Below are positions 1 to 64,000 of a stretch of DNA of 64,000 nucleotides, piece after piece. A model generated the notes under the pieces. It did no database searches. It saw only the letters and a program-made list of their open reading frames with translations, and had not been told where the DNA came from. The translations under genes were made by a program, and so were the position numbers. Source of the stretch: Deltaproteobacteria bacterium (GTDB lineage Bacteria > Myxococcota > XYA12-FULL-58-9 > JABJBS01); NCBI GenBank assembly GCA_018668695.1, contig JABJBS010000308.1, positions 1,430-65,429 on the forward strand. The letters are read 5' to 3'. How positions within the stretch are numbered: the stretch's first letter is position 1; each line of letters begins with the position of its first letter.

Positions 1-1227
1 ACCACCCGGCTTCAAAAACAAATCGGCTCTGGACAAGGTCTATCATCAGCCGAGTTAAAGCTCGACCGTCATAGGATTCTCATTATAGACGGCGACGAAA
101 ATACTCGAAGCCTACTTACTGAGCTTCTACAAAGTTGGGGTATTTCCACAGGCAGCGCGGCCAGTGGTAAAGAAGGTCTCCAGACCTTAGAACGGGCTCA
201 CCAAGAAGGTGCACCATTTGATACTGTGTTGCTTGATCTGCAGCTTCCAGGCATCGACGGTCTTGAAATTGCCCGGCGCGTGAAATCATCCGAAAATCTT
301 CAAGGCACCAATCTCATCACGCTCACCTCCGTTACGCAGCGGGGTCACGGTAATCAGGTCTATGAAGCAGGCATCGTTGGCTACTTACCCAAGCCGGTCC
401 GTGCTTTTGAGCTACATGAAGCACTCTACGAACTCGACTCCTTACGTGCGCAGCATGGAAATGATTTCCCGCTGATCACCCGTCATAGCATCGCCGAAAA
501 TAAAGTGGCTCAAAAAAGTATCGAACGCATTTTAATTGCTGAAGACAATATTGTGAATCAAGAAGTCACCCGTGAAATGGTAGAAGAACTCGGCTACGAG
601 TCTGTGGTCGTCGAAAACGGACAGGAAGCGTTAGAACAAGAACTCACCGGACTCTACTGTGCTATCCTCATGGACTGTCATATGCCGGAGATGAATGGTT
701 TTGAAGCAACTCAAGCCATACGTGAACGAGCAGGTTCTCATAACCGGATTCCTATCATCGCGCTCACCGCAGCGGCTATGGCTGAAGATAAACAAAAAGC
801 GATGGAAGCGGGCATGGATGATTACCTGTCCAAGCCAGTTCGACCCGATACTCTCAAAACAATGCTTCACAAGTGGACATCAGCACCGGGCTCCGATGAT
901 AAGGCCAGCTTTGAACCTGCTCTGCTTGACTCATCCAAAAAACGGGGAAAGATTCAACTTGAGATCTTCATTGCGCAACTTGAAATTTTCATTGAGATCA
1001 TTGGGGCCGCCTATGAAGCGGGTAATGCAAAAGGGCTAAGTTCCGAAGGGAAAGCATTGGAGCGCAGTGGAGCAGAAATTGGCTCACCCAAGATTATCAA
1101 CCTGGCTCGAGACCTACAATTGGTAGCTGCATCGACGAAATTAGATGTGGTTCAATCGGTAATTGATGATTTAAAAGAGACGTGCGGCGAGCTCACCGAG
1201 CATTGCCAAACCGTCAGCGCTCACTAA
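1..1227 (+). CDS. Hybrid sensor kinase, C-terminal fragment (5' end outside window): REC-REC-degenerate Hpt
   Basis: Frame 1 is open from nt 1 to TAA 1225-1227. Upstream of the listed ORF it reads RILIIDGDENTRSLL...DTVLLDLQLPGIDG...LPKP (REC1). The second REC reads ILIAEDNIVNQEV...ILMDCHMPEMNG...IIALTAAA...YLSKP. The last ~90 aa align to Hpt, but the HxxKG His is Lys (EGKALERSGAEIG). Confidence 0.8.
   Translation, partial: TTRLQKQIGSGQGLSSAELKLDRHRILIIDGDENTRSLLTELLQSWGISTGSAASGKEGLQTLERAHQEGAPFDTVLLDLQLPGIDGLEIARRVKSSENLQGTNLITLTSVTQRGHGNQVYEAGIVGYLPKPVRAFELHEALYELDSLRAQHGNDFPLITRHSIAENKVAQKSIERILIAEDNIVNQEVTREMVEELGYESVVVENGQEALEQELTGLYCAILMDCHMPEMNGFEATQAIRERAGSHNRIPIIALTAAAMAEDKQKAMEAGMDDYLSKPVRPDTLKTMLHKWTSAPGSDDKASFEPALLDSSKKRGKIQLEIFIAQLEIFIEIIGAAYEAGNAKGLSSEGKALERSGAEIGSPKIINLARDLQLVAASTKLDVVQSVIDDLKETCGELTEHCQTVSAH
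955..996 (+). repeat. In-frame 21-bp tandem duplication (QLEIFIA/QLEIFIE) inside the degenerate Hpt region
   Basis: caacttgagatcttcattgcg (955-975) is followed directly by caacttgaaattttcattgag (976-996), 18/21 identical. Confidence 0.9.
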
Positions 1228-1231
1228 GCCA

Positions 1232-1582
1232 TCAACCCGGGACGAGTAAATCACGAAAAGCTTTATGAGCAACCGTTAAGCGCTGGTTGAGCTCGTCCCA
1301 TTTTTCAGCCCCTCCATCTACGGTCCCAGACTCACCAAGCTGCTCTAAGTCTGATGCGATTTCTGCAACTCTAGCTGCACCGATCGAACTGCTGGCACTT
1401 TTGAGTGAATGGGCGGACTCCTCAAGAGCCTTCGTTTCCCCGGCCTCTATATTTTCCTTGATCACACCCAGCAGCCGCTTAGAGTCTTCCTCAAAAACAT
1501 CCACCAGATTCGGAAAAAATCCAACTTTTTTAATGCGCTGCAAAACAGCGACGATGGACATATCTAAAGTTTCATCGGACAT
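1232..1582 (-). CDS. Histidine phosphotransfer (Hpt) protein
   Basis: 116-aa protein with the canonical Hpt motif AHSLKSASSSIGAARV. It lies 41 nt downstream of the REC-REC-STAS gene on the same strand. Confidence 0.85.
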   Translation of the reverse strand: MSDETLDMSIVAVLQRIKKVGFFPNLVDVFEEDSKRLLGVIKENIEAGETKALEESAHSLKSASSSIGAARVAEIASDLEQLGESGTVDGGAEKWDELNQRLTVAHKAFRDLLVPG

Positions 1583-1623
1583 TTTAGTTCTTTCTTTTCG
1601 CTATAAACGAGCGGCGCGGTAGA

Positions 1624-2733
1624 TTAGCCCGCACTGGCCATAGCCTCGGCCAACGTATCGAAGACCTGCACACCCTCGGCGTCATCTTCTGCTTCGATAG
1701 CAGCCTTAACATCATCACCGCCAACGATTCGGGCCTCTAACCCAAGCTCGGAGCAGCATTGCAAGGAAACCGAAACCAGCATCGTCATCAGGCTCGAGGC
1801 AGGGAGATTTGTATAATCCAAAGTGACATCGTCAAAACAATCAGACGCCAGCTGCTCGATCGCTCCACCAATAAGCTCGGCCATTCGAGAATAGTACTCT
1901 TCGTACTCACCCTTACCGCGGCCCGGTTTGGCTTGAAGTAAGTTCTCGTCAATCATGAGAATCTCGTCAAAAGATTCCGGATTATCGCTGTTGATCAAAA
2001 CGAGGTCTTCAATTTGAGACGCCTGGAACGGCTTCGTAATATAGCCGTCAAAACCAGCGGTAAACGCTTCATTCATAGGATCTGCAACGTTACGCAGATA
2101 CATGGCTAAATAGCGCGCATTGGGCAGTAGCGTTTTGATACGTCCGGCAAGCTCAAGACTATCCTCGTCGGGAATTATCATATCGATGATAACTGTCTTA
2201 AATTTAAAATCGTTACAAAGCTGAATAGCCTCTTCTGAACTCACACAGCTCTTATATTCCATGCGTTCAGGCATAAATTTGGCAAACTTATCGGCGACCT
2301 TTTGGCTGTCATCCACCAATAAGACGTCGACGACCGCAGTCTCTTCTTCCTCGGCCTTCTCACCAGGCGTGAAATTATCGCCCAAGACCTTACCAACCTT
2401 CATCGTCAGCTCGTCTGTCTTTACGGGCTTTACGATATAATCGGTGAGATTATGCTGCATACACCGGGCGATCACAGAGGTTTCGGTTTTCGAGGTAAGT
2501 AAAATAACGGGGACTTCATTTTCAGCCGCACGTAGGGTGGCCAACATCGTAGGCCCGTCCATCACAGGCATCATGACATCCAGCAAAATGAGATCGACAG
2601 GAGCCTCAGCGAGAAGCTCCATCGCCTGCTTGCCATTCTCGGCTTCCACAGTCTCGTAGCCTGCTTCTCCGAGAGACGCCGTGATGATTGACCGAACCAA
2701 TCGGCTGTCATCCACTGTCATTATCCGCGCCAT
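1624..2733 (-). CDS. Response regulator with two receiver domains and a C-terminal STAS-like (anti-sigma antagonist-type) domain
   Basis: I chose the internal ATG at 2733 (MARIMTVDDSRLVRS...), which starts directly in REC beta1. REC1 reads DLILLDVMMPVMDG...LLTSK...YIVKP. REC2 is degenerate (VIIDMIIPDEDS...YITKP). The C-terminus DDVTLDYTNLPASSLMTMLVSV...LEARIVGGDD is STAS-like. Confidence 0.75.
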   Translation of the reverse strand: MARIMTVDDSRLVRSIITASLGEAGYETVEAENGKQAMELLAEAPVDLILLDVMMPVMDGPTMLATLRAAENEVPVILLTSKTETSVIARCMQHNLTDYIVKPVKTDELTMKVGKVLGDNFTPGEKAEEEETAVVDVLLVDDSQKVADKFAKFMPERMEYKSCVSSEEAIQLCNDFKFKTVIIDMIIPDEDSLELAGRIKTLLPNARYLAMYLRNVADPMNEAFTAGFDGYITKPFQASQIEDLVLINSDNPESFDEILMIDENLLQAKPGRGKGEYEEYYSRMAELIGGAIEQLASDCFDDVTLDYTNLPASSLMTMLVSVSLQCCSELGLEARIVGGDDVKAAIEAEDDAEGVQVFDTLAEAMASAG

Positions 2734-3038
2734 AACGGCCCTTCTGTCCCCATTACACGAAATCGTACCAAGCAAGTGCCTGAACGAAGCCCTTAAGCCC
2801 TGCAAGCGCAGCGCCCACGTCAAGCATAGTCTCAAAACTAAGGTCAATTCAAAGCCACGCGTCTTATTACTCTCACCCAATCGCAATGTTCGTCTCCCAT
2901 TCCTCGCAAATTCGAGGAATCATTATAAAAATCATACACATAGGATTAATCCGAGTGGTTCAACCCTGCCGATCGGGCACATTTGATGAGCAAAGATTCT
3001 GGACCATAAGGGCCGCTCCCTCTACACTCGTACCTACT

Positions 3039-3911
3039 ATGGCAGCACAAACAAAACGCAGTTCAGAACTTCAGAACCTCGTCGAAAACACCGTTGATCT
3101 CCCGGTGGTTCCTATGGTCGCAAGCCGGGTAATCGACGAAGTCGCCAATCACAAAAGTACGGCAGACAGTCTCTCAAAGATTATCGGGCAAGATCAGGCC
3201 CTACTCGGACGAATCCTTCGAATCGCCAACAGTCCGTTTTATAGAGGTCGAATCCCCACGAGTACCCTTCAAGCAGCTATTGTTCGCTTAGGGCCCGCAC
3301 TGGTGCGTGACCTTGTCATATCTCTTTCGACACAATCGCTCTTCAAAGAGTTCGATAGCTTTGAACAACAGATGTGGAATCACAGTTTGGCGGCAGCGTT
3401 TGGGGCGCAACTCGTCGCCGCGGAAGCTCATGTCGCAAACCCGGATGAAGCATTTGTGGCTGGTCTCCTTCACGACGTCGGAAAAACGATTCTCGTGAAT
3501 CACAATCCCGACTACTCGGATCTCTTACTTGAAGCGAATGCTAACAACCGCCCTCACCATGAAGTCGAGCGTGAAGCATACGGTTTTGACCATGCTGATG
3601 TTGGCGGGGTTCTCATGGGTAAGTGGCAGCTTGCCGACACACTCGTAGAATCCGTTCGCTACCATCATCGCCTTGACGAGCTGGAAGAAGCCCCTCAAAG
3701 CGCGCGAGCTCTTATCTGCGTCATCGCGGTCGCCGATTCTCTGGCCTATAAATTAGGTTTATCCATTGGCGAAACGGTTCGCCCCCTTGAAGCCGATACA
3801 CATGTTGGTTGTAAAATTCTTGGACTGAACCAGGAGCAAATTGAGACTCTCTCAGAAAAACTCAAAGAGACCTATGACGCCAATTATGAATTAATGGGCG
3901 GAGCTGGCTAG
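3039..3911 (+). CDS. HDOD domain signalling protein
   Basis: Start at ATG 3039 (MAAQTKRSS...). LPVVPMVASRVIDEV..., LLHDVGKTILV and FDHADVGGVLMGKW are typical HDOD (HD-related output domain) signatures. Confidence 0.8.
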   Translation: MAAQTKRSSELQNLVENTVDLPVVPMVASRVIDEVANHKSTADSLSKIIGQDQALLGRILRIANSPFYRGRIPTSTLQAAIVRLGPALVRDLVISLSTQSLFKEFDSFEQQMWNHSLAAAFGAQLVAAEAHVANPDEAFVAGLLHDVGKTILVNHNPDYSDLLLEANANNRPHHEVEREAYGFDHADVGGVLMGKWQLADTLVESVRYHHRLDELEEAPQSARALICVIAVADSLAYKLGLSIGETVRPLEADTHVGCKILGLNQEQIETLSEKLKETYDANYELMGGAG

Positions 3912-5830
3912 CTCTTCGCTGACTTTCTTTTAACAACAGAAATCTTGGAAACTGGCTTCGGAGCCAACCGTATACCGCGCGCTGTGACCGCAGTCATTTC
4001 AAGCTCGCTCAGCTTAAACTTCGCACCCTTCACGCGCTGACGCGCTGCTGGAGTGAATGTGAGGTCTACTGTTTCTTTTCGGTCACCCTCCAAGAGAACA
4101 TCTAAGCGGCCCTTGGCATCTTTAACCAGTCTGTATTGCTTATTGCGGATGAACTTGTGGATATGAATGCGCTTCGCGTAAGCTATCTTCTTCGCATCGC
4201 GGTATACCACCGTGAAATGAACACCCTCTTCTGGGTCGAAAACTTCACAATATAGAATCTTCGCAGAAAGCAGGACTTTCTCTTGCGGAGTCATAATGCT
4301 GTAAGTGCCGTCCGCGCATATAACAAGAACCACATCGTACTCGCTCACGGTAAGCTGAAGGTCTTTGCCCTTAACACTTGAACCAAAGAATCCCGATTTC
4401 TTATCGTAATTCAGCTTAATGTTTTGGCTTGCAACCGCGCGCTTATCGACCGTCTCAAAACCTTCGACTTTGGTGCGGCGCTTATACTGCTTACCATAAC
4501 GAGCCAGGATATCTTCGAGGTAGGTAATCGTGGTTTTGGTTAGGTTGCGCAGTTTTGTTTTCAAAGCTTTGATGGCAGCTAAAACATCACCAACATCTTT
4601 GCGATGCTTCTCAATATCAAATGCAGAGATTCTGCGGATTGGCAACGCGAGTAAGCGCTTCACATCATCGTCGTCAATAGGACGAACAAATTTCTTCGCA
4701 AAAGGAGCCATGCCTTTATAAACGGCATCCTTTAAACCCTTTTCAGACTTCACTCGCTCTAAGGCCTTATAAACCTTGTTCTCAATGAAGATCTGCTCAA
4801 GCGTCATCCAGTGATGCTTGTCTGCTAATTTACTGAGTTCGTAATTCAGCTCAGCCTTAATTTGCTCTCGAAGCTGTGCCGTGAGGTATCGCAAGAGGTC
4901 GTTCACGCTCCAAACAACAGGGCGGCGGTCCTCAATGGCAATGATATTCGATGTGATGGAAACTTCACAATCGGTGTAGGCGTAGAGCTGCTGAATCACA
5001 TCGTCAGCATAAACACCGCGAGATAAAATAAGCTCAATCTCTACCTTATCCGTAGTGAAATCGTTGATGCTCGAGATTTTAACTTTGTTTTTCTGCGCAG
5101 CCGATTCGATTGACGCAATCAAACTCTCGGTGGTGGTCGAATAAGGAATTTCTCGAATGAAAATTCGCTTCTCACCATCAGATTCAAGCTTTGCTCGAAC
5201 CCGTACTTTGCCGCGGCCTAAGTCGTATTCACTAACATCCACAATTCCGCCGTGTTGAAAATCGGGCAGAATGCGAAATGGCTTACCTTGAAGAATCTTA
5301 ATTTGACCACGAAGTAGTTCACAAAAGTTGTGTGGCAAGACCTTGGTCGCCATACCAACGGCGATACCTTCAATACCCAGCATCAAAACAATCGGAAGCT
5401 TAGCGGGTAAGAATATTGGCTCTTGCCGACGACCGTCGTAGCTTTTTTCCCAGGTCGTGAGTGCTTTATTGAAGACTGTTTCACGTGCCAGAGGTGTTAG
5501 CCGGCATTCGATATATCGAGAGGCGGCCGCCGAGTGCCCTGTAATGACGTTACCAAAGTTACCCTGCTTTTCGATGAAATAATCTTTGTTTGCCAGCACA
5601 ACCAGGGCATTCGCAATCGATGCATCCCCGTGTGGGTGAAGCTTCATGGATTCACCAATAACATTGGCTACCTTATGAAACTTTCCGTCATCCATCGTGA
5701 ATAACGTGTGCAAAATACGTCGCTGGACGGGTTTACAGCCGTCACGAACATCGGGAATTGCACGGTCTACAACAACGTAGCTCGCGTACTCCAAGAAATT
5801 CTGTTGCATGATGGGTTCGAGATAACTCAT
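3908..5830 (-). CDS. parC: Type IIA DNA topoisomerase subunit A (topoisomerase IV ParC-like, short C-terminal domain)
   Basis: DVRDGCKPVQRRILHTL, HPHGDASI and the active-site Tyr context AAASRYIECRL. At 640 aa it is too short for GyrA. It starts 2 nt after the subunit B stop. Confidence 0.8.
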   Translation of the reverse strand: MSYLEPIMQQNFLEYASYVVVDRAIPDVRDGCKPVQRRILHTLFTMDDGKFHKVANVIGESMKLHPHGDASIANALVVLANKDYFIEKQGNFGNVITGHSAAASRYIECRLTPLARETVFNKALTTWEKSYDGRRQEPIFLPAKLPIVLMLGIEGIAVGMATKVLPHNFCELLRGQIKILQGKPFRILPDFQHGGIVDVSEYDLGRGKVRVRAKLESDGEKRIFIREIPYSTTTESLIASIESAAQKNKVKISSINDFTTDKVEIELILSRGVYADDVIQQLYAYTDCEVSITSNIIAIEDRRPVVWSVNDLLRYLTAQLREQIKAELNYELSKLADKHHWMTLEQIFIENKVYKALERVKSEKGLKDAVYKGMAPFAKKFVRPIDDDDVKRLLALPIRRISAFDIEKHRKDVGDVLAAIKALKTKLRNLTKTTITYLEDILARYGKQYKRRTKVEGFETVDKRAVASQNIKLNYDKKSGFFGSSVKGKDLQLTVSEYDVVLVICADGTYSIMTPQEKVLLSAKILYCEVFDPEEGVHFTVVYRDAKKIAYAKRIHIHKFIRNKQYRLVKDAKGRLDVLLEGDRKETVDLTFTPAARQRVKGAKFKLSELEMTAVTARGIRLAPKPVSKISVVKRKSAKS

Positions 5831-5832
5831 GA

Positions 5833-7650
5833 CTACACCAAATCCGTAATGAGGTTTTCTACAATAAAGTCACGGCGCGCCGGAGTGTTCTTGCCCATAT
5901 AGAAATCAAGTGTTTGATTGATTTCGCTCAAGTTATGGACGGCAACTGGAACCAATCGCATATCACCAGAGATGAATTGCTTGAATTCTCCAGGGCTAAT
6001 CTCACCAAGTCCCTTAAACCGTGTGATTTCAGGAGAGGAGATCCGCTCAATCACTTCATCGCGCTCTGCTTCGCTGTAACAGTAGTTGGTCTCTTTCTTG
6101 TTACGCACTCGAAAGAGAGGCGTTTCAAGAATATAGACATGACCGTGAGTCACCAACTCTTCAAAATAGCGAAGAAAATAAGTGAGGAGTAGATTGCGAA
6201 TGTGCATCCCATCAACATCGGCATCGGTTGCAATAACAACCTTGTTGTATCGCAGCCCGTCCAGGCCGTCTTCAACTCCAAGTGCACGCATAATATTATA
6301 AAGCTCTGCGTTCTTGTAGATGGCATCACGCTTGAGTCCATAACAGTTCAAGGGCTTACCCTTGAGCGCAAAAATAGCCTGCGTGTATACGTCACGCGAC
6401 TGCACCATTGCACCACCTGCAGAGTCACCCTCTGTAAGGAAGATCATGGTTTCACTGCGCCGCTTGTCTTTTGTGACGTTGTAGTGCTGCTTGCAATCGG
6501 TCAATTTCGGGATTCGAATCGCGACTTTCTTAGCCCGCTCTTTGGCCTGCTTCTTTACCGACGCCAACTCTTTTCGTAGCTTTTCGTTCTGCTTAATCTT
6601 TTCAACAAGCTGATTGGCAATCTCTTCGTTCTGGTGAAGCCAACGAACAACTTCTTCCTTCACCAGTGGGACCACCCAAGAGCGCACATCAGTAGAACCA
6701 AGTTTGTTCTTAGTCTGGCTTTCGAAAACGGGATCTTGAAGCTTAATCGCCACGGCTCCCAGCATACCCTCACGAACATCTTCGCCTGAGAAACTCTTGC
6801 CCGCAAACTCATTCACGCCCTTAAGCACGCCCTCGCGAAAGGCGCTCTGGTGTGTGCCACCGTCGTTGGTGTACTGGCCATTGACGAAACTAAAATAGTT
6901 TTCACCGTAATTACCGGTATGTGTGAATGCGAACTCAATGCGCTCGCCCTTATGCCGAACGATATCGTAAAGTGGAACCGTTTCACCGAGCTCGTAGCCC
7001 AGTAAATCTTGTAAACCAGCTCGACTCTTGAACGTCTTGCCATTGTACTTCAGCGCAAGGCCTGCATTTAAGAATGCGTAATATTGCAGTCGGCGCTCAA
7101 TGAAATCTGTATTCCAATTGTATTTTTTGAAGATCTCTCGGTCTGGGGTAAATCGAATGAATGTCCCGTTGTCTTCGGTGCTCTGCTTCCCTTTTTTCTT
7201 CGACTTAAGCTTTCCTTGGGAAAACTCGGCCCGCATGTATTGGCCGTCACGGTAGCTCACGACTTCAAACAGACTTGAAAGTGCGTTAACCGCTTTGGTA
7301 CCCACGCCATTAAGGCCTACGGAGAACTGAAAAACGTCATCGTTGTACTTACCGCCGGTGTTGATCTGGCTTACGCAATCGACAACCTTGCCCAAAGGAA
7401 TACCTCGGCCGTAATCACGAACGGAGACGGTTTCCTCATCTAAAGAAATCTCGACGGTCTTACCCTCGCCCATAATGAATTCATCGATGGAGTTATCGAC
7501 AACTTCCTTCAGCATAACGTAAACGCCATCTAACGGGTGGCTACCATCGCCGATTCGACCGATGTACATACCCGTTCGCAGGCGGATATGCTGCAAAGCA
7601 TCAAGGGTTTGGATTGCCTTTTCATCGTACGCTACAGCTTTTTTAGCCAT
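5833..7650 (-). CDS. parE: Type IIA DNA topoisomerase subunit B (ParE-like)
   Basis: Start at ATG 7650 (MAKKAVAYDEKAIQTL...). LRTGMYIG, EVVDNSIDE and GLNGVG form the GHKL ATPase. The Toprim motifs are LTEGDSAGG and IATDADVDGMHI. RFKGLGE is also present. Confidence 0.85.
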   Translation of the reverse strand: MAKKAVAYDEKAIQTLDALQHIRLRTGMYIGRIGDGSHPLDGVYVMLKEVVDNSIDEFIMGEGKTVEISLDEETVSVRDYGRGIPLGKVVDCVSQINTGGKYNDDVFQFSVGLNGVGTKAVNALSSLFEVVSYRDGQYMRAEFSQGKLKSKKKGKQSTEDNGTFIRFTPDREIFKKYNWNTDFIERRLQYYAFLNAGLALKYNGKTFKSRAGLQDLLGYELGETVPLYDIVRHKGERIEFAFTHTGNYGENYFSFVNGQYTNDGGTHQSAFREGVLKGVNEFAGKSFSGEDVREGMLGAVAIKLQDPVFESQTKNKLGSTDVRSWVVPLVKEEVVRWLHQNEEIANQLVEKIKQNEKLRKELASVKKQAKERAKKVAIRIPKLTDCKQHYNVTKDKRRSETMIFLTEGDSAGGAMVQSRDVYTQAIFALKGKPLNCYGLKRDAIYKNAELYNIMRALGVEDGLDGLRYNKVVIATDADVDGMHIRNLLLTYFLRYFEELVTHGHVYILETPLFRVRNKKETNYCYSEAERDEVIERISSPEITRFKGLGEISPGEFKQFISGDMRLVPVAVHNLSEINQTLDFYMGKNTPARRDFIVENLITDLV

Positions 7651-7863
7651 CTCAGTCCTCTCAAGCACAACATCTAGAATGAGGGTGTAACACATGGGTC
7701 CGATACAAAAACAAGCCCCAAGAAAGGATTTAGGTTCTTTTGGTGGCGATCCAGAAGCCTAAGTTATTGAATTTTAATCGATGGTCGCTTGATTTACGCT
7801 GAATCGAGCGTTAGTACGACATTAAGATGTCCCCGCCATCCGGCCACCTGGAGTTACCAAAAC

Positions 7864-8940
7864 ATGGCAAGTAAGCGCGCAGTCCTAGAGACGCTGAAAG
7901 TTAAAGATCTGATCTTCGTTGCTGATAAGTTTGAAATTCAGCTGGAGAACCGACGCAAAAAAGACGACGTAGTTGCGTCTATCGCCAAGACTCGCAAAGT
8001 TGCTATTGGTGAGCTGCTGCAGGCGTTGCCGCTTGCCACTCTCAAAGCTTCTTGCGCCAGCCTGGACATTGAAGCCAAAGGGCGCAGCAAAGCTGGTTTT
8101 GTTGAAGCGTTAACAGGTCCTGCAAAGAAAAAAGCAGCGGCAAAGCCAAAGGCTGAAAAAGCGCCTGCGAAGAAAAAAGCAGCGACAAAGCCAAAGGCTG
8201 AAAAAGCACCGGCGAAGAAAAAAGCAGCGGCCAAGCCAAAAGCTGAAAAAGCACCGGCGAAGAAAAAAGCGGCAGCCAAGCCGAAGGCTGAAAAAGCACC
8301 GGCGAAGAAAAAAGCAGCAGCGAAGCCGAAGGCTGAAAAAGCACCGGCGAAGAAAAAGGCAGTAGCCAAGCCAAAAACTGAAAAAGTACCGGCGAAGAAA
8401 AAAGCAGTAGCGAAGCCAAAGGCGGAAAAAGCGCCGGCGAAGAAAAAAGCAGTAGCAAAACCAAAGGCCGAAAAAGCGCCGGTTGAAGAAAAAGCGGCAG
8501 CGGAGCCAAAGGCTGAAAAAGCACCCGTTACCGTTAAGAAGAAAAAACAACCGCTCATCAATAAGGCACCCATAGAAGCCCCTAAGAAGGAAGCTGATTC
8601 TGAGCCACGCCAGGCGGTTCTTGATAAAGTTGCCAGCATCAAGCCGGCCGAGACCTCACAGCCTGATTACAGTCAGATTAAAAAAGAATACGTTGGCCTT
8701 GAGATTCAAAAGGTTGATTGCCCTTCATGCGCTGCCGAGGTGAAACTTGCCAATTGCCAAGCTCACCAGTGTTCAAACCGCTTTGTTTTTCAACAACGAA
8801 AAATCTGCGCCAGCTGCTGGTACGAGAGAAGCTCGGTATCCATCGGTGAGTATTTAGACGAAGACAGAATCGATACCCGTTGTGCAGCTTGTTCCGCAGA
8901 GATCGATGTTGAGTCATTTGCCGGTCTCAAATCAGCTTAA
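7864..8940 (+). CDS. Histone H1-like Lys/Ala/Pro repeat protein with N-terminal HeH/SAP-like motifs and a C-terminal Cys-rich zinc-ribbon-like domain
   Basis: Start at ATG 7864 with GGAG upstream. It contains nine 15-aa APAKKKAAAKPKAEK repeats. The N-terminus has LETLKVKDLIFVADKFEI and LLQALPLATLKASCASLDIEAKGRSKAGFVEAL. The C-terminus has CPSC...C...C...CASC...CAAC. Confidence 0.75.
   Translation: MASKRAVLETLKVKDLIFVADKFEIQLENRRKKDDVVASIAKTRKVAIGELLQALPLATLKASCASLDIEAKGRSKAGFVEALTGPAKKKAAAKPKAEKAPAKKKAATKPKAEKAPAKKKAAAKPKAEKAPAKKKAAAKPKAEKAPAKKKAAAKPKAEKAPAKKKAVAKPKTEKVPAKKKAVAKPKAEKAPAKKKAVAKPKAEKAPVEEKAAAEPKAEKAPVTVKKKKQPLINKAPIEAPKKEADSEPRQAVLDKVASIKPAETSQPDYSQIKKEYVGLEIQKVDCPSCAAEVKLANCQAHQCSNRFVFQQRKICASCWYERSSVSIGEYLDEDRIDTRCAACSAEIDVESFAGLKSA
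8116..8547 (+). repeat. 45-bp tandem coding repeat array (9 full units plus a partial unit)
   Basis: The unit gcaccggcgaagaaaaaagcagcggccaagccaaaggctgaaaaa repeats head-to-tail from 8116 to 8520, with a degenerate tenth unit. Units differ mainly at synonymous sites and A/V/T positions. Confidence 0.95.
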
Positions 8941-8985
8941 ACTCAAAGCTGATTCCTTCGGGTGTACTCTGCGTGCCCGGCCATT

Positions 8986-11900
8986 TTACTGCAACGAGCC
9001 AGTCATTCGGTAATAACTCCCAGTACGGTCGAGAGACCCATTCGTTAAGCCCCATACCTCGCTTTGTGGCAAACCAGCCAAACCGCCAACATCAAATTCC
9101 GGCAACGGAATCGAACCTACTGCAGCGCTTAAAAGCTGAGGAACAACCAGCCTGAGAACCTCGGTAAAGAGGTCACTCATCGGTCCTTGGAAGGATGGCT
9201 CATCGATATCGACCACTTGCACCCAGATATCAGGGTCGTCGTCTAAAGAGACGATCAAGGAGTTGGTCGTAGGGTCAATATCTAAGAAACCACCAATGAT
9301 GGTTGACAGATAAAGTGAGACATTTATGTTTCCGAAGCCCTCGATATTCACCGCGGCATCAATCAGCACATCGCCGAGACCGATTTGAATTTCATTAGCA
9401 CCTTCGCCCGGCATCAGTACCGGAGGCGAGAGTGCGTCGAATGACAGGGATATATTGTCAAAAGCTCCCCCACCACTTGTTTGACCTCCGCCGCAGACAC
9501 AACACATTGTGCCTGAGGTAAAATCACCATCGTCATAATTTCCACACCAAGAAGGGGAAGCCGCATACTCCGCACAGCCATCACCGTAAGGGTCAGTGGC
9601 TCCATTGTCAGTATCGGCGCAAGTCGCTTCACTGCCATCGTCCAGGAGTGAGCTCAAATCCGAAATATTCAAACCGCCGCCATACCACATTCCCCAAAGC
9701 ACTTGGTTGATGAGATCATCTTTTAAGCCCACTCCAAATGCGTACGACGAGCTGCTAAATGCTGGGGTGCTACCGTTCTTACGAACCGAGCCTCTGCTAT
9801 CCCAAGGAATGGTCGCGCCCCGCGATGATGGATAAACCTGAGTATAAAGCCCCAAATCACCGTAGCCAGAGCCAGCTGGCCCGCTGAAACCGAGCATATC
9901 CAACGCAGAAGAAAGGTTCAGTGAGATGTTGACCGGCGCCGGTATATCGATTGCCGTAGCCACTTCAAAACCCGATAAGAAGTCTTGTAAAAGCGGTGCC
10001 ACTTGCTCGCGCACCGCACTGGAAAGCTCATCTTCAATTTGACTCTCAAAGATACCCACAATGGCATTCACAATGGGGTTCACCAGAAAATCGATGAAAT
10101 CCAGCGCTCCAAAATCCATGTCGATATAGAGGCCGCTGATATCTACGGCTAAGCAGCTGTTGCAAATCGATACGTTTGGAGAGGTTCCTGAAAGAGAAAT
10201 ATCAATGGAGCCCGCTATACTCACAGAGCTTGCTTCAACATCACCATAGATATTGAGCCCCGTCTCACCCAAGCATCCAGTATCCAAATGCCCATGAACC
10301 TTAAGCGGGAGGTTAAGATTATTCATCCCCATGCTCAGGGCGACTCCACCGTCTTCAGCCACAATATAATCGATAACAGGCGAGGTATAACTAAATATAC
10401 CGTTCTTGGTAATCTTATAGCCGGTTCTTTGATTCGTCTCTGTCCAAAAAACGCAGTTATAGCTCGTCGAATCAATATTCCCGTCGCCATTGCTATCTGG
10501 GTCGACCGCAAGCGTTCCTGGAATAGCGGCATTCAAATCAATATTTTGAACCACCGCCTGAGCTAGAGATGCTACGTCATCGATATCGCTGCGGTTACCA
10601 TCATCCATCACGGCTTGATTTAGCCTTGCGACCATCCCCTGGCTTACTCGAGCCGAAGAAACAGCGCCTGTAACAGCCGGGAAATATTGACCGCTTCTTG
10701 TAAAAGATTGAGCTACGACCGCATAGTTACCGCAGCTATCCTCAGCTGTGGCTGTGACCACGTTCAGCCCCCAGCGCGAGGACTGACTCACATCGATAGC
10801 CAGGTTAGTCTGTGTACCATCTGGCGCAAGCGATGTTCCATTCACTGTGGCCACCGTGAGCTCGCTCACTGAATCTACAATCGTTCCGGTCACGTTCACA
10901 TTGAGATCGGACGTTGAGCCAATCATGAGCATCTCAGCGCGCGTTGGGCTACTGAACACGACGGTTGGCGGAGTGGAATCTACGCGAATGGATGAGTAAC
11001 TTGGTTGAATTGTTGAATCCGGGTGCAATGGACCTGCTACTGAAACAACCGTGTCAAAATCGCCCTCGCTTGCCACTTCGAACACCCCAGGTGACGTTTC
11101 AGTCACAGCACCCGCAGGCGTAGACGTTACCTGGATATCGGCATCGACAACTTCATTGCCCCAAAAGTCATAAACAGAAGCGGTGAACGGGAAGCTTCTC
11201 CCCTGCCAATAACAATCCTGCTCAAGAAGGCTGGACGCCCACACATAAGGTAAACCTGGATGGACTGTTACCAAGGGCGGATTTTCATCTTCGGCATCGT
11301 AACCAATCACACCGCAAACAACATATAGGTAGCCCGCACCCGTGGCAGAGAACCCTGTAGTATTTTGAGAAACACCATAGCTCGCAGGCAAAGATCCATT
11401 GGCAGGCGTTACTTCAAAATAAGTATCGAAACCCGTAACGGGGTTGCCGAAAGCGTCTGTCATACTACAGCCAACATCGACAACTGACGTCGGAGTTGTA
11501 TCGCTGCTTGATAGTGTTGTTTCGGTGTAGGCCGGTGGACCCGCCCCTACAGTTATCGTTTCAGCGGTTGCATCAACCAAGGCATCCAGCGTGCACGCAA
11601 CGGTGTATGACCCCACGAAAGTAGCGATGAGGCTGAAACGCCCGCCTCCCACATCTGTGATTTCCACACCCTCGCTAACGTTTAGGCCCAGACCATCGGG
11701 TTGTAAAACAGGGTTACCGTAAGAATCGAAAGCATCACAAGCAACATACGCTCTCTCACCAGCAGAGGTTTGCGTCACCTCAGGAACAGTTTCAACTTGG
11801 GCTGCACCTGAGGGGGCAACAGTAAACCAAGCACCATCGCCATCGAGAACCACACCGTCGGCCGTTGCACATCGAGCCTGGTAGTAACCAGCGGAAGTTG

Positions 11901-12642
11901 GCGTTAAGGTTGCCCCGTTATCATTTACGGTCATATCGACGACGGCGGGAAAGACTTCCACCATGACCGGCACATCGGAGACGGTTTGGCCCGAGAGTGC
12001 AACCGAGCAAACAACATTCAAAGAGCCGCCAGCCACCAAGTTAGACGAGGTTAAAGCAGTGCTAATGGTATAGCGCTTGTCCACCGCAACACGCACCCCG
12101 CCTTGGGATGTGTTACCGGCAAGATCTGTGGCGACGACGCGTATCATCGGGAAGGTCATGCCTGCCCCCACGGAAGCCACGCTTACGGTACCGCTCCATG
12201 TCCCATCCTCATTGCTGGTAATCGTTCCGGCGGCAATATTTTCAGCTTCTAAAGTTACGCTTGCAGGATCAACACCGTCTGCATCCTCGATGGTCACCGA
12301 GACAGAGACGTCACCGTCCACCTGAGCATAAGCCTCAGGTGCTAAGAACGTAATCGTCGGTCCCGGGTTCACTGGTTCGGGCTCGATGTCAGGCTCTGGC
12401 TCTGGCTCGGGGTCTGGCTCGGGGTCTGGTTCAGGGTCTGGTTCAGGGTCCGGCTCGGGGTCTGGTTCGGGCTCCGGCTCGGGAGAGACGCAATCGCCTT
12501 CGACACAGTTTTCCCCCTCCGCGCATTCACTGGCATCTTCACAGTTTGTCGCAATTTGCCCCGGTGTGGTCTCACTTCCACAAGCACTCAGCGCCAAGAG
12601 GACCAGCAACCCTACCCAGTGATACAATTTGGATACTCTCAT
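8986..12642 (-). CDS. Giant lipoprotein: PE/PD linker, Ig-like domain array, C-terminal BPI/LBP-like (TULIP-like) module with a Cys-rich insert
   Basis: Lipobox LLALSAC, followed by CEDASECAEGENCVEGDC and a PEPD linker. The middle shows repeated beta-rich segments (VDSTPPTVVFSSP). From GMVARLNQ (aa ~669) the C-terminus is collinear with the recalled BPI/LBP sequence. It is a paralog of the upstream gene, and both end in (Y/I)RMTGSLQ. Confidence 0.7.
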   Translation of the reverse strand: MRVSKLYHWVGLLVLLALSACGSETTPGQIATNCEDASECAEGENCVEGDCVSPEPEPEPDPEPDPEPDPEPDPEPDPEPEPEPDIEPEPVNPGPTITFLAPEAYAQVDGDVSVSVTIEDADGVDPASVTLEAENIAAGTITSNEDGTWSGTVSVASVGAGMTFPMIRVVATDLAGNTSQGGVRVAVDKRYTISTALTSSNLVAGGSLNVVCSVALSGQTVSDVPVMVEVFPAVVDMTVNDNGATLTPTSAGYYQARCATADGVVLDGDGAWFTVAPSGAAQVETVPEVTQTSAGERAYVACDAFDSYGNPVLQPDGLGLNVSEGVEITDVGGGRFSLIATFVGSYTVACTLDALVDATAETITVGAGPPAYTETTLSSSDTTPTSVVDVGCSMTDAFGNPVTGFDTYFEVTPANGSLPASYGVSQNTTGFSATGAGYLYVVCGVIGYDAEDENPPLVTVHPGLPYVWASSLLEQDCYWQGRSFPFTASVYDFWGNEVVDADIQVTSTPAGAVTETSPGVFEVASEGDFDTVVSVAGPLHPDSTIQPSYSSIRVDSTPPTVVFSSPTRAEMLMIGSTSDLNVNVTGTIVDSVSELTVATVNGTSLAPDGTQTNLAIDVSQSSRWGLNVVTATAEDSCGNYAVVAQSFTRSGQYFPAVTGAVSSARVSQGMVARLNQAVMDDGNRSDIDDVASLAQAVVQNIDLNAAIPGTLAVDPDSNGDGNIDSTSYNCVFWTETNQRTGYKITKNGIFSYTSPVIDYIVAEDGGVALSMGMNNLNLPLKVHGHLDTGCLGETGLNIYGDVEASSVSIAGSIDISLSGTSPNVSICNSCLAVDISGLYIDMDFGALDFIDFLVNPIVNAIVGIFESQIEDELSSAVREQVAPLLQDFLSGFEVATAIDIPAPVNISLNLSSALDMLGFSGPAGSGYGDLGLYTQVYPSSRGATIPWDSRGSVRKNGSTPAFSSSSYAFGVGLKDDLINQVLWGMWYGGGLNISDLSSLLDDGSEATCADTDNGATDPYGDGCAEYAASPSWCGNYDDGDFTSGTMCCVCGGGQTSGGGAFDNISLSFDALSPPVLMPGEGANEIQIGLGDVLIDAAVNIEGFGNINVSLYLSTIIGGFLDIDPTTNSLIVSLDDDPDIWVQVVDIDEPSFQGPMSDLFTEVLRLVVPQLLSAAVGSIPLPEFDVGGLAGLPQSEVWGLTNGSLDRTGSYYRMTGSLQ
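12373..12484 (-). repeat. Low-complexity 6/12-nt periodic repeat encoding the (PE/PD)n linker
   Basis: The plus strand reads ggttcgggctc...ggctctggctctggctcggggtctggctcggggtctggttcagggtctgg... It encodes PEPEPEPDPEPDPEPDPEPDPEPDPEPEPEPDIEPEP. Confidence 0.9.
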
Positions 12643-15600
12643 TGCAGGCTCCCTGTCATCCGAATGTAATCGTTTTTACGGGCGATGGTCACATCACCAA
12701 TTGTCCAGCTGGCGTTGCTATCGAGTCCTGCCAATCCTCCTAAGTCAAACTCAGGAATCGGAAAGGACGAGAGAACGCTCTCCAGTAATTCAGGTATCAC
12801 CAGTGCCATAATACTGGACATCAACTGACTGATCTCTGCTTGGTAAGCAGACTGAGAAATCTCAACCACCTCAACCGCAATGGTGGGATCACCGTCGATG
12901 CTAATCTGAATGGCATGGTTGACCGGATCATAATCAAATGAAGCACCCATGACCGCCGATAGATAAAGGCGTACATCGATTTCCTGGGCCGCTGGTGTTT
13001 CCACTCCAAGTGCATCGGCTAGATTAAGGCTGGCCGTAAGCTCCATATCCCCTATGCCGATTTCAATATCGTTGCCGTTTCGCCCAGGCATCACAACGGG
13101 CGGCAACCCTGCCGACATTCCGAGTTCAACTCCATTGATGTTTGCAGTCGGGACCAGGCCTACAATATCAGGAATCTCAAAAGCGCCTCCGTACCAAATA
13201 GACCACATGATTTGATTCAACGTATTGTCAGATAAACCCACGCCAACCGGATAATTCGGACCAAAAGCAGGCGCCTCATTCGAACGGACAATGGCACCCA
13301 ATGAAGTTGCCGGAATCCCATCGCCTCTTTCCGATGGATAAACCTGGGTGTAAAGCCCAAGGGTCCCGTATCCTGCACCGGCCGGGCCAGAAAAATCTGC
13401 ACCACTCATCCCGCTATAGATGTTGAGTGTCATCCCAATCGGTTCGGGAATATCAAATCCGGTTCCCAAGCTTAGGCCACCGAGCACACTCCCAAGCAAG
13501 TCCGGTACGAGAGCCCGTATTTGAGCCCCGAGAAGCGCTTCGACCGGATCTTCCACTGCTGTCGCCAAATTAGTGAGTAGCTCGTTAATCATCTCATCCA
13601 TGAAACTCAGTGAGCCCCAATTGAAATCAAAAACGACATTGTTGAAATCGATAGCCAAGCACGTTTCACAAACCGACACTGTAGGAGCCGCTCCGTCAAA
13701 ACCAATCGAGCCCTCACCATCAGCACCAATGAAACCGATTCTTACTTCACCGGTAATCGTCTCGACGATTTGGCCACCACATCCCATATCCAGCGACGCA
13801 TGGATTTCAAGCGGCAAAACCAAGCTCTCCATTGAGAAGCCAAAACCCAGGGCATCTTCAACAGCCGTCAAGTGTTCTAATGTGGGATCACCATGCTGGA
13901 GGGCACCAATTTTCTTAACCCAGAAACCGGTCACCTCTTGTGTCACCGTCTCCCCAGAGCAGGTATAAGTGGCTGTTTGTAATTGGTCGCTGCCGTCATT
14001 CGCATTTTCAGGCGAAAAAACCAAGGTGCCGGGCAGTGCTGAATCCAGAGTAAAATCACCAAATATCGTCTGCACTAAAGTCGCTAAATCATCCACGTCC
14101 TGGCGATACTCATCGTCGATGGCCATTTGATTCAAGCGAACAATCATACCATCGAGCACGATGGCTTCTGAGTCAGCTTCTGTGGAGGCCGCTGCGTAAT
14201 TTGGACTTCGTAGAAAAGACTGCTGAGCAACCTTCTTGTTACCGCAGGCATCGGTTGCCGATGTTTCAAACACGCTCAAGCCCCACCGACTGGAGTGTTC
14301 AGCTTCGAAAGCTTCAGTTAATGACGTGCCCGAAACATCGAGCTTACGGCCATCAATTCGCACTTCCTCCAGCTTACTTAGGCTATCCGTGACCGTGCCA
14401 GTAATCGTGACCAATGTATCTTCTTCACTGCCTTCAACAAGCATAGCTCCCCGAACAGGAGAAGTTATCGCAACTTCCGGCGGGGTCGAGTCGACTCTGA
14501 TATTCGCGTAAAATGGCGAGATCAAAGCGAACGGGTCGAGATCTCCCTGTAAGCCCACAGTGATGTCGTAATCACCTTCTTCGTTAAAAATAAGTCCGCC
14601 ATCCAAGGTTCCAACCACACCTGAAGAAGGTGTAACGGAGACATCCAAAATAGGCTCGGCAATCAGGTTACCCCAGCGATCCAACACAGTGACCTCAATC
14701 GGTAACTCAAGCCCCTGCATGAAACAGTCGTAATCAAGTAAATCGACGTTCCAGCTAAAGGGTAAGCCCCCTTTGATTTTCACGATGGACGGACTCTCAT
14801 CACCAGCGAAATAACCGGGCACAGAACAAAAGACATAGTAGTCGCCCGTAATAACCGCGCTCACATTATGATCCGTTACCAAAGCTCCATTTTGAGAAGC
14901 CGTGGTTCCATCGGCCGCGAGCACAGAAACGACTGTGTCATAACCTTCCAAAAGGTTTCCGTAGGTGTCTGTGACCTCGCAGCTCACAGCAACCGGATCT
15001 GTAGGCAAGGCCTCGCCTGTAGAAAGCGTCGTGTGAGAGAACGCAGGCAAGCCTGCTCGGACGACAATGGTCTCAGGAGTTGGGTCAACGACCTCGCCAA
15101 ATCGGCAAGCAATGTCGTATTCCCCGACCAGCGTACCTCGCACGACGAAATCAAGGCCCAATGGAGGCTCAATAATCAACTCAACTGCGTGGTCGAGGTT
15201 AAGTAAATTCCCGTTTTCAAGAGCAGCAATATCAATAATCTCATTATCGTACTCATCATGAGCAACACAGCCCACTGCCCCAGGTACACCGGACACCAGA
15301 GTGTTATCCGAAACACTGGTCTCGATACGAACGATGTCCGCTGGTGTTACCGTGAGTGTTGCCCCCTGGCTATCGGCGACTTCACGCCCCGCGGTCATAC
15401 ATTGAACCGAAAACTCACCCGCTTGAGTTGGGGTAAACGAAGCCGACACGCCGCTTACCGTTATACTTTCCACCATGGGTGAAACGACCACCGCAATTGG
15501 GATGTCTGTAAGCTGCTCACGATCACGGCTGACGATACAAGTCACCTGAGCTGGTTCGCCCGCGTGAATGGTTGCATCAGCGAGGAAGGTCTCCACCACA

Positions 15601-15734
15601 ACACCTTCAAGGTTCACCACCTCGGTGCCGGTGGGTTCATCACCAGTCGTGTCGGAACCAGGGGTTACCCGATTCGTTCCACAGCCGACCAATGAGACAA
15701 CAATCGTTACGACGAGCGAGAATCGTAAAAACAT
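12639..15734 (-). CDS. Giant lipoprotein paralog: Ig-like domain array plus C-terminal BPI/LBP-like (TULIP-like) module
   Basis: Lipobox VSLVGC. It has the same domain order as the downstream gene (VDSTPPEVAITSP, SRWGLSVFETSATDACGN, GMIVRLNQ..., ...YIRMTGSLQ). Its TGA overlaps the downstream ATG (ATGA at 12639-12642). Confidence 0.7.
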   Translation of the reverse strand: MFLRFSLVVTIVVSLVGCGTNRVTPGSDTTGDEPTGTEVVNLEGVVVETFLADATIHAGEPAQVTCIVSRDREQLTDIPIAVVVSPMVESITVSGVSASFTPTQAGEFSVQCMTAGREVADSQGATLTVTPADIVRIETSVSDNTLVSGVPGAVGCVAHDEYDNEIIDIAALENGNLLNLDHAVELIIEPPLGLDFVVRGTLVGEYDIACRFGEVVDPTPETIVVRAGLPAFSHTTLSTGEALPTDPVAVSCEVTDTYGNLLEGYDTVVSVLAADGTTASQNGALVTDHNVSAVITGDYYVFCSVPGYFAGDESPSIVKIKGGLPFSWNVDLLDYDCFMQGLELPIEVTVLDRWGNLIAEPILDVSVTPSSGVVGTLDGGLIFNEEGDYDITVGLQGDLDPFALISPFYANIRVDSTPPEVAITSPVRGAMLVEGSEEDTLVTITGTVTDSLSKLEEVRIDGRKLDVSGTSLTEAFEAEHSSRWGLSVFETSATDACGNKKVAQQSFLRSPNYAAASTEADSEAIVLDGMIVRLNQMAIDDEYRQDVDDLATLVQTIFGDFTLDSALPGTLVFSPENANDGSDQLQTATYTCSGETVTQEVTGFWVKKIGALQHGDPTLEHLTAVEDALGFGFSMESLVLPLEIHASLDMGCGGQIVETITGEVRIGFIGADGEGSIGFDGAAPTVSVCETCLAIDFNNVVFDFNWGSLSFMDEMINELLTNLATAVEDPVEALLGAQIRALVPDLLGSVLGGLSLGTGFDIPEPIGMTLNIYSGMSGADFSGPAGAGYGTLGLYTQVYPSERGDGIPATSLGAIVRSNEAPAFGPNYPVGVGLSDNTLNQIMWSIWYGGAFEIPDIVGLVPTANINGVELGMSAGLPPVVMPGRNGNDIEIGIGDMELTASLNLADALGVETPAAQEIDVRLYLSAVMGASFDYDPVNHAIQISIDGDPTIAVEVVEISQSAYQAEISQLMSSIMALVIPELLESVLSSFPIPEFDLGGLAGLDSNASWTIGDVTIARKNDYIRMTGSLQ

Positions 15735-15920
15735 CGAACAATCTCCAATTCGAGTACGCAGGTAAATACTCTATCGCTCCATGGCGGTGCTCGCACCCGG
15801 AAATAGCGAGAAATCATAGATTTTTTGAGCGGTGTACCGACTTCTTCCTAGATTTCTCTGACACGTGATCCCTCACCGGGGCTCAAAGCCACTTTGGTTT
15901 AGCAGGTGGCTACTAAGGCC

Positions 15921-15961
15921 AAAAAAAAGCCGGCCCAAGACGATTAAGGTCTCGGGCCGGC
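15921..15961 (-). terminator. Rho-independent terminator downstream of the acyl-CoA synthetase gene
   Basis: The 13-bp stem pairs gccggcccaagac (15929-15941) with gtctcgggccggc (15949-15961), with one mismatch and a 7-nt loop. An A8 run on the plus strand (15921-15928) gives a U8 tail on the minus-strand transcript. The structure sits 25 nt after the stop codon. Confidence 0.85.
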
Positions 15962-15985
15962 TATCATTCTGTTTCTACGAGACAA

Positions 15986-17764
15986 TCAGTCCACGTACAT
16001 TGCCTCAATTTCACTGGCAAAGCTCTCATTTACGGCGTTGCGCTTTACTTTGAGAGTTGGGGTGAGTTCACCCTCTTCGATACTCAAAGGTCGCTTAAGA
16101 ACCGTGAACTTACGCACATGCTCAACCCTGGCGAACTTCTCATTGGTCTTGTCGACACCTGCCTGCAGGTGACTGCGCAACTGAGAGTTCTCGAGGGCAC
16201 CATCTACCGGCACACCGTTGTCTGCACACCATTTATCAAGCGCATCGGGATCGATGCTCAGAAGAGCACTGATAAACTTCCGGCGATCGCCAATTAGAAC
16301 GGCTTCGCCAACAACATCAATATTCTTCAACGAAGACTCAATGTTCTTAGGCGTAATGTTCTTACCACCGGCAGTGATAATGATGTCTTTCTTACGACCG
16401 GTAATGTTGAGGTAGCCGTCGGCATCGAAAGCACCGAGGTCACCCGAGTGCAACCAGCCATCAATGAGCGTAGCCGCTGTATTATCATCGTCCTTGTAGT
16501 AGCCCGCAAAAACATTGGGGCCCTTCAAACAGATTTCTCCATCTTCAGCGATGCGTACTTCAGCGCCCGGTAAAACTGGGCCAACTGTGCCATAACGTGT
16601 CCGTCCTGGAACATTAAAGCTCGTGGGTCCGGTACCTTCTGACTGTCCGTAGACCTCATGCACAATAATGTCGAGACTCGCGAAAAACTCTAAAATTTCC
16701 TGTGAAATTGGAGCAGCACCGCTGACACAAACGCGGGCTCTTCCAAGTCCCAAAGCAGGCTTAAGCTTCGAAAAAATAATTTTCTGAGCAAGAGCGTACT
16801 GGAGGCCTAAAACACCACTGGGCGTTCGTCCTGCGTTGCGTTCGGTATTAGCGCGCGTGGCCACACCACGTGCCCAAGTTACAAGCTTTGCTTTTGTTCC
16901 TGTTGCCAATTCAAGCTTACCAGTTACACCTGCGTGAAACTTCTCCCAGATTCTCGGTACACCGAAAAACACGGTAGGCTGAACTTCTTTTACGTTTTCG
17001 GGAACGGCCTCGATCGACTCAGCAAAATAAACTGAGGCACCCGCCGTAATCGGTCCGTGAATCGAGAACATCTGCTCTGCAATATGTGAGAGCGGCAGAT
17101 AACTGAGGCTACAGTCGTGCGCGCGCAGGGAAACAAGCCCTTGAGCGATTTGAGACGTCCACGCTAGGTTTTTATGCGTCAGCATCACGCCTTTTGGCGG
17201 ACCCGTCGTGCCGGACGTGTAAATAAGCGTAGCCGTTTTGTCTTCTTCAAGTTTCGCAATATGAAGATCGACTTCTTCGTCTTTCGTGCCTTCTGCACGT
17301 GCCATGAACTCGTCCCAGCTCATCACCAACTCATCGTCGATTGCTGGCGCGTCCTTCATCATCACCACGTGCTTTAACTTAGGTAAATTCGCACGTTCCG
17401 ACTTAACCTTTTCCCACTGACCTTCGTCTTCAAGCAGAACAACCGGCGCTTCGGCATGATGGAGGATATACTGAACTTCCTCTGCAGAGCAGGTGGTATA
17501 AATACCCGCTGGAGCACCGCCCACCGCCATGTTTGCGATATCCATGATGACCCACTCAGGACGGTTGAATCCCAAAATGCAAACGGTCTCTCCGTCACCT
17601 ATTCCAAGCGATAGAAGCGCTCGTGTCGCGGTTCGTACCTCACCAACATAATCGCGCCAGGTTGTTGGGCGCCAACTCCCACTTTGGCGAATGTAATAAG
17701 CAGGAGAGTCAGGGCGAATTCGACCCTGCTCCATGAATCGTGCGGGAATTGTATCTACAGGCAT
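15986..17764 (-). CDS. Long-chain-fatty-acid--CoA ligase (AMP-forming acyl-CoA synthetase)
   Basis: AMP-binding motif LIYTSGTTGPPKGVMLTHKN, plus VYGQSEGTGP, GWLHSGDLGAFDADGYLNITGRKKDII and GGKNITP. The 592-aa length is typical of the FadD/FAA1 type. Confidence 0.85.
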   Translation of the reverse strand: MPVDTIPARFMEQGRIRPDSPAYYIRQSGSWRPTTWRDYVGEVRTATRALLSLGIGDGETVCILGFNRPEWVIMDIANMAVGGAPAGIYTTCSAEEVQYILHHAEAPVVLLEDEGQWEKVKSERANLPKLKHVVMMKDAPAIDDELVMSWDEFMARAEGTKDEEVDLHIAKLEEDKTATLIYTSGTTGPPKGVMLTHKNLAWTSQIAQGLVSLRAHDCSLSYLPLSHIAEQMFSIHGPITAGASVYFAESIEAVPENVKEVQPTVFFGVPRIWEKFHAGVTGKLELATGTKAKLVTWARGVATRANTERNAGRTPSGVLGLQYALAQKIIFSKLKPALGLGRARVCVSGAAPISQEILEFFASLDIIVHEVYGQSEGTGPTSFNVPGRTRYGTVGPVLPGAEVRIAEDGEICLKGPNVFAGYYKDDDNTAATLIDGWLHSGDLGAFDADGYLNITGRKKDIIITAGGKNITPKNIESSLKNIDVVGEAVLIGDRRKFISALLSIDPDALDKWCADNGVPVDGALENSQLRSHLQAGVDKTNEKFARVEHVRKFTVLKRPLSIEEGELTPTLKVKRNAVNESFASEIEAMYVD

Positions 17765-18128
17765 ATCAGCAGTAACCTCACTTAATTAAAAACGTCTTGG
17801 AACCCAGGTTTTATCCTCAATGAAACACCCGATTCAAGAAGAGCCTATTGTATTTGGTCTTACCAAAGCCAAAGAACTCGTCTCGCGCCGGCTTTCCTCA
17901 ACAAATAACTCCATATTTCCAAAACCTTGAAAACAATTGATGTTTTTATCATTTCTCAAGAAAATGACACGCTCCGTCATAGCACGGGAGGATTTCATTC
18001 CCAAATCACTGGGTTTCGAAATACGGATCCACGCGAAGTTCTGTCCCAAAAACCAGTAGAACTTTCAAAGCTACTGAAAATTATGGAAAAAACTTTACAG
18101 ACCCCCTCTGATCTACGACCCTTTAAGT

Positions 18129-19160
18129 ATGGCGGGCGAAGAACTGCAAGATGACGATTACGGAATCGACGAATCAATGGATAACCTTGATCCCGTTGAT
18201 GATTTAGACGATCTCGACGATCTCGATGACCTTGATGATCTGGACGACCTAGATAGTCTTGAGGACCTCTCTCCTCCCGGACAATCAGCGGACGACATCG
18301 AGGATATCGAAGATGAGGACCCAGAAGAGTCTGGGATTCTACTCAAAGGCCCCGAGGTTCATATCGGCGGCGACGATGAGTACGACGAAGAAGAAAGCCG
18401 AGCCGCACCCGAGCCACGACAACGCTCAAACGAAGAAGAAGACGCCCGAGCCCGAGCCAGGGCACGCGCTGAACGCAACCGGCTTAAAAAGCTTGCCATG
18501 CAAGAAATGGGTGCACCCAAAGAGCCCAGAAGCAGGCAAAGGCGCCAAAAGCCCGAGAGACGACAAGCACAAGCTCCAGCGCGAGAGGCGGCGCCACCCG
18601 GTCCCAAACCCAAACGTGACTACATCAATCAACAAGATTGGCAGAATGGAAAAAATGGCCGCAACCGCGGACCCATGACTGCCAAGACATTTTTGATTGG
18701 TTTTGGAGTCTCTGTCCTCGGAGTGGGGATCTTGGCCATGTTGGTCTTGGTGACCTATGATATTTATGACAAACGCTTTGGAACGGCAGAAAGTCCCGAA
18801 GAAGTGGCCGTCGAAGACTCCAAGAAGAGTAAACTGAGGGTCCCGAAAGGTCTGACAGATCACTTTCAGGGTAAAACACCTGAAGAAGAGGAAGTTCGTG
18901 ATCCTCTGGTTCCGCCTAGCCAACAAGAAGAGGAAATGTTTGAGAAAAGCGCCATTTCCAATCTGTCAGATGACGGCCTTAGAGCGATTTTCGGGCAACT
19001 TGACCTCATGAAGCGCGAAATCAAGCAAGCACAGAAGCGCCAAGAACGTATTGAGGGAGCAGTCGAACAAATCGAGAACATGCTCGATAGTGTCAACGAA
19101 GGGCGCAGTCGTAATAAAAAGCGTAAGGGTAAGAAAAAAGCCTCTAGAAACAGGCGCTGA
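18129..19160 (+). CDS. Hypothetical single-pass membrane protein with acidic (DDL)n and basic disordered N-terminus and a coiled-coil, basic C-terminus
   Basis: DDLDDLDDLDDLDDLDDLDSLEDL is followed by an Arg/Gln-rich stretch, the TM helix FLIGFGVSVLGVGILAMLVLV, and the C-terminal tail KKRKGKKKASRNRR. I recognise no family. Confidence 0.55.
   Translation: MAGEELQDDDYGIDESMDNLDPVDDLDDLDDLDDLDDLDDLDSLEDLSPPGQSADDIEDIEDEDPEESGILLKGPEVHIGGDDEYDEEESRAAPEPRQRSNEEEDARARARARAERNRLKKLAMQEMGAPKEPRSRQRRQKPERRQAQAPAREAAPPGPKPKRDYINQQDWQNGKNGRNRGPMTAKTFLIGFGVSVLGVGILAMLVLVTYDIYDKRFGTAESPEEVAVEDSKKSKLRVPKGLTDHFQGKTPEEEEVRDPLVPPSQQEEEMFEKSAISNLSDDGLRAIFGQLDLMKREIKQAQKRQERIEGAVEQIENMLDSVNEGRSRNKKRKGKKKASRNRR
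18198..18269 (+). repeat. 9-nt periodic coding repeat (Asp-Asp-Leu)x8
   Basis: gat gat tta gac gat ctc gac gat ctc gat gac ctt gat gat ctg gac gac cta gat agt ctt gag gac ctc. Leu codons differ between units (tta, ctc, ctt, ctg, cta). Confidence 0.9.
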
Positions 19161-19249
19161 TTCCAACCTTGGCCTGTCTGGACAATGCGTTAACCACTGG
19201 GTCAAGTCTTACGTAATATCGTCGATGCTGCTTTACGAAGAGACGGCTC

Positions 19250-21481
19250 ATGACAGAAGAACCTCAAAATGATGAACCGACCGAAGAGACAGAGAGCTCG
19301 CTTGAAAGAGTAGCTCAGATTCTTCAACGAGCCCGTTTGTCCAAACACGCCATCTCTCGTGGTGAGGTTCTACGAGGGCTTAGCTCTTGCGAACCCCTAC
19401 ATGTAACTGAAATAGTTGAGGATTATCTTAGTGAGGAAAACAGCGAGATTCAAGAGCTCGCCATTGAGGCGTTGGCTTACATTCCTCCAGAACATCCCGA
19501 TGCCCGTGCGGGCCTTGTCTGCCTCATCGAAACGCTGGAGCAAGGCAAAGAAAATCTAGTTCTCAAAGCGCTCGAGATTCTAACACGTCAAGAACCGCAA
19601 GGGATGGAGAAGCACTTTATTGCCCTCGCCAGCCACGAGTCTGCCCGTGTTCGACAAGCCGTCGCCAAGCGCTTAGCCAGCCTGGATTCAATTCCCGCCA
19701 CCCGGGCTCTGATTGGACTGAGCCGCGAAGATCATGGTGATGCGAGACTCTGGGGACTTCATCACCTTCGCCAACTCGCATTTAGCCAGAATATGGAAGT
19801 CCAAGCGTTGGCTGCCAAACGCCTAGCGCAACAAGATCCCAGCACCACCACAACTCCGCCGATCGTTTTACTGGCCCGTAAGCAAGACAAAGACGTTCGG
19901 GATACATTACGTGAATTACTCAAAAACGAGGTTATCCTCGAGGAAACTGTCGAAGCTGCTCTTGAACTCAAAGATCCCGCGCTTTACGAATACCTCTGGG
20001 ATGCGAATTGGCGATGGGATGGTCAACCCGAGCTTATGGCCCAAGCCTTGGCCGTCTGCCACTGGGATGATTCTCGCTCGACAGATGAACTCGTTGACCA
20101 AGCCCTCAATTCAAAGAACTTCATTGCGGCCGAACAATCCATCGCGCTTTTACAACGGCGTGACGACGAGCAAGTGTTTAACCAAGCAATCACTCTGACT
20201 CAATGTGACACCACTGAAGAACGCCATCTTGGTGCACGCATCCTAGGTAGACTTGGAGGCCCCAATGGCCGCTTTAGAAGTCAGGCTGCTCCCGCATTGA
20301 TCACCCTTCTAGAAGATAAAAGCGAAACGATTATTTCCGAAGCAGTCCGTAGCTTGGGTAATGCAAACACAGAAACCGTTGAATCAACGATTCACAAACT
20401 CAAGAACCACCCTCATGGCGAGGTAAGAAGACTCGTTTCATTTGTGTTGTTTGGGATTGACGACCACTCATCGCCCGAAGCCCTCGTTGCTCTTTCCACT
20501 GCTCGTGAAGGCATGGTGCGTTTGGCCGCTACGCAGGCACTCACCAGTATTCTTACGCCTCAGCCAGGTGTTGAACCAAGTGCACGCACACCCGTGGGTA
20601 TGCCCCTGGGAGGCCGCCGCGGCCAAGCACAAGAGTTTGACGAGAATGAAGATTTCGAAAGCTATGGATACGGCAGGGCCTCTGCGCAAAACGGTGGCGT
20701 GGGCTCTTATGCCGGGGCTGACTTCGATCCCAACAAGAGCACGGTACCGAAAGCGAAACCCAAAAATCGTCTTCTAATTTTCGCATCGGCTGGTTTGATT
20801 GTGAGTATCATCACGATAGCTGGGCTCTACATCGTTCAACAAACACAACGTGCAAGCATAGATGCCCAAGCCGAGGAAATGAACTCAGCTGAATCACCAG
20901 ATCTCAAACCAGAGCAAATGATAGACACCAAAGCTAAAAGTCGCATGTTTGGTGATCGCAGAGCCGCACAAGTCCTGTCCATGCTCAAACGTCCGATTCG
21001 GGCACTGCTTACGGATAAATCCGAATGCTGGTACATGTATTTTCGCATGGACATACGTGACTCCACCGCCATTATCAGTCGAGCGCAAGTTCCGAAGTCG
21101 AAAAATAGTGTTGATGCTATCGCCCTTGAATATCTCACCCGATTAATTGTGGGAGAAGTTAATGGCGACCAACATGAAAAGGCAGGTAAATTTCTAATCA
21201 GCCTTGTTGCTCGAAATCCCAAACTGGGAAGTTACCTCTTTGAACAAGTTATCGCTGATATCAACTTTTATCAAAGAGATGACCTCATCCGCGATATGGC
21301 GTCAATGTCAGACGACTTTAGAGCACGCCTCGCCGGTGAGGGTTACTCCACGGCCTTTCATCCAGGTTTATCACTTTTGACGACTCGAGCGCGTACCTTG
21401 ATGATTGACGAGCTTCAAAGTGGTTGGTCTCAAAATGACGAATACATACTCAGCCGCCATCTCAGCCAAATCAAAAAATGA
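19250..21481 (+). CDS. HEAT-repeat protein with a central transmembrane helix
   Basis: Repeated HEAT/PBS-lyase-like units (EIQELAIEALAYIP, ARVRQAVAKRLASL, GEVRRLVSFVLFGI, MVRLAATQALTSI) and the TM helix LLIFASAGLIVSIITIAGLYIV. The function is unknown. Confidence 0.6.
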   Translation: MTEEPQNDEPTEETESSLERVAQILQRARLSKHAISRGEVLRGLSSCEPLHVTEIVEDYLSEENSEIQELAIEALAYIPPEHPDARAGLVCLIETLEQGKENLVLKALEILTRQEPQGMEKHFIALASHESARVRQAVAKRLASLDSIPATRALIGLSREDHGDARLWGLHHLRQLAFSQNMEVQALAAKRLAQQDPSTTTTPPIVLLARKQDKDVRDTLRELLKNEVILEETVEAALELKDPALYEYLWDANWRWDGQPELMAQALAVCHWDDSRSTDELVDQALNSKNFIAAEQSIALLQRRDDEQVFNQAITLTQCDTTEERHLGARILGRLGGPNGRFRSQAAPALITLLEDKSETIISEAVRSLGNANTETVESTIHKLKNHPHGEVRRLVSFVLFGIDDHSSPEALVALSTAREGMVRLAATQALTSILTPQPGVEPSARTPVGMPLGGRRGQAQEFDENEDFESYGYGRASAQNGGVGSYAGADFDPNKSTVPKAKPKNRLLIFASAGLIVSIITIAGLYIVQQTQRASIDAQAEEMNSAESPDLKPEQMIDTKAKSRMFGDRRAAQVLSMLKRPIRALLTDKSECWYMYFRMDIRDSTAIISRAQVPKSKNSVDAIALEYLTRLIVGEVNGDQHEKAGKFLISLVARNPKLGSYLFEQVIADINFYQRDDLIRDMASMSDDFRARLAGEGYSTAFHPGLSLLTTRARTLMIDELQSGWSQNDEYILSRHLSQIKK

Positions 21482-21484
21482 AGT

Positions 21485-22399
21485 TCAAGCTGAGAGCGTG
21501 CGCTCATTCAGCCAAGATCTGAAAACCTCTCCAAACAGTTCAAGGCCCTCAAGGTGTGCGGCATGGCCAACTTTCCCAGGAATGATGCTGAGTTGTGCGT
21601 TGGGAATAAGGTTCACTGCCTCTTTCCCCAATTCACAATACTTTCGGTCGTCCTCTCCGGCACAATATAGGAGTGGGCAATGAATCTTGGGCAGCAAACT
21701 CCATAGAGGCTGCATTCTTCCCGTTCCCATTCCTCGGATACTCTCTATCAAGCCATCCACAGAAGCCTTCGCGCGGCGTGCTTGCATGGGTTCAAGTAGC
21801 GCCGGTGGCAGTAAGCGTTGACTGCGGATGATCTCCAGCTCTTGCCAGTAATCCATAAAGCCAGGCACACCCCCATCCAACAATCGCTCGCAAAGCTCTT
21901 GCTCCCAACTTAAACGCTGCTCTCGCTCCGTTTTGTTCACGATGCCCGGGTTGGCTCCGATCACAACAATTGAATCCAGCAAATGGCTAAATCTCGAGGC
22001 GAAATTCAATGCAACGCGGCCTCCCATCGAATATCCCACTAGAATCACCCGCTGATTGTTGGCTCTTTGAATCCGCTCTAAAAGCATCGCGTCGCAGGCA
22101 TCCATCGAAACGCATTCAGCCGATGCCCAGGTTGCCGATAAACCATGGCCCGGCAAATCAGGAGCTTCCAATCGAGTTCCTGCGGGTAATTGACCCAGCA
22201 ACGGCGCAAAATCAGCCCCTGACCCCGTAAAACCGTGAAGTCCAATCAGCAATGTCTCCGCGCTTGTTCCAGCGGACGAGACGTGTGTTTGGCAGGACCA
22301 TTCTTTGAATTTCCAGCTCCAAGAGATCGATTTCACCGACTTACCTATGTCCTTTTCTAGCTTAAAAAATGGCCGATTATGACGCAGCCCGTAATACAA
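21485..22399 (-). CDS. Alpha/beta-fold hydrolase (MenH-like)
   Basis: LIGLHGFTGSG and the nucleophile elbow VGYSMGGRVAL, with a C-terminal GHAAHLE. The start is uncertain: TTG at 22399, or GTG at 22336, which has an AAGGA box 12 nt upstream. Confidence 0.7.
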   Translation of the reverse strand: MYYGLRHNRPFFKLEKDIGKSVKSISWSWKFKEWSCQTHVSSAGTSAETLLIGLHGFTGSGADFAPLLGQLPAGTRLEAPDLPGHGLSATWASAECVSMDACDAMLLERIQRANNQRVILVGYSMGGRVALNFASRFSHLLDSIVVIGANPGIVNKTEREQRLSWEQELCERLLDGGVPGFMDYWQELEIIRSQRLLPPALLEPMQARRAKASVDGLIESIRGMGTGRMQPLWSLLPKIHCPLLYCAGEDDRKYCELGKEAVNLIPNAQLSIIPGKVGHAAHLEGLELFGEVFRSWLNERTLSA

Positions 22400-22595
22400 A
22401 ATCGAAAATTATGACGATTCACACCTTCATAATTCTAAATAATTCAAAAAAATGGCTTGTATCCGTCACTATTTTGATCACCAATAGAGGTGGAACAGGC
22501 AAAGTATGTCTCGCTAAGACATACGGATCAATCTGAATGCAGTCGTAGCCATCGTAACACATTTCGGCGGCAGCAGGCTTTGTTGACGGGGACCT

Positions 22596-25484
22596 ATGCG
22601 AACACCATCAGAAATACTCAAATACTACATTCAAGCCATCGAACATTTAAGCGGGGCCAGTGCAGTCTCTCTTTACGTTCCCGATCCACTCGGTGACGGA
22701 GGTCGAGCACTCTTACTCAGTGCTGGTGATGAACCCATTGCGGAACTTCAAAGCATTGACAGTGCCACCCAGTTTGCCCGAACTCAGCCAGACGCAAACG
22801 CCCAAGGGCCACTCGCCAAGCTAATTCCCGAGACGATTCAAAGCAGCACGCAAGATGGTCTTTTGATCCCTTTACGCGCATTGAATCAAGGTAAAGACGA
22901 GCAAACCGCTTGGCTTGGTTTACGCAACCCACAAACCGCGCAAGCTCCAGAATCACTCACTGGCCCCGACGCTATGAAAAGCTGGTGGCAATGGGTCTTA
23001 GAACTGGGTGAAGCAATCACTCGTGATATTATGCGGGTATCCGGTGTTCTCAATGATCCTGTCAGTGGTTTACCAGGACGTGCCGAATTTTTTCAAACCG
23101 TAGACAAAGCTCTTGAGACCAATCAGGGACCATCGACGGCTATGTTGATTCTGAGCCCTGATAACTTTGCAACGATTAACGAATTATGGGGCTTAAAGCT
23201 CGGCGACAAGGTAATCCGAGAAGTTGCTGACGTCCTCCAAAAACAGCTGCGTGAAGATGATTACTTGGTTCGCTATGGCGGTGTTGTCTTCGCTATATTG
23301 TTGCCCAAGACCACGCTGGAGAGCGCTTTCGCTCTCGGAAGCGCAATCCTTGCAGAGCTCGAAAAAAATGAATACCTCGATTCGACGGTGCGATTGCGCT
23401 TCAGTGGCGGTGTCGTCGCCACAACCAGCGAGGAAGCCAGACACCAAAATGCATCACTTGCTTTTATTCAACGCGCCAACCACGCTCTAAACGCCGCAAA
23501 ACGTGCTGGCGGTGGTCGCATCACTGAATGGAAAGCAGACCCTTCCACCGGAACATCCACCGAAGGCGATGAACTCACCGGAATCTTTACCGGCACCATG
23601 GGTAAAGATTATCGAAACATGGTCCTGCTTTGGGAAACCATTGGCTTGATGGCCGAAAGCTCAGATATCGACGAGCTTTCTTCTAAAGTGCTTGGCTGTA
23701 TCAGCAATGCCTTTCGCCCAGATAGAGTCGGACTCTTTCTCCCCGAAAAACCAGATGACCCGCTCGCGCTCCACAGTGGTTTTGTTCTGATTAAAACAGA
23801 GCAAGGCGGCTCCGTGCAAAAGCATACCACCTCGAGTTCACTCTTCTCACTTGAGGCCTCCGAACGCGCACTGCTCGATAAAGCTCACCAGAGTGGCAAA
23901 GTATTATGCTCTTCGATTCCAGGACTAGAAGACAGTGCTCCTAACCTCACTCATGCGGCATTGGTCATTCCTCTGGTTACACGCGAGAACTGCCTTGGCT
24001 GTCTTTACTTAGACCGAGAAAGTGCAAAGCTTGAACTTGATGTTTCCGATGTCCACTTCTTGAAAGTGTTTGGTAATCACATCGCAGTAGCCATCGACCG
24101 CGGTATTCTGGCTCGAGAAGAAGCAGCCCGACAAGAACGTAAGCGGCTCAGGTTATTGGGTGAGGTTCATGAACTTCGACAAGCGCTGGGTCATGCCAAG
24201 CTGGTTCACACCTCACCGCAGATGGAACAGGTTCTCGGCATTGTTCGCCAAGTTGCTCCAACTGACGCCACGGTTTTGGTCACAGGTGAAAGCGGTACCG
24301 GTAAAGGTGTGCTCGCCCGAACTTTTCATAAGTTAAGTCAGCGCGCCGATAAGCCACTGGTTTTGGTCGACTGCAGTGCCATTACGCCCAATCTTATTGA
24401 GAGCGAACTCTTCGGACATGAGCGTGGGGCGTTTACTGGCGCCGACCGCAAGACCGTCGGGCGACTCGCTGAAGCCAACGGCGGAACAGTATTTCTCGAT
24501 GAAATCGGAGAACTCCCCCTCGAGGTGCAGTCTAAGCTCCTCACTTTTGTACAGGACAAACAGCTGATGGCTGTCGGTTCGACAAAAACTCGAACAGTCG
24601 ATGCACGGATCATCGCGGCCACCAACCGAGACTTAGCCGTCGAAGTGGATGCCGGACGATTTCGCCGAGACCTTTACTACCGTCTCAATGTCGTCAGCGT
24701 TGACCTTCCACCTCTTCGAACACGGCCTGATGATATTCTTCTTTTGGCCCGGCACTTCATCGAACGATTTAATGTTCAATACCAAAAAGCCGCGCGAGGA
24801 CTATCCGCCGCGGCTGAGCATGCTCTTTTGAGTTACAACTGGCCCGGTAACATTCGTGAACTGCAAAACCGTGTCATGCGTGCAGTTATTCTAAGCCAAG
24901 TTGAGCTACTTGGGCCTCATGAGCTTGGATTTGATGACAACGCACAAGCCGGGACCAATGCTCCCCCGATTCGAGCCGGAGAACCCAGTATCGCACAGCC
25001 CGCAGCCGAAGTGGCTCCGTCCAATCCTTGGGAAAATCTAAGCGGCATTCTATCGAGCATCATTCAGCAAGTAGACATCAACAGCGGTCATCAACCTCCA
25101 CCCTTTGGCAAGTGGTTAGAGGAAGATCTTATTCAGGCGGCCTTTGATCGCATCGGTGGTATCCACAGACGCGGCGCCGCAGTGCTCGGCATTCCAGAAA
25201 CGACTTTTCGTCGTAAGATGAAACAAATCAAAGCACGCTCGTTGATTGGCCCCATGCCCCGCACGCCAGAGTGGCGTGAGCTTAATGATGTCTTCAATGG
25301 TATCGTTCGGCAGAAAAACACCGACGGAGAAGATTACCTGGTCAGAAGCCGAGATATTTTACTAACTCATGTTCTTCATCGTTTTGGAGACAAGGTAAGT
25401 ATGTCGGCTGCACTTATGGGAGTCACCGAACCAACCATCAGCCGTTGGCGATCCAAGCTGCAGAGTCAGTCTGCAGCAACCTAA
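22596..25484 (+). CDS. Sigma-54-dependent transcriptional activator with N-terminal degenerate GGDEF domain, GAF domain, AAA+ core and two C-terminal HTH motifs
   Basis: The GGDEF-like domain reads DPVSGLPGRAEF...LREDDYLVRYGGVVF...RANHALNAAKRAGGGR. The GAF-like part reads ALVIPLVTRENCLGCLYLDRE. The AAA+ core has GESGTGKGV, ELFGHERGAFTGA and FLDEIGELP. The two HTH motifs are GAAVLGIPETTFRRKMK and AALMGVTEPTISRWRSK. Confidence 0.85.
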   Translation: MRTPSEILKYYIQAIEHLSGASAVSLYVPDPLGDGGRALLLSAGDEPIAELQSIDSATQFARTQPDANAQGPLAKLIPETIQSSTQDGLLIPLRALNQGKDEQTAWLGLRNPQTAQAPESLTGPDAMKSWWQWVLELGEAITRDIMRVSGVLNDPVSGLPGRAEFFQTVDKALETNQGPSTAMLILSPDNFATINELWGLKLGDKVIREVADVLQKQLREDDYLVRYGGVVFAILLPKTTLESAFALGSAILAELEKNEYLDSTVRLRFSGGVVATTSEEARHQNASLAFIQRANHALNAAKRAGGGRITEWKADPSTGTSTEGDELTGIFTGTMGKDYRNMVLLWETIGLMAESSDIDELSSKVLGCISNAFRPDRVGLFLPEKPDDPLALHSGFVLIKTEQGGSVQKHTTSSSLFSLEASERALLDKAHQSGKVLCSSIPGLEDSAPNLTHAALVIPLVTRENCLGCLYLDRESAKLELDVSDVHFLKVFGNHIAVAIDRGILAREEAARQERKRLRLLGEVHELRQALGHAKLVHTSPQMEQVLGIVRQVAPTDATVLVTGESGTGKGVLARTFHKLSQRADKPLVLVDCSAITPNLIESELFGHERGAFTGADRKTVGRLAEANGGTVFLDEIGELPLEVQSKLLTFVQDKQLMAVGSTKTRTVDARIIAATNRDLAVEVDAGRFRRDLYYRLNVVSVDLPPLRTRPDDILLLARHFIERFNVQYQKAARGLSAAAEHALLSYNWPGNIRELQNRVMRAVILSQVELLGPHELGFDDNAQAGTNAPPIRAGEPSIAQPAAEVAPSNPWENLSGILSSIIQQVDINSGHQPPPFGKWLEEDLIQAAFDRIGGIHRRGAAVLGIPETTFRRKMKQIKARSLIGPMPRTPEWRELNDVFNGIVRQKNTDGEDYLVRSRDILLTHVLHRFGDKVSMSAALMGVTEPTISRWRSKLQSQSAAT

Positions 25485-25496
25485 ACTCTAGGAAAT

Positions 25497-26090
25497 TTAG
25501 GGTTCTTTAAGAAACAAAATTCTAGAGAGTTCGAGAGTTGGGTCGCCCTTACCCCACATCGGTACAGCTAGGTCACCCATCGCAGAGCGAATCATCACTT
25601 GAACCGCAACCTGCATCAGCACAAATCGAACCGGAACCCCGGGTCGCATCGTGTCTTTGCCTGCGTTGAGAAAAAAGTTCTCAACCCAATCAAGCACCGG
25701 AACAAATTTCGTTCGAATGATATGTTCACCCTGGGTGCTTGGCCCCGTGAGTTCCTTAAGAACCAATACTGAAACCGCTGGGTGTTCCTTTGCGAAATCA
25801 ATATAAGCCTGGGTAAGTCCAAGCACGATTGCCTCGAAGCTGTCTGTTTCGACCGCGGATCCTTGAAAAACGCCCAGTAGCTTATCAAAAGCCCGTGCGA
25901 CGACCGCGTCGTAGAGCTTTTCTTTGCTCTCGAAATGATAAAGCAAAGACGGCCGAGTAATCCCAGCATCTTTTGCAATGTCGCTTAATCTCGCGGCATC
26001 AAAACCCTGCCCGCCGAAGTGTTTCTCAGCAGCAGTCAACAATCGCTCAGTGGTTGCCACCTGCGAGTCAGATCTTCTTGGTCGTCCCAT
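25497..26090 (-). CDS. TetR/AcrR family transcriptional regulator
   Basis: The N-terminal HTH FDAARLSDIAKDAGITRPSLLYHFESKEKLY is typical of TetR_N. The length is 197 aa. Confidence 0.85.
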   Translation of the reverse strand: MGRPRRSDSQVATTERLLTAAEKHFGGQGFDAARLSDIAKDAGITRPSLLYHFESKEKLYDAVVARAFDKLLGVFQGSAVETDSFEAIVLGLTQAYIDFAKEHPAVSVLVLKELTGPSTQGEHIIRTKFVPVLDWVENFFLNAGKDTMRPGVPVRFVLMQVAVQVMIRSAMGDLAVPMWGKGDPTLELSRILFLKEP

Positions 26091-26210
26091 ACTAAAAGCT
26101 ACTTAGGGGTAGAGATACATGTCAAGCAATGAGTAGATTTAATGGGACCCGGGGTCTCTTAAATCTCGAAAAAAAAAGAAAAAAATTGATTATGTACCAC
26201 TGCCCGCGCG

Positions 26211-26966
26211 ATGATTGACGGAGATGCTGATGTGTCCCCAATATTCAAACTGAACGGCTCGTTGTCTAAAAGTATGGAAGAAGAATCTAAATATTTCATT
26301 CTACTTTGCTCTGCAAAACGGCAAGGCACTTACGATGAAGTGATTGCCAATGCCGAATACCCGGTTGAGCTGGTGAATACCCCGGACGAATGTCTCAAAG
26401 CATGCGTTCGCCAACCTCCCTATGCAGTCATCGTAGACATGATTACAGGGATGCGAGCTGGGTCGACCAACACCAGTTTACTGGTACTTTATAATCTGGA
26501 GCTCACTTGGCCTGTTCTTAGAAGTACCGCCAAGCGCAACGAACCAGTGATGATTGTATCCACGTCACCTCAAAACACTGAGCCTTTTGCCGAGGCACTC
26601 TCAGCTATCGCCACGGATGACCCTACTTGGCTTCGTCCTCAAACACCGAGACGGTTTATCCGGCAAACTGTTCAATGCCGCTCAAGGTCTCGCGTTCTCA
26701 AGGAATCCGATCACTGGCACCAAGGTACCATCATGGAGCTCAGTACCGGCGGCTGCTTTTTGATTACCTACGACCCACTTCCTATTGATAGTGAAATGGA
26801 ACTGGAAATCTGGGACCTTGCCGATGACGTCATGAGCGTTCAAGGGCACGTCGTCTGGATTCGCGCCTGGGATGATGGGCCAGAGTTACCGGGGATGGGC
26901 GTCGCATTCGACCTAACCTCAGTTCCCCTAGAACTTGCGAAAGCATTAGGCAAAGCCATCGTCTAG
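26211..26966 (+). CDS. PilZ domain protein with an N-terminal receiver-like (non-canonical) region
   Basis: The C-terminal PilZ signature is RRFIR (RxxxR), then ~26 aa later MELSTGGCFL ((D/N)xSxxG with E). An alternative start is ATG 26274. Confidence 0.65.
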   Translation: MIDGDADVSPIFKLNGSLSKSMEEESKYFILLCSAKRQGTYDEVIANAEYPVELVNTPDECLKACVRQPPYAVIVDMITGMRAGSTNTSLLVLYNLELTWPVLRSTAKRNEPVMIVSTSPQNTEPFAEALSAIATDDPTWLRPQTPRRFIRQTVQCRSRSRVLKESDHWHQGTIMELSTGGCFLITYDPLPIDSEMELEIWDLADDVMSVQGHVVWIRAWDDGPELPGMGVAFDLTSVPLELAKALGKAIV

Positions 26967-27525
26967 TAGCAGCGTAAGTCTCTACGAGTTTTCAGTACAA
27001 TTTGCCTCCTATAGCTCGCCCAACTCTCAAGGCGGGCAGCTATCAACATAGAAAAACCAACAATATCAATACTGTATTAAATTCGCGCCGCGTCCCCTCA
27101 CCGCCAAGCCATCCCTGATACATCTCCGGTACCCGTTGGAAGCAGCTATTAGCCACCCAGGCAAACCGGTTTCACCGGCCAAGGCCTACCCAATGGCACC
27201 CTTCAGCCCAGTTATTGATGACCTACGTGATCACGTTTGTACAAATGTAGACTTGCCCTGACAATTTGCGGGTTGTCATTTCGCGTTCAATTGGCCATCG
27301 TATGTGCTCAAGGCCGTGACACACCGCGCAAATTAGTCCACTCGGTTCACACAAGCTGTTTCGAGGGAAAAATGAGTGCAGAACTGGCAACGCAAAGTCG
27401 ACCGATCCATTTCGCAGGAATAAATCGGCACCGTAACGCTATTTTTAGTGTAGCCAAGTGAAAGCACGCATGGTACGCGCGCCAAGTTGGATGACAAAAT
27501 TCAGTTTTCTGCAAGTGGAGAAGTA

Positions 27526-29427
27526 ATGACAACGACTCAGCGAAAGAACTCGACCTCATCAGATGATTTCAATCTCGACTCCGTAATGGGAGATTCGTTT
27601 GGTGACTTTTCAGACCTTTTGCAACCGACTCGTAAGGTCACTCGGAAAAAGGTTGAGAAACCTGCTCCGATTGAAGCCAAGCTGCCAATCCAGCTAGGCG
27701 GTCGTCTGCCGTCCGATATCGAAGAACCAACCATCCCGGAACTGCGTCGCTTAATTAAGAAGTATGCCTCACGTGGAACCGTTGATCTTGATGATATCGT
27801 TGACATTCTCGTCAAAAACGAAGCGCTCGAGACTCAATTAGAACAAACTCTCGATTATTGCGAAGCACTTCAAATCGAAGTGATCCAGCGAAGCGCAGCC
27901 GATGCTAAAGGACCTAAAAAGGTACCGATGAAGCGCTCCGAACGTGAGCTCTCCACCGACCCTGTCCGTATGTATCTGCGTAAAATGGGCTCAGCTCCAC
28001 TCCTCGACCGCGAAGGCGAAGTAGAAATCGCGAAGCGGATTGAGTCGGGACAAAAGGAAATGCTGGCCATCGTCAGTGGTTCACCGATTGCCCTTCAAAC
28101 CATCCTTGAACTTGGTGACAAGCTTCGAGAAGGAATGCTGCAACTCACTGATATCCTTGAAGACTTTGAAGGTCATATCGGAGAAGACAGCGAAGAAGAT
28201 ATCGAACGTGTTCTCAAGCACATCGACAACCTCGGAACTTTGCATGACAAGGTAGAGAAGCTCGATGTGAAGCTTGCCGGTGGCGACGCCACACCACGGA
28301 CCATTAAGAAGTGGGAAGAGAACATCGTTGAGATTCGTGCGGAAATCCAAAACGAACTCGCAGGCCTTCGTCTCAACAAGCGTAATATCGAACGCATCAT
28401 GGCCATCTTGAAGTCCATGATCAATCAAGCTGATAAGGCTAAAAAAGAGCTTCTTTACGAAGCGGCTCGGGCCCACATCAATGGTGAAGAATTACTCATC
28501 ACCATTGGTGAGTATGAAGGCACCCCGGCTGAAGACAAGAAGCTCACTGAGAAATTTGATCTTGGTACCGAAGAGCTTCGGTCGCTTCTGACCATCGCCA
28601 AAAGCTGCAGCCGAAAGCTTAACCGCATTGAAGAGCAAGCTCAGGTTCCTCTCCACGTTTTGCGTGAAACTCACGATCAGTTACTTCGTGCAGAGTGGCG
28701 TACTGAGTTGGCCAAGAAAGAGCTTGTAGAAGCCAACCTTCGACTCGTTGTTTCGATCGCAAAGAAATACACCAATCGCGGCCTACTTTTCTTGGACCTT
28801 ATCCAGGAAGGTAACATTGGCTTGATGAAGGGTGTTGAGAAATTCGAATACCAGCGCGGATACAAGTTCTCCACGTATGCAACATGGTGGATTCGTCAAG
28901 CTATTACACGCGCCATTGCGGATCAGGCACGGACCATTCGTATCCCGGTTCACATGATCGAAAGCATCAATAAGGTTGTTCGTACGAGCCGCTACTTACT
29001 TCAAGAAATGGGTCGCGAGCCCGATCCTGAAGAAATTGCAGCGAAGATGGACCTACCACTGGAAAAAGTTCAGAAGGTACTCAAAATCACCAAAGAGCCT
29101 GTTTCACTCGATGCACCTATCGGTGAAGACGAAGACTCATCAATGGGTGACCTGATTGAGAACCGTCATGCGGCCAATCCAGCTGACCTTACGGTAAACA
29201 ACGAGCTTTCCGATCAAGTTCGGGCGGCACTTTCCACGCTCACCCCGCGAGAAGAGAAGATTCTTCGTATGCGTTTTGGTGTAGGTGAAAAGAGTGACCA
29301 CACACTCGAGGAAGTTGGACAAGACTTCAACGTTACGCGTGAGCGTATCCGACAAATTGAGGCTAAAGCACTCCGAAAGTTGCGTCATCCGTCTCGAGCG
29401 AAAACTCTGTCTGCTTTCGTAGATTAG
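27526..29427 (+). CDS. rpoD: RNA polymerase primary sigma factor (sigma-70)
   Basis: Start at ATG 27526, preceded by GGAG (27517-27520). [11 protein letters not shown] marks region 1.2. [52 protein letters not shown] marks region 2. [32 protein letters not shown] marks region 4.2. Confidence 0.95.
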
Positions 29428-29614
29428 ACCATTTCCTTGAGCATGTGCTCAGTCGATCGAAGCCTCGGGCATTGCCCGAGCACCGAGGGCCACGTCATGG
29501 CCCCTCACCTCATCATTTCCTAAGCTTTCCAGTAGTATTGCAGTGATCACGGGTAGCGGTTATCGTTTCTCTGCGTCATCTAGCGGTCGTCAGACCTGAA
29601 TATTCGGAGCATCT

Positions 29615-31258
29615 ATGAACCGGCCTGAAGATCCGAGCGAGTCGGCACCCAAACAGCCTATGAAAATTCTCGTAGCCGATGACTCCAGAACCGAGCGACT
29701 GATCTTAAGCGCTCAGTTACGCAAATGGGGATATGACTTCGTGCTCGCCAGCTCTGGCGAAGAAGCTCTCAAACATATGCTCATGCCTGGGCACCCAAGG
29801 TTAGCAATCCTCGATTGGGTCATGCCCGGACTAACAGGGCCTGAAGTGGTGAAGTTCATCCGTAAGAAGATGAAGAACGATTACGTCTACTGCATTCTCG
29901 TCACATCACTCGGTAGTAAAGAAGATATTGTTGAGGGACTTCAGTCGGGAGCTGATGACTACATTACCAAACCGGTTCATGGCGGCGAGCTTCGAGTAAG
30001 ACTCCGTGCAGCCGAGAGACTTCTCAAAGCCTGGGAGGCCATCGCCCGCTCTGAGGCACAAACCCGCGCCATTCTTGATTCAGCAGGTGATGCAGTGCTC
30101 GTCGTCGACCGTACCGGTGGCATCGGCTATGCAAACCCGCGCTCAAGCTTACTCTTGGGCAAACCTGAGCAAGAACTTATCGGAGCTAGCCTCTATGACT
30201 TTTTGCCAACGAACGAAGAGAAAACTTCCGTTACCAACATGTTGCGTAACCTTGAAGCACAGCCAGGGCCCATTGCCCGGTCCCAAAGGATTCAGCTCAA
30301 CATCAAACGCGCCATGCGGGAGACTGCAACCGTAAGCTTGGCGGCAAACTTTCGTCACAGCCAGCCGGACGCCATCAGTATTTTTATGACCGATGTCTCT
30401 GAGCAAAAGCGACTCGAAATCGAACTCCAGCACGCTCGCAAGCTTGAGGCCGTTGGACAACTCGCAGCGGGCATCGCCCACGAAATCAATACGCCAGTGC
30501 AGTTTGTAGGTGACAGCATCACCTACCTCGAGCAATCCTTCCAAGACTTCAACAATCTTCTTGGAACCTATGACTCCATTGTTGGGTCACTGCCTGCGGG
30601 CACTCTATCTGAAGAGCAAGAAGACGACCTCGAAGATGCCAAAGAAGATGCCGATCTTGAGTACCAGCAGGAGCAAATGCCAAAGGCCTTCAGCCGAACT
30701 CAAGAAGGTCTGGCGCGTGTGGCGCGAATCGTCCGGGCCATGAAAGAATTCTCGAGAAAAGATGCAACACTCGGTGTTGAGCCTGCAGACTTAAACCGCG
30801 CTCTTGAGAGTACATTGGTCGTCGCCCAAAACGAATATCGCTATGTTGCAGATGTCGAACGCCAATTTAACGAGCTCCCTCAGGTGCAATGTAACCTCGG
30901 CGACCTCAACCAGGTATTTTTAAATTTACTGGTCAACGCCAGCCATGCCATCACCGATGCGAACGAAGGCACCGGCAAACGTGGGATCATTCGAATCACC
31001 ACTCACAAACTCGGTGAAGATTGGGTACGGATTGATATCGCTGATTCTGGAACAGGGATTCCCGAAGAAGTTCGCGACCGAATCTTTGAACCCTTCTACA
31101 CCACCAAGGAAGTTGGCAAGGGTACTGGACAAGGCCTTGCGATTGCACACTCCATTGTTGTGGATAAGCATCAAGGCAAGTTGGATTTCAAAACGCAAAC
31201 AGGTGTTGGAACAACTTTTTCAGTGCACTTACCTGTGCGTGGTCCCGCCGAGCACTAA
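29615..31258 (+). CDS. Receiver-PAS-histidine kinase hybrid sensor
   Basis: The REC reads ILVADDSRTERL...AILDWVMPGLTG...YITKP. The PAS-like part reads ILDSAGDAVLVVDRTGGIGYANP. The H-box is AAGIAHEINTPVQFV. The HATPase part reads LLVNASHAI, DSGTGIPEEV and GTGQGLAI. Confidence 0.85.
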   Translation: MNRPEDPSESAPKQPMKILVADDSRTERLILSAQLRKWGYDFVLASSGEEALKHMLMPGHPRLAILDWVMPGLTGPEVVKFIRKKMKNDYVYCILVTSLGSKEDIVEGLQSGADDYITKPVHGGELRVRLRAAERLLKAWEAIARSEAQTRAILDSAGDAVLVVDRTGGIGYANPRSSLLLGKPEQELIGASLYDFLPTNEEKTSVTNMLRNLEAQPGPIARSQRIQLNIKRAMRETATVSLAANFRHSQPDAISIFMTDVSEQKRLEIELQHARKLEAVGQLAAGIAHEINTPVQFVGDSITYLEQSFQDFNNLLGTYDSIVGSLPAGTLSEEQEDDLEDAKEDADLEYQQEQMPKAFSRTQEGLARVARIVRAMKEFSRKDATLGVEPADLNRALESTLVVAQNEYRYVADVERQFNELPQVQCNLGDLNQVFLNLLVNASHAITDANEGTGKRGIIRITTHKLGEDWVRIDIADSGTGIPEEVRDRIFEPFYTTKEVGKGTGQGLAIAHSIVVDKHQGKLDFKTQTGVGTTFSVHLPVRGPAEH

Positions 31259-31268
31259 ATTTCCGGTC

Positions 31269-33656
31269 TTACGCATCCAACGTTACAATGGTGGCACCTT
31301 CGCCGCCCTCATGTCGGTCACCATAACGGAAATCCCTCACGTAAGGTGAAGCGTTCAATACATCATGAACAGCTTTTCTTACCGCACCGCTGCCATGACC
31401 ATGAACAATCGTAATCTGTGGAGGCCCTTTGTAATAAGCCTGATCCAATAAGGCTACCACGGCTGCTTCTACTTCATCGGCGCGGACTCCTCGTAGGTCG
31501 AGACGACGCTGGGCTTCCTCATCACTCGACGGCAATCTCTCGGCCTTATCTTTACGGCGCTCTTTCGCTTTTTGCGACTTGCCCCCTTGTACGCCGACGA
31601 GTTCGTCTTTGGATACTCGCATTTTCATCGGTCCCACCGCAACTTGGATTGTCTCTCCATCTATGGCAACGATTTCAGCATCTTTATTAAATCGAGGCAC
31701 ATGAACTTTGGCCCCAACTTTAATCTCAAATTTTTTCCGAGGACTCGGAGTATTACTCTCAGCTTTCTTGGCTCGAAGCTTCTCTCGCTCCTTCTTAAGG
31801 GCCTCTTGGTGCGCTTTAACCTGCTTTTGAGCTTTTTGCGTTGCTTGAATAGACGGCTGATTCTGCAACTCAGCAATCATTTCCTTTAGCTGCTGCTGAG
31901 TTTGAGTAAGCTCGGCGGCCATTTCTTCACGAACAATTTCTTCAGCATTTAAACGAGCGCGCTCAAGCTCTTGTTTCTCAAGCTTTGCCTCTTCGAGTTC
32001 ACGCACCAACGAAGCTTTCTCCGCTTCGGCTTCAACTTGAAGTTTTTCCAGTAAGAGTTCGCGTTCAGCGAGCTTTTGAAGAGCGATGGTTAAAGCCCCG
32101 CTTCCCTCCAAGCACTCCCGAGCACGCTCGACAATGGTGGTCTCCATCCCAACTTGAGACGCGACTTCCAAAGCATTCGACATCCCTGCCACATCGAGTT
32201 CTAACTGATAGGTTGGAAGCATGGAATGACCATCAAAGCCAACCCGCGCGTTGATATAGGAATCGTTCGTGATGCCGAGGGCTTTCACCGCTTCAAGGTG
32301 CGTGGTCAACATGACGGTAGCACCCTTCTCTACCAGACGCTCTAGGACAGCTTGTGCCAATGCTGCTCCCTCGGTTGGATCTGTTCCCGAAGCAATTTCA
32401 TCAACCAAGAGTAAAACACCTCTATCTGCCACTTCATTCATTTCGGCCAAACACTTTAAGTGTGATGAAAATGTGGACAGGTCTTCTTCAAGGTTTTGAT
32501 GGTCTCCAATGAGAGACAAAATCGCATTGGGTAATGGCAGCGACGAACCCGTTGCTACAGGAACGGGCAAGCCAGCTCGCAGCATCAAAACAGTTAGACC
32601 CACCGCAGTGATCGTGACAGTCTTGCCACCAGCATTCGGGCCAGAAACGACCAGTACTTGCTGCTCTGGTGAAATAATCACATCGTTGGGAACAACTGTT
32701 TTATTTTGAAGAACCAGCAGTGGGTGGCGTAGAGCGGAGAGCTTCCAGTTTGCGTCCGTTGCAAGGCTCGGCACCGTGGCATCCATGCGATTGGCAAGCT
32801 TCGCTCCAGCTTGAGCCGTATCAACCTCAGCTAAGAGATCCATCGCCGATTCAAGCTCCTGAGCAACCTCACCAATATCGTGCGAAAACTCGGCCAGAAT
32901 CCGCCGCTCTTCTTCCTCAACCAAGGACTGGGCGATGGTCAACTCATTCCCCAAACCGACCAAAGCTTGAGGCTCAACAAAAACAGTCTCGCCCGAATTC
33001 GAAGCATTATGAATGATACCCGGCACACGGCCTCGGTGGCTTGCTTTTACCGGAAGGACGTAGCGCTCACCGCGAACGGAGAAAAATCCATCCTGTAGGT
33101 TCTCAGAGAAATCATCGTCTTTAAGGTACGTCTCAATTTGGGTCCGCATCCGCCGATGCAATCCACGGAGCCGTTCTCTAAAGCCCTCTAAAGCGTAACT
33201 CGCGTCGTCTCGTAATGTACCGTCAGCTTCAAATGCACCTTCTATGCTCGATGCCAACGCACCATGCACCGGCAACTGACCACCGAGCGCCACGAGACGG
33301 GGTACCATGGCTGCATGTTCAAGCAAAAATGCACGGGCGTCACACGCCACACGCATAACCACTCCGCATTGCATCACCTCTAAACCATCCAGGACAGAGG
33401 ACTTGCTGGCGCGGGCAATCAAATCTTTAATTTCGGAGGTACCACCCAACGGGATTTCAAGTTCCTCACGAAAAAGCGCTCTGGCTTCCTCCACACGGTG
33501 CAGGGCCGCCAACATCGGCTGATGTTTACCGAAAAACGTGGGGGTTTGAGTCATTGCACGTCCCCGAGGCGTCAATGCCGCCTCAGACCAAGCGCTCGCA
33601 ACCTGAGCAAAACCCAGCTCTTCTAATACCCGCTTATCAACGTTCCATACACTCAT
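31269..33656 (-). CDS. mutS2: Endonuclease MutS2 (MutS family ATPase with C-terminal Smr domain)
   Basis: Walker A is GPNAGGKTV, followed by LLLVDEIASGTDPTEGAAL. A long coiled coil precedes the Smr domain LDLRGVRADEVEAAV...ITIVHGHGSGAVRKAV. Confidence 0.9.
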   Translation of the reverse strand: MSVWNVDKRVLEELGFAQVASAWSEAALTPRGRAMTQTPTFFGKHQPMLAALHRVEEARALFREELEIPLGGTSEIKDLIARASKSSVLDGLEVMQCGVVMRVACDARAFLLEHAAMVPRLVALGGQLPVHGALASSIEGAFEADGTLRDDASYALEGFRERLRGLHRRMRTQIETYLKDDDFSENLQDGFFSVRGERYVLPVKASHRGRVPGIIHNASNSGETVFVEPQALVGLGNELTIAQSLVEEEERRILAEFSHDIGEVAQELESAMDLLAEVDTAQAGAKLANRMDATVPSLATDANWKLSALRHPLLVLQNKTVVPNDVIISPEQQVLVVSGPNAGGKTVTITAVGLTVLMLRAGLPVPVATGSSLPLPNAILSLIGDHQNLEEDLSTFSSHLKCLAEMNEVADRGVLLLVDEIASGTDPTEGAALAQAVLERLVEKGATVMLTTHLEAVKALGITNDSYINARVGFDGHSMLPTYQLELDVAGMSNALEVASQVGMETTIVERARECLEGSGALTIALQKLAERELLLEKLQVEAEAEKASLVRELEEAKLEKQELERARLNAEEIVREEMAAELTQTQQQLKEMIAELQNQPSIQATQKAQKQVKAHQEALKKEREKLRAKKAESNTPSPRKKFEIKVGAKVHVPRFNKDAEIVAIDGETIQVAVGPMKMRVSKDELVGVQGGKSQKAKERRKDKAERLPSSDEEAQRRLDLRGVRADEVEAAVVALLDQAYYKGPPQITIVHGHGSGAVRKAVHDVLNASPYVRDFRYGDRHEGGEGATIVTLDA

Positions 33657-33866
33657 GTCATTCCTCTACAGCTCGGCCGTTTGCACCGCGCTTTTATGGG
33701 GCCTGCTGCAATTTCTCAAGCCACTGGCATCGACTTGCTCGAAGGTGTAGGTCTGCTATGAGGTTTTATAAGTGATTCGAGACCGGTGCGAGCACCGTCA
33801 CCGTCTCCCAACAAGTCGTTCCGTGGTGCTCAGAACCAGTCTGAGACCATAAGAAAGAGTCTGCGT

Positions 33867-35129
33867 ATGTCCGAAACCACGCGCCAACATTCATCATTTC
33901 GCCCCGTTCCACGAACTGGCGTCATTTATGTAACTACTGAAGCTCGTAAGCGAGGCTTTGTCGCCGATCATCCAGATTGGTGTAATCTTGGCCAAGGCCA
34001 GCCCGAAGCCGGGCAACTCCCCGGCGCTCCTGACCGAGTCGGCGCGATTACCATCGATTTAGACGATCACGAATATGCACCCGTTGCGGGCTTGCCAGAG
34101 GTACGAGAAGCTGTCGCGCACCTCTACAATACCCTTTATCGTAAAGGTAAAAAATCGAAGTACACAGCAGCCAATGTGGCTGTTTGCGGCGGTGGTCGCC
34201 TCGCCCTAACGCGTGTTGTTGCCTCACTGGGCCAAATCAACTTGGGACACTTTCTCCCGGATTACACAGCCTACGAAGAGCTTCTGGATATCTTTCGAAG
34301 CTTTACCTCCATTCCGATTCTCCTAGATCCTGAGCAAGGCTATAAATTCTCGGTCGACGCGCTACGGCGGGAAGTCTTGGGCCGCGGCCTTGGAGGCCTT
34401 TTGGTATCCAACCCCTGTAATCCCACGGGTAAGCTTCTCCATGGAGAAGAGCTCAAGGGCTGGGTCGATACGTCACGTGAGCTAGACTGCACGATGCTCT
34501 TCGATGAGTTCTACAGCAACTACATCTGGACCGATGAGAACAAACCTAACACGGTCAGCGCGGCTGAATATGTCGACGACGTGAATGAAGATCCCGTTGT
34601 CATTCTCAACGGCCTAACCAAGAATTTTCGCTATCCTGGTTGGCGAGTTGGATGGGTTGTTGGCCCGGAAAGTGTGATCAGCGCCGTATCCAGCGCCGGT
34701 AGCTTTTTAGACGGCGGCGGCTCGAGGCCGCTCCAACGTGCAGCACTGCCACTGCTCGACCCAGCATTTGTACGGCAGGAAACACAGGCAATTTTTGATA
34801 GATTCGGAGCCAAACGAAAGTTTATGCTCGAAGGATTAGCCAAAAATGGGATTGTTCCAGACTGCGACCCACTGAGCACGTTCTACATCTGGGGAAATCT
34901 CAGCGGCCTAAAATCCGAGCTTGCAGACGGTATGAATTTCTTCAAACGAGGACTCGATGAAAAACTCATTGTTGTTCCCGGTGAATTCTTTGACGTCAAC
35001 CCCGGTAAGCGAAGACCTGGGCGAGCATCAAGGTTTCGCCAGCACGCTCGTTTTTCTTACGGCGCCCCAATTGAAGTTCTTGAAGAAGGCATCGACCGAA
35101 TCACTCGAATGGTTGGAGCTGGAGGCTAA
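33867..35129 (+). CDS. Class I/II pyridoxal-phosphate-dependent aminotransferase
   Basis: Start at ATG 33867, after a purine-rich box (aagaaagag). SNPCNPTG, FDEFY and the PLP-Lys context NGLTKNFRYPGWRVGW are present. Confidence 0.8.
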   Translation: MSETTRQHSSFRPVPRTGVIYVTTEARKRGFVADHPDWCNLGQGQPEAGQLPGAPDRVGAITIDLDDHEYAPVAGLPEVREAVAHLYNTLYRKGKKSKYTAANVAVCGGGRLALTRVVASLGQINLGHFLPDYTAYEELLDIFRSFTSIPILLDPEQGYKFSVDALRREVLGRGLGGLLVSNPCNPTGKLLHGEELKGWVDTSRELDCTMLFDEFYSNYIWTDENKPNTVSAAEYVDDVNEDPVVILNGLTKNFRYPGWRVGWVVGPESVISAVSSAGSFLDGGGSRPLQRAALPLLDPAFVRQETQAIFDRFGAKRKFMLEGLAKNGIVPDCDPLSTFYIWGNLSGLKSELADGMNFFKRGLDEKLIVVPGEFFDVNPGKRRPGRASRFRQHARFSYGAPIEVLEEGIDRITRMVGAGG

Positions 35130-35132
35130 CGG

Positions 35133-36080
35133 ATGCAGGGTATCAGCGTAGATAATCTGGGTCCTGATTACGCGCTTTTGCTCCAAGAACTCGATCCGCC
35201 CAAACCGGATTCAGAGCATGTCCTCGTCAATATTCAAACCACTGCCATTAACCGCGCCGACCTCCTTCAAGCCCAAGGCCACTATCCGCCTCCTCCTGGA
35301 GCATCTGCAATTTTAGGATTGGAGTGTGCGGGCACCCGGGCTGACAACGGTGAAAAAGTCATGTGCCTCTTGCCTGGCGGCGGCTATGCGAGCCAAGCCA
35401 TCGTTCATACTGGCTCACTTCTTCCGGTTCCGGAATCATATTCCATGGAAGAAGCAGGGGCGACGATGGAGACGGCTCTCACCGCATACTTGAATATTTT
35501 CATTTTGGGAAACGCTCAAAAAGGCAACAAGGTTCTCATTCATGGCGGCAGCAGCGGCGTGGGAACCATGGCCATTCAACTCTGCAAAGTTTCTGGCATT
35601 CAAACTGTTGTCACCGCGGGTAGCGACGAAAAATGTCGGCGCTGTGAAGCACTTGGTGCGAAGCAAGCCGTCAACTACAAGTCGAAAGACTTCGGAGAGA
35701 CACTCGAAGCAAACTCGTTTGATCTCATTCTTGATTGCGTTGGTGCTCCGTATCTAAAGTCGAATATCAAGCTCCTAAAACCTGACGGCCGTTTGGTCCT
35801 AATCGGTCTCATGGGCGGAGCAAAAACAGATATTCACCTTGGGCACCTTTTGGCCAAACGCATTCAGCTCATAGGCTCAACACTTCGAAGTTTGTCCACT
35901 CAACGTAAGCAAACGATTATCTCTGCCTTTCGAAAACAATTCGGGGAAGCGATGGACACGCGAGCCATTTGTCCGGTGATTCACCAAGTATTCCCACTGC
36001 AACAGGCCCAAGCGGCCCACGAACTCGTCAGAAGTAGTCAGCACATCGGGAAAGTTGTGCTCACACTTCTCACCAACTAA
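35133..36080 (+). CDS. NAD(P)H:quinone oxidoreductase (zinc-independent MDR, PIG3/Qor type)
   Basis: [27 protein letters not shown] and the Rossmann motif [15 protein letters not shown], ending in HIGKVVL. Confidence 0.8.
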
Positions 36081-36096
36081 TAATCTGGAGTTATTT

Positions 36097-37278
36097 ATGT
36101 CTTCCTTCGGTACAGCCACCACGAAAACCGCTACAAAAATTCTACTCTTAGGCTCCGGCGAGCTGGGTAAAGAAGTTGCCATCGAAGCTCAGCGCTTTGG
36201 AATCGAGGTGGTTGCTGTTGACCGCTATGCCAATGCGCCTGCTATGCAAATTGCTCACCGCAGCCATGTGATTCACATGCTTGATGGGGATGCCTTGCGA
36301 GCCATCGTCGAGCAGGAAAAGCCTACTTTTATTGTTCCTGAAATCGAGGCCATCGCCACCGACACGCTCGTGGAGCTTGAGAGCGAAGGCTACAATGTCA
36401 TTCCAACGGCGCGTGCTGCCAAACTTACGATGGACCGTGAAGGTATTCGGCGCTTTGCCGCAGAAGAACTCGGGCTCCAAACCTCACCTTATAAATTTGC
36501 TGGCTCCGAAGCCGAATATTGGGTGGCGTGCTCTGAGATTGGTTTCCCATGTATCATCAAACCCGTCATGAGTTCCTCAGGGCGCGGGCAAAGCACATTA
36601 CGAAAAGACTCCGACGTTCCTGTAGGCTGGAAAACGGCTCAGGAAGGTGGGCGCGGAGGTGCGGGTCGGGTGATTGTTGAAGGTTTTGTTGATTTCGATT
36701 ATGAGATTACGCTGCTCACCGTTCGCCACAAAGACGGAACAACATTTGTCGATCCTATTGGACACCGCCAAGTCGACGGCGATTATCATGAGTCTTGGCA
36801 GCCTCAACCCATGAGCGATGCCGCGTTAGCAGAAGCACAGCGGATGGCAAAAGCAGTGACCGATGGTCTGGGTGGTCATGGGCTCTTCGGAGTTGAACTT
36901 TTTGTTAAAGGCGACAATGTCTGGTTCAGCGAAGTTTCCCCTCGTCCGCACGATACCGGTATGGTCACGATGATAAGCCAAAACCTCTCGGAATTTGCAC
37001 TTCACGCTCGTGCCATATTAGGACTTCCAATTCCGAATCTGCGCCAATACGGACCAGCTGCCTCTGCCGTTATTCTCGGCGAAGGTGAATCCACAGGGCC
37101 ATCCTTTGAAGGCGTTGCGGATGCACTCTGCGCCCCAGATACAGCCGTTCGCTTGTTTGGTAAGCCCGAAGTCAATGGTGAACGTAGACTTGGCGTGGCT
37201 CTTGCCCTGGGTGAATCCCTAGAAGAGGCTCGTAAGAAGGCCACCGAAGCCGCGGCAAAAGTTCAAGTTAAGCTATAA
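36097..37278 (+). CDS. purT: Formate-dependent phosphoribosylglycinamide formyltransferase (GAR transformylase 2)
   Basis: Start at ATG 36097, after CTGGAG. The protein is collinear with E. coli PurT as I recall it: [90 protein letters not shown] and [10 protein letters not shown]. Confidence 0.95.
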
Positions 37279-37956
37279 AACCGAAGGCATGCTTTCTAGC
37301 TGAAGTGCCTGGCTCAGAGTCGAGACCAGCGCACTTCCCGCCTCATCCGCATTTTTCCCGAACGAGATAATACCGTCCTCATGCCCTCCCATGGCTAAGA
37401 CCTTACGGTCCGATAAGCTGGACTCTCGGTAAAGCCGTGAGACTTCGTAAGCCATATCCGGGGTGCCATAAGCAACTTCCGGACGCGAAGTAGGAAGCCG
37501 CAGTGCCCCAGCTTGTCTCCAAATCACAGGGATATGCCCGTGAAATACAAACCGTATGGAGGGGTTTAAATCGTAAATCGCACCATGGGTCATCGACTCT
37601 GATGAGGGCATCGTGTCGCCGTAACTCTGGACCCGGTTCAAACGCATATCGTAGGATTCCACCACGCAGTAATCACCGAGCCCAAGATGGGGCCTCGCTC
37701 CAGTCTGTGTTCCTGTGACGATAAACTTACGCTTACCCTTTGTGGCTGTATGTGGAGGAATTCGAGCACTCACATTTCCAAAACCCGCGCCATCATAACG
37801 GCCAGGATCTTGCCCAATGAAATTCAAGCGAAAGAAGATGTGACGCCACGCCTGCAGACTTGCCACCATCTCGGCAAACTGACGGCTGCCCAATGACCGT
37901 CTTTGATGCTCTGCACCAAATTTAATCACGCCATCTAAAGGCTCATGTGAAGTCAT
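37273..37956 (-). CDS. Class II aldolase/adducin-family protein (MtnB dehydratase-like or Ald2 aldolase-like)
   Basis: Start at ATG 37956 (MTSHEPLDG...). [18 protein letters not shown] and FHGH are class II aldolase-fold metal and substrate motifs. The start overlaps the mtnA 3' end by 14 nt. Confidence 0.7.
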
Positions 37957-39058
37957 GTTGTGCTTTTGTTTTCTCTTCCGGGTAGAGACCCAAAAGTCCT
38001 TCCTCGCTTGCCTCACAAATGCCCCGCTCTGTAATCAAGCCAGTCACCAGCCTTGCAGGAGTTACATCAAAGCCAAAATTGGCGGCATCACTTTCTTTAG
38101 GAGTTACCCTCACCCGGGTAATGTTCCCTTCTTTATCAATGCCTTGGATTTCATGAACCTCATTGGGATCGCGTTCCTCAATGGGAATTTTAAACCCATC
38201 ACGCATTCGCCAATCAATCGTGGTGTGAGGCAACGCCACATAAAATGGGACGTTGTTATCGAACGCAGCCAGTGCTTTTAAGTAAGTACCTATCTTATTG
38301 CACACATCACCCGTGGCAGTGGTACGGTCTGTACCGACGATACAAAAATCCACCATTCCGTGCTGCATGAGATGGCCGCCGACATTATCCACGATGACAG
38401 TATGTGGCACACCGTGTTGCCCCAACTCCCATGCTGTTAAATTAGCGCCCTGGTTGCGAGGACGGGTTTCATCCACCCAGACGTGAACCGAAATCCCAAG
38501 GTCATGAGCCATGTAAATCGGCGCAAGTGCCGTTCCCCAGTCAACGGTCGCCACCCAACCAGCATTGCAGTGTGTTAAGATGTTAATCGGCTTACCCGCA
38601 TCCTTACTTTCGACAATTTTTTTAATCACTTGTAAACCATTTCGGCCAATTGATTCGCATATCGCAACGTCTTGATCACAAATCTCGCCCGCCCGCTTGT
38701 AGGCAATAGCCACCCGCTCTTGCGGCTCGAGGGGCTTTAGGTGACCAAACACTTTATCCAGCGCCCATCTCAAATTCACCGCCGTTGGACGGGTTTTAAT
38801 AAGCCGCGCGTGTGCCTTTTCGAGCATCTGGTCCGATGGGTCTTGAAGCATCGCCAGGGCCATTCCGTATGCACCCGTGGCACCAATCAGGGGAGCTCCC
38901 CGCACCAACATCGACTCAATGGCAAGCGCGGCATCCTCAATGCTTTTTAAGTCCACAATTTCAAAAGCATGTGGGAGTAATTTCTGATTAATCACACGCA
39001 CTGTACGCTGGTCTTCGCCTAGCCAAATCGCACGGTAATGTTCGCCGTTAATTTTCAT
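37943..39058 (-). CDS. mtnA: S-methyl-5-thioribose-1-phosphate isomerase
   Basis: Start at ATG 39058 ([12 protein letters not shown]...) with GAGAGGGGA upstream. [33 protein letters not shown] and [19 protein letters not shown] are eIF-2B/MtnA family signatures. Confidence 0.9.
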
Positions 39059-39156
39059 GAAATTCCCCTCTCGATGGTTCCTTATAGATCTATAGAAAGT
39101 CTGGAGGCTTGGCAAAGTCCGGCGTCAATCGTATATGCTCCGGGCAGGAGAAAACC

Positions 39157-39912
39157 GTGAGTGACGACGCTACTTTTAATCGATGGTTTGAAAAACTAGT
39201 GGAGCGCCAAGAGCGAAACCTGACCTTTCAGGAGATTCGCAAAGCCCTTCAGGCTCTTTCAAGCGTCTACGTTCAACGTAGAGACAAGCTTAAAAAGGGC
39301 GCCGCTCTGGATACAGCCGGAAAAAGAGCTGCATTTGCAGTATTCTACGGTCCATTGCACTACCTTTTTATGCAGGCAGTTCTCCAAGAGCTAGACAGTA
39401 ACCCAGGCTCGATTAAAAACATTGTGGATCTTGGGTGCGGAACGGGTGTCGGATCTGCCGCCTGGAGCCTTCTCGGAGGCGGCAAGGCCACTGTCGAGGG
39501 CATCGACCTCAATAAATGGGCGACGGACGAATGCCGCATGACTTACCATGCATTCGGGCTCAAAGGGCAAACCCGAACCGGCAATCTCATGGGAGCCAAG
39601 CTACCTGGGGCCGGTGGTGCAGTGGTGGCAGCCTACGCTATCAACGAACTCTCCGATGGGGCCCGTGAGGAAATGCTCACAAAGCTCCTTAAAGCTGGCT
39701 CCAACGGGGCAAAGATCCTCATCGTCGAGCCTATTGCAACGACACCCGTCCCGTGGTGGCAAGGCTGGGCCGAAGCATTTGAAGCCCAGGGCGGTAAAAG
39801 CCAAACCTGGAAAATCCCAGTAGACCTTCCCGATCACCTCAAGCTACTGGACAAAGCCAGCCGAATGAATCATCAAGTGCTCAAAGGTCGCACCCTTTGG
39901 CTTAATCGCTGA
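39157..39912 (+). CDS. Class I SAM-dependent methyltransferase (possibly Rsm22-like)
   Basis: SAM motif I is IVDLGCGTGVGSAAW. I chose GTG 39157 because AGGAG (39146-39150) lies 6 nt upstream. The listed ORF begins at TTG 39109. Confidence 0.65.
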   Translation: MSDDATFNRWFEKLVERQERNLTFQEIRKALQALSSVYVQRRDKLKKGAALDTAGKRAAFAVFYGPLHYLFMQAVLQELDSNPGSIKNIVDLGCGTGVGSAAWSLLGGGKATVEGIDLNKWATDECRMTYHAFGLKGQTRTGNLMGAKLPGAGGAVVAAYAINELSDGAREEMLTKLLKAGSNGAKILIVEPIATTPVPWWQGWAEAFEAQGGKSQTWKIPVDLPDHLKLLDKASRMNHQVLKGRTLWLNR

Positions 39913-39940
39913 TCCGATTTGCCGCACTGGAGAAGCTCCC

Positions 39941-40360
39941 ATGAATAAAATCAAAGAAGACATTCTCGCAGCGAACCACCACTTCTATGAGGTCTTCTGC
40001 TCAAAAGATTTGGATGCCATGAGAGATCTCTGGGCTCCAAACGAAAACATCGCTTGTGTCCACCCCGGCTGGGGCCTCCTTGAGGGCTGGAAAGATGTTA
40101 TGAGCAGCTGGGAAGGTATTTTTGAAAATCCCTCAACCCCAGGTATTCGTCCCGTAGGTGAAACCGTTTTTCAACAAGGCGGTTATGCATTTGTAGTCTG
40201 TGGAGAATCGGTCGAAGGCGCGGAACCAAGCCTTGTTGCAACGAATATATTTGAGGAATCTACTCAGGGTTGGAAACTTGTTCACCACCACGTCAGCCCT
40301 ATTCTTCAAATCACAGAGGATTTTGAAGAAGCTCAGGAACCGACGCAGCAATTACACTGA
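39941..40360 (+). CDS. SnoaL-like / NTF2-fold small protein
   Basis: 139 aa. ANHHFYEVFCSKDLDAMRDLWAPNENIACVHPGWGLLEGW matches the DUF4440/SnoaL-like pattern. This is a fold-level call only. Confidence 0.55.
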   Translation: MNKIKEDILAANHHFYEVFCSKDLDAMRDLWAPNENIACVHPGWGLLEGWKDVMSSWEGIFENPSTPGIRPVGETVFQQGGYAFVVCGESVEGAEPSLVATNIFEESTQGWKLVHHHVSPILQITEDFEEAQEPTQQLH

Positions 40361-40365
40361 ACCGG

Positions 40366-41739
40366 CTAAGGTCGGCGCAGGTGCCAGCCCTTAGGTTGCA
40401 AAAACGCGCGGATACCATCGTGGCCAAGCGTTGACCCAATTCCCGAGTCTTTCCAACCCGTCCAAGGTAAGTTCGAACTTACCCGGTCACAGCAATTCCA
40501 ATACGCACTGCCCGCTTCTAGCTTTGCCATCATTGCCCGCGCACGGTCCTCCGACTGACAAAAGACGCTCGCAGTTAATCCGTACCGGCTATCGTTCATT
40601 GCTGCGAGTGCCGCTTCATCGTCCGCTACTTTCTCAATCCCGATGATTGGACCGAAGCTCTCTTCACGCATCACATCCATCTGCCCATTTACCTCTGTAA
40701 GAACAGTAGGCTGGTAGTAATATCCAGTCCCATCAACTTTCGCTCCGCCGCATCTCAGCGTCGCCCCTTTAGCGAGCGCGTCGTCGACCTGCTTTTGAAT
40801 CACACCACGCTGTGCATCGCGCGTAAGGGGGCCAATAAAAATGCCGTCTTGCATTGGGTCACCCATTTTGAACGAAGCAACCTCTTCCAAAAATGCCTCT
40901 ACAAAAGCGTCGTAAAGTTTTTCGTGAACGTAAACGCGCTCAATCGAACAACAGCTCTGCCCCGTATTGTAGAAGACACCGCTGGCCACATTCTGTGCCG
41001 CTGATTTGGGGTCGACATCATCACACACGTAGGCAGGATCCTTGCCCCCCAGTTCAAGCTGAACCCGCATGAGTTTTTTACTGGCCGCCTGGGCAACTTT
41101 GACGCCCGTCGCATGGGAACCCGTAAAATAAACGCCGCCTAAATCCTGTTCCAGCAATGCCGCGCCAATCTCTCCGCCTCCAATTAAAGTTGGGAAGATC
41201 TCTTCGGGCACGCCGGCATCATAAAGCGCTTGAGCAATTCCAAGCCCCGTAAGCATCGCAAACTCAGAAGGTTTGTACATTACAGCGTTGCCCGTAAGAA
41301 GCGCCGGTAGAAACACATTCGCTCCCACAAAAAACGGATAGTTCCACGCTGAAATATTTCCAATCACGCCAAGCGGCTCATAGGTTAGAAGCTCTCTCAT
41401 GGAACCATTTTGATTCGAGTGAACTTGAACTTCATCAAGAAATGGCGGCACTTGTTTGAGAAAATATTGAACACGCGGCGCAACACCGCCTATTTCCCCT
41501 ATAGCCTGCCCCACTGGCTTTCCCATTTCGGAACTCAGCGTTTTTGCGAGGCCATCTTTGCGCTCTTGTAAGATGACACCAAAACGCTCAATCATCGCCA
41601 TGCGATCCTGCAACGGCCGCTCGGCCCACTGCTTTTGAGCAAGCCTCGCAACTTTGAACTTCTCGGCGACCGATTCGGGCGTATCTGTATCCAACTCGTC
41701 AATCACTGCCTCGGTGGCTGGATTAATGATTCGTAACAT
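40366..41739 (-). CDS. NAD(P)+-dependent aldehyde dehydrogenase (PuuC-position enzyme of the gamma-glutamyl operon)
   Basis: FTGSHATG, ELGGKDP and the catalytic Cys context NTGQSCCSIERVYV, plus EESFGP. Confidence 0.85.
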   Translation of the reverse strand: MLRIINPATEAVIDELDTDTPESVAEKFKVARLAQKQWAERPLQDRMAMIERFGVILQERKDGLAKTLSSEMGKPVGQAIGEIGGVAPRVQYFLKQVPPFLDEVQVHSNQNGSMRELLTYEPLGVIGNISAWNYPFFVGANVFLPALLTGNAVMYKPSEFAMLTGLGIAQALYDAGVPEEIFPTLIGGGEIGAALLEQDLGGVYFTGSHATGVKVAQAASKKLMRVQLELGGKDPAYVCDDVDPKSAAQNVASGVFYNTGQSCCSIERVYVHEKLYDAFVEAFLEEVASFKMGDPMQDGIFIGPLTRDAQRGVIQKQVDDALAKGATLRCGGAKVDGTGYYYQPTVLTEVNGQMDVMREESFGPIIGIEKVADDEAALAAMNDSRYGLTASVFCQSEDRARAMMAKLEAGSAYWNCCDRVSSNLPWTGWKDSGIGSTLGHDGIRAFLQPKGWHLRRP

Positions 41740-41753
41740 CTTTGTATTTCCTT

Positions 41754-42530
41754 TTAGCTTGTCTTTAACTTTTGTCGGGTGGCGTCGAGAAAGTGTTGCA
41801 TCAAAAGATCCGGGCTGAGTAATTCACTCGAACCCGCCTCGATAAATTCAGGGTGCCACTGAACCCCAAGCACATAGGAACCTGCGTTCTCCTTAGAACA
41901 AACAGCCTCTACAATACCATCCAACGGGCTATGAGCCTCTGGGCGAAGACTTGGAGCAATGTCCTTAATCGCCTGATGATGAATGCTGTTGATACGTCCG
42001 GGATGCGATCCACCATAAATCGTTTCTAAGGTCGAGTTCTTCTCGATTTTCACTTCATGATGATTGTGCTCGTAAACATCCCAATTGCGATGGACCAAAG
42101 CTCCGGGAACCTGAGTTGCAATGTCTTGATAAAGAGTACCGCCCAAAGCAACGTTTATCACTTGAGCGCCGCGGCAAACTCCCAAAATAGGAATATCCGC
42201 TGCAACGCACTCTTTTACCAACTCGATCTCATAGGCGTCACGAATCGGGTCACCGGGCCATTTCTCATCGATGGGTTCTTCACCGTAACTCTGCGGCGCA
42301 ACATCGGAACCACCGTGTAACAAAAGACCATCAAAATAAGAGAGGATTTCTTTAACGCCCAAGGAGCCATGAGCACGGGGAATCATAAGCGGCATTGCAC
42401 CGAGGCGCATCACCCATTGGTTCATCGACTCTTCAACGTAGACCAGGGTCTTGCCTTTAAAAAGTGGACGCTCAGGATCCGCATGATTAAAGCATGCAGA
42501 TATGCCTATTCTCAGACGACGCTCAGTCAT
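41754..42530 (-). CDS. Gamma-glutamyl amide hydrolase (class I glutamine amidotransferase / peptidase C26, PuuD-like)
   Basis: Start at ATG 42530 (MTERRLRIGIS...), overlapping the upstream TAA by 1 nt (TAATG). The nucleophile context is PILGVCRGAQVINVALGG. HHQAI and GVQWHPE are also present. Confidence 0.8.
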   Translation of the reverse strand: MTERRLRIGISACFNHADPERPLFKGKTLVYVEESMNQWVMRLGAMPLMIPRAHGSLGVKEILSYFDGLLLHGGSDVAPQSYGEEPIDEKWPGDPIRDAYEIELVKECVAADIPILGVCRGAQVINVALGGTLYQDIATQVPGALVHRNWDVYEHNHHEVKIEKNSTLETIYGGSHPGRINSIHHQAIKDIAPSLRPEAHSPLDGIVEAVCSKENAGSYVLGVQWHPEFIEAGSSELLSPDLLMQHFLDATRQKLKTS

Positions 42531-43732
42531 TACTCTAAAGCCAAGATGAACATATTTCGAAAATCGTCTTCCGTTACCGGACACGGATTAAGCTGATGAC
42601 ACGGGTCCTTCATGGCCACTGCCACAAGCTTTTCCACCATATCTTCAGTCACACCCAAATCACACAGCCCCTCAGGCATGCCGAGATCACCTTTTAGATG
42701 ACGAAGCCATACAGCAAATTGTCCGTCGGGAATCCCGGCAATCATTTCAATCTTGCGAAACTTTTCAGGAACTGCACGCTCGTTAAAGTCCATGCAAAAC
42801 GGAAGCATCATCGCGTTGGCAAGCCCGTGGTGCATATCGCAAACCGTGGAGAGCGCATGCGCACATGAATGGTTCACGCCCAGGCCTTTTTGAAAGGCAA
42901 CAGCTCCCATGAGAGCGGCCAAAAGCATTTGGCTTCGTGCCTTAGCGTGGGCCTCAAGCCCCATCTCGCCTTCTATATCGAGTTCATCCTCATCAAGCAT
43001 CGCGAAATCAACGCATTGCTTGAGGCTATCGTGAACCATCTGGATGCCTTCAAGAGCGATCCCGTCACACATAGGGTGATAACCCTTGGCCAAGTAAGCC
43101 TCCAGCAAGTGGGTCAGTGCATCCATCCCAGTAGCTGCCGTGATTTTAGCTGGTAAACCAAGGGTAAGTTCAGGATCTGCAAACACCTTGGACGGCATGA
43201 GACGCGGTGAAAAAATAATGCGTTTAACGCCAGTACCATCTTCACTGATCACACTGCTGCGTCCAACCTCAGAACCGGTGCCTGCTGTTGTGGGTACCGC
43301 CACAAGAAGTGGGATATGCTGATCAACGGGCGGAGCATCCGCGTTGCCATCTTCATAGTCGTAAAGATCTCCTGGATGGTGAGCCATCAGAGCAACAACT
43401 TTGGCCACATCGATCGGAGCACCGCCGCCAACAGCAATCACTGAATCACAGCCACCGGCCTTGTATGCCTCGACTCCCTTGATCACGTGAGTCTTTACCG
43501 GGTTACCGCCCATATCGGAGAAGATTTGCGGCTCTAAGCCGTCACCCTCAAGCAGAACCTTAAGGTCGTGCAGCATCGGTAATGGTGCAATCCCTTGATC
43601 TGTAACAATTAGGGGCCGCTTCATCCCGTTCTCTTTGAGGTAAGGCCCAATTTCTCGCCTTACTCCAAGCCCAAAGAGAATAGGCGTTGGAAAATTAAAT
43701 GTAACGGAATCCGGAAGGTCGAGCATGCTCAT
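42530..43732 (-). CDS. Iron-containing (group III) alcohol dehydrogenase
   Basis: GGGAPIDVAKV, VAVPTTAGTGSEV and the His cluster HSCAHALSTVCDMHHG are typical of Fe-ADH. Confidence 0.85.
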   Translation of the reverse strand: MSMLDLPDSVTFNFPTPILFGLGVRREIGPYLKENGMKRPLIVTDQGIAPLPMLHDLKVLLEGDGLEPQIFSDMGGNPVKTHVIKGVEAYKAGGCDSVIAVGGGAPIDVAKVVALMAHHPGDLYDYEDGNADAPPVDQHIPLLVAVPTTAGTGSEVGRSSVISEDGTGVKRIIFSPRLMPSKVFADPELTLGLPAKITAATGMDALTHLLEAYLAKGYHPMCDGIALEGIQMVHDSLKQCVDFAMLDEDELDIEGEMGLEAHAKARSQMLLAALMGAVAFQKGLGVNHSCAHALSTVCDMHHGLANAMMLPFCMDFNERAVPEKFRKIEMIAGIPDGQFAVWLRHLKGDLGMPEGLCDLGVTEDMVEKLVAVAMKDPCHQLNPCPVTEDDFRNMFILALE

Positions 43733-43743
43733 GGTGTGCCTCT

Positions 43744-45117
43744 TTAAATGATTTCGAAATAACGCTTAGTTTCCCAATCCGTGACGGCAGTTTGAAATTG
43801 ACGCCATTCCCAGATTCGAGATTGTGTGTAATGCGCTACAAACTTTTCGCCAAAAACCTCATTCGCAAGCTCGGACTGAGCCATCTGCTGTGCCGCATCG
43901 TAAAGATTACCAGGAAGCCTTACAGCATCCTTTACTTCATAGGCATTTCCAGAAACAGGCTCGCTCTCAATGTCTAAACCCTTCTCAATTCCCATCAGCC
44001 CGCTTCCAATGGCTGCTGCTAAAGCGAGATACGGGTTCACATCGGCACCAGGAACTCTTGTTTCAAGCCTCGTGGACTTAGAGCTTCCGGGTAACACGCG
44101 AAAAGAAGAAGTGCGGTTGTCGGAACCCCATGTGACCATTGTGGGTGCCCACATTCCTTCAACGAGTCGTTTGTAGCTGTTGATGGTGGGTGCAAAGCAC
44201 GGCAAAATATCTGGAGCCATTTTCATCTGACCCGCAAGGTAGTTGCGGAAAATCTTCGACATGCGCCGGTCCGCCCCTTCTTCGTAGAAAACGTTGGTCT
44301 TGTGCTCAAGGTCCCACAAGCTTTGATGAACGTGCCCGCTGCAACCAGGTAGGTCGGGGCTAATTTTCGCCATAAAGGTTGGGATAATACCGAACTCGCC
44401 AGCGATTTCTTTGGTAGCTGCCTTAAACAAAACTGCCCGATCCGCTGCCTCCAGCGCATCGGAATACATAATCGCAGCTTCAAATACACCAGGCCCCGTC
44501 TCGGTATGAAGACCTTCAACCGGCACGTCAAAGGCTAAGAGTTCGTCCATGAGCGCTGAAAAATAATCTGAGTTTTGCGAAGCACGCAGAAGAGAATAAC
44601 CAAACATCCCTGGGGTCAAAGGTTTTAAATTGCGAAAACCTTTTTCATGAGCCGACTCGGGAGTTTCTTTGAAGTTAAAAAACTCAAACTCCAGAGAGCA
44701 CATGGGTGAATAACCCATACCCTCGGCTTTTTTGAGGACGCGCTTTAATACCTGACGAGGGCAAACCTCGAGCCCATTGCCTTCGGCATCTTCAAAGTCA
44801 GCTAGAAAAAATGGCACATGGTCATCCCACGGAACCGTTCGATAAGTATTGAGATCGATGCGAGCTTCGGCATCTGGGTATCCCGTATGCCATCCGGTAT
44901 AACTCACGTTATCGTAACAGACATCGGCACAGTCCCAGCCGAAGACGACATTGCAAAATCCGAATCCACCTTCCACTGCCGAGAGAAATTTATCCGTATG
45001 GATATACTTCCCTCGCATCACACCATCGATGTCTGTAATCGCCAGCTTGACCTTTTTTGAACCTGAATTCCGAACCCGTTCAATGATATCTTTGGGGTCC
45101 AACTTCTCTTTTGTCAT
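43744..45117 (-). CDS. Glutamine synthetase-like gamma-glutamyl-amine ligase (PuuA/GlnA3-4-like)
   Basis: The GS catalytic-domain motifs are in order: LEFEFFNF, HTETGPGVFE, GCSGHVHQSLW, NSYKRL, SDNRTSSFRV and RLETRVPGADVNPYL. Confidence 0.8.
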   Translation of the reverse strand: MTKEKLDPKDIIERVRNSGSKKVKLAITDIDGVMRGKYIHTDKFLSAVEGGFGFCNVVFGWDCADVCYDNVSYTGWHTGYPDAEARIDLNTYRTVPWDDHVPFFLADFEDAEGNGLEVCPRQVLKRVLKKAEGMGYSPMCSLEFEFFNFKETPESAHEKGFRNLKPLTPGMFGYSLLRASQNSDYFSALMDELLAFDVPVEGLHTETGPGVFEAAIMYSDALEAADRAVLFKAATKEIAGEFGIIPTFMAKISPDLPGCSGHVHQSLWDLEHKTNVFYEEGADRRMSKIFRNYLAGQMKMAPDILPCFAPTINSYKRLVEGMWAPTMVTWGSDNRTSSFRVLPGSSKSTRLETRVPGADVNPYLALAAAIGSGLMGIEKGLDIESEPVSGNAYEVKDAVRLPGNLYDAAQQMAQSELANEVFGEKFVAHYTQSRIWEWRQFQTAVTDWETKRYFEII

Positions 45118-45291
45118 GGATGAGGGCTTTCCGCTTAATTAGCTATCGAGTCGGTGTTCCGGGCGCCACTCACCCGGGTTACCACGCGGCACCAAAATTA
45201 TCACGGCCCCATGGTTGCTTCAATCAGAGCGGGAAGGTCATCTAAATTGTGTAATAAAATAAGCGAGATAGCTCACAAGAAACATGCAGTT

Positions 45292-46224
45292 TTATGAACG
45301 GCTCTTACGCTGAGCCCCAAGTCCCTTAAGAAACTTGGCTGCCACAGAAATTCCCTTGGCATCATGTTGTTTCCAAATCAGCTCGTAGGCACGGTCCATC
45401 ACCGGGCTTTGTGTATTGCTTTTCCCGTCAACAGCATACCTTCGAAAGAGCAGTGTGAAAGTCTCCTCCGAGAATTCCCAATCTTCGTCCGTATCTTTTA
45501 AAGTTGGGATATCTATATCCTCAAGTTCGTCGTTGAGCATCCGGACCATCCATTCCCTACGGCGCTCAAACTTCTCAAAACGCATCACAAGCTTTGAGAG
45601 CAAATAGGCCAGTATCTTTTTAGCCCGCGGATCTGACTCTACTCGAGATTTCAATTCCATAGCGCTAAGATTTGCCTGCTCTAACTCCGCAACCAAGGGC
45701 TCTGATTTACTCCGACATTTCTCAATGGTTTCCTCTCCGCAAAGCATCATCATGACAGCTTGCCAAGCTGGAACCATTGTCCATGGCAGAGTCTCGGCGA
45801 CCAGCTCCGAATCATGACTCATTAAATCGGCGAATGGGGCGACCAAAATCCACGCAAAGCCCGAAAGCTCTAGCCCCCGGCTTTTGTTCTCTTGTGCCGC
45901 GGGGGAAGACGCAGGACTTGGAACCGGTGCCTTGGCCTCGACTCGGAGCTTTTCAACAATGTTTTGAATGTCGCCCTTTGAATTTTGAATAGAGCGCGTT
46001 TGAACTTCTTGATAGGTCTCAGCGGGCCCTATCCCGTGCTCTTGAATCTCAGCTTCGGCCCAAAGTTTTCGAATCACTGAAGCTATTTCGTTCGGGCCAA
46101 GAGGTACACCACCTCGGCGCACTTGAGCGAGCATCGCTGTTTGGACAATTTCAAGGACATCATGAACTGACTTAACGGTTTCAACTGCACCGCCTTCCAG
46201 TTGCTTACGCTTACGACTCGCCAT
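45292..46224 (-). CDS. Hypothetical protein
   Basis: 310-aa ORF with coding-like composition and no family motif I recognise. It lies 100 nt downstream of the lipoprotein gene on the same strand. Confidence 0.5.
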   Translation of the reverse strand: MASRKRKQLEGGAVETVKSVHDVLEIVQTAMLAQVRRGGVPLGPNEIASVIRKLWAEAEIQEHGIGPAETYQEVQTRSIQNSKGDIQNIVEKLRVEAKAPVPSPASSPAAQENKSRGLELSGFAWILVAPFADLMSHDSELVAETLPWTMVPAWQAVMMMLCGEETIEKCRSKSEPLVAELEQANLSAMELKSRVESDPRAKKILAYLLSKLVMRFEKFERRREWMVRMLNDELEDIDIPTLKDTDEDWEFSEETFTLLFRRYAVDGKSNTQSPVMDRAYELIWKQHDAKGISVAAKFLKGLGAQRKSRS

Positions 46225-46324
46225 CCTCAGATTCCTAAAGGTTAAGACCGAAGCTACATCATAACCAATGCGGCCGTGTCGTCCAAATCCAATAGGGTTG
46301 CCAGTGGACTGGCTAATGAATCAA

Positions 46325-47116
46325 TCAAGGAACCTCGACCAGGTAAGAGGTGCTCCAAGAACCATCATCTCGCTCATGAACCAGCCATAGAGTTTCTTCA
46401 GGATACGCCCTGATAGAGCCATACCAAACCAACCCATCTTCGCTTTCAAGTGGTTCTATAATATCTAAAGCGAGGTTTAAGATAATTAACCGACCGTTAC
46501 CAAGAGGCTCATCAAGAGTGACTTGTATTAAGACAAACTCACAATCTTCTTCTTCAGCCGGGTCAAAGTCTTCATCGAAGGTATTATGGGACCAATCGCC
46601 CTGCTCATCTTGCTCATCTTCCCATTCACCCGGATCATTCTCCTCAACAAAAGGCTCACACTCATCAAAGTAGTCCATGGCATAAACGAGCTGCACCCCA
46701 TTATCCTCGGTAGACGGAAACTCTTGAATATCTTCGGTAGCAAGCGTGATGGATTCCTGGGAATCAACGCCAACCGGTGTAAGAGAGAGAGTATCAGCCT
46801 TAAGCGCCATCAACTTAAGTTCGAAACTACCGCCCTCTTGAACTGTTGCAGTTTGGGACTCACCGCTTCGAATGTTCGTCGCTTTTACTTCCGCAATGTT
46901 CGTAGCCGCGCCGGGCATACCCACAATGCGAATTTCAACAGGTGTTGTAGTATTGAGAGGCTCTGTGGACGTTGTATGAATCAAAGATTCCGTTAGGTAT
47001 CCCGTGACCTCAATACTCGTTGAATCGGTTCCGGTTAAGGGCGAGTCTTTGCCGCATCCAGCCAGCACCATGTTCAGCACCAAGAAAAGTCCAAGTGCTT
47101 GTGTTAATATTCTCAT
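46325..47116 (-). CDS. Hypothetical lipoprotein with an acidic C-terminal half
   Basis: Signal peptide plus lipobox LNMVLAGC, then a beta-rich N-terminal half and an Asp/Glu-rich segment (EDEQDEQGDWSHNTFDEDFDPAEEED). Its ATG overlaps the upstream TGA (ATGA at 47113-47116). Confidence 0.6.
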   Translation of the reverse strand: MRILTQALGLFLVLNMVLAGCGKDSPLTGTDSTSIEVTGYLTESLIHTTSTEPLNTTTPVEIRIVGMPGAATNIAEVKATNIRSGESQTATVQEGGSFELKLMALKADTLSLTPVGVDSQESITLATEDIQEFPSTEDNGVQLVYAMDYFDECEPFVEENDPGEWEDEQDEQGDWSHNTFDEDFDPAEEEDCEFVLIQVTLDEPLGNGRLIILNLALDIIEPLESEDGLVWYGSIRAYPEETLWLVHERDDGSWSTSYLVEVP

Positions 47117-47874
47117 GACTTATCCTCCAAGGATGCTGCAGCAAAAGTAATCGCTCGCCTGCCCGTTTCACCGGTTTGCGATGCAGCTTCGTCCACTTCA
47201 ATGGCTCGATCACGGATATACGCGGCGACCTTATTCATCATGGCTTCAAACTCAGCCTTATCTCCGGCAAATACGTAAGATCTGGCCATCGATGGCTTGG
47301 TGGAATCAATTTCCAAAAACCGCTGCCACACCGCTTCTGCCACGATATCCATTTGACGGTTGAGACCGTCGACTCGGGCAACAATATCGCTCTCACTGAA
47401 AAAATCGTGATCTTCCGGGTTGCGGCGCAACAGCTCGCCATCACGCAGTACACGGCGTTCTCGAACCAGATCATCAATGGCCGCAGCCAATTCAACTGGC
47501 TTGTGGCCACTGAATTCCCCCAGTAATTCCAGCTCTGTCCGAGGACCAGATGCGACAACCCCTGCTAATTTTCGCCTGAGTTCAAGCTCTTGCTCCGGAG
47601 CGAAAAAATCACCTCGGTAACGATTATGAAGACTGCTTACAGTACGCAAACTTTTGCCAAATAGGTCAGCGACCTCACCTAGCCCCAAACCCCTCTCACT
47701 GCGGGCTTCGTGAAAATAGGCCATCTGAAAAAGGCGCAGCATAGGCTCCAAAGGCACGGATAAACGCATACCTATGCGTGCCACCGCCCTAAACAACGAG
47801 TAAATCACCCGGTGCTTATAATTGAGAAAACCGTTCTTTCCGTCATCTGGCATATGGACACCATCACATGACAC
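47113..47874 (-). CDS. Hypothetical putative DNA-binding protein (HTH plus winged-helix-like segments)
   Basis: The HTH-like stretch is LGLGEVADLFGKSLRTVSSLHNRY. The second, wHTH-like stretch is RTELELLGEFSGHKPVELAAAIDDLVRERRVL. I recognise no named family. An alternative start is ATG 47853. Confidence 0.5.
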   Translation of the reverse strand: MSCDGVHMPDDGKNGFLNYKHRVIYSLFRAVARIGMRLSVPLEPMLRLFQMAYFHEARSERGLGLGEVADLFGKSLRTVSSLHNRYRGDFFAPEQELELRRKLAGVVASGPRTELELLGEFSGHKPVELAAAIDDLVRERRVLRDGELLRRNPEDHDFFSESDIVARVDGLNRQMDIVAEAVWQRFLEIDSTKPSMARSYVFAGDKAEFEAMMNKVAAYIRDRAIEVDEAASQTGETGRRAITFAAASLEDKS

Positions 47875-48031
47875 GCAAAAATCTGCAAGTTCAAAAACAT
47901 CAACATTAAGTTAGCAAATTTAACATCTTGAATAGTTCGATCATCGGAAAGCACTTTTTATATTGACAGATTTAGACCCAGGTGACAAAAATACGCAATA
48001 ACTTGCGTATTGCCGACATAATGGAGACAAC

Positions 48032-48940
48032 ATGAATACCACCAAACAATTTCTGGCCCTTTTGGCCACACTCTTACTCGCAGTAGCACTCAGTGCCTGT
48101 GGGATGGACGGCCTGGGCAACCAGGTCAGTGACGTCGCGTCCCTCTCAACCCTGGATACGGACCAAGACGGACTCACGGATTCAGAAGAAGAAGCACTCG
48201 GCACGGATCCCAATGACGCTGACAGCGATGACGACGGAATTTCTGACGGCGACGAAGTCGATGCGGGTTGGGATCCACTGGATACCGATTCCGATGATGA
48301 CGGTGAACTCGATGGCGACGAATGGGGCGAAGAAGAAGCAGAGGAAGAAGAAGCGTGCCCATGTCCACCAGAAGTAGATGACGAAGACGAAGATAATGAC
48401 TTCGACGGCGAAGAAGAAGGCGAATGGGATGACTTCGAAGACGCTGAAGAAGGTTGCGACGACGATGAAGAAAACGACTTCGACAACGATGAAGAAGGTG
48501 ATTGGGATGACGAAGAGTCATGCTGCACCTGTGAGTGCGATGATGAAAATGACAATGACTTCGATGATGAAGAAGAATACCTCGAAGCACTTGAAGAAGC
48601 CTGCGACTACGGCATCGAAGAAGCGTGCGACGCACTCGCAGAGATCTTCGGCGATGACGAAAATACCTGCGACGAAGACCAAGCAGAAGAAGGTGATTTC
48701 GAAGATGAGGAAGAAGGAGAATGGGACGAAAACCATCCTGAGCACTCTGAAGCGGACGCCGATGAAGATGACTTCGCTGACGTAGAATGGGACGAGTCTT
48801 TAGAGGAACTTGAAGATGCTTGTGACAATGGTGACGAAGATGCTTGCGAAGAACTCGCGTCTATCTTCATGGACGATGAAGGCGACTGCGACGACGAAGA
48901 CGATGTTGAAGACGCCGAAGTCGAAACACCAGAAATCTAA
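48032..48940 (+). CDS. Extremely acidic secreted lipoprotein with thrombospondin-type-3-like Ca-binding repeats and duplicated Cys modules
   Basis: Lipobox LAVALSAC. The calcium-type repeats are [29 protein letters not shown] and [14 protein letters not shown]. Asp plus Glu make up more than half of the mature residues. The two ~34-aa modules are [30 protein letters not shown] and [31 protein letters not shown]. Confidence 0.7.
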
Positions 48941-49008
48941 TCAACGCTCTGATGAGCTGACACAAGAAAGGAGGGCCTAAGCCCTCCAATCATACCCTCC
49001 CCAAGATT

Positions 49009-49047
49009 CCCCCACTGAACAATGCCCTGTTCAGTGGGGGATTTTTG
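49009..49047 (+). terminator. Rho-independent terminator between the convergent acidic-lipoprotein and lipoxygenase genes
   Basis: A perfect 13-bp stem pairs cccccactgaaca (49009-49021) with tgttcagtggggg (49028-49040) around a 6-nt loop, followed by atttttg. A second small hairpin, ggagggc/gccctcc, lies at 48970-48987. Confidence 0.85.
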
Positions 49048-49048
49048 C

Positions 49049-50776
49049 TTAAGTGCTCACAGAACACTCCATCGCTTCGGGGTAAAGTGCCCCATGACTA
49101 AATGGCTTGGCATCCATCTTCTTCTGCAACTCGCCTAAATCGGCTCTAAAATTATCCATGCATGCTTTCCCTTTTGGGTCCAAAGCCAAATTCGCGTGGT
49201 CATCCACCAAGCGGTTTAGGGGGACAAAGGTGAGCACCGATGTATTAATATATCGCTGATAAGCATCCACACTGGGCCGGCTACCATCGGTAGGAACAAC
49301 ACTCGGGATATACTGAGGCAGCGTTGTGTAATTCCAAGTGATGTTGCCAACATTTTCGTGTTCAACAGCTGCGGTCTGAATCAAAACCATAGATAGTTTG
49401 GCTACGCCCTCACGAGTCAATCCACCAGAATAATCCGAGACACCATTTGGAATATACTTCTCAAGGTCCTTAAACCAGTTTTGTATCTCGGGGTCGGCCG
49501 CAATGGCTTCATCAGAATCGTAGTAAGTCTCGATATAAGAACGGACGTAGTCTTCAATCACATTTTGCATATCAGAAACGTTGTCAAGGTATGGATATTC
49601 TACAGGTTTACCATCCACTCCAATCGCACCGGCCATGCCTCGGCGCGCTGCATCAGCCTTGGGATCCATGCGTGAGATATCGAACGAGCCCGCATAATCA
49701 TTCATCACCTTGTAGATCTCTTTGCGCTCATAGCTAAAGATATTCGGCAACGAAGATGAATCACTCATGATTAAGTTTGGCACCTTATAGTTATTCGTCG
49801 ACAAAGTGAGGTGATAGTGAGGGTGCAACAATCGACGGATCGGATGGTCAGCATCTAGATTATTTGTGGTCACGCCGGCAAACGTTCCACTCACCAAGAG
49901 ATGCGTGTTGGCCAAGTGACGAATCATCGTCATGTCGGTTGAAAGCGAACAAAGTGCGATTTTCTGAACCTGCTCCCAGTCATCACTTTGAGGTGTAACA
50001 ACCCTTCCCTGGTACTCAATATGAGTTGTGTTCATACGCTTTTGAGACGGGGAATAACTAAAGTAGGCCTTACAACCTAAGGGCGATAACCCTTCACGCA
50101 CCGGTACACCCTCCAATGAAGACATGTCGATAAAATACTCATTCGGCTTCGAATCATTTTTTTCGATGTAACCAGCAAAGGGACCAGAGAGCGCCAACGT
50201 CCCCAAGACATCATCTGGCCTGGCACTGATCTCAGGTGGCACCACGGGTACCGGCAACAGCTCCCGGTATGCAGCAGGGAATGCTTCTTCTATGACCGCA
50301 TCGTGATTTGCTGAAACTTGCGGTAATCCATCTGCATGAAGAGAGAAACTACTTGAGAGCCATCGAATCATAGCAAAAAGATATTGCTTGGCTTTCGATT
50401 CTTCCGCCGCCGGGACCCCATCGGTTGTATAAATATTGGGGATATCGATACCTGGAAATTTATCTGAAAACCGAATCATAGGCAGCTTCTCATTCACCGG
50501 CGCCTCGATACGCTGAATCGTGGCCGACTTGAAAACGTAGGCTACGACGTTTGCCCAGAACTTCTGCTTCATTCGGTAAACGAAGCCTGGCTCAACTTTC
50601 TCGAGAGATTCTGAATTTTGCGGTGCCCGAACCATCGCATCCGAGGGCGCGATGGCCGAGACGCCGGTAGGAGCCGCAACTTCTGAAACAGAGGAAACAA
50701 AGGAATCTGCTGGGGGAACTGAAACAGCAGGCTGACTTGACGCAGTAGTAGGTGAAATCGCAGAAAGAGACGACAT
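49049..50776 (-). CDS. Lipoxygenase-family iron dioxygenase
   Basis: Start at ATG 50776, with GGAG 6 nt upstream. The HxxxxH iron-ligand helix is IRHLANTHLLVS (49895-49918). HPIRRLLHPHYHLTLSTNN (49811-49846) matches the plant/bacterial LOX HPIxKLLxPHYxxTxxIN block. The Ser/Ala/Pro-rich N-terminus shows no obvious signal peptide. Confidence 0.7.
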   Translation of the reverse strand: MSSLSAISPTTASSQPAVSVPPADSFVSSVSEVAAPTGVSAIAPSDAMVRAPQNSESLEKVEPGFVYRMKQKFWANVVAYVFKSATIQRIEAPVNEKLPMIRFSDKFPGIDIPNIYTTDGVPAAEESKAKQYLFAMIRWLSSSFSLHADGLPQVSANHDAVIEEAFPAAYRELLPVPVVPPEISARPDDVLGTLALSGPFAGYIEKNDSKPNEYFIDMSSLEGVPVREGLSPLGCKAYFSYSPSQKRMNTTHIEYQGRVVTPQSDDWEQVQKIALCSLSTDMTMIRHLANTHLLVSGTFAGVTTNNLDADHPIRRLLHPHYHLTLSTNNYKVPNLIMSDSSSLPNIFSYERKEIYKVMNDYAGSFDISRMDPKADAARRGMAGAIGVDGKPVEYPYLDNVSDMQNVIEDYVRSYIETYYDSDEAIAADPEIQNWFKDLEKYIPNGVSDYSGGLTREGVAKLSMVLIQTAAVEHENVGNITWNYTTLPQYIPSVVPTDGSRPSVDAYQRYINTSVLTFVPLNRLVDDHANLALDPKGKACMDNFRADLGELQKKMDAKPFSHGALYPEAMECSVST

Positions 50777-51142
50777 CTTAGAGGCTCCAAATTTTATTCT
50801 TATTGTTATTTTTATTAGCAGGCCCAGCGATATGACTGGCCCTGCCAATTACTTATCGGGACGAGATTTCACATGTTGTGTCTTTTTTTCATGAGCCATG
50901 TCGCGCGCCCGTCTTCTCCCGGTCGCAGTCTCCTCCCGCAAGCATCCCACCATGACCTCTAAACCCTTATTTTTAATTAAGAATCTTCCGCATTACCTAA
51001 ATCACGTTCAGCTTTTGGACATCCTTGAAAGGATTGTAAATGTTCAGCGTTAGCCCCTATCCATAGCCCGGCCCTGGGGTTATAAGACTCCCCCAATCAG
51101 GCACGCCTATTTTCAACGCCTGATATTGAAAGGACAACGATT

Positions 51143-52120
51143 GTGACTACTCACGCAAAACGCACCCCTCTTTACTTGGCTCTTTTTGCCGGTGCATGGC
51201 TCGTGGCCTGCCAACCTGCTGGCACAGCAGCACCTGCCGCTCCCGAAAATGCATGCGAGCAATACGCCGAGAAGCTATGTACTGAGCTCGGCGCTCAATC
51301 TCCCGGTTGTAAAGCAGCCAAGGATACCACAGCCATCATGCCTGCAGCCGCTTGCTGGGCAGGTTTCAACGATATGGCCGGCACTAAAGAGAAGATTGCC
51401 GCCATGGGCGAAAAATGCACCGAGCTTATCGAAAAGCTTTGTGCCGACCTCGGTCCGGACACCCAAACTTGTGCAATGGTTCGTGAAAAGACCGCTCAGT
51501 TCCCACCAGACCGCTGTGTACAAATGCTTGGACAGTACAAGCAGGTACTGGCTGAGCTCCAGCGCATGGAAGCACAAAATAAGCCTCTTAGCCCTGAAGC
51601 CGCTGCTGAGCTGGCCGCCGGTGACGTTGCTTCATTTGGTGCCAAAGATGCCAAAGTAACCATCGTAGAATTCTCTGACTTTCAGTGCCCCTACTGCACA
51701 CGTACAGCAACGGCGACCACTGAACTCAAGAAGAAGTATGGCGATAAAGTACGCGTTGTTTTCCGCCACTTCCCACTCTCGTTTCACAAAGAAGCTCACT
51801 TGGCAGCTCAAGCTTCATTGGCAGCAAACGCTCAGGGCAAGTTCTGGGAATACCACGATATGCTTTTTGCCAATCAAGAAGAGATCAAGACGGGTCCTGA
51901 CGCACTCAAGAAGTATGCGAAGAACCTCAAGCTCAACATGAAGAAATTCAATGCTGCGTTGGCCAACAAAACTTACGCTGCAGCTGTTGATGCAGACATG
52001 AAGCTTGGTGAAAAAGTATCAGTCAGTGGTACTCCAACTATGTTCTTGAATGGAGAACGGGTGGGCAACCCTACAGATGTTGCTGCAATCTCTAAGATGA
52101 TTGATAAGGCGCTCAATTGA
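51143..52120 (+). CDS. DsbA-family thiol:disulfide oxidoreductase lipoprotein with a duplicated 4-Cys N-terminal module
   Basis: GTG start at 51143, after AAGGA. Lipobox AWLVAC. The thioredoxin-fold active site is FSDFQCPYCTR, followed by FRHFPLSFH and GTPTMFLNG. Confidence 0.8.
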   Translation: MTTHAKRTPLYLALFAGAWLVACQPAGTAAPAAPENACEQYAEKLCTELGAQSPGCKAAKDTTAIMPAAACWAGFNDMAGTKEKIAAMGEKCTELIEKLCADLGPDTQTCAMVREKTAQFPPDRCVQMLGQYKQVLAELQRMEAQNKPLSPEAAAELAAGDVASFGAKDAKVTIVEFSDFQCPYCTRTATATTELKKKYGDKVRVVFRHFPLSFHKEAHLAAQASLAANAQGKFWEYHDMLFANQEEIKTGPDALKKYAKNLKLNMKKFNAALANKTYAAAVDADMKLGEKVSVSGTPTMFLNGERVGNPTDVAAISKMIDKALN

Positions 52121-53034
52121 GCCCTTCTTCAACGAATTTGAAGATCAATAAGGCCGTCCATCCCTTTTTAAGGTTTGGGCGGTCTTTTTATTGGTCCCCT
52201 GCCGCAGTGCTACTGGCCCTCCTGGTCTCCCTGAGCAGCTGTGCATCTACAACTCAAGTACCAGTTGGACATCAAGCGCAAACACCCAACGAAGCGCTTT
52301 TAAATGACATTTGGGCTGCAACCCATACCGACCAACTCTTCGACTCTCTTCCCTTAAAAATGCCTATTGAAGAGATGATTAACGACCGTTTCAAGGATGC
52401 GGGCCTAGACTATCAAAATAAGATTCAACGCTTACTCGACAGAAATCTTCAACCCAAACGGCTCCAAAAGATGCTTCAGAGCCAACTTCTTCTGAGATTT
52501 CAAAACTCTAAGGCCACCGAAGTGCTTAAGTTTTACCAAACCCCGCTTGGTAAACTCTATGGAGAGGCCGGGCACCAATTCGATCCTGAGGACCCCCAAT
52601 TTAAAATCTTCGTCCAAGGTCCGAAGCCGACTAAAAAACGCCTCGCATACATGGCTAAACTCCTCACGGCATCTGGCTCTACAAAATTTGCATCCATTAC
52701 TCTCATCACTCCGATTGAAACTATTTTCCAAGAGCTAGAGCACCAGAAGCAATTGGCCGGACAAACCCCGCACAAGAGCAGTTCCTCCGACCTGCGTAAA
52801 TCGATGCGCTCGGTTGTAAAAGCGATGCATAAAGGCATGCTCCTCACGGCAAGTTTTGCCTATCGAGATTTCAGCGAAGCCCAGCTCAAAGAGCTTGTCG
52901 CCTTTGAGACAAGTTCCACTTCAAAATGGTACAACACCGCTTTACTCGATTCGTATGAACGGACGCTTCAGGTGGCGACCCGCCGATTTACGAAGCAACT
53001 GCTCAAGCTTCTACAGCACACTCCGCCCAAATAA
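52117..53034 (+). CDS. Hypothetical lipoprotein
   Basis: Signal peptide plus lipobox LLVSLSSC, followed by a helical, Lys/Gln-rich body. The start is uncertain: TTG 52117, which overlaps the dsbA-like TGA, or TTG 52138. Confidence 0.5.
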   Translation: MSPSSTNLKINKAVHPFLRFGRSFYWSPAAVLLALLVSLSSCASTTQVPVGHQAQTPNEALLNDIWAATHTDQLFDSLPLKMPIEEMINDRFKDAGLDYQNKIQRLLDRNLQPKRLQKMLQSQLLLRFQNSKATEVLKFYQTPLGKLYGEAGHQFDPEDPQFKIFVQGPKPTKKRLAYMAKLLTASGSTKFASITLITPIETIFQELEHQKQLAGQTPHKSSSSDLRKSMRSVVKAMHKGMLLTASFAYRDFSEAQLKELVAFETSSTSKWYNTALLDSYERTLQVATRRFTKQLLKLLQHTPPK

Positions 53035-53219
53035 ACTCATCAGGGGTTCCTGCCACTGAAGGCATCGAAGGTGCGAACTGCCAAAAAGCTTCACTTTTTG
53101 TAAAACTTAAGACATTCTCGATTATCACTGAAATCGGTTCATCCTGGATTTGAGCGAGTACCCTTTTAAAGCTCAAGCGTCTCTTCAGGTTTATCTGTGC
53201 GTGTTAAGGAAATGTCTCG

Positions 53220-54422
53220 ATGAAAACTATTTTCGGTCCTGGATCAAAAATCAAAGAGCAATTGAGCTATTCAAAGTTCAAGACCGAGTCACTTCGTGTG
53301 CTTATTCCAGGTAAAAAATATCATCTACAGCGCGAAAGCCAACGTGCACTCGAGGCCTTGGGTCATAAAGTTCTTTACTTAGAAGTCCCAGAAACCGCCG
53401 GCGAGCTCGTCAGGAAACTGATTGAAACATTTATTCAGTTCAAGCCTGATATGCTTCTTACAATCAATCACATCGGTTTTGATGCGGCCGGTACAATTGG
53501 TCAAATCTTAGACGAGATACAGCTTCCGGTGGCCGCCTGGTACGTTGATAGCCCCGAGTTCGTCCTGGGAAAGCAAGGACTGCCTGCAGAGTCGATGACC
53601 ACTGTATTCATGTGGGAAAGAGACCTCATTCCGAAGCTCAAAGCCATGGGGCTAGAGGATATCCACTACCTCCCACTTGCCAGTGATATTTCTGTATTCA
53701 AACCTCGACAAACCCAAACTAAACACGACTTTTGCTTTGTCGGTGACAGTATGACCTCGGCCCGTCAGAAGTGGAATGCTCGTATTGCTCCGGCGCACCA
53801 AAAGATTGTCGTAGAACTCACCGAAGCCCTGCTCACCAATCGTCACCTCGACTCGACACAGCTTATCAAAAAAATGGCACCATCACTGAACAACCAGGAG
53901 CTGGCCGACATTCTTGGAGCAAGTACCTGGGAGGCGACCGCCAAATACCGCAACGGTCTCTTAAGACCCTTCGACACCAACGCTCTCACAATCTACGGCG
54001 ATAAACACTGGCCCGGCATCATGCCCAAATCGAATTTCCAGGGATACATCCTCTACGGTGAGCCCTTAAGTAAAGTCTATGAGCAATCATGCATCAACCT
54101 TAACGCCACGAGTCTCCAAATGGGCAGTGCGGTCAATCAAAGAGTGTTTGATGTTCCGGCCGCCGGTGGCTTCATTCTTACAGATGCTCAATCCGATGCA
54201 CTTGAACACTTTGAGAATGAAAAAGAGATCATTACTTACAGCTCTGCGGACGAGCTCAGCGATAAAGCGGCCTACTACCTAAAACATGAGAGCGAGCGCC
54301 TTGGTATCATCGAAGCGGGTCACAAAAAGGTCATGTCGATGCATACTTACCAGCACCGCCTTCAAGACCTGCTCAGCCACATGAAGGATCGGCACGCTTC
54401 GCCAACGTCGACTCAAGTTTAA
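53220..54422 (+). CDS. CgeB-like glycosyltransferase family protein
   Basis: The N-terminal half (KPDMLLTINHIGFDAAG...LPVAAWYVDSP) and the C-terminal block (NQRVFDVPAAGGFILTDAQSDALEHFENEKEIITYSSADELSDKAAYYL...YQHRL) resemble the DUF3880 plus Glyco_trans_1_2 architecture of CgeB proteins, as I recall it. Confidence 0.5.
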   Translation: MKTIFGPGSKIKEQLSYSKFKTESLRVLIPGKKYHLQRESQRALEALGHKVLYLEVPETAGELVRKLIETFIQFKPDMLLTINHIGFDAAGTIGQILDEIQLPVAAWYVDSPEFVLGKQGLPAESMTTVFMWERDLIPKLKAMGLEDIHYLPLASDISVFKPRQTQTKHDFCFVGDSMTSARQKWNARIAPAHQKIVVELTEALLTNRHLDSTQLIKKMAPSLNNQELADILGASTWEATAKYRNGLLRPFDTNALTIYGDKHWPGIMPKSNFQGYILYGEPLSKVYEQSCINLNATSLQMGSAVNQRVFDVPAAGGFILTDAQSDALEHFENEKEIITYSSADELSDKAAYYLKHESERLGIIEAGHKKVMSMHTYQHRLQDLLSHMKDRHASPTSTQV

Positions 54423-54602
54423 CCACAATCTACCGACGTGAGCGCCCCAAGACTGAATCCTCAAGGCCAAAAGCTCGTCTAGAGTTGGCTAAACCAACTA
54501 CGTACATTTATGTAGAATATTAATCTAGTAATTTTAGGTAGATAGAAAGCTTGCCACTTCTCCGAGAATTGAGGATAATTGAACCGGGGAGTCACGTAAA
54601 AA

Positions 54603-57188
54603 GTGAATACATTGGATTATAGTGAACCGGGAGCAGGCTCTGAAGAGCCGAACTCTGAGGTCTTAGAACAAAAATACAAAGAGTATTTGTCTGACCTCCA
54701 GAGCAGCCGCGCCAAAATCGGTTACTGGGTGATTTTTATCTGGGTTCCCCTGGGCTCATTGCGTGACCTGATCAATACGCCGGATCTGATTCACGAAACC
54801 GTGACCTTGCGTATCATCACAACGCTCATCGCAATCTTACTCTTCTTCTTCTTTTTCGAGCCATCGAGAAAGCACCTTGCCCATCATTCCATTTTGGCAG
54901 CGGCACTCTGCATCCTCTTCATGAACGAAGTTGGCATCATCACGACTGGCTCTTTTTCCAATCAGCTTTATTTTGGACCGATCATTGTCTTACTGACCAC
55001 GGGATTCCTAAGCTGCTGGCCCCCCAAAGCCATGATTGCGCTCGGGGCCATTACTCCGTTTATTTATTGCGTGCCGGGTATCATCTTATTTGAAAACATT
55101 GACTACGATACGATGATTCAGCACACCTACCTCATCGCTCTCGCGGGTGCGCTTGCGACAATGACATGCCACTACGAATATAAACTTCGTAAAGAGGAGT
55201 TTCACTCACGTTACCTTCTCAGCGAAAAAACCAAGCAGCTTGAGCTCGTCTCCTCAGAGCTTCAATCGACCGTGACTAAACTTCAGAAAACTGACGCCGC
55301 GAAGACACGTTTTTTTGCCAATATCACGCACGAACTCAAAACTCCCCTCACCATGATTTTGTTACCACTGGACGGGATTCTTAAAAACAATGCGTCCTTA
55401 AAACCCGCCACTCGTGACAAACTCAATATCCTCAAGCGCCAAGCCCAACAATTACTGACCTTAGTCAACGATATTTTAACGCTTGCTCAGCTAGATCATG
55501 ATGCGATTCCAGCGAGTATCCGGCACGTGGATGCAACGACATTCACCCGCTATCTTCTAAGCGGTTATCAACCCCTCGCTGACGAAGAAAATATTGAACT
55601 CCTCTTTTCCGGAAGCCCCTCTCCGGCAACTCTAGACATCGACCCTCAGCACCTTCAAACCATTCTCAACAACTTAATCATCAATGCTTTCAAGTACTCT
55701 GATGCCGGTGGCCAAATCGATGTTCATATCCGTGTCCGAGCAGACCAGTGTGTTTTTGTCGTCCGCGATTCCGGCACAGGAATAACCAAAGAAGACCTAC
55801 CCCATATTTTCAACCGTTTTGTCCAATCCGAAAACCCATCGACCAAACGAGGAGGGGGCTTTGGTATCGGGCTGTCTCTTGCGGATGAATTGGTTCGGCT
55901 ACACCAGGGCAGCATTAAAGTTGAGAGTTCAAAGCGAGAGGGAACCAAGTTTATCGTCAGCTTTCCAAGGGTTCAGGAAGCTCCAAACCACTCACCCATC
56001 GACAATTTCACTGCACTGACGACCACTCAAAATATCTTGGCGGGCAAAGCCAAGGACACCGGTGCATATTACCCACCGACCAACGCGTCTCGTGAGCGTG
56101 TTCTCATCGTCGAAGATAATGATGAGCTCAGACTCTATCTAAAAGAACAACTCGAGCCCTACTACACTATATTTTGCGCAACTTCTCACCAAGCAGCACT
56201 CGAGTACATTCACAAAAGCTCACCAGACCTTGTCCTCTCCGACGTAATGATGCCGGGCTTGTCGGGGTTTGAGCTTTTACGACAGATTCGTGAGACGTAC
56301 TCGATGACGGAACTACCCTGCATTTTGCTTACTGCAAGAGGCGAGGATGAGAATATTGAAAGCAGTATGGATGCCGGAGCAAACGATTATATCACGAAAC
56401 CATTCAACCTAAATACACTGATGGCTCGTATAGAAGTTCAACTGCGACTTAAAGCTATCGCCCAAGACCTTGCCCGAGAGCGCGTAGCCTCCGCTATGGG
56501 TGCGCTTGCCTCAGGCCTTGCTCACGAACTGCGTAATCCTCTCAATGTTGTTCTTAATGGATTGCCCAATCTTCGCTCCAGCATAGAGCCTGTAGAAGAC
56601 TCTAAAACTTCTAAAATTCTCCAAATCCTTGAGCAAAGTTCAGGGAAAATATCCAACTTGATCGATGAGCTTATACGCTTTGGAACAGATGAACTCGCGC
56701 TATCTGTATGGGAACCCAATGTTGCTCTCATGGCTGCCTGGCAGAGCGAGAAAAAAGAGAACTCGAATATCAATATTAAGTTCTCTCTTGAATACACAGG
56801 CAGTATTCAAGCATTTGGCTCAAAGGTGGATGAGAGTGTTCACCACCTACTCCGAAATGCAATCAGTGCGGCCGGTCCTGATGGGAATATAACGCTGGCA
56901 ACCAAGAGCGAGGACGGCGGAGTTTCTATTGTTGTCAGTGACGATGGTCCGGGTATAGCACCCGAGCTTGCTCAACGTATTTTTGATCCGTTCTTCACAA
57001 CTCAAACCGAAACAAATGCCGCGGGTCTGGGGCTACATATGGTTCAATGGGTCACAAGGTTGCATGGCGGACACATCGGCTTGGAAACACAACTCGGCCA
57101 AGGCAGCCAGTTCATCATCTGGTTACCCAAGATTCCTCAACGCGCGGACAAAAATTTCAAAAGAGACTTGGACCTGGGACTGAGTTAA
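54603..57188 (+). CDS. Membrane sensor with two complete histidine-kinase transmitter modules flanking a receiver (TM-HK-REC-HK)
   Basis: The N-terminus is multi-TM. H-box 1 is FFANITHELKTPL (His codon 55329-55331), with NAFKYSDAGG, DSGTGI and GFGIGL. The REC reads VLIVEDNDEL...LVLSDVMMPGLSG...LLTARG...YITKP. H-box 2 is LAHELRNPLN (His codon 56523-56525), with DDGPGI and GLGLHMV. Confidence 0.85.
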   Translation: MNTLDYSEPGAGSEEPNSEVLEQKYKEYLSDLQSSRAKIGYWVIFIWVPLGSLRDLINTPDLIHETVTLRIITTLIAILLFFFFFEPSRKHLAHHSILAAALCILFMNEVGIITTGSFSNQLYFGPIIVLLTTGFLSCWPPKAMIALGAITPFIYCVPGIILFENIDYDTMIQHTYLIALAGALATMTCHYEYKLRKEEFHSRYLLSEKTKQLELVSSELQSTVTKLQKTDAAKTRFFANITHELKTPLTMILLPLDGILKNNASLKPATRDKLNILKRQAQQLLTLVNDILTLAQLDHDAIPASIRHVDATTFTRYLLSGYQPLADEENIELLFSGSPSPATLDIDPQHLQTILNNLIINAFKYSDAGGQIDVHIRVRADQCVFVVRDSGTGITKEDLPHIFNRFVQSENPSTKRGGGFGIGLSLADELVRLHQGSIKVESSKREGTKFIVSFPRVQEAPNHSPIDNFTALTTTQNILAGKAKDTGAYYPPTNASRERVLIVEDNDELRLYLKEQLEPYYTIFCATSHQAALEYIHKSSPDLVLSDVMMPGLSGFELLRQIRETYSMTELPCILLTARGEDENIESSMDAGANDYITKPFNLNTLMARIEVQLRLKAIAQDLARERVASAMGALASGLAHELRNPLNVVLNGLPNLRSSIEPVEDSKTSKILQILEQSSGKISNLIDELIRFGTDELALSVWEPNVALMAAWQSEKKENSNINIKFSLEYTGSIQAFGSKVDESVHHLLRNAISAAGPDGNITLATKSEDGGVSIVVSDDGPGIAPELAQRIFDPFFTTQTETNAAGLGLHMVQWVTRLHGGHIGLETQLGQGSQFIIWLPKIPQRADKNFKRDLDLGLS

Positions 57189-57616
57189 ACAACTTTACTC
57201 AACTGACTCTCTAAAAAATCGATGAGAATCGCCTCGCCATTTAATTGCTGAAAACCCAAAAACTTTAAGCCGATCTTACCACCAACAACCCGGGTTATTT
57301 CGCAGTCAGCTTTCAACGACTGAGTCGGCAACATGAGCTCGAAACAAACACTCTTTAAGATGTAGGATTCTGGAACCGGCTTTTGATTACCCGGCTTAAA
57401 CGAAGCTCCTCGGAGACTGATGTCTCGAGTCATGCCTGTCCAAGTGTTTCCTGCAACTTGTAATTTACAAGGGATATCGATCCTACAACGTTCAACTTCT
57501 CGCCGCTCGCGGCCTCCCCAAGACATCAACATAGTTTTACAAGCCTCCACGTCCAGGTTAACAAGTGCTGCGATTGAAGTCATCAACCAATGATTTTGAT
57601 TCCGGTCAGCTCTCAT
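57185..57616 (-). CDS. PilZ domain protein
   Basis: RREVER (RxxxR) is followed ~24 aa later by DISLRGASF (DxSxxG). The protein is 143 aa. Its stop codon shares the TTAA tetranucleotide with the kinase stop. Confidence 0.7.
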   Translation of the reverse strand: MRADRNQNHWLMTSIAALVNLDVEACKTMLMSWGGRERREVERCRIDIPCKLQVAGNTWTGMTRDISLRGASFKPGNQKPVPESYILKSVCFELMLPTQSLKADCEITRVVGGKIGLKFLGFQQLNGEAILIDFLESQLSKVV

Positions 57617-57689
57617 AGTTTACCGGGAATACCGGATTCCAAAGTACGCTCTTTTTTTCACGTAAAATTCTCGTGAGCGCCAAAGCTCA

Positions 57690-57989
57690 TCACGAAACCG
57701 CGATCTGTCCTTCGAGAATGGCTTTAAGTTCGCGAGTGATAAATGTTTTTTCAACGTAGACAGTGGCACCTGCTTCAATCAATATTTGTCGGCGGTCTGC
57801 CTACCTCTAAACAATCAGTATGACGATCGAGATTAAGCCTAACACTGAATTATCAACTTGTTTTTCAGGCATCACTGGTGTGCCTTCAAAGCCCTTGATG
57901 ACCGAGCGCTCACTGTCTACACGAACTGCTTTAAACAGCGCTTCGCTCAGAGCTAAAAGCCTATCGCCAAACGGCTCAGTGACGAAGCG
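57690..57989 (-). pseudogene. Possible decayed single-domain response-regulator (receiver) remnant with two in-frame TAG codons
   Basis: One minus-strand frame reads ...PVMPEKQVDNSVLGLISIVILIV*R*ADRRQILIEAGATVYVEKTFITRELKAILEGQIAVS*. The TAG codons are at 57801-57803 and 57807-57809. The tail matches the REC beta4-alpha4-beta5(K)-alpha5 layout. There is no usable start codon and the N-terminal half is degenerate. Confidence 0.35.
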
Positions 57990-57991
57990 GC

Positions 57992-58606
57992 CTAGTGAAG
58001 GGCAGCTCGCAGAGGAAGAGACTCAACCAATTTAGCCTCACTGTCCAAAAGCTCATCTACACGCGCCATAACCACTTCTTCGGAGAAATAGCTGCGCGCA
58101 AGTCTCAAGAAAAGACCGTGGTGTCGGGCTTCGGCCTTGGCGAGCCCCGCATAGAAATCCTTCCAAGCTCCCTCGGGCAGATACTTCCCAAGTAAATAGA
58201 AGCGCTCACACCCTCGTGCCTCAACCAGGCCAAAGACCAGGAGACGGTCGAGGAAATAATGATCTGTATCACCGCGGCGAATCATCTTATGCAAGGCAGT
58301 CATATAAGCATCTGGCTCATCCTTCGTCAGCCACTGCCCCTGCTCCTCAAGCCGGTTAAGAACCTCTTTAAAATGAGACAGTTCCTCGCGGGCAAGGTCT
58401 ACCAAAGCATTAACAAGCTCAGGGCGCTGAGGCTGGTGCGCCACCAAAGTGAGCGCAGCTGCCGCCACCTTTCTCTCACTGTGTGCGTGATCCTTAAGGA
58501 ATTTGTTCATATTGTTCTCAACAATTCGAACCCATTCCAACGGCGTATCATAGCGAAGCTTCAACATAATCGAGCGTTTAGCAGTCCCTAAGGGAGTTGA
58601 AAACAC
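57992..58606 (-). CDS. miaE: tRNA-(ms2io6A37)-hydroxylase MiaE-like diiron protein
   Basis: The ferritin-like diiron ligand pattern sits in the MiaE-typical context: LKDHAHSERKVAAAAL, AREELSHFKEV, LVEARGCERF and AKAEARHHGLF. The length is ~200 aa. An alternative start is ATG 58567. Confidence 0.65.
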   Translation of the reverse strand: MFSTPLGTAKRSIMLKLRYDTPLEWVRIVENNMNKFLKDHAHSERKVAAAALTLVAHQPQRPELVNALVDLAREELSHFKEVLNRLEEQGQWLTKDEPDAYMTALHKMIRRGDTDHYFLDRLLVFGLVEARGCERFYLLGKYLPEGAWKDFYAGLAKAEARHHGLFLRLARSYFSEEVVMARVDELLDSEAKLVESLPLRAALH

Positions 58607-58668
58607 AAAAAGAACAGACCTTGTCGCCGGTTACCAAGAGCGTTACATAGCAATTGGGAGACACTTTT

Positions 58669-59661
58669 ATGAGCACCATGACAACCGCCCCGAAATTAGC
58701 GTCAAGTCCCGGGAATCCGGAGACTTTACCAACTCGCGAAGACATCGAACGCGCCTACTCTCTCATTTCCGATGCCGTTCACCGTACGCCCGTGATGCAG
58801 TCAAGATTCATCAATTCTCTGGTAGGCGCCGAAGTTTACTTCAAATGCGAGCACCTTCAAGCCGGGGGAGCCTTCAAATATCGCGGGGCAAGCCACGTTA
58901 TGCGGCTCCTCACTGAAGAGGAAAAACAACGGGGTGTAATCACGCACTCATCAGGTAACCACGCTCAAGCGGTCGCCTTGTCGGCAAAGCGATTTGGCAT
59001 CAAGGCTACGATTGTTATGCCAAAAGGTTCCAATCCGCTTAAGAAAACAGCCACACAAGGCTACGGCGCGAGAGTCATCGAATGTGAGAACTCACAAGCT
59101 TCTCGCGAACAAACCTGCGCCGACGAGATTGAGCGAACAGGCATGGTCCTTATCCACCCGTTCGATGACCATCGTATCATTTGTGGCGCTGGAACCGCTG
59201 CACTCGAGCTTGAAGAACAAGTACCCAATCTCGATATGGTCGTAACACCTGTGGGTGGCGGAGGGCTCTTGTCGGGAACTGCGACAGCTCTTCACGGACG
59301 CATCCCTGTTTACGGAAGCGAACCCCACGGGGCCAGTGATGCTCACCAAGGATTCACCACAGGAGTTCGTGTCGAGAGTCAAACCCCTGATACCGTGGCC
59401 GATGGTCTGAGAACTTGTGTGGGTGTGCGTAACTTCGAAATCATTCGTGCGAAAGTCAAAGACATCGGGCTCACATCGGACAAAGAACTACTTGAAGCTA
59501 CATCACTGGTTCATTTAAGAATGAAGCAACTGATCGAACCTTCGTCTGCAGTTCCCTTGGCATGCCTTCTCAACGGGAGCCTACCCAAAGCACCCAAAAT
59601 AGGAATCATCATCAGCGGTGGAAATGTTGATCTGAAAGACCTCATAACCAGGATGCCCTGA
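58669..59661 (+). CDS. PLP-dependent threonine/serine dehydratase (serine racemase-like fold type II enzyme)
   Basis: Start at ATG 58669, after GGGAGA. The PLP-Lys motif is LQAGGAFKYRGA. SSGNHAQAVA and the Gly loop PVGGGGLLSG are also present. Confidence 0.8.
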   Translation: MSTMTTAPKLASSPGNPETLPTREDIERAYSLISDAVHRTPVMQSRFINSLVGAEVYFKCEHLQAGGAFKYRGASHVMRLLTEEEKQRGVITHSSGNHAQAVALSAKRFGIKATIVMPKGSNPLKKTATQGYGARVIECENSQASREQTCADEIERTGMVLIHPFDDHRIICGAGTAALELEEQVPNLDMVVTPVGGGGLLSGTATALHGRIPVYGSEPHGASDAHQGFTTGVRVESQTPDTVADGLRTCVGVRNFEIIRAKVKDIGLTSDKELLEATSLVHLRMKQLIEPSSAVPLACLLNGSLPKAPKIGIIISGGNVDLKDLITRMP

Positions 59662-59662
59662 G

Positions 59663-60193
59663 ATGGTAAAACTAGACTTGTTGGCTACGGCCGTTTGCCT
59701 CTTTTACTGGTTAACCAATCAGCTCATCTACAAAATTCATTTTAAAGATGAAAAAAAAGAGCAAGCTGCCGCTCGCCCCGTCTATAAAACTTCCGGCGCT
59801 ACTCGCTTATTTAAACCAGCTGTTCGCTTCCTCTATGGGTTGGTACTCGTCAGAATTATCGCTACCCCATTCCTCACAATTCCCATCGAGAGAACAAATT
59901 TAATCCTTGGTAGTATCCTCTGCGCGATTGGCATTATTTTACTGAATAAAAGTTTACGAACACTGGGTAACAATTATGCCCCTTGCCATGCAGGTGTCAT
60001 TCCTCATGAGAGAATTAAGGCCGGGCCCTATCGGGTCTTTGCACACCCAATCTACCTTGCAAATCTCATTTTGCTCGCGGGCGTATGGATAGCGATTGGC
60101 GGATTCTTACTGGGACCCATATGGCTGTCTTTTGCTTTTTTCTATGCTGTCTCAATAAGAGATGAAGAAAAAGCTTTCAAAGAGCACTTCTGA
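59663..60193 (+). CDS. Isoprenylcysteine carboxyl methyltransferase (ICMT)/phospholipid methyltransferase-family membrane protein
   Basis: Four or five TM helices and the family motif GPYRVFAHPIYLANLILLAG...EEKAFKEHF. It starts 1 nt after the dehydratase stop. Confidence 0.7.
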   Translation: MVKLDLLATAVCLFYWLTNQLIYKIHFKDEKKEQAAARPVYKTSGATRLFKPAVRFLYGLVLVRIIATPFLTIPIERTNLILGSILCAIGIILLNKSLRTLGNNYAPCHAGVIPHERIKAGPYRVFAHPIYLANLILLAGVWIAIGGFLLGPIWLSFAFFYAVSIRDEEKAFKEHF

Positions 60194-60207
60194 TAAGACT
60201 TCTAAAG

Positions 60208-61650
60208 TTACCGGGCAACCGGCAACCATACACAAAACCGAGCACCACCCAATTCAGGGCTTGATTCGACCCAGATTTTACCGAGATGGCTTACAACGAT
60301 CTGTTGGCTGATGGCCAGACCCAGACCGGTCCCTGCGCCAGGACGCTTGGTCGTAAAGTAACCCTCAAAGATACTCTCGTGCAGTTCAGGCTTTACCCCA
60401 TAACCATTGTCTTCGATGCTCAGCAAGATTCCGGCTTCACCTAGGTTCGCTTTATCTTCCAGTCGAATTCTGATCGTCCCACCTGTTTGAGTATCCTTAC
60501 CACTTACAAATTTTTCGGCCATTGCATCCGCCGCATTGCTCAACAAATTGATGACGACTTGTCCCAGGTGATTGCGCTTACAGGTTAAAGGAGAAATGGC
60601 CGCCGGTTTGAAGTCGATATGGTAAGGCTTGGTCTTCGCTCTTGAGATGAGCAACGACTGTTGCACCACTTCGTTCAAATCAACCCCCGCCACCACACTG
60701 GTGTCGAACCGGGCATTGGTCTGCAATGCGTTGCAATACTCGAGCATACGACCCGACGATACAGTCATAATATCCAGTGACTCTTTGGCGTCGTGAAACA
60801 TCTGCTCAAAGCGCGCCTTCAGCTCAAGCGCCTGAGGTGACTCATCAAAAAGAGCCATAATCGCTCGTTCAATCAACACATGCTTTTCTGACAATCCCCC
60901 CACAGCAAACTCAATCGCGGAAGTGGGTGAATTCAACTCGTGAGCTATTCCAGCGATCATGGACCCAAAGGTAGCCAGCTGCTCCCCATGCACCAACTGT
61001 TCTTGAGCAAATTCAAGCTTTCGGTTCAGCTCAGCCAAGCGCCCTTCAAGCTCTCCTACAGGTTCCTCAAGTAACTCACGCCGCTTAACTTCTTCTTCGA
61101 TTTTGGCCGACGCGACCCGCTCAGTTTGCTTTACCTGCTCAATGGCGCGGTCGGCGATGATCCGCTTCGAATGAATCAATTGCATCATCGACTTTTGCAG
61201 CTGCTGAAAGTCGACAGGCTTGGTCAAGACACCGTCGGCACCCGTATAAGCCAAGCTTTCAGAATCATACTTTGCAGTATAAGCAGTTAAAAAGAGGATG
61301 GGTGTATCGACTGACTTTAAACCCTTCATATAATCGAACGGGTTATCAACAACTTGTCCTCGTAAACAACGGGTGATCTGAACCCCGTTAAGATCTGAAC
61401 CCGAAAGCTCAATATCCATTAAAATGAGGTCGTAGGTTTTCTGCTTTAACTTTTGATAAACAGTACGGCTGTCCTGAGCCCAATCTAGCTCGTATTCACG
61501 CCTAAGCTCCAGTGACGTGATCTCCCAGTTCATACTGTTGTCTTCTACATAAAGAATCCGTGGGCGGTCTTTAACAACCTCTCCACTCTTCTTCTCCGGT
61601 GGCTCTTCGACCCGGCCTGCTTTCACTCTTTTTAAAACCATGCTCCACAC
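60208..61650 (-). CDS. Receiver-coiled coil-histidine kinase hybrid sensor
   Basis: The REC reads ILYVEDNSMNWE...LILMDIELSGSDLNG...FLTAYT...VLTKP. The H-box is IAGIAHELNSPTSAI. The HATPase part reads LLSNAADAM, EDNGYGV and GTGLGLAI. Confidence 0.85.
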   Translation of the reverse strand: MWSMVLKRVKAGRVEEPPEKKSGEVVKDRPRILYVEDNSMNWEITSLELRREYELDWAQDSRTVYQKLKQKTYDLILMDIELSGSDLNGVQITRCLRGQVVDNPFDYMKGLKSVDTPILFLTAYTAKYDSESLAYTGADGVLTKPVDFQQLQKSMMQLIHSKRIIADRAIEQVKQTERVASAKIEEEVKRRELLEEPVGELEGRLAELNRKLEFAQEQLVHGEQLATFGSMIAGIAHELNSPTSAIEFAVGGLSEKHVLIERAIMALFDESPQALELKARFEQMFHDAKESLDIMTVSSGRMLEYCNALQTNARFDTSVVAGVDLNEVVQQSLLISRAKTKPYHIDFKPAAISPLTCKRNHLGQVVINLLSNAADAMAEKFVSGKDTQTGGTIRIRLEDKANLGEAGILLSIEDNGYGVKPELHESIFEGYFTTKRPGAGTGLGLAISQQIVVSHLGKIWVESSPELGGARFCVWLPVAR

Positions 61651-61765
61651 AGTCTAGCAACGAAACGAGGTTTGCTCCAATCCAACCTTCCACGAAGTTG
61701 AGGCAGCGAAATGTTTGACCCCTACTCCCAACAAGTGTTCACTGAAACTCGCCTATTGTGGAGAT

Positions 61766-62920
61766 ATGATGATGAAGTTTTCCAAAAATGCCCAAGATCT
61801 TGTCCCCTTTCTTGCGATGGAGATCATGGAACGTGGCATGGCTCTAAAGGAGTCGGGACGCTCAATTGTGCAGTTAGGGGTCGGTGAGCCTAACTTTGAT
61901 CCTCCACCTCAGGTCTTGGAAGCTACCCATGGCGCCTTAGACGCACATATGACCCACTACACCGACAGCCGCGGACTTACGGAGCTTAGAGAGGCAATCG
62001 CCGAGGATTGCTGGCAACGCCGCGGTAAACGCGTCAGCCCAAATCAGATCATCGTCACCAGTGGTACATCTCCAGCACTCTCCATGGTCATGCACCTCTT
62101 GTTAGAACCAGGCGACGAGCTGATTATCCCCACACCTCATTACGCTTGTTACCCCAATATGGTTCGGCTCTGCGGTGCGATCCCCGTTCTTGTCGAAACA
62201 GCTCCTGAAGACGGCTACAAACTGGACGTTCAAAGAGTTCGCGATGCCATTTCTCCCCGAACTCGCGGGATCTTATTAGCGTCTCCAGCAAACCCCACCG
62301 GCGCGGTTCAACCCCCGGAGGTCATGAAAGCCCTCGCTGAACTCGATATCCCGCTTTTATCTGACGAGATTTACGACGGCCTTGTTTTCGATGGCGTCAC
62401 GGCAACCTCACCACTCCAATATAAAGACGATGTCTTCATTTTTGACGGCTTTTCAAAGCGTTACGCAATGACCGGGTTTAGGCTGGGTTACGTCATCGCT
62501 CCCGAAAAAGCCATCCGCCCGCTACAGACCATGCAACAAAACCTCCACATATCGGCGGCACACTTTCCCCAAGCCGGCGCTATTGCCGCCCTCAAATTTG
62601 GACAGAAGCATTTAGAAATGATGCGTCAAACCTACGAGAAAAGACGAAAAATTCTCTTGGGAGGCTTAAGAGCAATGGGAATGAAAATACCGGTCGACCC
62701 TGTGGGAGCCTTCTATATCCTCGCTGACCCGGGTTTAGGCTCGATATCATCACTGGATCTAGCATTCAGAATCCTCGATGAGGCAGGTGTTGCGGTAGGT
62801 CCAGGCAAAGATTTTGGAGAAATTGCCGAAGGCAAACTCCGTTTTAGCTATGCGGCCAGCGAGAATGACATCAACGAAGCCATTCACCGACTTGAGAAGT
62901 GGTTCCAAAGCAACCGCTGA
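61766..62920 (+). CDS. Class I pyridoxal-phosphate-dependent (aspartate/aromatic-type) aminotransferase
   Basis: LGVGEPNFDPP, SPANPTG, SDEIY and the PLP-Lys context DGFSKRYAMTGFRLGY. The start is one of three consecutive ATGs (61766, 61769, 61772). GGAGA at 61760-61764 favours the last one. Confidence 0.8.
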   Translation: MMMKFSKNAQDLVPFLAMEIMERGMALKESGRSIVQLGVGEPNFDPPPQVLEATHGALDAHMTHYTDSRGLTELREAIAEDCWQRRGKRVSPNQIIVTSGTSPALSMVMHLLLEPGDELIIPTPHYACYPNMVRLCGAIPVLVETAPEDGYKLDVQRVRDAISPRTRGILLASPANPTGAVQPPEVMKALAELDIPLLSDEIYDGLVFDGVTATSPLQYKDDVFIFDGFSKRYAMTGFRLGYVIAPEKAIRPLQTMQQNLHISAAHFPQAGAIAALKFGQKHLEMMRQTYEKRRKILLGGLRAMGMKIPVDPVGAFYILADPGLGSISSLDLAFRILDEAGVAVGPGKDFGEIAEGKLRFSYAASENDINEAIHRLEKWFQSNR

Positions 62921-63009
62921 AGAGTTGGCCAAGAATAACTTATGGCTCCAGCTTCCCAGGAAGAGTATACTTTTTAGGACCAGTACCCTCGACGGAGTTT
63001 AATTGTCGA

Positions 63010-64000
63010 ATGCCAAATGTGCTAACAGTGGAAGACAACCCGACGACGCGCGCTATCCTTTCATCAGCGCTGCGTGACCGAGGGCATGAAGTCTTTGAAG
63101 CCGAGCACGGTAAAGCAGCACTCGACATCCTAGCAGAGAACGAGGTCGAGATTATTCTGCTGGATATTCACATGCCAGTGATGGACGGCCCCGAACTTCT
63201 CTCCGAGCTTAAACGAAGTCGGCCTGAGCTTCCGGTTGTCCTACTTTCAGGAAAACGTGACATCAATCGAATCAAGGCCTGTATGGACTTAGGTGCTCTT
63301 CAGTACCTACATAAGCCTGTTGATATTAATGTCTTGCACGAAGTCATCACAGATATCGCCGGGGCCGGCAACACCGAGGCTGTATCCGCGCACTGGGGAA
63401 CGATGATGCTTGTAAGTACTGACGAAGCGGCGTCAACCAAGCTTCGTGAGCTCTTACCGCAACCCATCAAAATAGAATTCGCGACATCCATGCGCACGGC
63501 AACAGAGGCGTCTGCCCGGCACCGTTTTCGAACCATCATTGTTGATGATGAATTTGAAAGTGGAGCACCTGAGACCGCGGCACTTGTTCGGGAAAATCAA
63601 GCCGAAGCGATTGTCTTTGCACTCTATTCCGAAAGCCAGTCGCAGCCGGCTGAGCAGGCCTGGTCAGATGGCTTTGATGGATTCCTCTCGAAGCCAATTG
63701 AGACCGGCGCGATTGATTACCTCCTGGGCTTAATTGGTTATTACCATTTTGAGCTGGAAGATATTCTCGATGTTGACGAAGGATTACTCACACCTTTGCC
63801 CTACGACGGGTTTCACGCAACCGTCGAGCGCTATTACTCCCATCTCGCTGAAAAGATAGGTCTGATCCTTCAGGATCTCAGCAATGAAGGCTACGAAGAT
63901 GTGGTGCTCGACTGTTCAGAGCTGCCGGAGTCCCCTCTTCGACTCATCCTCGCACAGACCGCTATAGAGTATTGTGCCGAAGAGGATCTTGGCATTCGCT
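63010..64000 (+). CDS. REC-REC-STAS-like response regulator, 3' end outside window (paralog of 1624-2733); not in the supplied ORF track
   Basis: My own translation of frame 1 from ATG 63010 is open to the window edge. It reads MPNVLTVEDNPTTRAIL...IILLDIHMPVMDGPELL...VVLLSGK...YLHKP (REC1), then a degenerate REC2 (RTIIVDDEFESG...GFLSKP), then ELEDILDVDEGLL...YEDVVLDCSELPESPLRLILAQTAIEYCAEEDLGIR (STAS-like). Confidence 0.75.
   Translation, partial: MPNVLTVEDNPTTRAILSSALRDRGHEVFEAEHGKAALDILAENEVEIILLDIHMPVMDGPELLSELKRSRPELPVVLLSGKRDINRIKACMDLGALQYLHKPVDINVLHEVITDIAGAGNTEAVSAHWGTMMLVSTDEAASTKLRELLPQPIKIEFATSMRTATEASARHRFRTIIVDDEFESGAPETAALVRENQAEAIVFALYSESQSQPAEQAWSDGFDGFLSKPIETGAIDYLLGLIGYYHFELEDILDVDEGLLTPLPYDGFHATVERYYSHLAEKIGLILQDLSNEGYEDVVLDCSELPESPLRLILAQTAIEYCAEEDLGIR

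Follow-up and report, generated by a model that had tools for sequence, protein, structure and literature searches.

Organization of the locus

The window analysed, a stretch of 64,000 nucleotides from contig JABJBS010000308.1 (Deltaproteobacteria bacterium), carries on its reverse strand a pair of adjacent lipoprotein genes, here designated P2 and P1, and an acyl-CoA synthetase gene upstream of them:

15986..17764 (-): acyl-CoA synthetase (AMP-binding) gene, a separate transcription unit and possible functional associate (PF00501, E 3e-74; PF23562)
15928..15962 (-): intrinsic terminator between the acyl-CoA synthetase gene and the P2-P1 operon (a T7 tract behind a 14-bp stem that has 10 G-C pairs)
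12639..15734 (-): P2, upstream gene of the pair; ORF for a 1031-aa lipoprotein with signal, tether, five beta-sandwiches and a predicted double-TULIP
12639..12642 (-): ATGA stop/start overlap joining P2 and P1 (direct sequence reading)
8986..12642 (-): P1, downstream gene of the pair; ORF for a 1218-aa lipoprotein with 38% identity to P2

The P2 start codon is preceded by a GGAG Shine-Dalgarno sequence 9 nt 5' of the ATG, and the P2/P1 junction reads CTG CAA TGA / ATG AGA GTA, preceded at 8 nt by GGGAG. Over 816 aa P2 and P1 share 38% identity, and over the last 166 aa 40%. A preliminary description, made from the sequence alone, had presented them as translationally coupled paralogs with an ATGA overlap at 12639-12642 and had given the upstream acyl-CoA synthetase gene a terminator of its own; the ORFs, the overlap and the identity bear out the former statement, and the PF00501 match and the stem with its T7 tract bear out the latter. 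The same 4-nt overlap joins the paired genes at two further loci, L015/L016 and L017, whose products are orthologous to P2 (67% identity for L015, 43% for L017) and to P1 (67% for L015_g2, 43% for L017_g2), i.e., the coupled pair is kept orthologously at 67% and 43-45% identity. P2 and P1 constitute a conserved, co-translated paralogous lipoprotein pair and, because the coupling is conserved, we infer that the two proteins co-operate.

Lipid anchor and stalk

15681..15734 (-): P2 lipoprotein signal peptide, aa 1-18, lipobox LVGC (Cys18); MFLRFSLVVTIVVSLVGC followed by GTN
14205..15602 (-): P2 stalk, five beta-sandwich (Ig-like) domains, aa ~45-510 (model and weak Pfam matches)
12580..12642 (-): P1 lipoprotein signal peptide, aa 1-21, lipobox LSAC (Cys21); MRVSKLYHWVGLLVLLALSAC followed by GSE
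12367..12579 (-): P1 four-Cys segment (aa 34-51) and (PE/PD)n spacer (aa 53-91), from sequence
10693..12360 (-): P1 stalk, probably about six beta-sandwich domains, aa ~95-650 (Big_7 match at aa 95-161 and collinearity with P2)

With a lipoprotein defined by a signal peptide bearing the lipobox [LVI][ASTVI][GAS]C, both proteins qualify (LVGC in P2, LSAC in P1), as had been noticed earlier, and in both the lipobox is preceded by typical n- and h-regions. Most complete members of the family have a similar lipoprotein signal, with an h-region ending in [AGS]C. P2 and P1 are thus predicted to be membrane-tethered through an N-terminal lipid anchor; the +2 residue after the putatively lipidated cysteine is Gly, not Asp, in both.

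The P2 stalk has an all-beta secondary structure with pLDDT above 90 in the full-length AlphaFold2 (AF2) model, and Foldseek matched it to FdeC, invasin, InvD and S-layer Ig arrays. Weak Big_7/Glucodextran_B matches were found at aa 419-502, and relatives weakly match Invasin_D3, Big_1 and Big_7 in Pfam; together with the five modelled beta-sandwiches these matches agree with the Ig-like, beta-rich arrays of the preliminary description. The last beta-sandwich of P2 (aa ~420-510) is a family-wide domain fused to the C-terminal module: it is retained in every family member, with the motif SRWGL...QSxLRSP, and its linker to the module is modelled at a pLDDT of ~95. P1 is collinear with the five-domain P2 stalk over aa 193-668, which together with the additional Big_7 match suggests about six beta-sandwiches. 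Its (PE/PD)n spacer region gave compositional matches to the PARP repeat and to the proline-rich regions of TonB and SslE.

The C-terminal module

13449..14153 (-): P2 N-terminal TULIP lobe (predicted), aa 528-762, made up of a strand, helix A, a long twisted sheet and a helix B of 40 residues (model and profile alignment)
13248..13448 (-): central sheet of P2 with the linker between the lobes, aa 763-829 (in the module model, strands at 228-273 and behind them a low-confidence loop at 283-291)
12642..13247 (-): P2 C-terminal TULIP lobe (predicted), aa 830-1031 (full-length model)
8989..10641 (-): P1 double-TULIP module (predicted), aa 668-1218, split by a Cys-rich insert (family HMM)
9484..9621 (-): six-Cys module of 46 aa (aa 1008-1053), an insertion that follows helix A' of the P1 C-lobe (sequence comparison)

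According to the family HMM, the C-terminal module of ~500 aa occupies aa 528-1031 of P2 and aa 668-1218 of P1, limits identical to those initially proposed (nt 14153-12642 and 10641-8989). The N-lobe of P2, which the profile alignment places against BPI residues 77-200, holds a conserved Q9/D13/D14/D22 motif and the C65 and C125 pair. The C-lobe, in the order strand, helix A' (836-848), sheet, helix B' (962-988) and terminal strands, bears the most conserved motifs of the family, GVGLxDDxxNQxxWxxWxGG and LPPVxMPG...GxGD. In P1, HMM positions 1-333 and 332-496 flank the insert (E 3e-215). This six-Cys insert is absent from P2 and from the 67% identical P1 ortholog and has no Pfam match; it resembles, at 50-75% identity, tandem repeats of unrelated marine proteins. 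Secreted marine proteins that share such a Cys-rich module include subtilases, T9SS cargo and dockerin proteins.

Two AF2 models were obtained, one of the module (pLDDT 82.1, pTM 0.75) and one of full-length P2 (pLDDT 87.8), the latter built from a different alignment of 55 sequences. Both comprise two tandem lobes, each with a helix A, a long twisted sheet and a long helix B, which a central sheet joins head-to-head, as is typical of double-TULIPs of ~450-500 aa. The top Foldseek matches in the PDB were BPI (E 2.9e-18, TM 0.53/0.57), LBP (1.7e-16) and CETP (2.4e-16); across both models these three were the best, with E-values from 1e-15 to 3e-18 and TM up to 0.58 (0.53-0.58 for BPI, 0.49-0.53 for CETP). 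They were followed by OrfX3, P47 and OrfX2 and later by single TULIPs (SPLUNC1, JHBP, Takeout, Der f 7, YceB and the SMP domain of TMEM24), so that the whole top of the list consists of TULIP proteins. The predicted models thus support a BPI/LBP/CETP-like double-TULIP in the C-terminal ~500 aa of P2 and P1. The TULIP assignment of the preliminary description stands, on the strength of the two models, the Foldseek results and the PDB profile matches given below: a missing TULIP match and a fold other than two-lobed had been named as grounds for abandoning it, and we found two-lobed models and matches to BPI.

Sequence similarity to BPI and LBP

Family profiles built from 8 and 40 sequences were searched against 177,635 distinct PDB sequences. 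With the former, BPI and LBP were the sole matches (E 0.015-0.17); with the latter, BPI was matched at E 0.0013 and LBP at E 0.059, along with one chance-level match at E 2. The E-value improves with the deeper profile, and BPI and LBP are the only PDB matches below E 1, with coverage limited to BPI residues 77-200. At the profile level, the collinearity with BPI/LBP therefore appears to exceed chance, at a sequence identity to BPI of 10-12%. Five blocks had been paired with BPI/LBP in the preliminary description. Blocks 2 and 3 (the CxxC strand and helix B) are aligned by the profiles as proposed; blocks 1 and 4 fit the modelled strand-then-helix-A elements opening each lobe, their residue-level pairing being unconfirmed; and block 5, at the C-terminus, is about 14 residues out of register, HMMER pairing the same regions at an insignificant -1.9 bits.

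A comparison with Pfam had been suggested as a check. Of 40 family members, 5 individually match PF01273 (LBP_BPI_CETP) at E<=1, the best of them at E 4e-05, and one matches JHBP. The P1 module matches PF01273 over helix B with 12.1 bits (E 0.16), below the gathering threshold of 28.8 bits, P2 has no match to it at E<=10, and PF02886 (LBP_BPI_CETP_C) is matched neither by P2 or P1 (E<=10) nor among the families listed for 40 members (E<=1); the sole trace of similarity there is the insignificant C-terminal HMMER segment of block 5. The CxxC of P1 and P2 aligns with Cys132/Cys135 of BPI and is present in only ~16% of members; helix B of P1 and P2 contains no cysteine, which means that the Cys135-Cys175 disulfide of BPI is absent. 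The family has a Cys pair of its own, C65 (89%) and C124/125 (84%).

Distribution and gene neighbourhoods

The family, large and undescribed, comprises at least 1,648 clusters at 50% identity (representatives, E<=1e-3), all unnamed; bacterial modules of a similar kind are already known. Its members were seen in marine MAGs labelled Myxococcota, Bdellovibrionales and Myxococcales. In almost all of the 150 best matches the module lies at the C-terminus. The minimal form consists of a lipobox, one beta-sandwich and the double-TULIP, and many members are such short forms without a stalk; the long forms have an invasin-like stalk of 5-6 domains.

Lipid-metabolism neighbours recur among independent members, though not universally. 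The association with an acyl-CoA synthetase, as initially put forward, holds in part: the gene occupies the same position at L002 and L015/16 and is absent at L017. Elsewhere the neighbours are an MFS protein and a translationally coupled PAE/Notum-type esterase (L008), an MMPL transporter (L014), an MprF-like synthase (L011/12), or an acyl-CoA dehydrogenase and an AMP-binding enzyme (L019). No lipid-related neighbours are present at L017, L018, L020 and L005/6.

Relation to known TULIP proteins

To our knowledge, bacterial TULIP structures have been solved or reported only for YceB, P47/OrfX and TipA, and the literature on bacterial TULIPs is sparse. With BPI, LBP, CETP and PLTP (PF01273 and PF02886; PDB 1bp1, 4m4d, 2obd) P2 and P1 share the size of ~500 aa, the two-lobed, pseudo-dimeric double-TULIP (predicted in P2 and P1), the order of elements, in which strand, helix A, sheet and long helix B are followed by the central sheet and then recur, and the extracytoplasmic location. 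Unlike the BPI family proteins, which are secreted alone, they are bacterial and lipid-anchored, with beta-sandwiches before the module; in addition, the module is strongly acidic while BPI is cationic, and the BPI disulfide is lacking.

The view, expressed in the preliminary description, that BPI-type modules are essentially eukaryotic and that anchored or extended bacterial forms would be unusual has to be given up in view of DUF4403, P47/OrfX and TipA. DUF4403 (PF14356) was predicted in 2019 to be a full-length pseudo-dimeric BPI-like TULIP, mostly in lipoproteins (PMC6791001). P2 and P1 share with it the bacterial origin, the full-length double-TULIP, the predominance of lipoproteins with non-Asp at +2 and a weak yet detectable BPI-N sequence link. 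However, PF14356 was matched neither by P2 or P1 (E<=10), nor by 40 members (E<=1), nor within the 25 most-matched families for 55 members (E<=0.1), and DUF4403 proteins lack fused domains and have a linker of just 20-25 aa, whereas in the P2/P1 family a beta-sandwich is always fused and the long forms have the 5-6 domain stalk.

TipA/TipB of Bdellovibrio bacteriovorus (Bd2538/Bd2539; 10.1101/2025.09.09.675085) resemble P2 and P1 in the BPI-like double-TULIP, the association with a beta-sandwich and the two-gene operon, and come from a related lineage (delta-proteobacterial-type, some predatory); AFDB double-TULIPs fused to beta-rich domains were reported in the same 2025-26 preprint. By its description TipA is distinct: it is a secreted non-lipoprotein of ~570 aa annotated as DUF2785, a family without a match in P2 and P1 (E<=10) or in 40 members (E<=1). 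The TipB beta-sandwich is a separate protein, while in P2 and P1 it is fused N-terminally, and the operon partner of TipA is an adapter, that of P2 and P1 a second double-TULIP paralog. The clostridial P47/OrfX1-3 proteins (PDB 5wix, 6ekt, 8bgm, 8fbf) are also bacterial multi-TULIPs encoded by clustered paralogs, with Foldseek E-values of 1e-10 to 2e-5, but they match the P2 module far more weakly than BPI/CETP (TM 0.2-0.35), belong to Gram-positive toxin gene clusters and, unlike P2 and P1, are neither lipoproteins nor stalked. YceB/DUF1439 (PDB 3l6i), an outer-membrane lipoprotein of TULIP fold, is a single TULIP of ~170 aa with a marginal Foldseek E of 0.015.

Proposed function and alternatives

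Lipids or other hydrophobic ligands are bound by all TULIPs characterised so far (PMC5507252; 10.1101/2025.09.09.675085), and by analogy with this known function of the fold P2 and P1 would bind lipids too. The best explanation, to which we attach a moderately high probability, is that they are coupled, stalked lipoproteins whose double-TULIP carries out tethered lipid binding or transfer. The N-terminal lipid anchor would tether them to the membrane, from which the stalk of invasin/Big-type beta-sandwiches (five in P2, about six and the Pro-Glu/Asp spacer in P1) would extend. The terminal double-TULIP would then form two barrel lobes, each around a long helix, joined by the central sheet, and the interior of this tube could take amphipathic or neutral (acyl-chain) lipids from a membrane or particle ~20-35 nm from the anchor membrane, a distance which the stalk is likely to reach. 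The lipids may be held or handed on, either across the periplasm or from outside the cell. The adjacent beta-sandwich might have a gating role, by analogy with TipB. The lipid-metabolism neighbours of independent members speak for this explanation. Against it speak the loci that lack such neighbours, the acyl-CoA synthetase gene being in a separate transcription unit, the PF01273 scores of P2 and P1 below the Pfam cut-off with PF02886 unmatched, and the fact that invasin-like stalks are typical of adhesins.

A location-specific version of this explanation, a housekeeping lipid shuttle or bridge anchored in the inner leaflet of the outer membrane, with its head reaching the inner membrane, is possible but on the unlikely side. 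It fits the Gly at +2 in place of Asp and the likeness of the P1 spacer to the periplasm-spanning segment of TonB. It would also solve the problem of reach raised by Levine for DUF4403 and YceB, both predicted to be outer-membrane, periplasm-facing TULIP lipoproteins with linkers too short for the periplasm (PMC6791001): five to six Ig domains and a BPI-sized head (~13 nm) could span at least 20 nm. On the other hand, the periplasm is too wide for the short forms, the rules of lipoprotein sorting are not established in these lineages, the Cys-rich insert otherwise occurs in extracellular proteins, and no Mla, Lpt or Pqi genes are adjacent.

The proteins could also be adhesins or surface-layer components with the Ig-like stalk as the functional core and a TULIP head binding a non-lipid ligand or proteins, which we regard as improbable. 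The similarity of the stalk to FdeC, invasin, InvD and S-layer proteins, the Invasin_D3/Big_1 matches and the acquisition by P1 of a Cys-rich module known from secreted marine proteins would suit this role. Against it stand the many short members with one beta-sandwich and no stalk, from which it follows that the conserved core is the TULIP module, where the most conserved motifs lie. We know of no characterised TULIP that serves as a non-lipid adhesin head, which also counts against it.

There is only a small chance that the proteins are a BPI-like antibacterial or predation weapon, the module binding LPS/lipid A of neighbouring or prey Gram-negatives and permeabilising or stripping their outer membrane. 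BPI and LBP are, indeed, the best structural and sequence matches, the MAGs of relatives are labelled as groups that include predators (Bdellovibrionales, Myxococcota, Myxococcales), and the stalk could provide the reach. BPI and LBP recognise lipid A via a cationic N-terminal tip, the mark of their LPS-binding subgroup, but the N-lobes here are acidic: the net charge is -31 in P2 (pI 4.1) and -25 in P1, with a family median of -17 (C-lobe: -21 in P2, median -15), versus +12 for the aligned BPI segment 77-200. Electrostatic binding of anionic lipid A in the manner of BPI/LBP is therefore unlikely, and the LPS capture suggested in the preliminary description is not supported. The similarity to CETP, a neutral-lipid carrier, is moreover about as strong. 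In favour of a weapon, Bdellovibrio TipA binds and destabilises membranes (10.1101/2025.09.09.675085). Finally, that the resemblance to BPI is not homology (a convergent or mis-predicted fold with chance sequence similarity) is hardly credible: the low identity, profile E-values of just 1e-3 to 1e-2, the missed Pfam cut-off and the absent disulfide would agree with it, but two models from different alignments coincide, the Foldseek top is all TULIP, BPI/LBP stand alone below E 1 and improve with profile depth, and independent members match PF01273 and JHBP.

The work defines a large unnamed lipoprotein family whose detectable similarity to eukaryotic BPI/LBP/CETP exceeds that of the bacterial TULIPs in the PDB copy searched. 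How anchored bacterial TULIPs reach a second membrane might be explained by its long Ig stalk and its fused beta-sandwich. If lipid transfer and the co-operation of the pair were confirmed, the family would stand for a novel kind of lipid-handling machinery in bacteria that are marine and possibly predatory, and would inform the debate on whether the double-TULIP predates eukaryotes. More speculatively, and with rather long odds, this family, not DUF4403 or P47/OrfX, might be the closest bacterial relative of BPI/LBP/CETP, with an already fused two-lobe module; the double-TULIP would then have originated in marine Myxococcota/Bdellovibrionota-type bacteria or passed between these bacteria and eukaryotes in an ancient transfer. 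In this reading P2 and P1 would form a hetero-oligomeric, stalk-mounted conduit harvesting lipids by contact from other cells or particles. Since bacterial double-TULIPs are already accepted, current views are not overturned.

As a minor observation, the helix B sequences are amphipathic by eye.

The P2-P1 gene pair

The pair consists of an upstream gene, P2, and its downstream paralog, P1, both of which have exactly the positions assigned to them in the preliminary description:
12639-15734, minus strand: P2, 1031 aa, lipoprotein-type signal LVGC with Cys18, C-terminal module at aa 528-1031
8986-12642, minus strand: P1, 1218 aa, lipoprotein-type signal LSAC with Cys21, C-terminal module at aa 668-1218

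The ATGA overlap of the P2 stop and the P1 start was likewise found (CTG CAA TGA / ATG AGA GTA); a Shine-Dalgarno sequence GGGAG lies upstream of the P1 start, and P2 has a GGAG of its own. The two proteins are indeed paralogous (38% identity over 816 aa, 40% over the last 166 aa), and the module limits obtained with the family HMM agree with those proposed before. In the C-terminal part, the sole large difference is a ~55-residue insert in P1. No further copies of the module were found elsewhere in the window, and Rfam and tRNA scans yielded no organism marker.

Pairs with the same 4-nt overlap are present in two related loci, L015/L016 (1030 and 1160 aa) and L017 (1024 and 1148 aa). As P2 and P1 are each nearer to their own orthologs than to each other, the duplication is old and has been retained, a sign that P2 and P1 may act together. 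In L017, which belongs to a relative of 45% identity, the pair is followed by a third family paralog (15653-19168; 1171 aa, 38% identical to P1), the listed N-terminus of which (VLRVETSG...) has no lipoprotein signal, and which carries PETPDTPE/PEPEPE repeats at its start.

In P1, aa 22-92 (12367-12579, minus strand), preceding the first Ig domain, comprise a four-cysteine segment (aa 34-51) and a ~40-residue (PE/PD)n spacer with compositional matches to proline-rich regions of TonB and SslE; the L015 and L017 orthologs also start with a Cys-containing segment. Inserted in the C-lobe of P1 is a 46-aa six-cysteine module (aa 1008-1053; 9484-9621, minus strand) with the pattern C-x-DTDNGATDPYGD-x-C...WCG-x-YDD-x-DF...MCC-x-CGGG, which has no match in Pfam. 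It is found in P1 and not in P2, is absent even from the 67% ortholog, and occurs at 50-75% identity in 1-7 tandem copies in unrelated marine proteins (a subtilase, a T9SS cargo protein and a dockerin protein). The many short matches of 50-75% identity were therefore rejected as relatives of the double-TULIP module, since only the Cys-rich insert was aligned in them.

Predicted fold of the C-terminal module

The preliminary description is confirmed as an observation, while its interpretation is partly supported, namely as to the fold and not as to rarity or lipopolysaccharide (LPS) binding. Single-sequence searches, in which both proteins were compared with Pfam and NCBIfam and the P1 module with PDB sequences (phmmer), gave no significant relevant family. 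The sole Pfam trace was PF01273 (LBP_BPI_CETP) on the long helix of P1 (12 bits, E 0.16), the Pfam cut-off for this family being reached by neither protein; PF02886 matched neither, and NCBIfam yielded nothing for P2 and, for P1, compositional matches in its acidic, Pro-rich N-terminal region. Such near silence of single sequences made profiles necessary.

The profile of A2, an eight-sequence alignment of relatives trimmed to the module, was searched against 177,635 distinct PDB sequences and gave three matches in all, two to human BPI (E 0.015) and one to mouse LBP (E 0.17). Of the blocks previously likened to BPI/LBP, these matches align the second and third, i.e., the CxxC strand and the following long helix. 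With the 40-sequence profile A4, the E-value for BPI was 0.0013, with the alignment extended to BPI residues 77-200, and that for LBP 0.059, the one other match being at chance level (E 2); a second, sub-threshold segment paired the C-termini of the module and BPI. When the 40 members were scanned singly, PF01273 was matched by five (best E 4e-05) and JHBP, another TULIP family, by one, with no further non-Ig family recurring. Among the 55 members of alignment A5, about two-thirds of which are long or mid-length forms, PF01273 was not among the top families at E<=0.1, so the per-member Pfam signal is a minority one, coming from short forms.

The AlphaFold2 model of the P2 module, built with 8 sequences only (pLDDT 82.1, pTM 0.75), predicts two copies of the series strand, short helix, long sheet and long helix, with a central sheet between them as the core around which they are arranged. 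In the Foldseek search of PDB, BPI ranked first (E 2.9e-18, TM 0.53/0.57), followed by LBP (1.7e-16) and CETP (2.4e-16, TM 0.49/0.51), then by clostridial OrfX3, P47 and OrfX2, and then by the single TULIPs SPLUNC1, JHBP, Takeout, Der f 7, YceB and an SMP domain. A second model, of full-length P2 and from a different, 55-sequence alignment (pLDDT 87.8), left this ranking unchanged. The proposed BPI-like fold is supported at the level of predicted structure.

Helix B of P1 and P2 contains no Cys, though their CxxC aligns with Cys132/135 of BPI. The Cys135-Cys175 disulfide of BPI is not conserved in the window family, which has a conserved pair of its own, C65 and C124/125. At helix A of the N-lobe, the family alignment shows an almost fully conserved acidic motif, Q9-x3-D13-D14-x7-D22 (LNQxxxDDxDRxDxDD; P2 module positions 9-22, window ~14088-14129, minus strand), which looks like a possible divalent-cation site.

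Family architecture and distribution

In an exhaustive HMM search of 1.84 billion representatives, 1,648 proteins reached E<=1e-3, of which 241 also reached E<=1e-30. Among the best 150 of the 1,648, nearly all carry the module at the extreme C-terminus, a lipoprotein signal opens most of the complete sequences, and all have one beta-sandwich with the conserved motif SRWGL...QSxLRSP directly N-terminal to the module. By length, members fall into three classes: forms of about 570-660 aa, which have a single beta-sandwich, forms of ~850 aa, and forms of 1020-1260 aa.

The full-length model of P2 begins with a disordered stretch (residues 1-39), recovers the Ig-like array reported earlier as five predicted beta-sandwiches at 45-510, and places the double-TULIP at 526 to 1031, the linker between the last beta-sandwich and the N-lobe having a pLDDT of ~95. 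Foldseek matches the stalk to FdeC, invasin, InvD and S-layer Ig arrays, and relatives match Invasin_D3, Big_1 and Big_7.

The module is covered by no Pfam or NCBIfam model, and the relatives in the 40-sequence-alignment search and cluster look-up are all "hypothetical protein" or unnamed, with no taxon given. Genomic relatives come from marine MAGs, the labels of which are Bdellovibrionales (84% identity), Myxococcota (45%), Myxococcales and Deltaproteobacteria; this phyletic profile is thin, being based on a 3-sequence alignment and the 7 loci found. In some distant short forms, the lipoprotein signal looks like that of Bacteroidota.

Position among bacterial TULIPs

The module had been regarded as belonging to an essentially eukaryotic family and thus rare in bacteria. 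This view is outdated by bacterial precedents: YceB, with bacterial TULIPs accepted since 2017 (PMC5507252); DUF4403, for which a 2019 study predicted a lipoprotein carrying a complete BPI-like pseudo-dimer (PMC6791001); the P47 and OrfX proteins, for which structures exist; and TipA, a crystallographically defined BPI-like double-TULIP, whose authors also mention AFDB double-TULIPs with fused beta-rich domains (10.1101/2025.09.09.675085). No Pfam match to DUF4403, DUF2785 (the annotation of TipA) or DUF1439 was found in the window proteins or the family members scanned. Judging by sequence, theirs is a distinct, uncharacterised family among bacterial TULIPs, and its distinguishing features are the obligatory fused beta-sandwich, optional long stalks, the conserved paralog pair and the acidic surface. 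Among PDB entries, the window family shows closer similarity to eukaryotic BPI/CETP than do the clostridial proteins, which leaves a low probability that, of all bacterial families, it is the one most closely related to the eukaryotic BPI family.

Possible function

On the best-supported reading, the protein would bind or transfer lipids while tethered to a membrane. Its lipid anchor would fix it there, the stalk would set its working distance, and the double-TULIP head would take up acyl-chain lipids; the reach could correspond to five to six Ig domains, at ~4 nm apiece, and a head roughly as long as BPI (~13 nm). The protein might be anchored in the outer membrane and face the periplasm, in which case the difficulty that Levine raised for DUF4403 and YceB, "too short to span", would be overcome by the stalk (PMC6791001), or it might be surface-exposed, reaching particles or other cells. 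The beta-sandwich, present in all members and rigidly attached in the model, may be likened to TipB, a beta-sandwich protein in its own right by which TipA is clamped and opened (10.1101/2025.09.09.675085).

Capture of LPS, suggested previously, is the weakest part of the finding, because the module is very acidic, whereas in BPI and LBP it is a cationic N-lobe that binds lipid A. The net charge is -31 for the N-lobe and -21 for the C-lobe of P2 (family medians -17 and -15), in contrast to +12 for the aligned segment of BPI.

Genomic neighborhood

The features around the pair are as follows:
15962-15928, minus strand: strong intrinsic terminator of the acyl-CoA synthetase gene upstream of P2
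7789-8940, plus strand: 383-aa repeat protein, convergent with P1
18129-19160, plus strand: 343-aa protein with an acidic N-terminus

The gene upstream of P2 encodes, as reported, an AMP-binding acyl-CoA synthetase; it is present in L002 and L015/16 and not in L017. Considering the terminator between the genes and this patchy presence, we rejected it as an operon partner, and the adjacency is conserved synteny at best. Lipid-related neighbors of unrelated members include an MFS transporter together with a translationally coupled PAE/Notum-type esterase (L008), an MMPL transporter (L014), an MprF-like synthase (L011/12) and an acyl-CoA dehydrogenase with an AMP-binding enzyme (L019); nothing lipid-related was found at the other family loci examined. 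The recurrence of such genes around family members is suggestive. In L008 (6934-9908; Deltaproteobacteria MAG GCA_016214955.1), the short-form member P0012 is translationally coupled, through a 4-nt overlap, to an upstream PAE/Notum-type esterase gene (PF03283), itself preceded by an MFS transporter gene; these may form an esterase-carrier-transporter operon.

The 383-aa protein consists of ~14 tandem AKPKAEKAPAKKKA(A/V) repeats, histone-H1-like and lysine/alanine-rich, and a Cys-rich C-terminus; the repeat makes long spurious ORFs on the opposite strand. The N-terminus of the 343-aa protein, for which Pfam has no match, is extremely acidic, with DDLDDLDDL repeats; its middle is basic and rich in Arg and Lys, and one transmembrane segment is predicted. 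Its gene is located between a HEAT-repeat gene and the acyl-CoA synthetase gene, and in L015/L016 the same place is taken by a gene of similar size (350 aa), likewise without a Pfam match.

Follow-up and report, generated by a model that had tools for sequence, protein, structure and literature searches.

A sigma-54 activator family with a degenerate GGDEF domain as a candidate c-di-GMP input

The 64,000-nucleotide stretch of DNA analysed here (the window) encodes a sigma-54 enhancer-binding protein (EBP) whose N-terminal sensor region contains a GGDEF domain with a lost active site and the RxxD core of a cyclase I-site. We propose, with a probability of about one half, that this dead domain binds c-di-GMP through the RxxD motif and would control the sigma-54 AAA+ module through a connecting helix and a GAF domain. 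For the family to which the protein belongs, comparison of its members makes the reading of the GGDEF domain as a c-di-GMP receptor well supported, and the family probably couples c-di-GMP levels to sigma-54 transcription. That c-di-GMP binds, and that binding acts on the AAA+ module, is purely our inference. A literature search for a GGDEF-fused sigma-54 activator found no description within its coverage, outside which most subscription-journal papers lie, and we regard the family as previously undescribed.

Results

Domain architecture of the protein

The ATG start of the open reading frame agrees with that of its homologues. The encoded protein consists, in order, of a small N-terminal sensor, a coiled-coil, the GGDEF domain, a GAF domain, a sigma-54 AAA+ module and two Fis-like HTHs (Table 1). 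A PF00158 AAA+ domain with Walker A and B motifs, the GAFTGA loop and a C-terminal Fis-type HTH are all present; on these features, the product is a bacterial enhancer-binding protein with a composite N-terminal sensor. The GAF domain and two HTHs that the earlier note had placed after the GGDEF domain were recovered, both HTHs with weak scores and conserved in the family. A GVxxPTxRR motif in the second HTH is conserved across the family, and a distant relative (P0177) likewise has two HTHs.

The N-terminal domain is tentatively assigned as a GAF/PAS-like sensor, a fold search having returned weak matches (E of at least 0.014) to the Nlh1 GAF domain, the DosS GAF domain and the LasR ligand-binding domain. 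Most relatives bear an RRxD motif in its beta3-beta4 loop, and this loop is shorter in the window protein. The long helix that follows resembles the coiled-coil stalk of DgcB and WspR (6ttr: target-normalised TM 0.82 over 194 aligned columns). Beyond the GGDEF domain, the KDYRNMVLLW part of the conserved segment GIFTGTMGKDYRNMVLLW is modelled by AF2 as the start of a helix (residues 335-354) running into the GAF domain, and a long exit helix (residues 483-529) connects the GAF domain to the AAA+ module in the same model.

Table 1 Features of the EBP gene and of neighbouring and related genes in the window.
Feature	Position	Strand	Evidence
Sigma-54 enhancer-binding protein gene, 962 aa	22596..25484	+	Pfam and NCBIfam matches
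N-terminal alpha/beta domain, residues 1-120, family-specific	22596..22955	+	AF2 pLDDT 83-88
Long helix, residues 124-152, leading into GGDEF	22965..23051	+	AF2 model and Foldseek
GGDEF domain, residues 153-306, catalytically degenerate	23052..23513	+	Pfam E 2.8e-25
SPDNF in place of D(I/V)DxFK	23154..23168	+	Alignment to PleD and solved cyclases
REDD, RxxD primary I-site motif (R219, D222; PleD R359, D362)	23250..23261	+	Ungapped alignment
RYGGVVF, degenerate A-site	23271..23291	+	Alignment to PleD and solved cyclases
Ala250 at the PleD R390 position (third I-site residue)	23343..23345	+	Alignment
GIFTGTMGKDYRNMVLLW, most conserved sensor segment	23580..23633	+	Family alignment
GAF domain, residues 357-502	23664..24101	+	Pfam
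Sigma-54 AAA+ module and lid	24204..24935	+	Pfam Sigma54_activat 537-702, E 5.6e-66; AAA_lid_14 708-780
Walker A GESGTGKG, residues 564-571	24285-24308	+	Motif reading
GAFTGA sigma-54 contact loop, residues 611-616	24426-24443	+	Motif reading
Walker B VFLDEIGE, residues 632-639	24489-24512	+	Motif reading
First Fis-type HTH, residues 841-877	25116..25226	+	HTH_8 19.6 bits, just under the 22-bit Pfam cut-off; conserved in family
Second, weaker Fis-like HTH, residues 931-957	25386..25466	+	HTH_23, HTH_29, E about 0.04
TetR-family regulator, convergent with the EBP gene	25497..26090	-	Neighbour conserved in L003
PilZ-domain protein (RRFIR...ELSTGG), two genes downstream of the EBP gene	26211..26966	+	Conserved in L003, 50% identity
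Second PilZ gene	57185-57616	-	
HDOD gene	2886-3911	+	

The GGDEF domain has lost its active site and keeps the RxxD core

Alignment to PleD revealed that the metal ligand D327 is replaced by Ser187, K332 by Ala192, E370 and E371 by Val230 and Val231, and R446 by Gly306. Every hallmark of an active diguanylate cyclase that was compared, namely GG[DE]EF, the metal-binding Asp and the phosphate contacts K332 and R446, is replaced. Judged by these residues, the domain cannot work as a cyclase, as the earlier note had suspected. The high-confidence AF2 model (pLDDT 88) superposes on c-di-GMP-bound GGDEF domains with TM 0.82-0.89, and Foldseek comparison with 3ign, 6tts and 4zmm gave an rmsd of 2-2.5 Å. 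The cyclase fold and a cyclase-type stalk helix are retained, and the catalytic residues are gone. The GGDEF domain of the window lineage is under purifying selection (pN 0.08 versus saturated pS).

The REDD motif lies five residues upstream of GGxxF; an ungapped alignment pairs it with RQSD, REYD and RSSD of solved cyclases and with R359xxD362 of PleD. This alignment, together with the superposed model, places REDD at the I-site position as first proposed; the PleD string RAIDLPCRYGGEEF is correct, and the coordinates originally given for REDD, RYGGVVF and SPDNF are exact. The further claim that the I-site is retained holds for the RxxD core but not for the residues around it, since the equivalent of R390 is Ala250 and that of the auxiliary arginine R313 is Thr175. 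The N-terminal RRxD loop, which co-occurs with the I-site in other members, is also missing. The putative I-site of the window protein is thus incomplete, cut down to its RxxD core, so that any binding of c-di-GMP would be expected to be weaker or to proceed via other contacts.

Conservation across the family

The family was collected by searching for homologues of the sensor region and by exhaustive profile searching, and its 134 representatives were gathered by HMM, not by the RxxD motif. At 50% identity it comprises upwards of 130 clusters from Acidobacteriota, Myxococcota and Bdellovibrionales (Bdellovibrionota), with all members derived from metagenome-assembled genomes. The A-site is dead in 35/35 locus-derived members, and acidic A-site residues occur in only about 6 of the 134 representatives, the distant ones. 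In the distant relatives P0170 and P0177 the active site is intact, with GG[DE]EF kept, and these two might combine the functions of cyclase and activator.

The arginine of RxxD is present in 126/134 representatives (94%) and the aspartate in 122/134 (91%). With a mean column identity of 21%, the family has only some 29 columns that reach 90% conservation or higher, and both residues fall within them. The R390 position is occupied by Lys or Arg in 107 representatives (80%), and the full I-site triad is found in 102/134. Throughout the Bdellovibrionales/Myxococcota clade, which includes the window protein, an R390-type residue is absent; a sister lineage within this clade (L003/P0004) has lost RxxD and kept all else. 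RxxD was also present in 20 of the 25 nearest active cyclases. Part of its retention is therefore inheritance, and retention alone is weaker evidence than it looks. The GGDEF-linker-GAF module is additionally joined to other outputs, HK and FHA.

Genomic neighbourhood and promoters

The two PilZ genes and one HDOD gene announced for the window were all found, and both PilZ proteins possess intact binding motifs (RxxxR...[D/N/E]xSxxG). The gene order EBP, TetR, PilZ is common to the window and L003; as a sign of functional coupling it was given little weight, the synteny also spanning housekeeping genes, RpoD and MutS2 among them. No c-di-GMP enzyme gene was seen next to the window gene, and of the genes scanned in the window none was rpoN. 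The window gave no Rfam or tRNA matches and no c-di-GMP riboswitch, and scanning the surroundings of the gene for sigma-70 and terminator signals returned nothing informative. Scanning the window with the sigma-54 consensus gave 33 matches versus 35.7 expected, none well placed. Since neither a thresholded scan nor inspection of the intergenic sequence on its flanks found a sigma-54 promoter beside the gene, a regulon cannot be proposed.

At 12 or more Acidobacteriota loci, a Reg_prop/Y_Y_Y-GGDEF cyclase gene comes after the EBP gene, often with a REC-PAS-GGDEF-EAL gene between them. Relatives do have sigma-54-like promoters beside the gene: these precede 5/35 EBP-adjacent genes versus 1/150 others, a result equalled in none of 300 shuffles. 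Two of these five genes are the cyclase gene; the promoter at L002 reads TGGCACGTGAATTGCT. The genomic linkage of distant members to c-di-GMP enzymes and the PilZ genes of the window are among the points for the c-di-GMP model.

Comparison with known systems

The closest likeness is to SgmT, a hybrid histidine kinase of Myxococcus xanthus in which GGGVF and RHPD occur together with a GAF domain and c-di-GMP is bound through the I-site arginine, with enzymatic output unchanged by binding (PMC3509222). Like the window protein, SgmT is cytoplasmic and combines GAF with a degenerate GGDEF domain (GGGVF versus GGVVF) and an intact RxxD (RHPD versus REDD), and both lack a phosphate contact of the PleD R446 type. 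They differ in that SgmT has an R390 equivalent (R794) where the window protein has Ala250, and in that the GGDEF domain of SgmT is C-terminal and its output a histidine kinase, whereas in the window protein the domain stands between the sensor and a sigma-54 AAA+ output. In PelD and PopA, too, a dead GGDEF domain acts as a c-di-GMP receptor via RxxD, and PelD also combines GAF with its degenerate domain (PMC10333796). PelD, however, is bound to the membrane, carries GAF ahead of GGDEF and regulates a polysaccharide synthase, while PopA is a REC-REC-GGDEF protein that targets proteolysis; a transcription factor is found in neither case. Against this class of receptors (PopA, PelD, SgmT), the window protein has the fold, the dead A-site and the RxxD position, and lacks the additional basic I-site residue (Ala250).

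Among activators with a sigma-54-type AAA+ domain, FleQ, FlrA, VpsR and EpsI(Nla24) respond to c-di-GMP (PMC10333796; PMC4877007). These are REC-AAA+-HTH proteins without GGDEF, and in FleQ and FlrA the c-di-GMP site lies on the AAA+ domain. A site of the FleQ type was rejected for the window protein: in a gap-free alignment with the PDB sequence of FleQ, the LFRS arginine R144 corresponds to Ala534 and N186 to Thr576, leaving only the generic R185 of the three residues, as Arg575. An input route unlike that of FleQ, as had been suggested, is consistent with these replacements.

NifA, NorR and FhlA have, like the window protein, a GAF domain that directly precedes the sigma-54 AAA+ module, and gave the best partial NCBIfam matches over GAF and AAA+. 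Equivalog membership was rejected in each case (scores of 329, 320 and 262 against cut-offs of 529, 476 and 830 for NifA, NorR and FhlA, respectively). These proteins contain no GGDEF domain, and the C-terminus of the window protein has two HTHs. From its sequence, the protein is best described as a putative I-site receptor of the SgmT, PelD and PopA kind fused to a GAF-regulated enhancer-binding protein.

Discussion

We envisage the GGDEF domain as a c-di-GMP-binding regulatory module acting through its RxxD I-site. Intercalated c-di-GMP dimers would fix the arrangement of the GGDEF domains, as in product-inhibited cyclases, and the change would be transmitted via the invariant KDYRNMVLLW helix and then the GAF domain. 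In NifA- and NorR-type activators the GAF domain is the usual negative regulator of the AAA+ module. The outcome would be a switch in hexamer assembly or ATPase activity, and hence in sigma-54 transcription. In Acidobacteriota, the adjacent diguanylate cyclase gene would be among the likely local targets, giving transcriptional feedback on c-di-GMP. More tentatively, and with some doubt, we suggest that the window protein may be the founding member of a sigma-54 activator class that is widespread and would take its c-di-GMP input through a dead GGDEF domain between sensor and AAA+ module; at least in Acidobacteriota, the activator would drive sigma-54 promoters of adjacent cyclase or phosphodiesterase genes in a feedback loop.

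The points that weigh against c-di-GMP as ligand (Ala250, Thr175, the absent RRxD loop, a clade without the R390-type residue and the loss of RxxD in L003/P0004) could be accommodated by a ligand-free mechanical relay. The dead GGDEF domain would then be a dimerising coupler that passes a signal from the N-terminal GAF-like or the central GAF domain through the coiled-coil to the AAA+ module, with RxxD an inherited or structural remnant. A layout of sensor, coiled-coil and GGDEF is indeed the standard cyclase switch, R390, R313 and the RRxD loop are all gone from the clade of the window protein, the lineage without RxxD keeps the domain, the module occurs with HK and FHA outputs, and the ancestors had a high RxxD baseline. 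Nevertheless, we consider such a relay unlikely, given the conservation of RxxD in so divergent a family, the basic residue at the R390 position in most members and the genomic linkage of members to c-di-GMP enzymes. We also know of no structural role for RxxD, which counts against its being a remnant of that kind.

A different ligand site is conceivable, in that the degenerate GGDEF domain of the Caulobacter phosphodiesterase PdeA binds GTP. By analogy, the remnant A-site might sense GTP, (p)ppGpp or monomeric c-di-GMP in a half-active-site pocket. The guanine contact N335 is kept in 132/134 representatives, D344 in 131/134 and K442 in 100/134, R366 is Arg or Lys in 125/134, and (p)ppGpp-bound PleD structures are available (9g85, 9g86). 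Replacement of the metal ligands D327 and E370, and of E371, K332 and R446, by uncharged residues should nonetheless cripple triphosphate-Mg binding, and N335 and D344 are also general core positions of the GGDEF fold; we regard this nucleotide sensor as very unlikely. Just as little credence is given to c-di-GMP at the I-site governing where the activator is located or whether it is sequestered, after the pattern of SgmT and PopA, rather than its ATPase activity. The I-site of SgmT mediates clustering and leaves kinase activity and phosphotransfer unaffected in vitro (PMC3509222), but it belongs to a C-terminal appendage, whereas the GGDEF domain of the window protein lies between the sensor and GAF-AAA+ and is joined to the latter by an invariant helix. 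This placement in the chain before GAF-AAA+ suits the allosteric transmission that we propose for c-di-GMP.

The family is dominant in poorly studied phyla, for which almost nothing is known of control by second messengers. With their sigma-54 promoters, the adjacent cyclase genes offer a directly testable regulatory circuit, and the incomplete site of the window protein a natural comparison with full-triad orthologues (e.g. L014, L004). Known I-site receptors act on kinase localisation, proteolysis or polysaccharide synthases. If our proposal is true, a dead-cyclase input acting via GAF on the sigma-54 AAA+ module would constitute a third route from c-di-GMP to transcription, and would show how the product-inhibition site of cyclases can be reused as a transcriptional sensor.

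Domain architecture of the window protein

The window gene is an ATG-initiated ORF (22596-25484, + strand) encoding a 962-aa sigma-54 activator. Its sensor, the region N-terminal to the AAA+ module, comprises a GAF-like domain, a stalk helix, a catalytically dead GGDEF domain, a conserved helix and a GAF domain. The AAA+ module is intact and looks functional, since Walker A (GESGTGKG), the GAFTGA loop and Walker B (VFLDEIGE) were all found. Pfam recovered the GAF domain and both HTH motifs that the earlier note had placed after the GGDEF domain, and its motif coordinates proved exact. NifA, NorR and FhlA were rejected as identities for the protein, as the NCBIfam matches were partial and far under their cut-offs.

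Features of the window and of sigma-54-like elements at family loci
Feature	Position	Locus or protein	Remark
GGDEF	residues 153-306	window protein	Pfam, E 2.8e-25
GAF	residues 357-502	window protein	Pfam
Sigma-54 interaction domain	residues 537-702	window protein	Pfam, E 5.6e-66
AAA+ lid	residues 708-780	window protein	Pfam
Fis-type HTH	residues 841-877	window protein	Pfam, 19.6 bits, slightly under the 22-bit cut-off
Second HTH	residues 931-957	window protein	Pfam, faint
SPDNF	23154-23168	window gene	
REDD	23250-23261	window gene	
RYGGVVF	23271-23291	window gene	
PilZ gene	26211-26966	window	
PilZ gene	57185-57616	window	
HDOD gene	2886-3911	window	
Sigma-54-like element	3471-3486	L004	directly upstream of Reg_prop-GGDEF cyclase gene
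Sigma-54-like element	12770-12785	L025	directly upstream of Reg_prop-GGDEF cyclase gene
Sigma-54-like element	4285-4300	L012	directly upstream of S8 peptidase gene
Sigma-54-like element		L018	precedes small ORF
Sigma-54-like elements	7677-7692 and 9388-9403	L002	upstream of putative membrane histidine kinase gene and putative STAS-like gene (from sequence)

The window GGDEF domain was aligned pairwise to solved cyclases using HMMER, and PleD numbering (PleD sequence verified against the PDB) was mapped onto the family. The window segment LREDDYLVRYGGVVF aligned gap-free with IRQSDSAGRYGGEEF (3ign), LREYDLCGRWGGEEF (7e6g) and VRSSDYVFRYGGDEF (DosC). Cyclase activity had been judged unlikely in the earlier note, and the equivalents of the catalytic residues D327 (Ser187), K332 (Ala192), E370 (Val230), E371 (Val231) and R446 (Gly306) are indeed all replaced. 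Retained are N335 (Asn195), D344 (Asp204), R366 (Arg226) and K442 (Lys302), together with the I-site core, R359 (Arg219) and D362 (Asp222). The other I-site positions, R390 (Ala250) and R313 (Thr175), are replaced, so that the I-site of the window protein is incomplete. An AlphaFold2 model of residues 1 to 530, built from a 116-sequence alignment, was confident (pLDDT 88.3, pTM 0.78). Its GGDEF domain superposed on the c-di-GMP-bound GGDEF domains of 3ign, 6tts and 4zmm (TM 0.82-0.89, rmsd 2-2.5 Å) and, with the long helix preceding it, resembled the coiled-coil-plus-GGDEF unit of DgcB (6ttr). Judged by residue mapping, ungapped alignment and model superposition, the domain is a true GGDEF fold, predicted to be unable to make c-di-GMP, with REDD at the position of the primary I-site, as had been proposed.

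Conservation of the I-site across the family

Queried with the sensor region, a word-indexed search returned only eight relatives; GG[VAS][VI]F was present in all, and RxxD was retained in 7 of the 8 sequences covering that stretch. Scanning 185,579 species genomes gave 34 loci, every one from MAGs. About 31 are from Acidobacteriota (Thermoanaerobaculia, Multivoradales, Vicinamibacteria), two from Myxococcota and one from Bdellovibrionales, whose protein shares 89% identity with that of the window gene. The bait was the motif of the linker, the conserved segment between GGDEF and GAF, and its invariance among these loci is by construction. A HMMER search with a sensor profile is free of this bias; run exhaustively against 1.84 billion representatives, it matched the whole sensor in one stretch in >130 of them (50%-identity clusters), mostly of 940-1060 aa. 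Sources that give any member a name use just "sigma 54-interacting transcriptional regulator" or else "diguanylate cyclase (GGDEF)-like protein". The closest database protein, P0001 (301 aa, 49-kb contig), is 86% identical, covers only window residues ~225-480 and has an unrelated end, suggesting a frameshifted or mis-called gene in its assembly. Several Acidobacteriota MAGs hold two paralogues in differing genomic contexts (L010 and L030, L011 and L029, L019 and L032).

The I-site residues are conserved in the family. Among 134 of the profile-matched representatives, 126 have Arg at the R359 position, 122 have Asp at the D362 position, and the R390 position is Lys in 84 or Arg in 23; the full triad (R359, D362, R390 equivalents) is present in 102. 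At the D327 position Asn prevails (99/134, Asp in just 6), and at E370 Ala (99/134) or Val (22/134), with Glu in just 4 and Asp in 2. GIFTGxxxKDYRNMxLLW is the best conserved stretch of the entire sensor, its KDYRNMxLLW part starting a modelled helix (335-354) that leads into GAF.

The GGDEF domain is under purifying selection. Between the window gene and its relative at L001, synonymous sites have reached saturation (pS 0.7-0.9), and non-synonymous divergence amounts to 0.080 (GGDEF), 0.096 (GAF), 0.026 (linker) and 0.194 (N-terminal domain); by these figures the dead GGDEF is clearly maintained by selection in the window lineage.

The window's own clade departs from this pattern at R390, which is Ala in the window protein and L001, Gln in L002 (P0058) and Ser in L003 (P0004). 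Most Acidobacteriota members carry a conserved RxxD-type RR(x)xD in a long beta3-beta4 loop of the N-terminal domain; this loop co-occurs with the I-site (RxxD retained in 69/70 members with the loop versus 47/56 without) and could form a second c-di-GMP contact. It is shortened in the window protein (around residues 94-104), L001 and L002. If the family senses c-di-GMP, the I-site of the window's clade would be weaker or remodelled.

Genomic context and sigma-54-like promoters

The window gene is monocistronic and is flanked by a divergent alpha/beta-hydrolase gene and a convergent TetR gene. An upstream block (343-aa protein, 743-aa HEAT-repeat protein, alpha/beta-hydrolase) is common to the window, L001 and L003, and the downstream TetR and PilZ genes (PilZ 50% identical) to the window and L003. 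The 343-aa protein lacks a Pfam match and is rich in acidic and basic residues; its gene and that of the 743-aa protein (18129-21481), directly upstream of the activator locus, are kept in the Bdellovibrionales and Myxococcota relatives L001, L002 and L003. Shared ancestry may account for this entire conserved context, since synteny with L002 reaches RpoD, a REC-PAS kinase and MutS2. The two PilZ genes and the HDOD gene described earlier were confirmed, both PilZ proteins having the RxxxR...[D/N/E]xSxxG motif pair.

Signalling genes are plentiful in this region. The HDOD/HD protein lies between two double-receiver-domain proteins of 333 and 420 aa (226-3911), and further hybrid kinases occur at 29615-31258, 54603-57188 and 60208-61650. 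Two overlapping, very large ORFs of 1218 and 1031 aa (8986-12642 and 12639-15734, both - strand), probably an operon, gave no real Pfam match, just a low-complexity acidic-repeat match. A 599-aa protein (49049-50848, - strand) contains a lipoxygenase domain (PF00305, E 2.8e-17), a family uncommon in bacteria.

The Acidobacteriota context is more telling. Here, distant members are linked to c-di-GMP enzymes and sigma-54 promoters. A divergent HlyD-AcrB-AcrB RND operon lies upstream at about 14 loci. Located downstream in the same orientation are, at 12 loci, a gene for a Reg_prop/Y_Y_Y-TM-GGDEF cyclase whose active site is intact and, at several loci, a REC-PAS-GGDEF-EAL gene. Upstream regions were scanned for TGGCAC-N5-TTGCW; a match had to contain GG and GC and to agree at 10 or more of the 11 specified positions. 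Matches preceded 5/35 genes adjoining the activator gene versus 1/150 non-adjacent genes, and none of 300 shuffles reached five (shuffle mean 0.04). The five stand before the cyclase genes of L004 and L025, the S8 peptidase gene of L012, the small ORF of L018 and the putative kinase gene of L002. At L002, a perfect TGGCACGTGAATTGCT stands before the putative STAS-like gene, which is next after the putative kinase gene. Beside the window gene, no comparable promoter was found by consensus scan, thresholded scan or in the flanking intergenic regions. The -24/-12 elements beside the activator genes suggest local autoregulatory circuits.

Mechanism and relation to known systems

We put at about one half the probability that the window protein is gated by c-di-GMP. 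The ligand would bind at RxxD and alter how the GGDEF domains are placed relative to one another, as happens in PleD and WspR under product inhibition; the change would be relayed via the conserved helix and GAF, thereby gating ATPase activity. In activators of the NifA and NorR type, it is usually GAF that represses AAA+. For full-triad members we hold the same mechanism to be somewhat more probable.

A mechanical relay requiring no ligand is a less likely account. L003/P0004 has lost RxxD (VGDDG), yet retains GGVVF, linker, GAF and AAA+; moreover, RxxD occurs in 20/25 of the nearest generic active cyclases, so the motif was inherited and its persistence alone is moderately informative only. 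The informative point is that RxxD persists in >90% of members at about 21% mean column identity, with the catalytic residues almost always gone. Sensing of a guanine nucleotide at the remnant A-site (the catalytic GGDEF site) would fit the near-invariance of the N335 (132/134) and D344 (131/134) equivalents, but we think it improbable. Equally slim is the chance that c-di-GMP controls localisation and not activity, as in SgmT. This closest characterised analogue shares a degenerate GGDEF (GGGVF), RxxD (RHPD) and a GAF domain with the window protein, and its I-site-dependent c-di-GMP binding affected localisation only (PMC3509222); unlike the window protein, its output is a kinase.

Classic dead-GGDEF receptors include PelD and PopA (PMC10333796), while the activators FleQ, FlrA, VpsR and EpsI/Nla24 respond to c-di-GMP but lack a GGDEF domain (PMC10333796, PMC4877007). 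The proposal that the input route differs from the AAA+ site of FleQ is supported by the replacement of FleQ R144 and N186 by Ala534 and Thr576. Full-text searches of a largely open-access literature turned up no account of a sigma-54 activator fused to GGDEF. As the modules are known singly, we regard GGDEF-GAF-sigma-54 AAA+ as a new combination and not as categorically new.

A few distant relatives, alike in linker and GAF, retain DxD and GG[DE]EF. P0170 and P0177 join an intact-looking GGDEF (DxD, GG[DE]EF, RxxD) to GAF, sigma-54 AAA+ and HTH_8, P0180 and P0183 are REC-PAS-GGDEF-GAF-sigma54 proteins, and the GGDEF-linker-GAF module is fused to a histidine kinase in P0166 and to FHA in P0174. 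P0170 and P0177, and also P0180 and P0183, could be bifunctional cyclase-activators. Since such relatives pair an intact-looking GGDEF with the same linker and GAF, the window's family is a degenerate offshoot of a more widely used GGDEF-GAF signalling module.

What the first reader, a model, noticed from the sequence alone, without database searches (positions are those of the whole stretch)
40366..45117. Tight four-gene gamma-glutamylation operon with an Fe-alcohol dehydrogenase in place of the PuuB oxidase: candidate amino-alcohol (e.g. ethanolamine) catabolic route
The gene order on the minus strand is GS-like ligase, Fe-ADH, C26 gamma-glutamyl hydrolase, aldehyde dehydrogenase. The spacers are 11 nt, a 1-nt overlap (TAATG) and 14 nt.

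The E. coli Puu pathway uses PuuA ligase, PuuB FAD oxidase, PuuC ALDH and PuuD hydrolase. Here the oxidase is replaced by an alcohol dehydrogenase. This implies the gamma-glutamylated intermediate carries a hydroxyl rather than a second amine.

The predicted chemistry is therefore: amino alcohol to gamma-glutamyl-amino alcohol, to aldehyde, to acid, to Glu plus amino acid. For ethanolamine the final amino acid would be glycine.

Comparable gamma-glutamyl-ethanolamide routes have been proposed in a few bacteria (Streptomyces GlnA4; a Chromohalobacter pathway). The substrate here is unknown, and no transporter or regulator sits in the operon.
Basis: inference. Interest (0 to 1): 0.6.

Follow-up and report, generated by a model that had tools for sequence, protein, structure and literature searches.

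The report
Variant gamma-glutamyl ethanolamine breakdown operon
Four tightly packed genes in a marine Myxococcota/Bdellovibrio-like bacterium most likely turn ethanolamine into glycine through glutamate-tagged intermediates, a pathway already known from other bacteria but built here from a different enzyme lineage with a different last enzyme.

Summary
Four minus-strand genes encode a GS-like ligase, an Fe-ADH, a C26 hydrolase and an ALDH, with 11-nt, -1-nt and 14-nt junctions. All catalytic residues are intact. The same gene order recurs in MAGs of at least five phyla.

An Fe-ADH in this slot is already the rule in the known gamma-glutamyl-ethanolamide pathway (Chromohalobacter, Phaeobacter eto operon, Streptomyces GlnA4). 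What differs here:
- The hydrolase is C26 rather than the FGase family.
- The enzymes are only 37-39% identical to an eto-type operon.
- The ligase belongs to a separate clade with its own pocket motif.

New evidence for ethanolamine as substrate:
- In a genome of the same phylum, an Eat ethanolamine permease that passes its curated cut-off sits 13 nt upstream of orthologous ligase, Fe-ADH and ALDH genes.
- Flexithrix has the same permease-ligase pairing.
- Among 26 permease-bearing genomes of the phylum, 7 have this ligase, 16 have EutB and none has both.
- The window's genome has no EutB, FGase or PuuB.

The substrate has not been tested biochemically. This scan has flagged the same kind of operon on other DNA several times. 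Verdict: a new variant of a known kind, of moderate interest.

The parts
43744..45117 (-). GS-like gamma-glutamyl-amine ligase (457 aa). Predicted to carry out ATP-dependent ligation of glutamate's gamma-carboxyl to ethanolamine.
   Evidence: PF00120, 327 bits. Below the cut-offs of GlnA, type III GS and gamma-glutamylputrescine synthetase. Metal, ATP and glutamate residues are all kept, but Y179->F172, N264->P257 and E327->W323. The clade motif (L/I)(T/S)PGMFG is present. Single copy in the genome.
42530..43732 (-). Iron-type alcohol dehydrogenase (400 aa). Predicted gamma-glutamyl-ethanolamide dehydrogenase.
   Evidence: PF00465 plus PF25137. 39% identical to the Fe-ADH of an eto-type operon, with the same NCBIfam profile. 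GGGAxxD motif and candidate Asp/His metal ligands are conserved with the eto and Legionella enzymes. No paralogue in the genome.
41754..42530 (-). C26 (class I amidotransferase-fold) gamma-glutamyl hydrolase (258 aa). Predicted to release glutamate plus glycine from gamma-glutamylglycine.
   Evidence: PF07722, 211 bits. 32% identical to E. coli PuuD and below the PuuD equivalog cut-off (108 vs 266 bits). Catalytic Cys119 (GVCRG) and His226/Glu228 (QWHPE) are present. Best solved relatives are 3fij and 6vtv (PuuD).
40366..41739 (-). NAD(P)-dependent aldehyde dehydrogenase (457 aa). Predicted gamma-glutamyl-aminoacetaldehyde dehydrogenase.
   Evidence: PF00171, 437 bits. 37% identical to the eto-type ALDH and 28% to PuuC. 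Catalytic Glu229 (ELGGK) and Cys263 (GQSC) are present.
45195..45223 (-). Promoter-like element (TTGAAG, 17 nt, TAATTT) upstream of the ligase gene. Inferred only.
   Evidence: It lies in the best-conserved upstream block in an alignment with the 92% and 84% relatives. The consensus scan found no canonical sigma-70 site. RNA-library contigs reach upstream only to 45177.
45263..45276 (-). Terminator-like hairpin followed by a T-run, just after the stop of the upstream 310-aa ORF. It separates that gene from the operon.
   Evidence: This is a consensus match only.

Best explanation
The four genes form one operon for B12-independent, microcompartment-independent catabolism of ethanolamine by gamma-glutamylation.

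Proposed steps:
1. The GS-like ligase uses ATP to attach glutamate's gamma-carboxyl to the amino group of ethanolamine.
2. The Fe-ADH oxidises the free hydroxyl of gamma-glutamyl-ethanolamide to the aldehyde.
3. The ALDH oxidises the aldehyde to gamma-glutamylglycine.
4. The C26 hydrolase releases glutamate (recycled) and glycine, which can enter the glycine cleavage system.

The amine stays masked, so no free aminoacetaldehyde or acetaldehyde is formed.

This is the known gamma-glutamyl-ethanolamide route built from a separate enzyme lineage. A PuuD-type C26 hydrolase stands where the described versions use an FGase-family amidohydrolase.

Ethanolamine would come from phosphatidylethanolamine head groups. 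The genome has three GDPD phosphodiesterases. No dedicated permease was found in this genome.

What is shown: gene families, intact catalytic residues, operon conservation, permease linkage in orthologous operons, and the distribution pattern. What is inferred: the identity of the substrate and of every intermediate.
For: 1. Families and junctions are as described.
2. The published pathway has the same first three families (PMC9397018 Table 2; PMC10132767, read). An eto-type operon (L037: RpiR, FGase, TRAP, GS, ALDH, Fe-ADH) was fetched for comparison.
3. The window's Fe-ADH and ALDH give the same NCBIfam ranking as the eto-type enzymes.
4. The ligase keeps the GS catalytic core but has lost ammonium-site residues. 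The genome has three GlnII-type GS genes for ammonium assimilation.
5. In genome G020, from the same phylum, the genes run Eat permease (TIGR00908, 425 bits against a 381.75 cut-off), 13 nt, ligase (59% identical), 11 nt, Fe-ADH (51%), 12 nt, ALDH (52%).
6. In Flexithrix dorotheae and a Flammeovirgaceae MAG, an Eat permease (449 bits) lies directly upstream of the orthologous ligase (60%).
7. The pocket motif PGMFG, with Pro and Trp, is invariant in all 15 clade members aligned, including Flexithrix. G020 has it too, as do 117 of the 120 best homologues.
8. Of 26 Eat-positive genomes among 201 of the phylum, 7 have the ligase without EutB, 16 have EutB without the ligase, none has both and 3 have neither. 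Outside one family (f17) the ligase and EutB never co-occur.
9. EutB is absent from G020, Flexithrix, G003 and G121.
10. The own genome (98.6% complete) has no EutB, FGase, PuuB or eto-type binding protein. It does have GDPD genes and the glycine cleavage P-protein.
11. Contigs from four marine metatranscriptome libraries (three studies), 100% identical to the window, cover all four genes. They bridge the GS/Fe-ADH and Fe-ADH/C26 junctions.
Against: - No enzyme of this lineage has been assayed.
- The ligase is only 37% identical to an eto-type ligase and falls in a different clade (quick tree).
- At the aligned Y179, N264 and E327 positions it has F, P and W, where the eto type has E, V and F. 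This pocket is more hydrophobic and closer to IpuC and to ligases that sit next to aminotransferases. Specificity cannot be transferred by homology.
- The window's own genome has no Eat permease above the cut-off and no transporter in the operon.
- Eat-family specificity rests largely on annotation.
- In family f17, 29 genomes have both a ligase homologue (50-52% identical) and an EutB-like gene.
- Genome counts are not phylogenetically independent.
- RNA-library contigs can derive from contaminating DNA.
Confidence: 0.65

Rival explanations
1. The pathway logic is the same, but the substrate is another primary amino alcohol, or a broad range of them. Candidates are 3-aminopropanol giving beta-alanine, 4-aminobutanol giving GABA, 5-aminopentanol, and serinol or alaninol. 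Ethanolamine would be a side substrate or not a substrate at all.
For: - The ligase pocket positions are hydrophobic (F172, P257, W323) and unlike the eto type (E, V, F).
- The ligase is nearer to IpuC (45%) than to eto/GlnA4-like ligases (37-38%).
- The C26 hydrolase's characterised relative PuuD acts on gamma-Glu-GABA.
- There is no ethanolamine transporter in this genome.
- GS-like ligases are often promiscuous (PMC13740247).
Against: - Two independent lineages place an Eat-type ethanolamine permease next to the orthologous ligase. One of them is a tight operon with Fe-ADH and ALDH.
- Among Eat-positive genomes the ligase and EutB are complementary.
- The alternative amino alcohols are far rarer in nature than ethanolamine from phospholipids (general knowledge).
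Confidence: 0.2
2. A Puu-like polyamine (putrescine or cadaverine) pathway whose oxidase or aminotransferase is encoded elsewhere. The Fe-ADH would have an unrelated or accessory role.
For: - GS-like ligase, C26 hydrolase and ALDH are three of the four Puu enzyme families.
- Sister-clade ligases sit next to class III aminotransferases and polyamine-type ABC transporters.
- The genome has several class III aminotransferase genes (PuuE-like hits).
Against: - There is no PuuB homologue in the 98.6%-complete genome.
- The ligase-Fe-ADH pair is the invariant core in nearly every related locus whose sequence extends past the ligase. The Flexithrix and Cytophaga loci and two genomes of the phylum survey are exceptions.
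- Identities to PuuA, PuuD and PuuC are only 28-32%, all far below the equivalog cut-offs.
Confidence: 0.05
3. An IpuC-like alkylamine pathway (ethylamine or isopropylamine). The gamma-glutamyl alkylamide would first be hydroxylated and then oxidised by the ADH and ALDH.
For: The ligase is 45% identical to the annotated IpuC of Paenarthrobacter aurescens pTC2. The pocket is hydrophobic.
Against: No P450, ferredoxin or other monooxygenase gene lies in or next to the operon in the window or in any related locus examined.
Confidence: 0.04
4. The ligase is a true glutamine synthetase for ammonium assimilation, and the clustering with the other three genes is incidental.
For: It is the only GS type I-fold gene in the genome, and the catalytic core is intact.
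Against: - It scores 229 bits against the 429-bit cut-off of TIGR00653.
- The E327 flap, Y179 and N264 are replaced.
- Three GlnII-type genes are present.
- The four-gene order is conserved across phyla.
Confidence: 0.02

Closest known systems
Gamma-glutamyl-ethanolamide (ethanolamine gamma-glutamylation) pathway. Known from the Chromohalobacter salexigens Csal_0678/0679 region, the Phaeobacter sp. MED193 eto operon (MED193_10026-10056) and Streptomyces coelicolor SCO1611-1615 with GlnA4.
   Same: - Same four-step logic.
- Same families for three of the four steps: PF00120 ligase, PF00465 Fe-ADH and PF00171 ALDH.
- The Fe-ADH and ALDH give the same NCBIfam profile as those of an eto-type operon.
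- An ethanolamine transporter is linked in orthologous operons.
   Different: - The hydrolase is C26 (PF07722), not FGase (PF05013). No FGase gene is found in the genome.
- Ligase, Fe-ADH and ALDH are only 37%, 39% and 37% identical.
- The ligase lies in a separate clade with different pocket residues.
- The operon has no TRAP system, permease or RpiR/GntR regulator.
E. coli Puu pathway (PuuA, PuuB, PuuC, PuuD) for putrescine.
   Same: It follows the protect-oxidise-deprotect logic. It has a GS-like ligase, an ALDH and a C26 gamma-glutamyl hydrolase with the same Cys-His-Glu triad.
   Different: - There is no FAD oxidase; an alcohol dehydrogenase stands in its place.
- Identities are 29% (PuuA), 32% (PuuD) and 28% (PuuC), all far below the equivalog cut-offs.
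- The substrate therefore carries a hydroxyl rather than a second amine.
Ipu isopropylamine pathway (IpuC gamma-glutamylisopropylamide synthetase, as annotated in Paenarthrobacter aurescens TC1 pTC2).
   Same: The ligase is 45% identical. A class I amidotransferase-type hydrolase and an ALDH lie nearby.
   Different: The Ipu cluster needs a P450/ferredoxin hydroxylase system and uses an SDR. None is present here.
Uncharacterised proteobacterial clusters: Legionella lytica plasmid pLlyPCM2298_1 (GS, ALDH, Fe-ADH, amidotransferase) and Burkholderia vietnamiensis G4 pBVIE01 (RpiR, Na+/solute symporter, GS, ALDH, amidotransferase).
   Same: These have the closest annotated ligases (51% and 47% identical). 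They share the family set of GS, ALDH, Fe-ADH and a class I amidotransferase-fold hydrolase.
   Different: - The gene order differs.
- The hydrolase is of the PRK05665 amidotransferase type rather than C26/PuuD-like.
- The pocket loop differs (TPDNFG or TPTSCG against TPGMFG).
- These clusters are also uncharacterised.

Membership tests
Gamma-glutamyl-ethanolamide pathway (eto / GlnA4 type) | GS-like ligase with the GS catalytic core but an altered ammonium site | tested here: met
   All metal, ATP and glutamate residues are kept. Y179->F, N264->P and E327->W. Below the GlnA cut-off.
Gamma-glutamyl-ethanolamide pathway (eto / GlnA4 type) | Iron-type alcohol dehydrogenase (PF00465) and aldehyde dehydrogenase (PF00171) co-encoded with the ligase | tested here: met
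   Catalytic motifs are intact.
Gamma-glutamyl-ethanolamide pathway (eto / GlnA4 type) | FGase-family (PF05013) gamma-glutamylglycine amidohydrolase | tested here: not met
   The operon has a C26 hydrolase instead. No PF05013 match anywhere in the genome.
Gamma-glutamyl-ethanolamide pathway (eto / GlnA4 type) | Ligase belongs to the clade of the characterised ethanolamine ligases | tested here: not met
   37-38% identity. The eto-type and Streptomyces-plasmid ligases form a separate clade in a quick ML tree. No authentic GlnA4 or Csal_0679 sequence was available as letters. 5dm3 scored 260 bits.
Gamma-glutamyl-ethanolamide pathway (eto / GlnA4 type) | Genetic linkage to an ethanolamine transporter | tested here: inconclusive
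   Not present in the window or its genome. Present in orthologous operons or loci of G020 and Flexithrix.
Gamma-glutamyl-ethanolamide pathway (eto / GlnA4 type) | Ligase makes gamma-glutamyl-ethanolamide, and the pathway is required for growth on ethanolamine | not testable with these tools
   Needs enzyme assays or genetics.
Puu putrescine pathway | PuuA-type gamma-glutamylputrescine synthetase (NF045547, cut-off 650) | tested here: not met
   212 bits. 29% identical to E. coli PuuA.
Puu putrescine pathway | PuuB-type FAD oxidase | tested here: not met
   No tblastn hit to E. coli PuuB in the genome at E<=1e-5.
Puu putrescine pathway | PuuD gamma-Glu-GABA hydrolase (PRK11366, cut-off 266) | tested here: not met
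   108 bits. The Pfam family and catalytic triad are the same, but it is not an equivalog.
Glutamine synthetase type I (GlnA) | TIGR00653 equivalog score and ammonium-site residues Y179, N264 and E327 | tested here: not met
   229 bits against a 429-bit cut-off. The residues are replaced.
Ipu isopropylamine pathway | P450/ferredoxin hydroxylase system next to the ligase | tested here: not met
   None in the window's flanks or in the related loci.

The most novel reading that the evidence does not exclude
This ligase clade, marked by the PGMFG / Pro / Trp pocket, together with its Fe-ADH partner, defines a second, independently assembled and very widespread gamma-glutamylation route for ethanolamine. 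It would be found in Myxococcota (46 of 54 genomes of one family), Bdellovibrionota, Leptospiraceae, Chlamydiales and Bacteroidota. In lipid-consuming and predatory bacteria it would replace EutBC, and it would contribute to marine phosphatidylethanolamine turnover. Alternatively, its hydrophobic pocket may mean that the true substrate is a different, so far unconsidered amino alcohol.
Probability: 0.55. Interest if true: 0.5.

Novelty: new variant of a known kind. Interest (0 to 1): 0.35.

Why it matters
Ethanolamine from phosphatidylethanolamine is one of the most abundant nitrogen-containing breakdown products available to bacteria that feed on other cells. The textbook route (EutBC) needs B12.

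If this operon is a second lineage of the gamma-glutamylation route, two things follow:
- B12-independent ethanolamine use would be much more widespread than the few studied cases suggest. It would include predatory Myxococcota and Bdellovibrionota, Leptospiraceae, environmental Chlamydiales and marine Bacteroidota.
- Genome annotation ('glutamine synthetase', 'alcohol dehydrogenase') would be hiding it.

It would also show that the final hydrolase slot is filled interchangeably (FGase, C26, or not linked). This is a clean case of non-orthologous displacement.

The biochemistry itself is not new.

Tried and rejected
- Rfam scan of 39800-46400 at E<=1 gave no hit, so there is no known riboswitch in the 5' leader.
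- The sigma-70 consensus scan found nothing.
- I looked for a conserved transporter or regulator in the flanks of about 15 related loci. None is conserved; the flanks differ in every lineage.
- Contexts of the two most divergent representatives (P0122, P0123) lie on contigs too short to be informative.
- The NCBIfam labels '4-hydroxybutyrate dehydrogenase' and 'succinic semialdehyde dehydrogenase' looked like hints of a C4 substrate. I rejected this because the eto-type enzymes give the same top labels.
- Vetting et al. 2015 (PMC4310620) is not held in the library. Its content is cited only through PMC10132767, PMC6529630 and PMC9397018.
- Literature searches found no description of a C26-containing version. 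The P. putida RB-TnSeq preprint concerns EutBC only.
- The careful ML tree did not finish in the time allowed, so only the quick tree is used.
- That 5dm3 is Csal_0679 is from memory and was not verified. The source of PDB entry 11zs could not be determined.
- Parts of the stretch without cover in the RNA-library contigs were not interpreted.
- No structure prediction or complex prediction was run, because the families are unambiguous and a model would not settle the substrate.


Full report
**Observation**

Four minus-strand ORFs occupy 40366-45117.
- 43744-45117: GS-like protein, 457 aa, PF00120.
- 42530-43732: iron-type alcohol dehydrogenase, 400 aa, PF00465 plus PF25137.
- 41754-42530: C26 peptidase, 258 aa from the ATG of the TAATG overlap, PF07722.
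- 40366-41739: aldehyde dehydrogenase, 457 aa, PF00171.

The ALDH stop is 5 nt from the stop of a convergent SnoaL-like gene. Upstream there is a 174-nt spacer whose far end carries a terminator-like hairpin belonging to the preceding gene. None of the four proteins reaches an NCBIfam equivalog cut-off. All four genes are single-copy in the genome.

**The genes are intact**

Aligned with E. coli GlnA, the ligase keeps E129, E131, E212, E220, H269, H271, R321, R339, R344, E357 and R359. It has F for Y179, P for N264 and W for the E327 flap. That is the pattern of gamma-glutamyl-amine ligases, not of an ammonium-fixing GS.

The genome has three GlnII-type GS genes (450-467 bits against a 500-bit cut-off) and no GSIII. 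Ammonium assimilation therefore does not depend on this gene.

The other three enzymes keep their catalytic residues:
- C26 protein: Cys119 (GVCRG) and His226/Glu228 (QWHPE).
- ALDH: Glu229 (ELGGK) and Cys263 (GQSC).
- Fe-ADH: the glycine-rich NAD motif and candidate Asp/His metal ligands, conserved with eto-type and Legionella homologues.

**The operon is conserved, not a chance arrangement**

The ligase has thousands of homologues. The best 120 are 61-92% identical and come from MAGs labelled Myxococcota, Bdellovibrionota, Leptospiraceae and Polyangiales.

In fetched loci, the same four genes in the same order occur under the labels Myxococcota, Polyangiaceae, Leptospiraceae, Oligoflexales, Pseudobdellovibrionaceae, Bdellovibrionaceae and an 84% relative. 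Partial versions occur in Chlamydiales and Acidimicrobiales.

The ligase-Fe-ADH pair is the usual core. The C26 gene is missing from some loci (L010, L013, L048, L079, L081, L083). The ALDH is missing from others (L047, L080, L019).

Flanking genes differ in every lineage, and no transporter or regulator is conserved.

In a sample of 201 genomes of the window's GTDB phylum, 76 have a ligase homologue at E<=1e-120. These include 46 of 54 genomes in a family of 9-12-Mb genomes. There the homologue is 50-52% identical and sits next to an Fe-ADH and a PuuC-like ALDH. One of the 76 (G197) is flagged as unpublished; no individual claim here rests on it.

**What is already known**

The right comparison is the gamma-glutamyl-ethanolamide pathway. 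Its published parts list is PF00120 ligase, PF00465 Fe-ADH, PF00171 ALDH and PF05013 FGase-family hydrolase. The sources are Table 2 of PMC9397018, the Phaeobacter eto operon with proteomic induction on phosphatidylethanolamine in PMC10132767, and GlnA4 genetics and biochemistry in PMC6529630. So the Fe-ADH is not the novelty.

I fetched an eto-type operon from a Rhodobacteraceae plasmid (RpiR, FGase, TRAP, GS, ALDH, Fe-ADH). The window's proteins compare as follows:

| Reference | Identity |
|---|---|
| eto-type operon | ligase 37%, Fe-ADH 39%, ALDH 37% |
| E. coli PuuA / PuuD / PuuC | 29% / 32% / 28% |
| annotated IpuC | ligase 45% |
| uncharacterised Legionella, Burkholderia, Pseudorhizobium ligases | 47-51% |

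The eto-type Fe-ADH and ALDH give the same top NCBIfam labels as the window's proteins. Those labels (4-hydroxybutyrate DH, succinic semialdehyde DH) therefore say nothing about substrate.

A quick ML tree places the window's ligase in a clade of 15 sequences (SH-aLRT 84). This clade is sister to the Legionella/Burkholderia group (99). The eto-type and a Streptomyces-plasmid ligase form a separate clade, and IpuC and PuuA fall outside.

The window's clade has an invariant loop (L/I)(T/S)PGMFG with Pro257 and Trp323. The eto type has Glu, Val and Phe at the aligned positions.

**Evidence on the substrate**

Three lines point to ethanolamine.

1. Linkage in the same phylum. In genome G020 (99% complete, 2.0 Mb), a permease that passes the curated cut-off of the ethanolamine permease equivalog TIGR00908 (425 bits against 381.75) lies 13 nt upstream of the ligase orthologue (59% identical, same pocket motif). 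Orthologues of the Fe-ADH (51%) and ALDH (52%) follow after 11 nt and 12 nt.

2. Linkage in another phylum. In Flexithrix dorotheae and a Flammeovirgaceae MAG (Bacteroidota), an Eat permease (449 bits) lies directly upstream of the ligase orthologue (60%). Fe-ADH and C26 orthologues are elsewhere in the Flexithrix genome.

3. Distribution. Among 26 genomes of the phylum sample with an Eat permease, 7 have the ligase and no EutB, 16 have EutB and no ligase, 3 have neither and none has both. Outside one family the ligase and EutB never co-occur. Inside that family 29 genomes have both, with a lower-scoring, longer EutB-like frame. These counts are not phylogenetically independent.

G020, Flexithrix, G003 and G121 all lack EutB.

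The window's own genome (98.6% complete) has none of the following:
- EutB
- FGase
- a PuuB homologue
- an eto-type binding protein
- an Eat permease above the cut-off

It does have three GDPD phosphodiesterases and the glycine cleavage P-protein, a plausible source and sink.

**Expression**

The stretch occurs in seawater and marine metagenomes from many studies.

Contigs from four marine metatranscriptome libraries (three studies), identical to the window, cover parts of all four genes. They bridge the GS/Fe-ADH and Fe-ADH/C26 junctions, and none reaches upstream of 45177. This is consistent with an expressed polycistronic unit starting near a promoter-like TTGAAG-17-TAATTT element, which is conserved in close relatives. 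However, contigs from RNA libraries can include DNA and cannot show transcript ends.

**Caveats and rivals**

Nothing in this lineage has been assayed. The pocket residues differ from those of the eto-type ligase and are more hydrophobic. Another small amino alcohol, or broad specificity, therefore remains a serious alternative (about 0.2). Other rivals:
- A polyamine pathway is unlikely because there is no oxidase and the Fe-ADH is the usual partner of the ligase.
- An Ipu-like alkylamine route lacks its hydroxylase.
- A true GS role is contradicted by the altered active site.

**Verdict**

The proposed chemistry is supported and is now tied to ethanolamine by comparative evidence. The pathway type is already known.

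What is new is the variant: a separate ligase, Fe-ADH and ALDH lineage, a C26 hydrolase in place of the FGase, and a wide distribution in predatory and marine lineages.

The held literature contains no description of this variant. Earlier notes of this scan flagged the same kind of operon on other DNA several times.

Noticed in passing
own genome: G000 C267:5394-6143, C103:6749-7159, C348:1205-1678 (loci L002-L004): The genome has three paralogous GlnII-type (eukaryote-like type II) glutamine synthetase genes of about 350 aa. Each scores just under the NCBIfam GlnII cut-off (450-467 bits against 500). It has no type I GlnA and no GSIII. This is an unusual GS complement.
   Followed up: partly
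protein P0121 (4424 aa), P0161 (2757 aa), P0228 (1356 aa): Giant predicted proteins carry 3-6 separate stretches similar to the GS-like ligase (29-32% identical). They may be multi-domain fusions or mis-assemblies. Not examined.
   Followed up: no
window 45118-45194 (minus strand leader): A leader of about 70-80 nt lies between the promoter-like element and the ligase start. It contains a GC-rich hairpin (CCGGG...CCCGG). Relatives have a hairpin at the same place but with different sequence. There is no Rfam match.
   Followed up: partly
L015:11364-12179 and L016:10975-11790; own genome C91:9254-10045: In Flexithrix and Flammeovirgaceae, a MOSC-domain protein follows the ligase directly. The window's genome has a 43% identical homologue elsewhere. 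Any role in the pathway is unknown.
   Followed up: no
L011:1114-2904, L024:7834-9645, L025:76-1887: In the Bdellovibrio-type loci, a protein of about 600 aa with a cyclic-nucleotide-binding domain is transcribed divergently from the operon. It is a candidate lineage-specific regulator.
   Followed up: no
L048 (ENA contig k141_3990222): Here the ligase, Fe-ADH and ALDH genes sit among lipid-metabolism genes: patatin-like phospholipase, FGGY kinase, PlsC-type acyltransferase and PAP2 phosphatase. This fits a phospholipid head-group role.
   Followed up: no
phylum sample, family f17 (e.g. G151:C1:3360882-3362189): The 9-12-Mb genomes carry EutB-like frames of 750-850 aa. These score about 450-470 bits, against about 670-730 bits for ordinary EutB. 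They may be fused or divergent ammonia-lyases, and they co-occur with the ligase homologue.
   Followed up: no
window 39941-40360 (+) and 40366 (-): The SnoaL-like gene and the ALDH gene converge with only 5 nt between their stop codons. No terminator-like structure lies between them. The SnoaL, methyltransferase, mtnA and aldolase neighbours are syntenic in the 84% relative (L022).
   Followed up: partly
L029, L030, L031 (plasmids of Rhizobium leguminosarum, Rhodobacteraceae M382, Streptomyces viridifaciens): Related GS-like ligases are combined with other second enzymes: a GMC oxidoreductase, a class III aminotransferase or an SDR. They are also combined with either FGase or PuuD-like hydrolases. 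Gamma-glutamylation pathways appear to be assembled modularly.
   Followed up: partly
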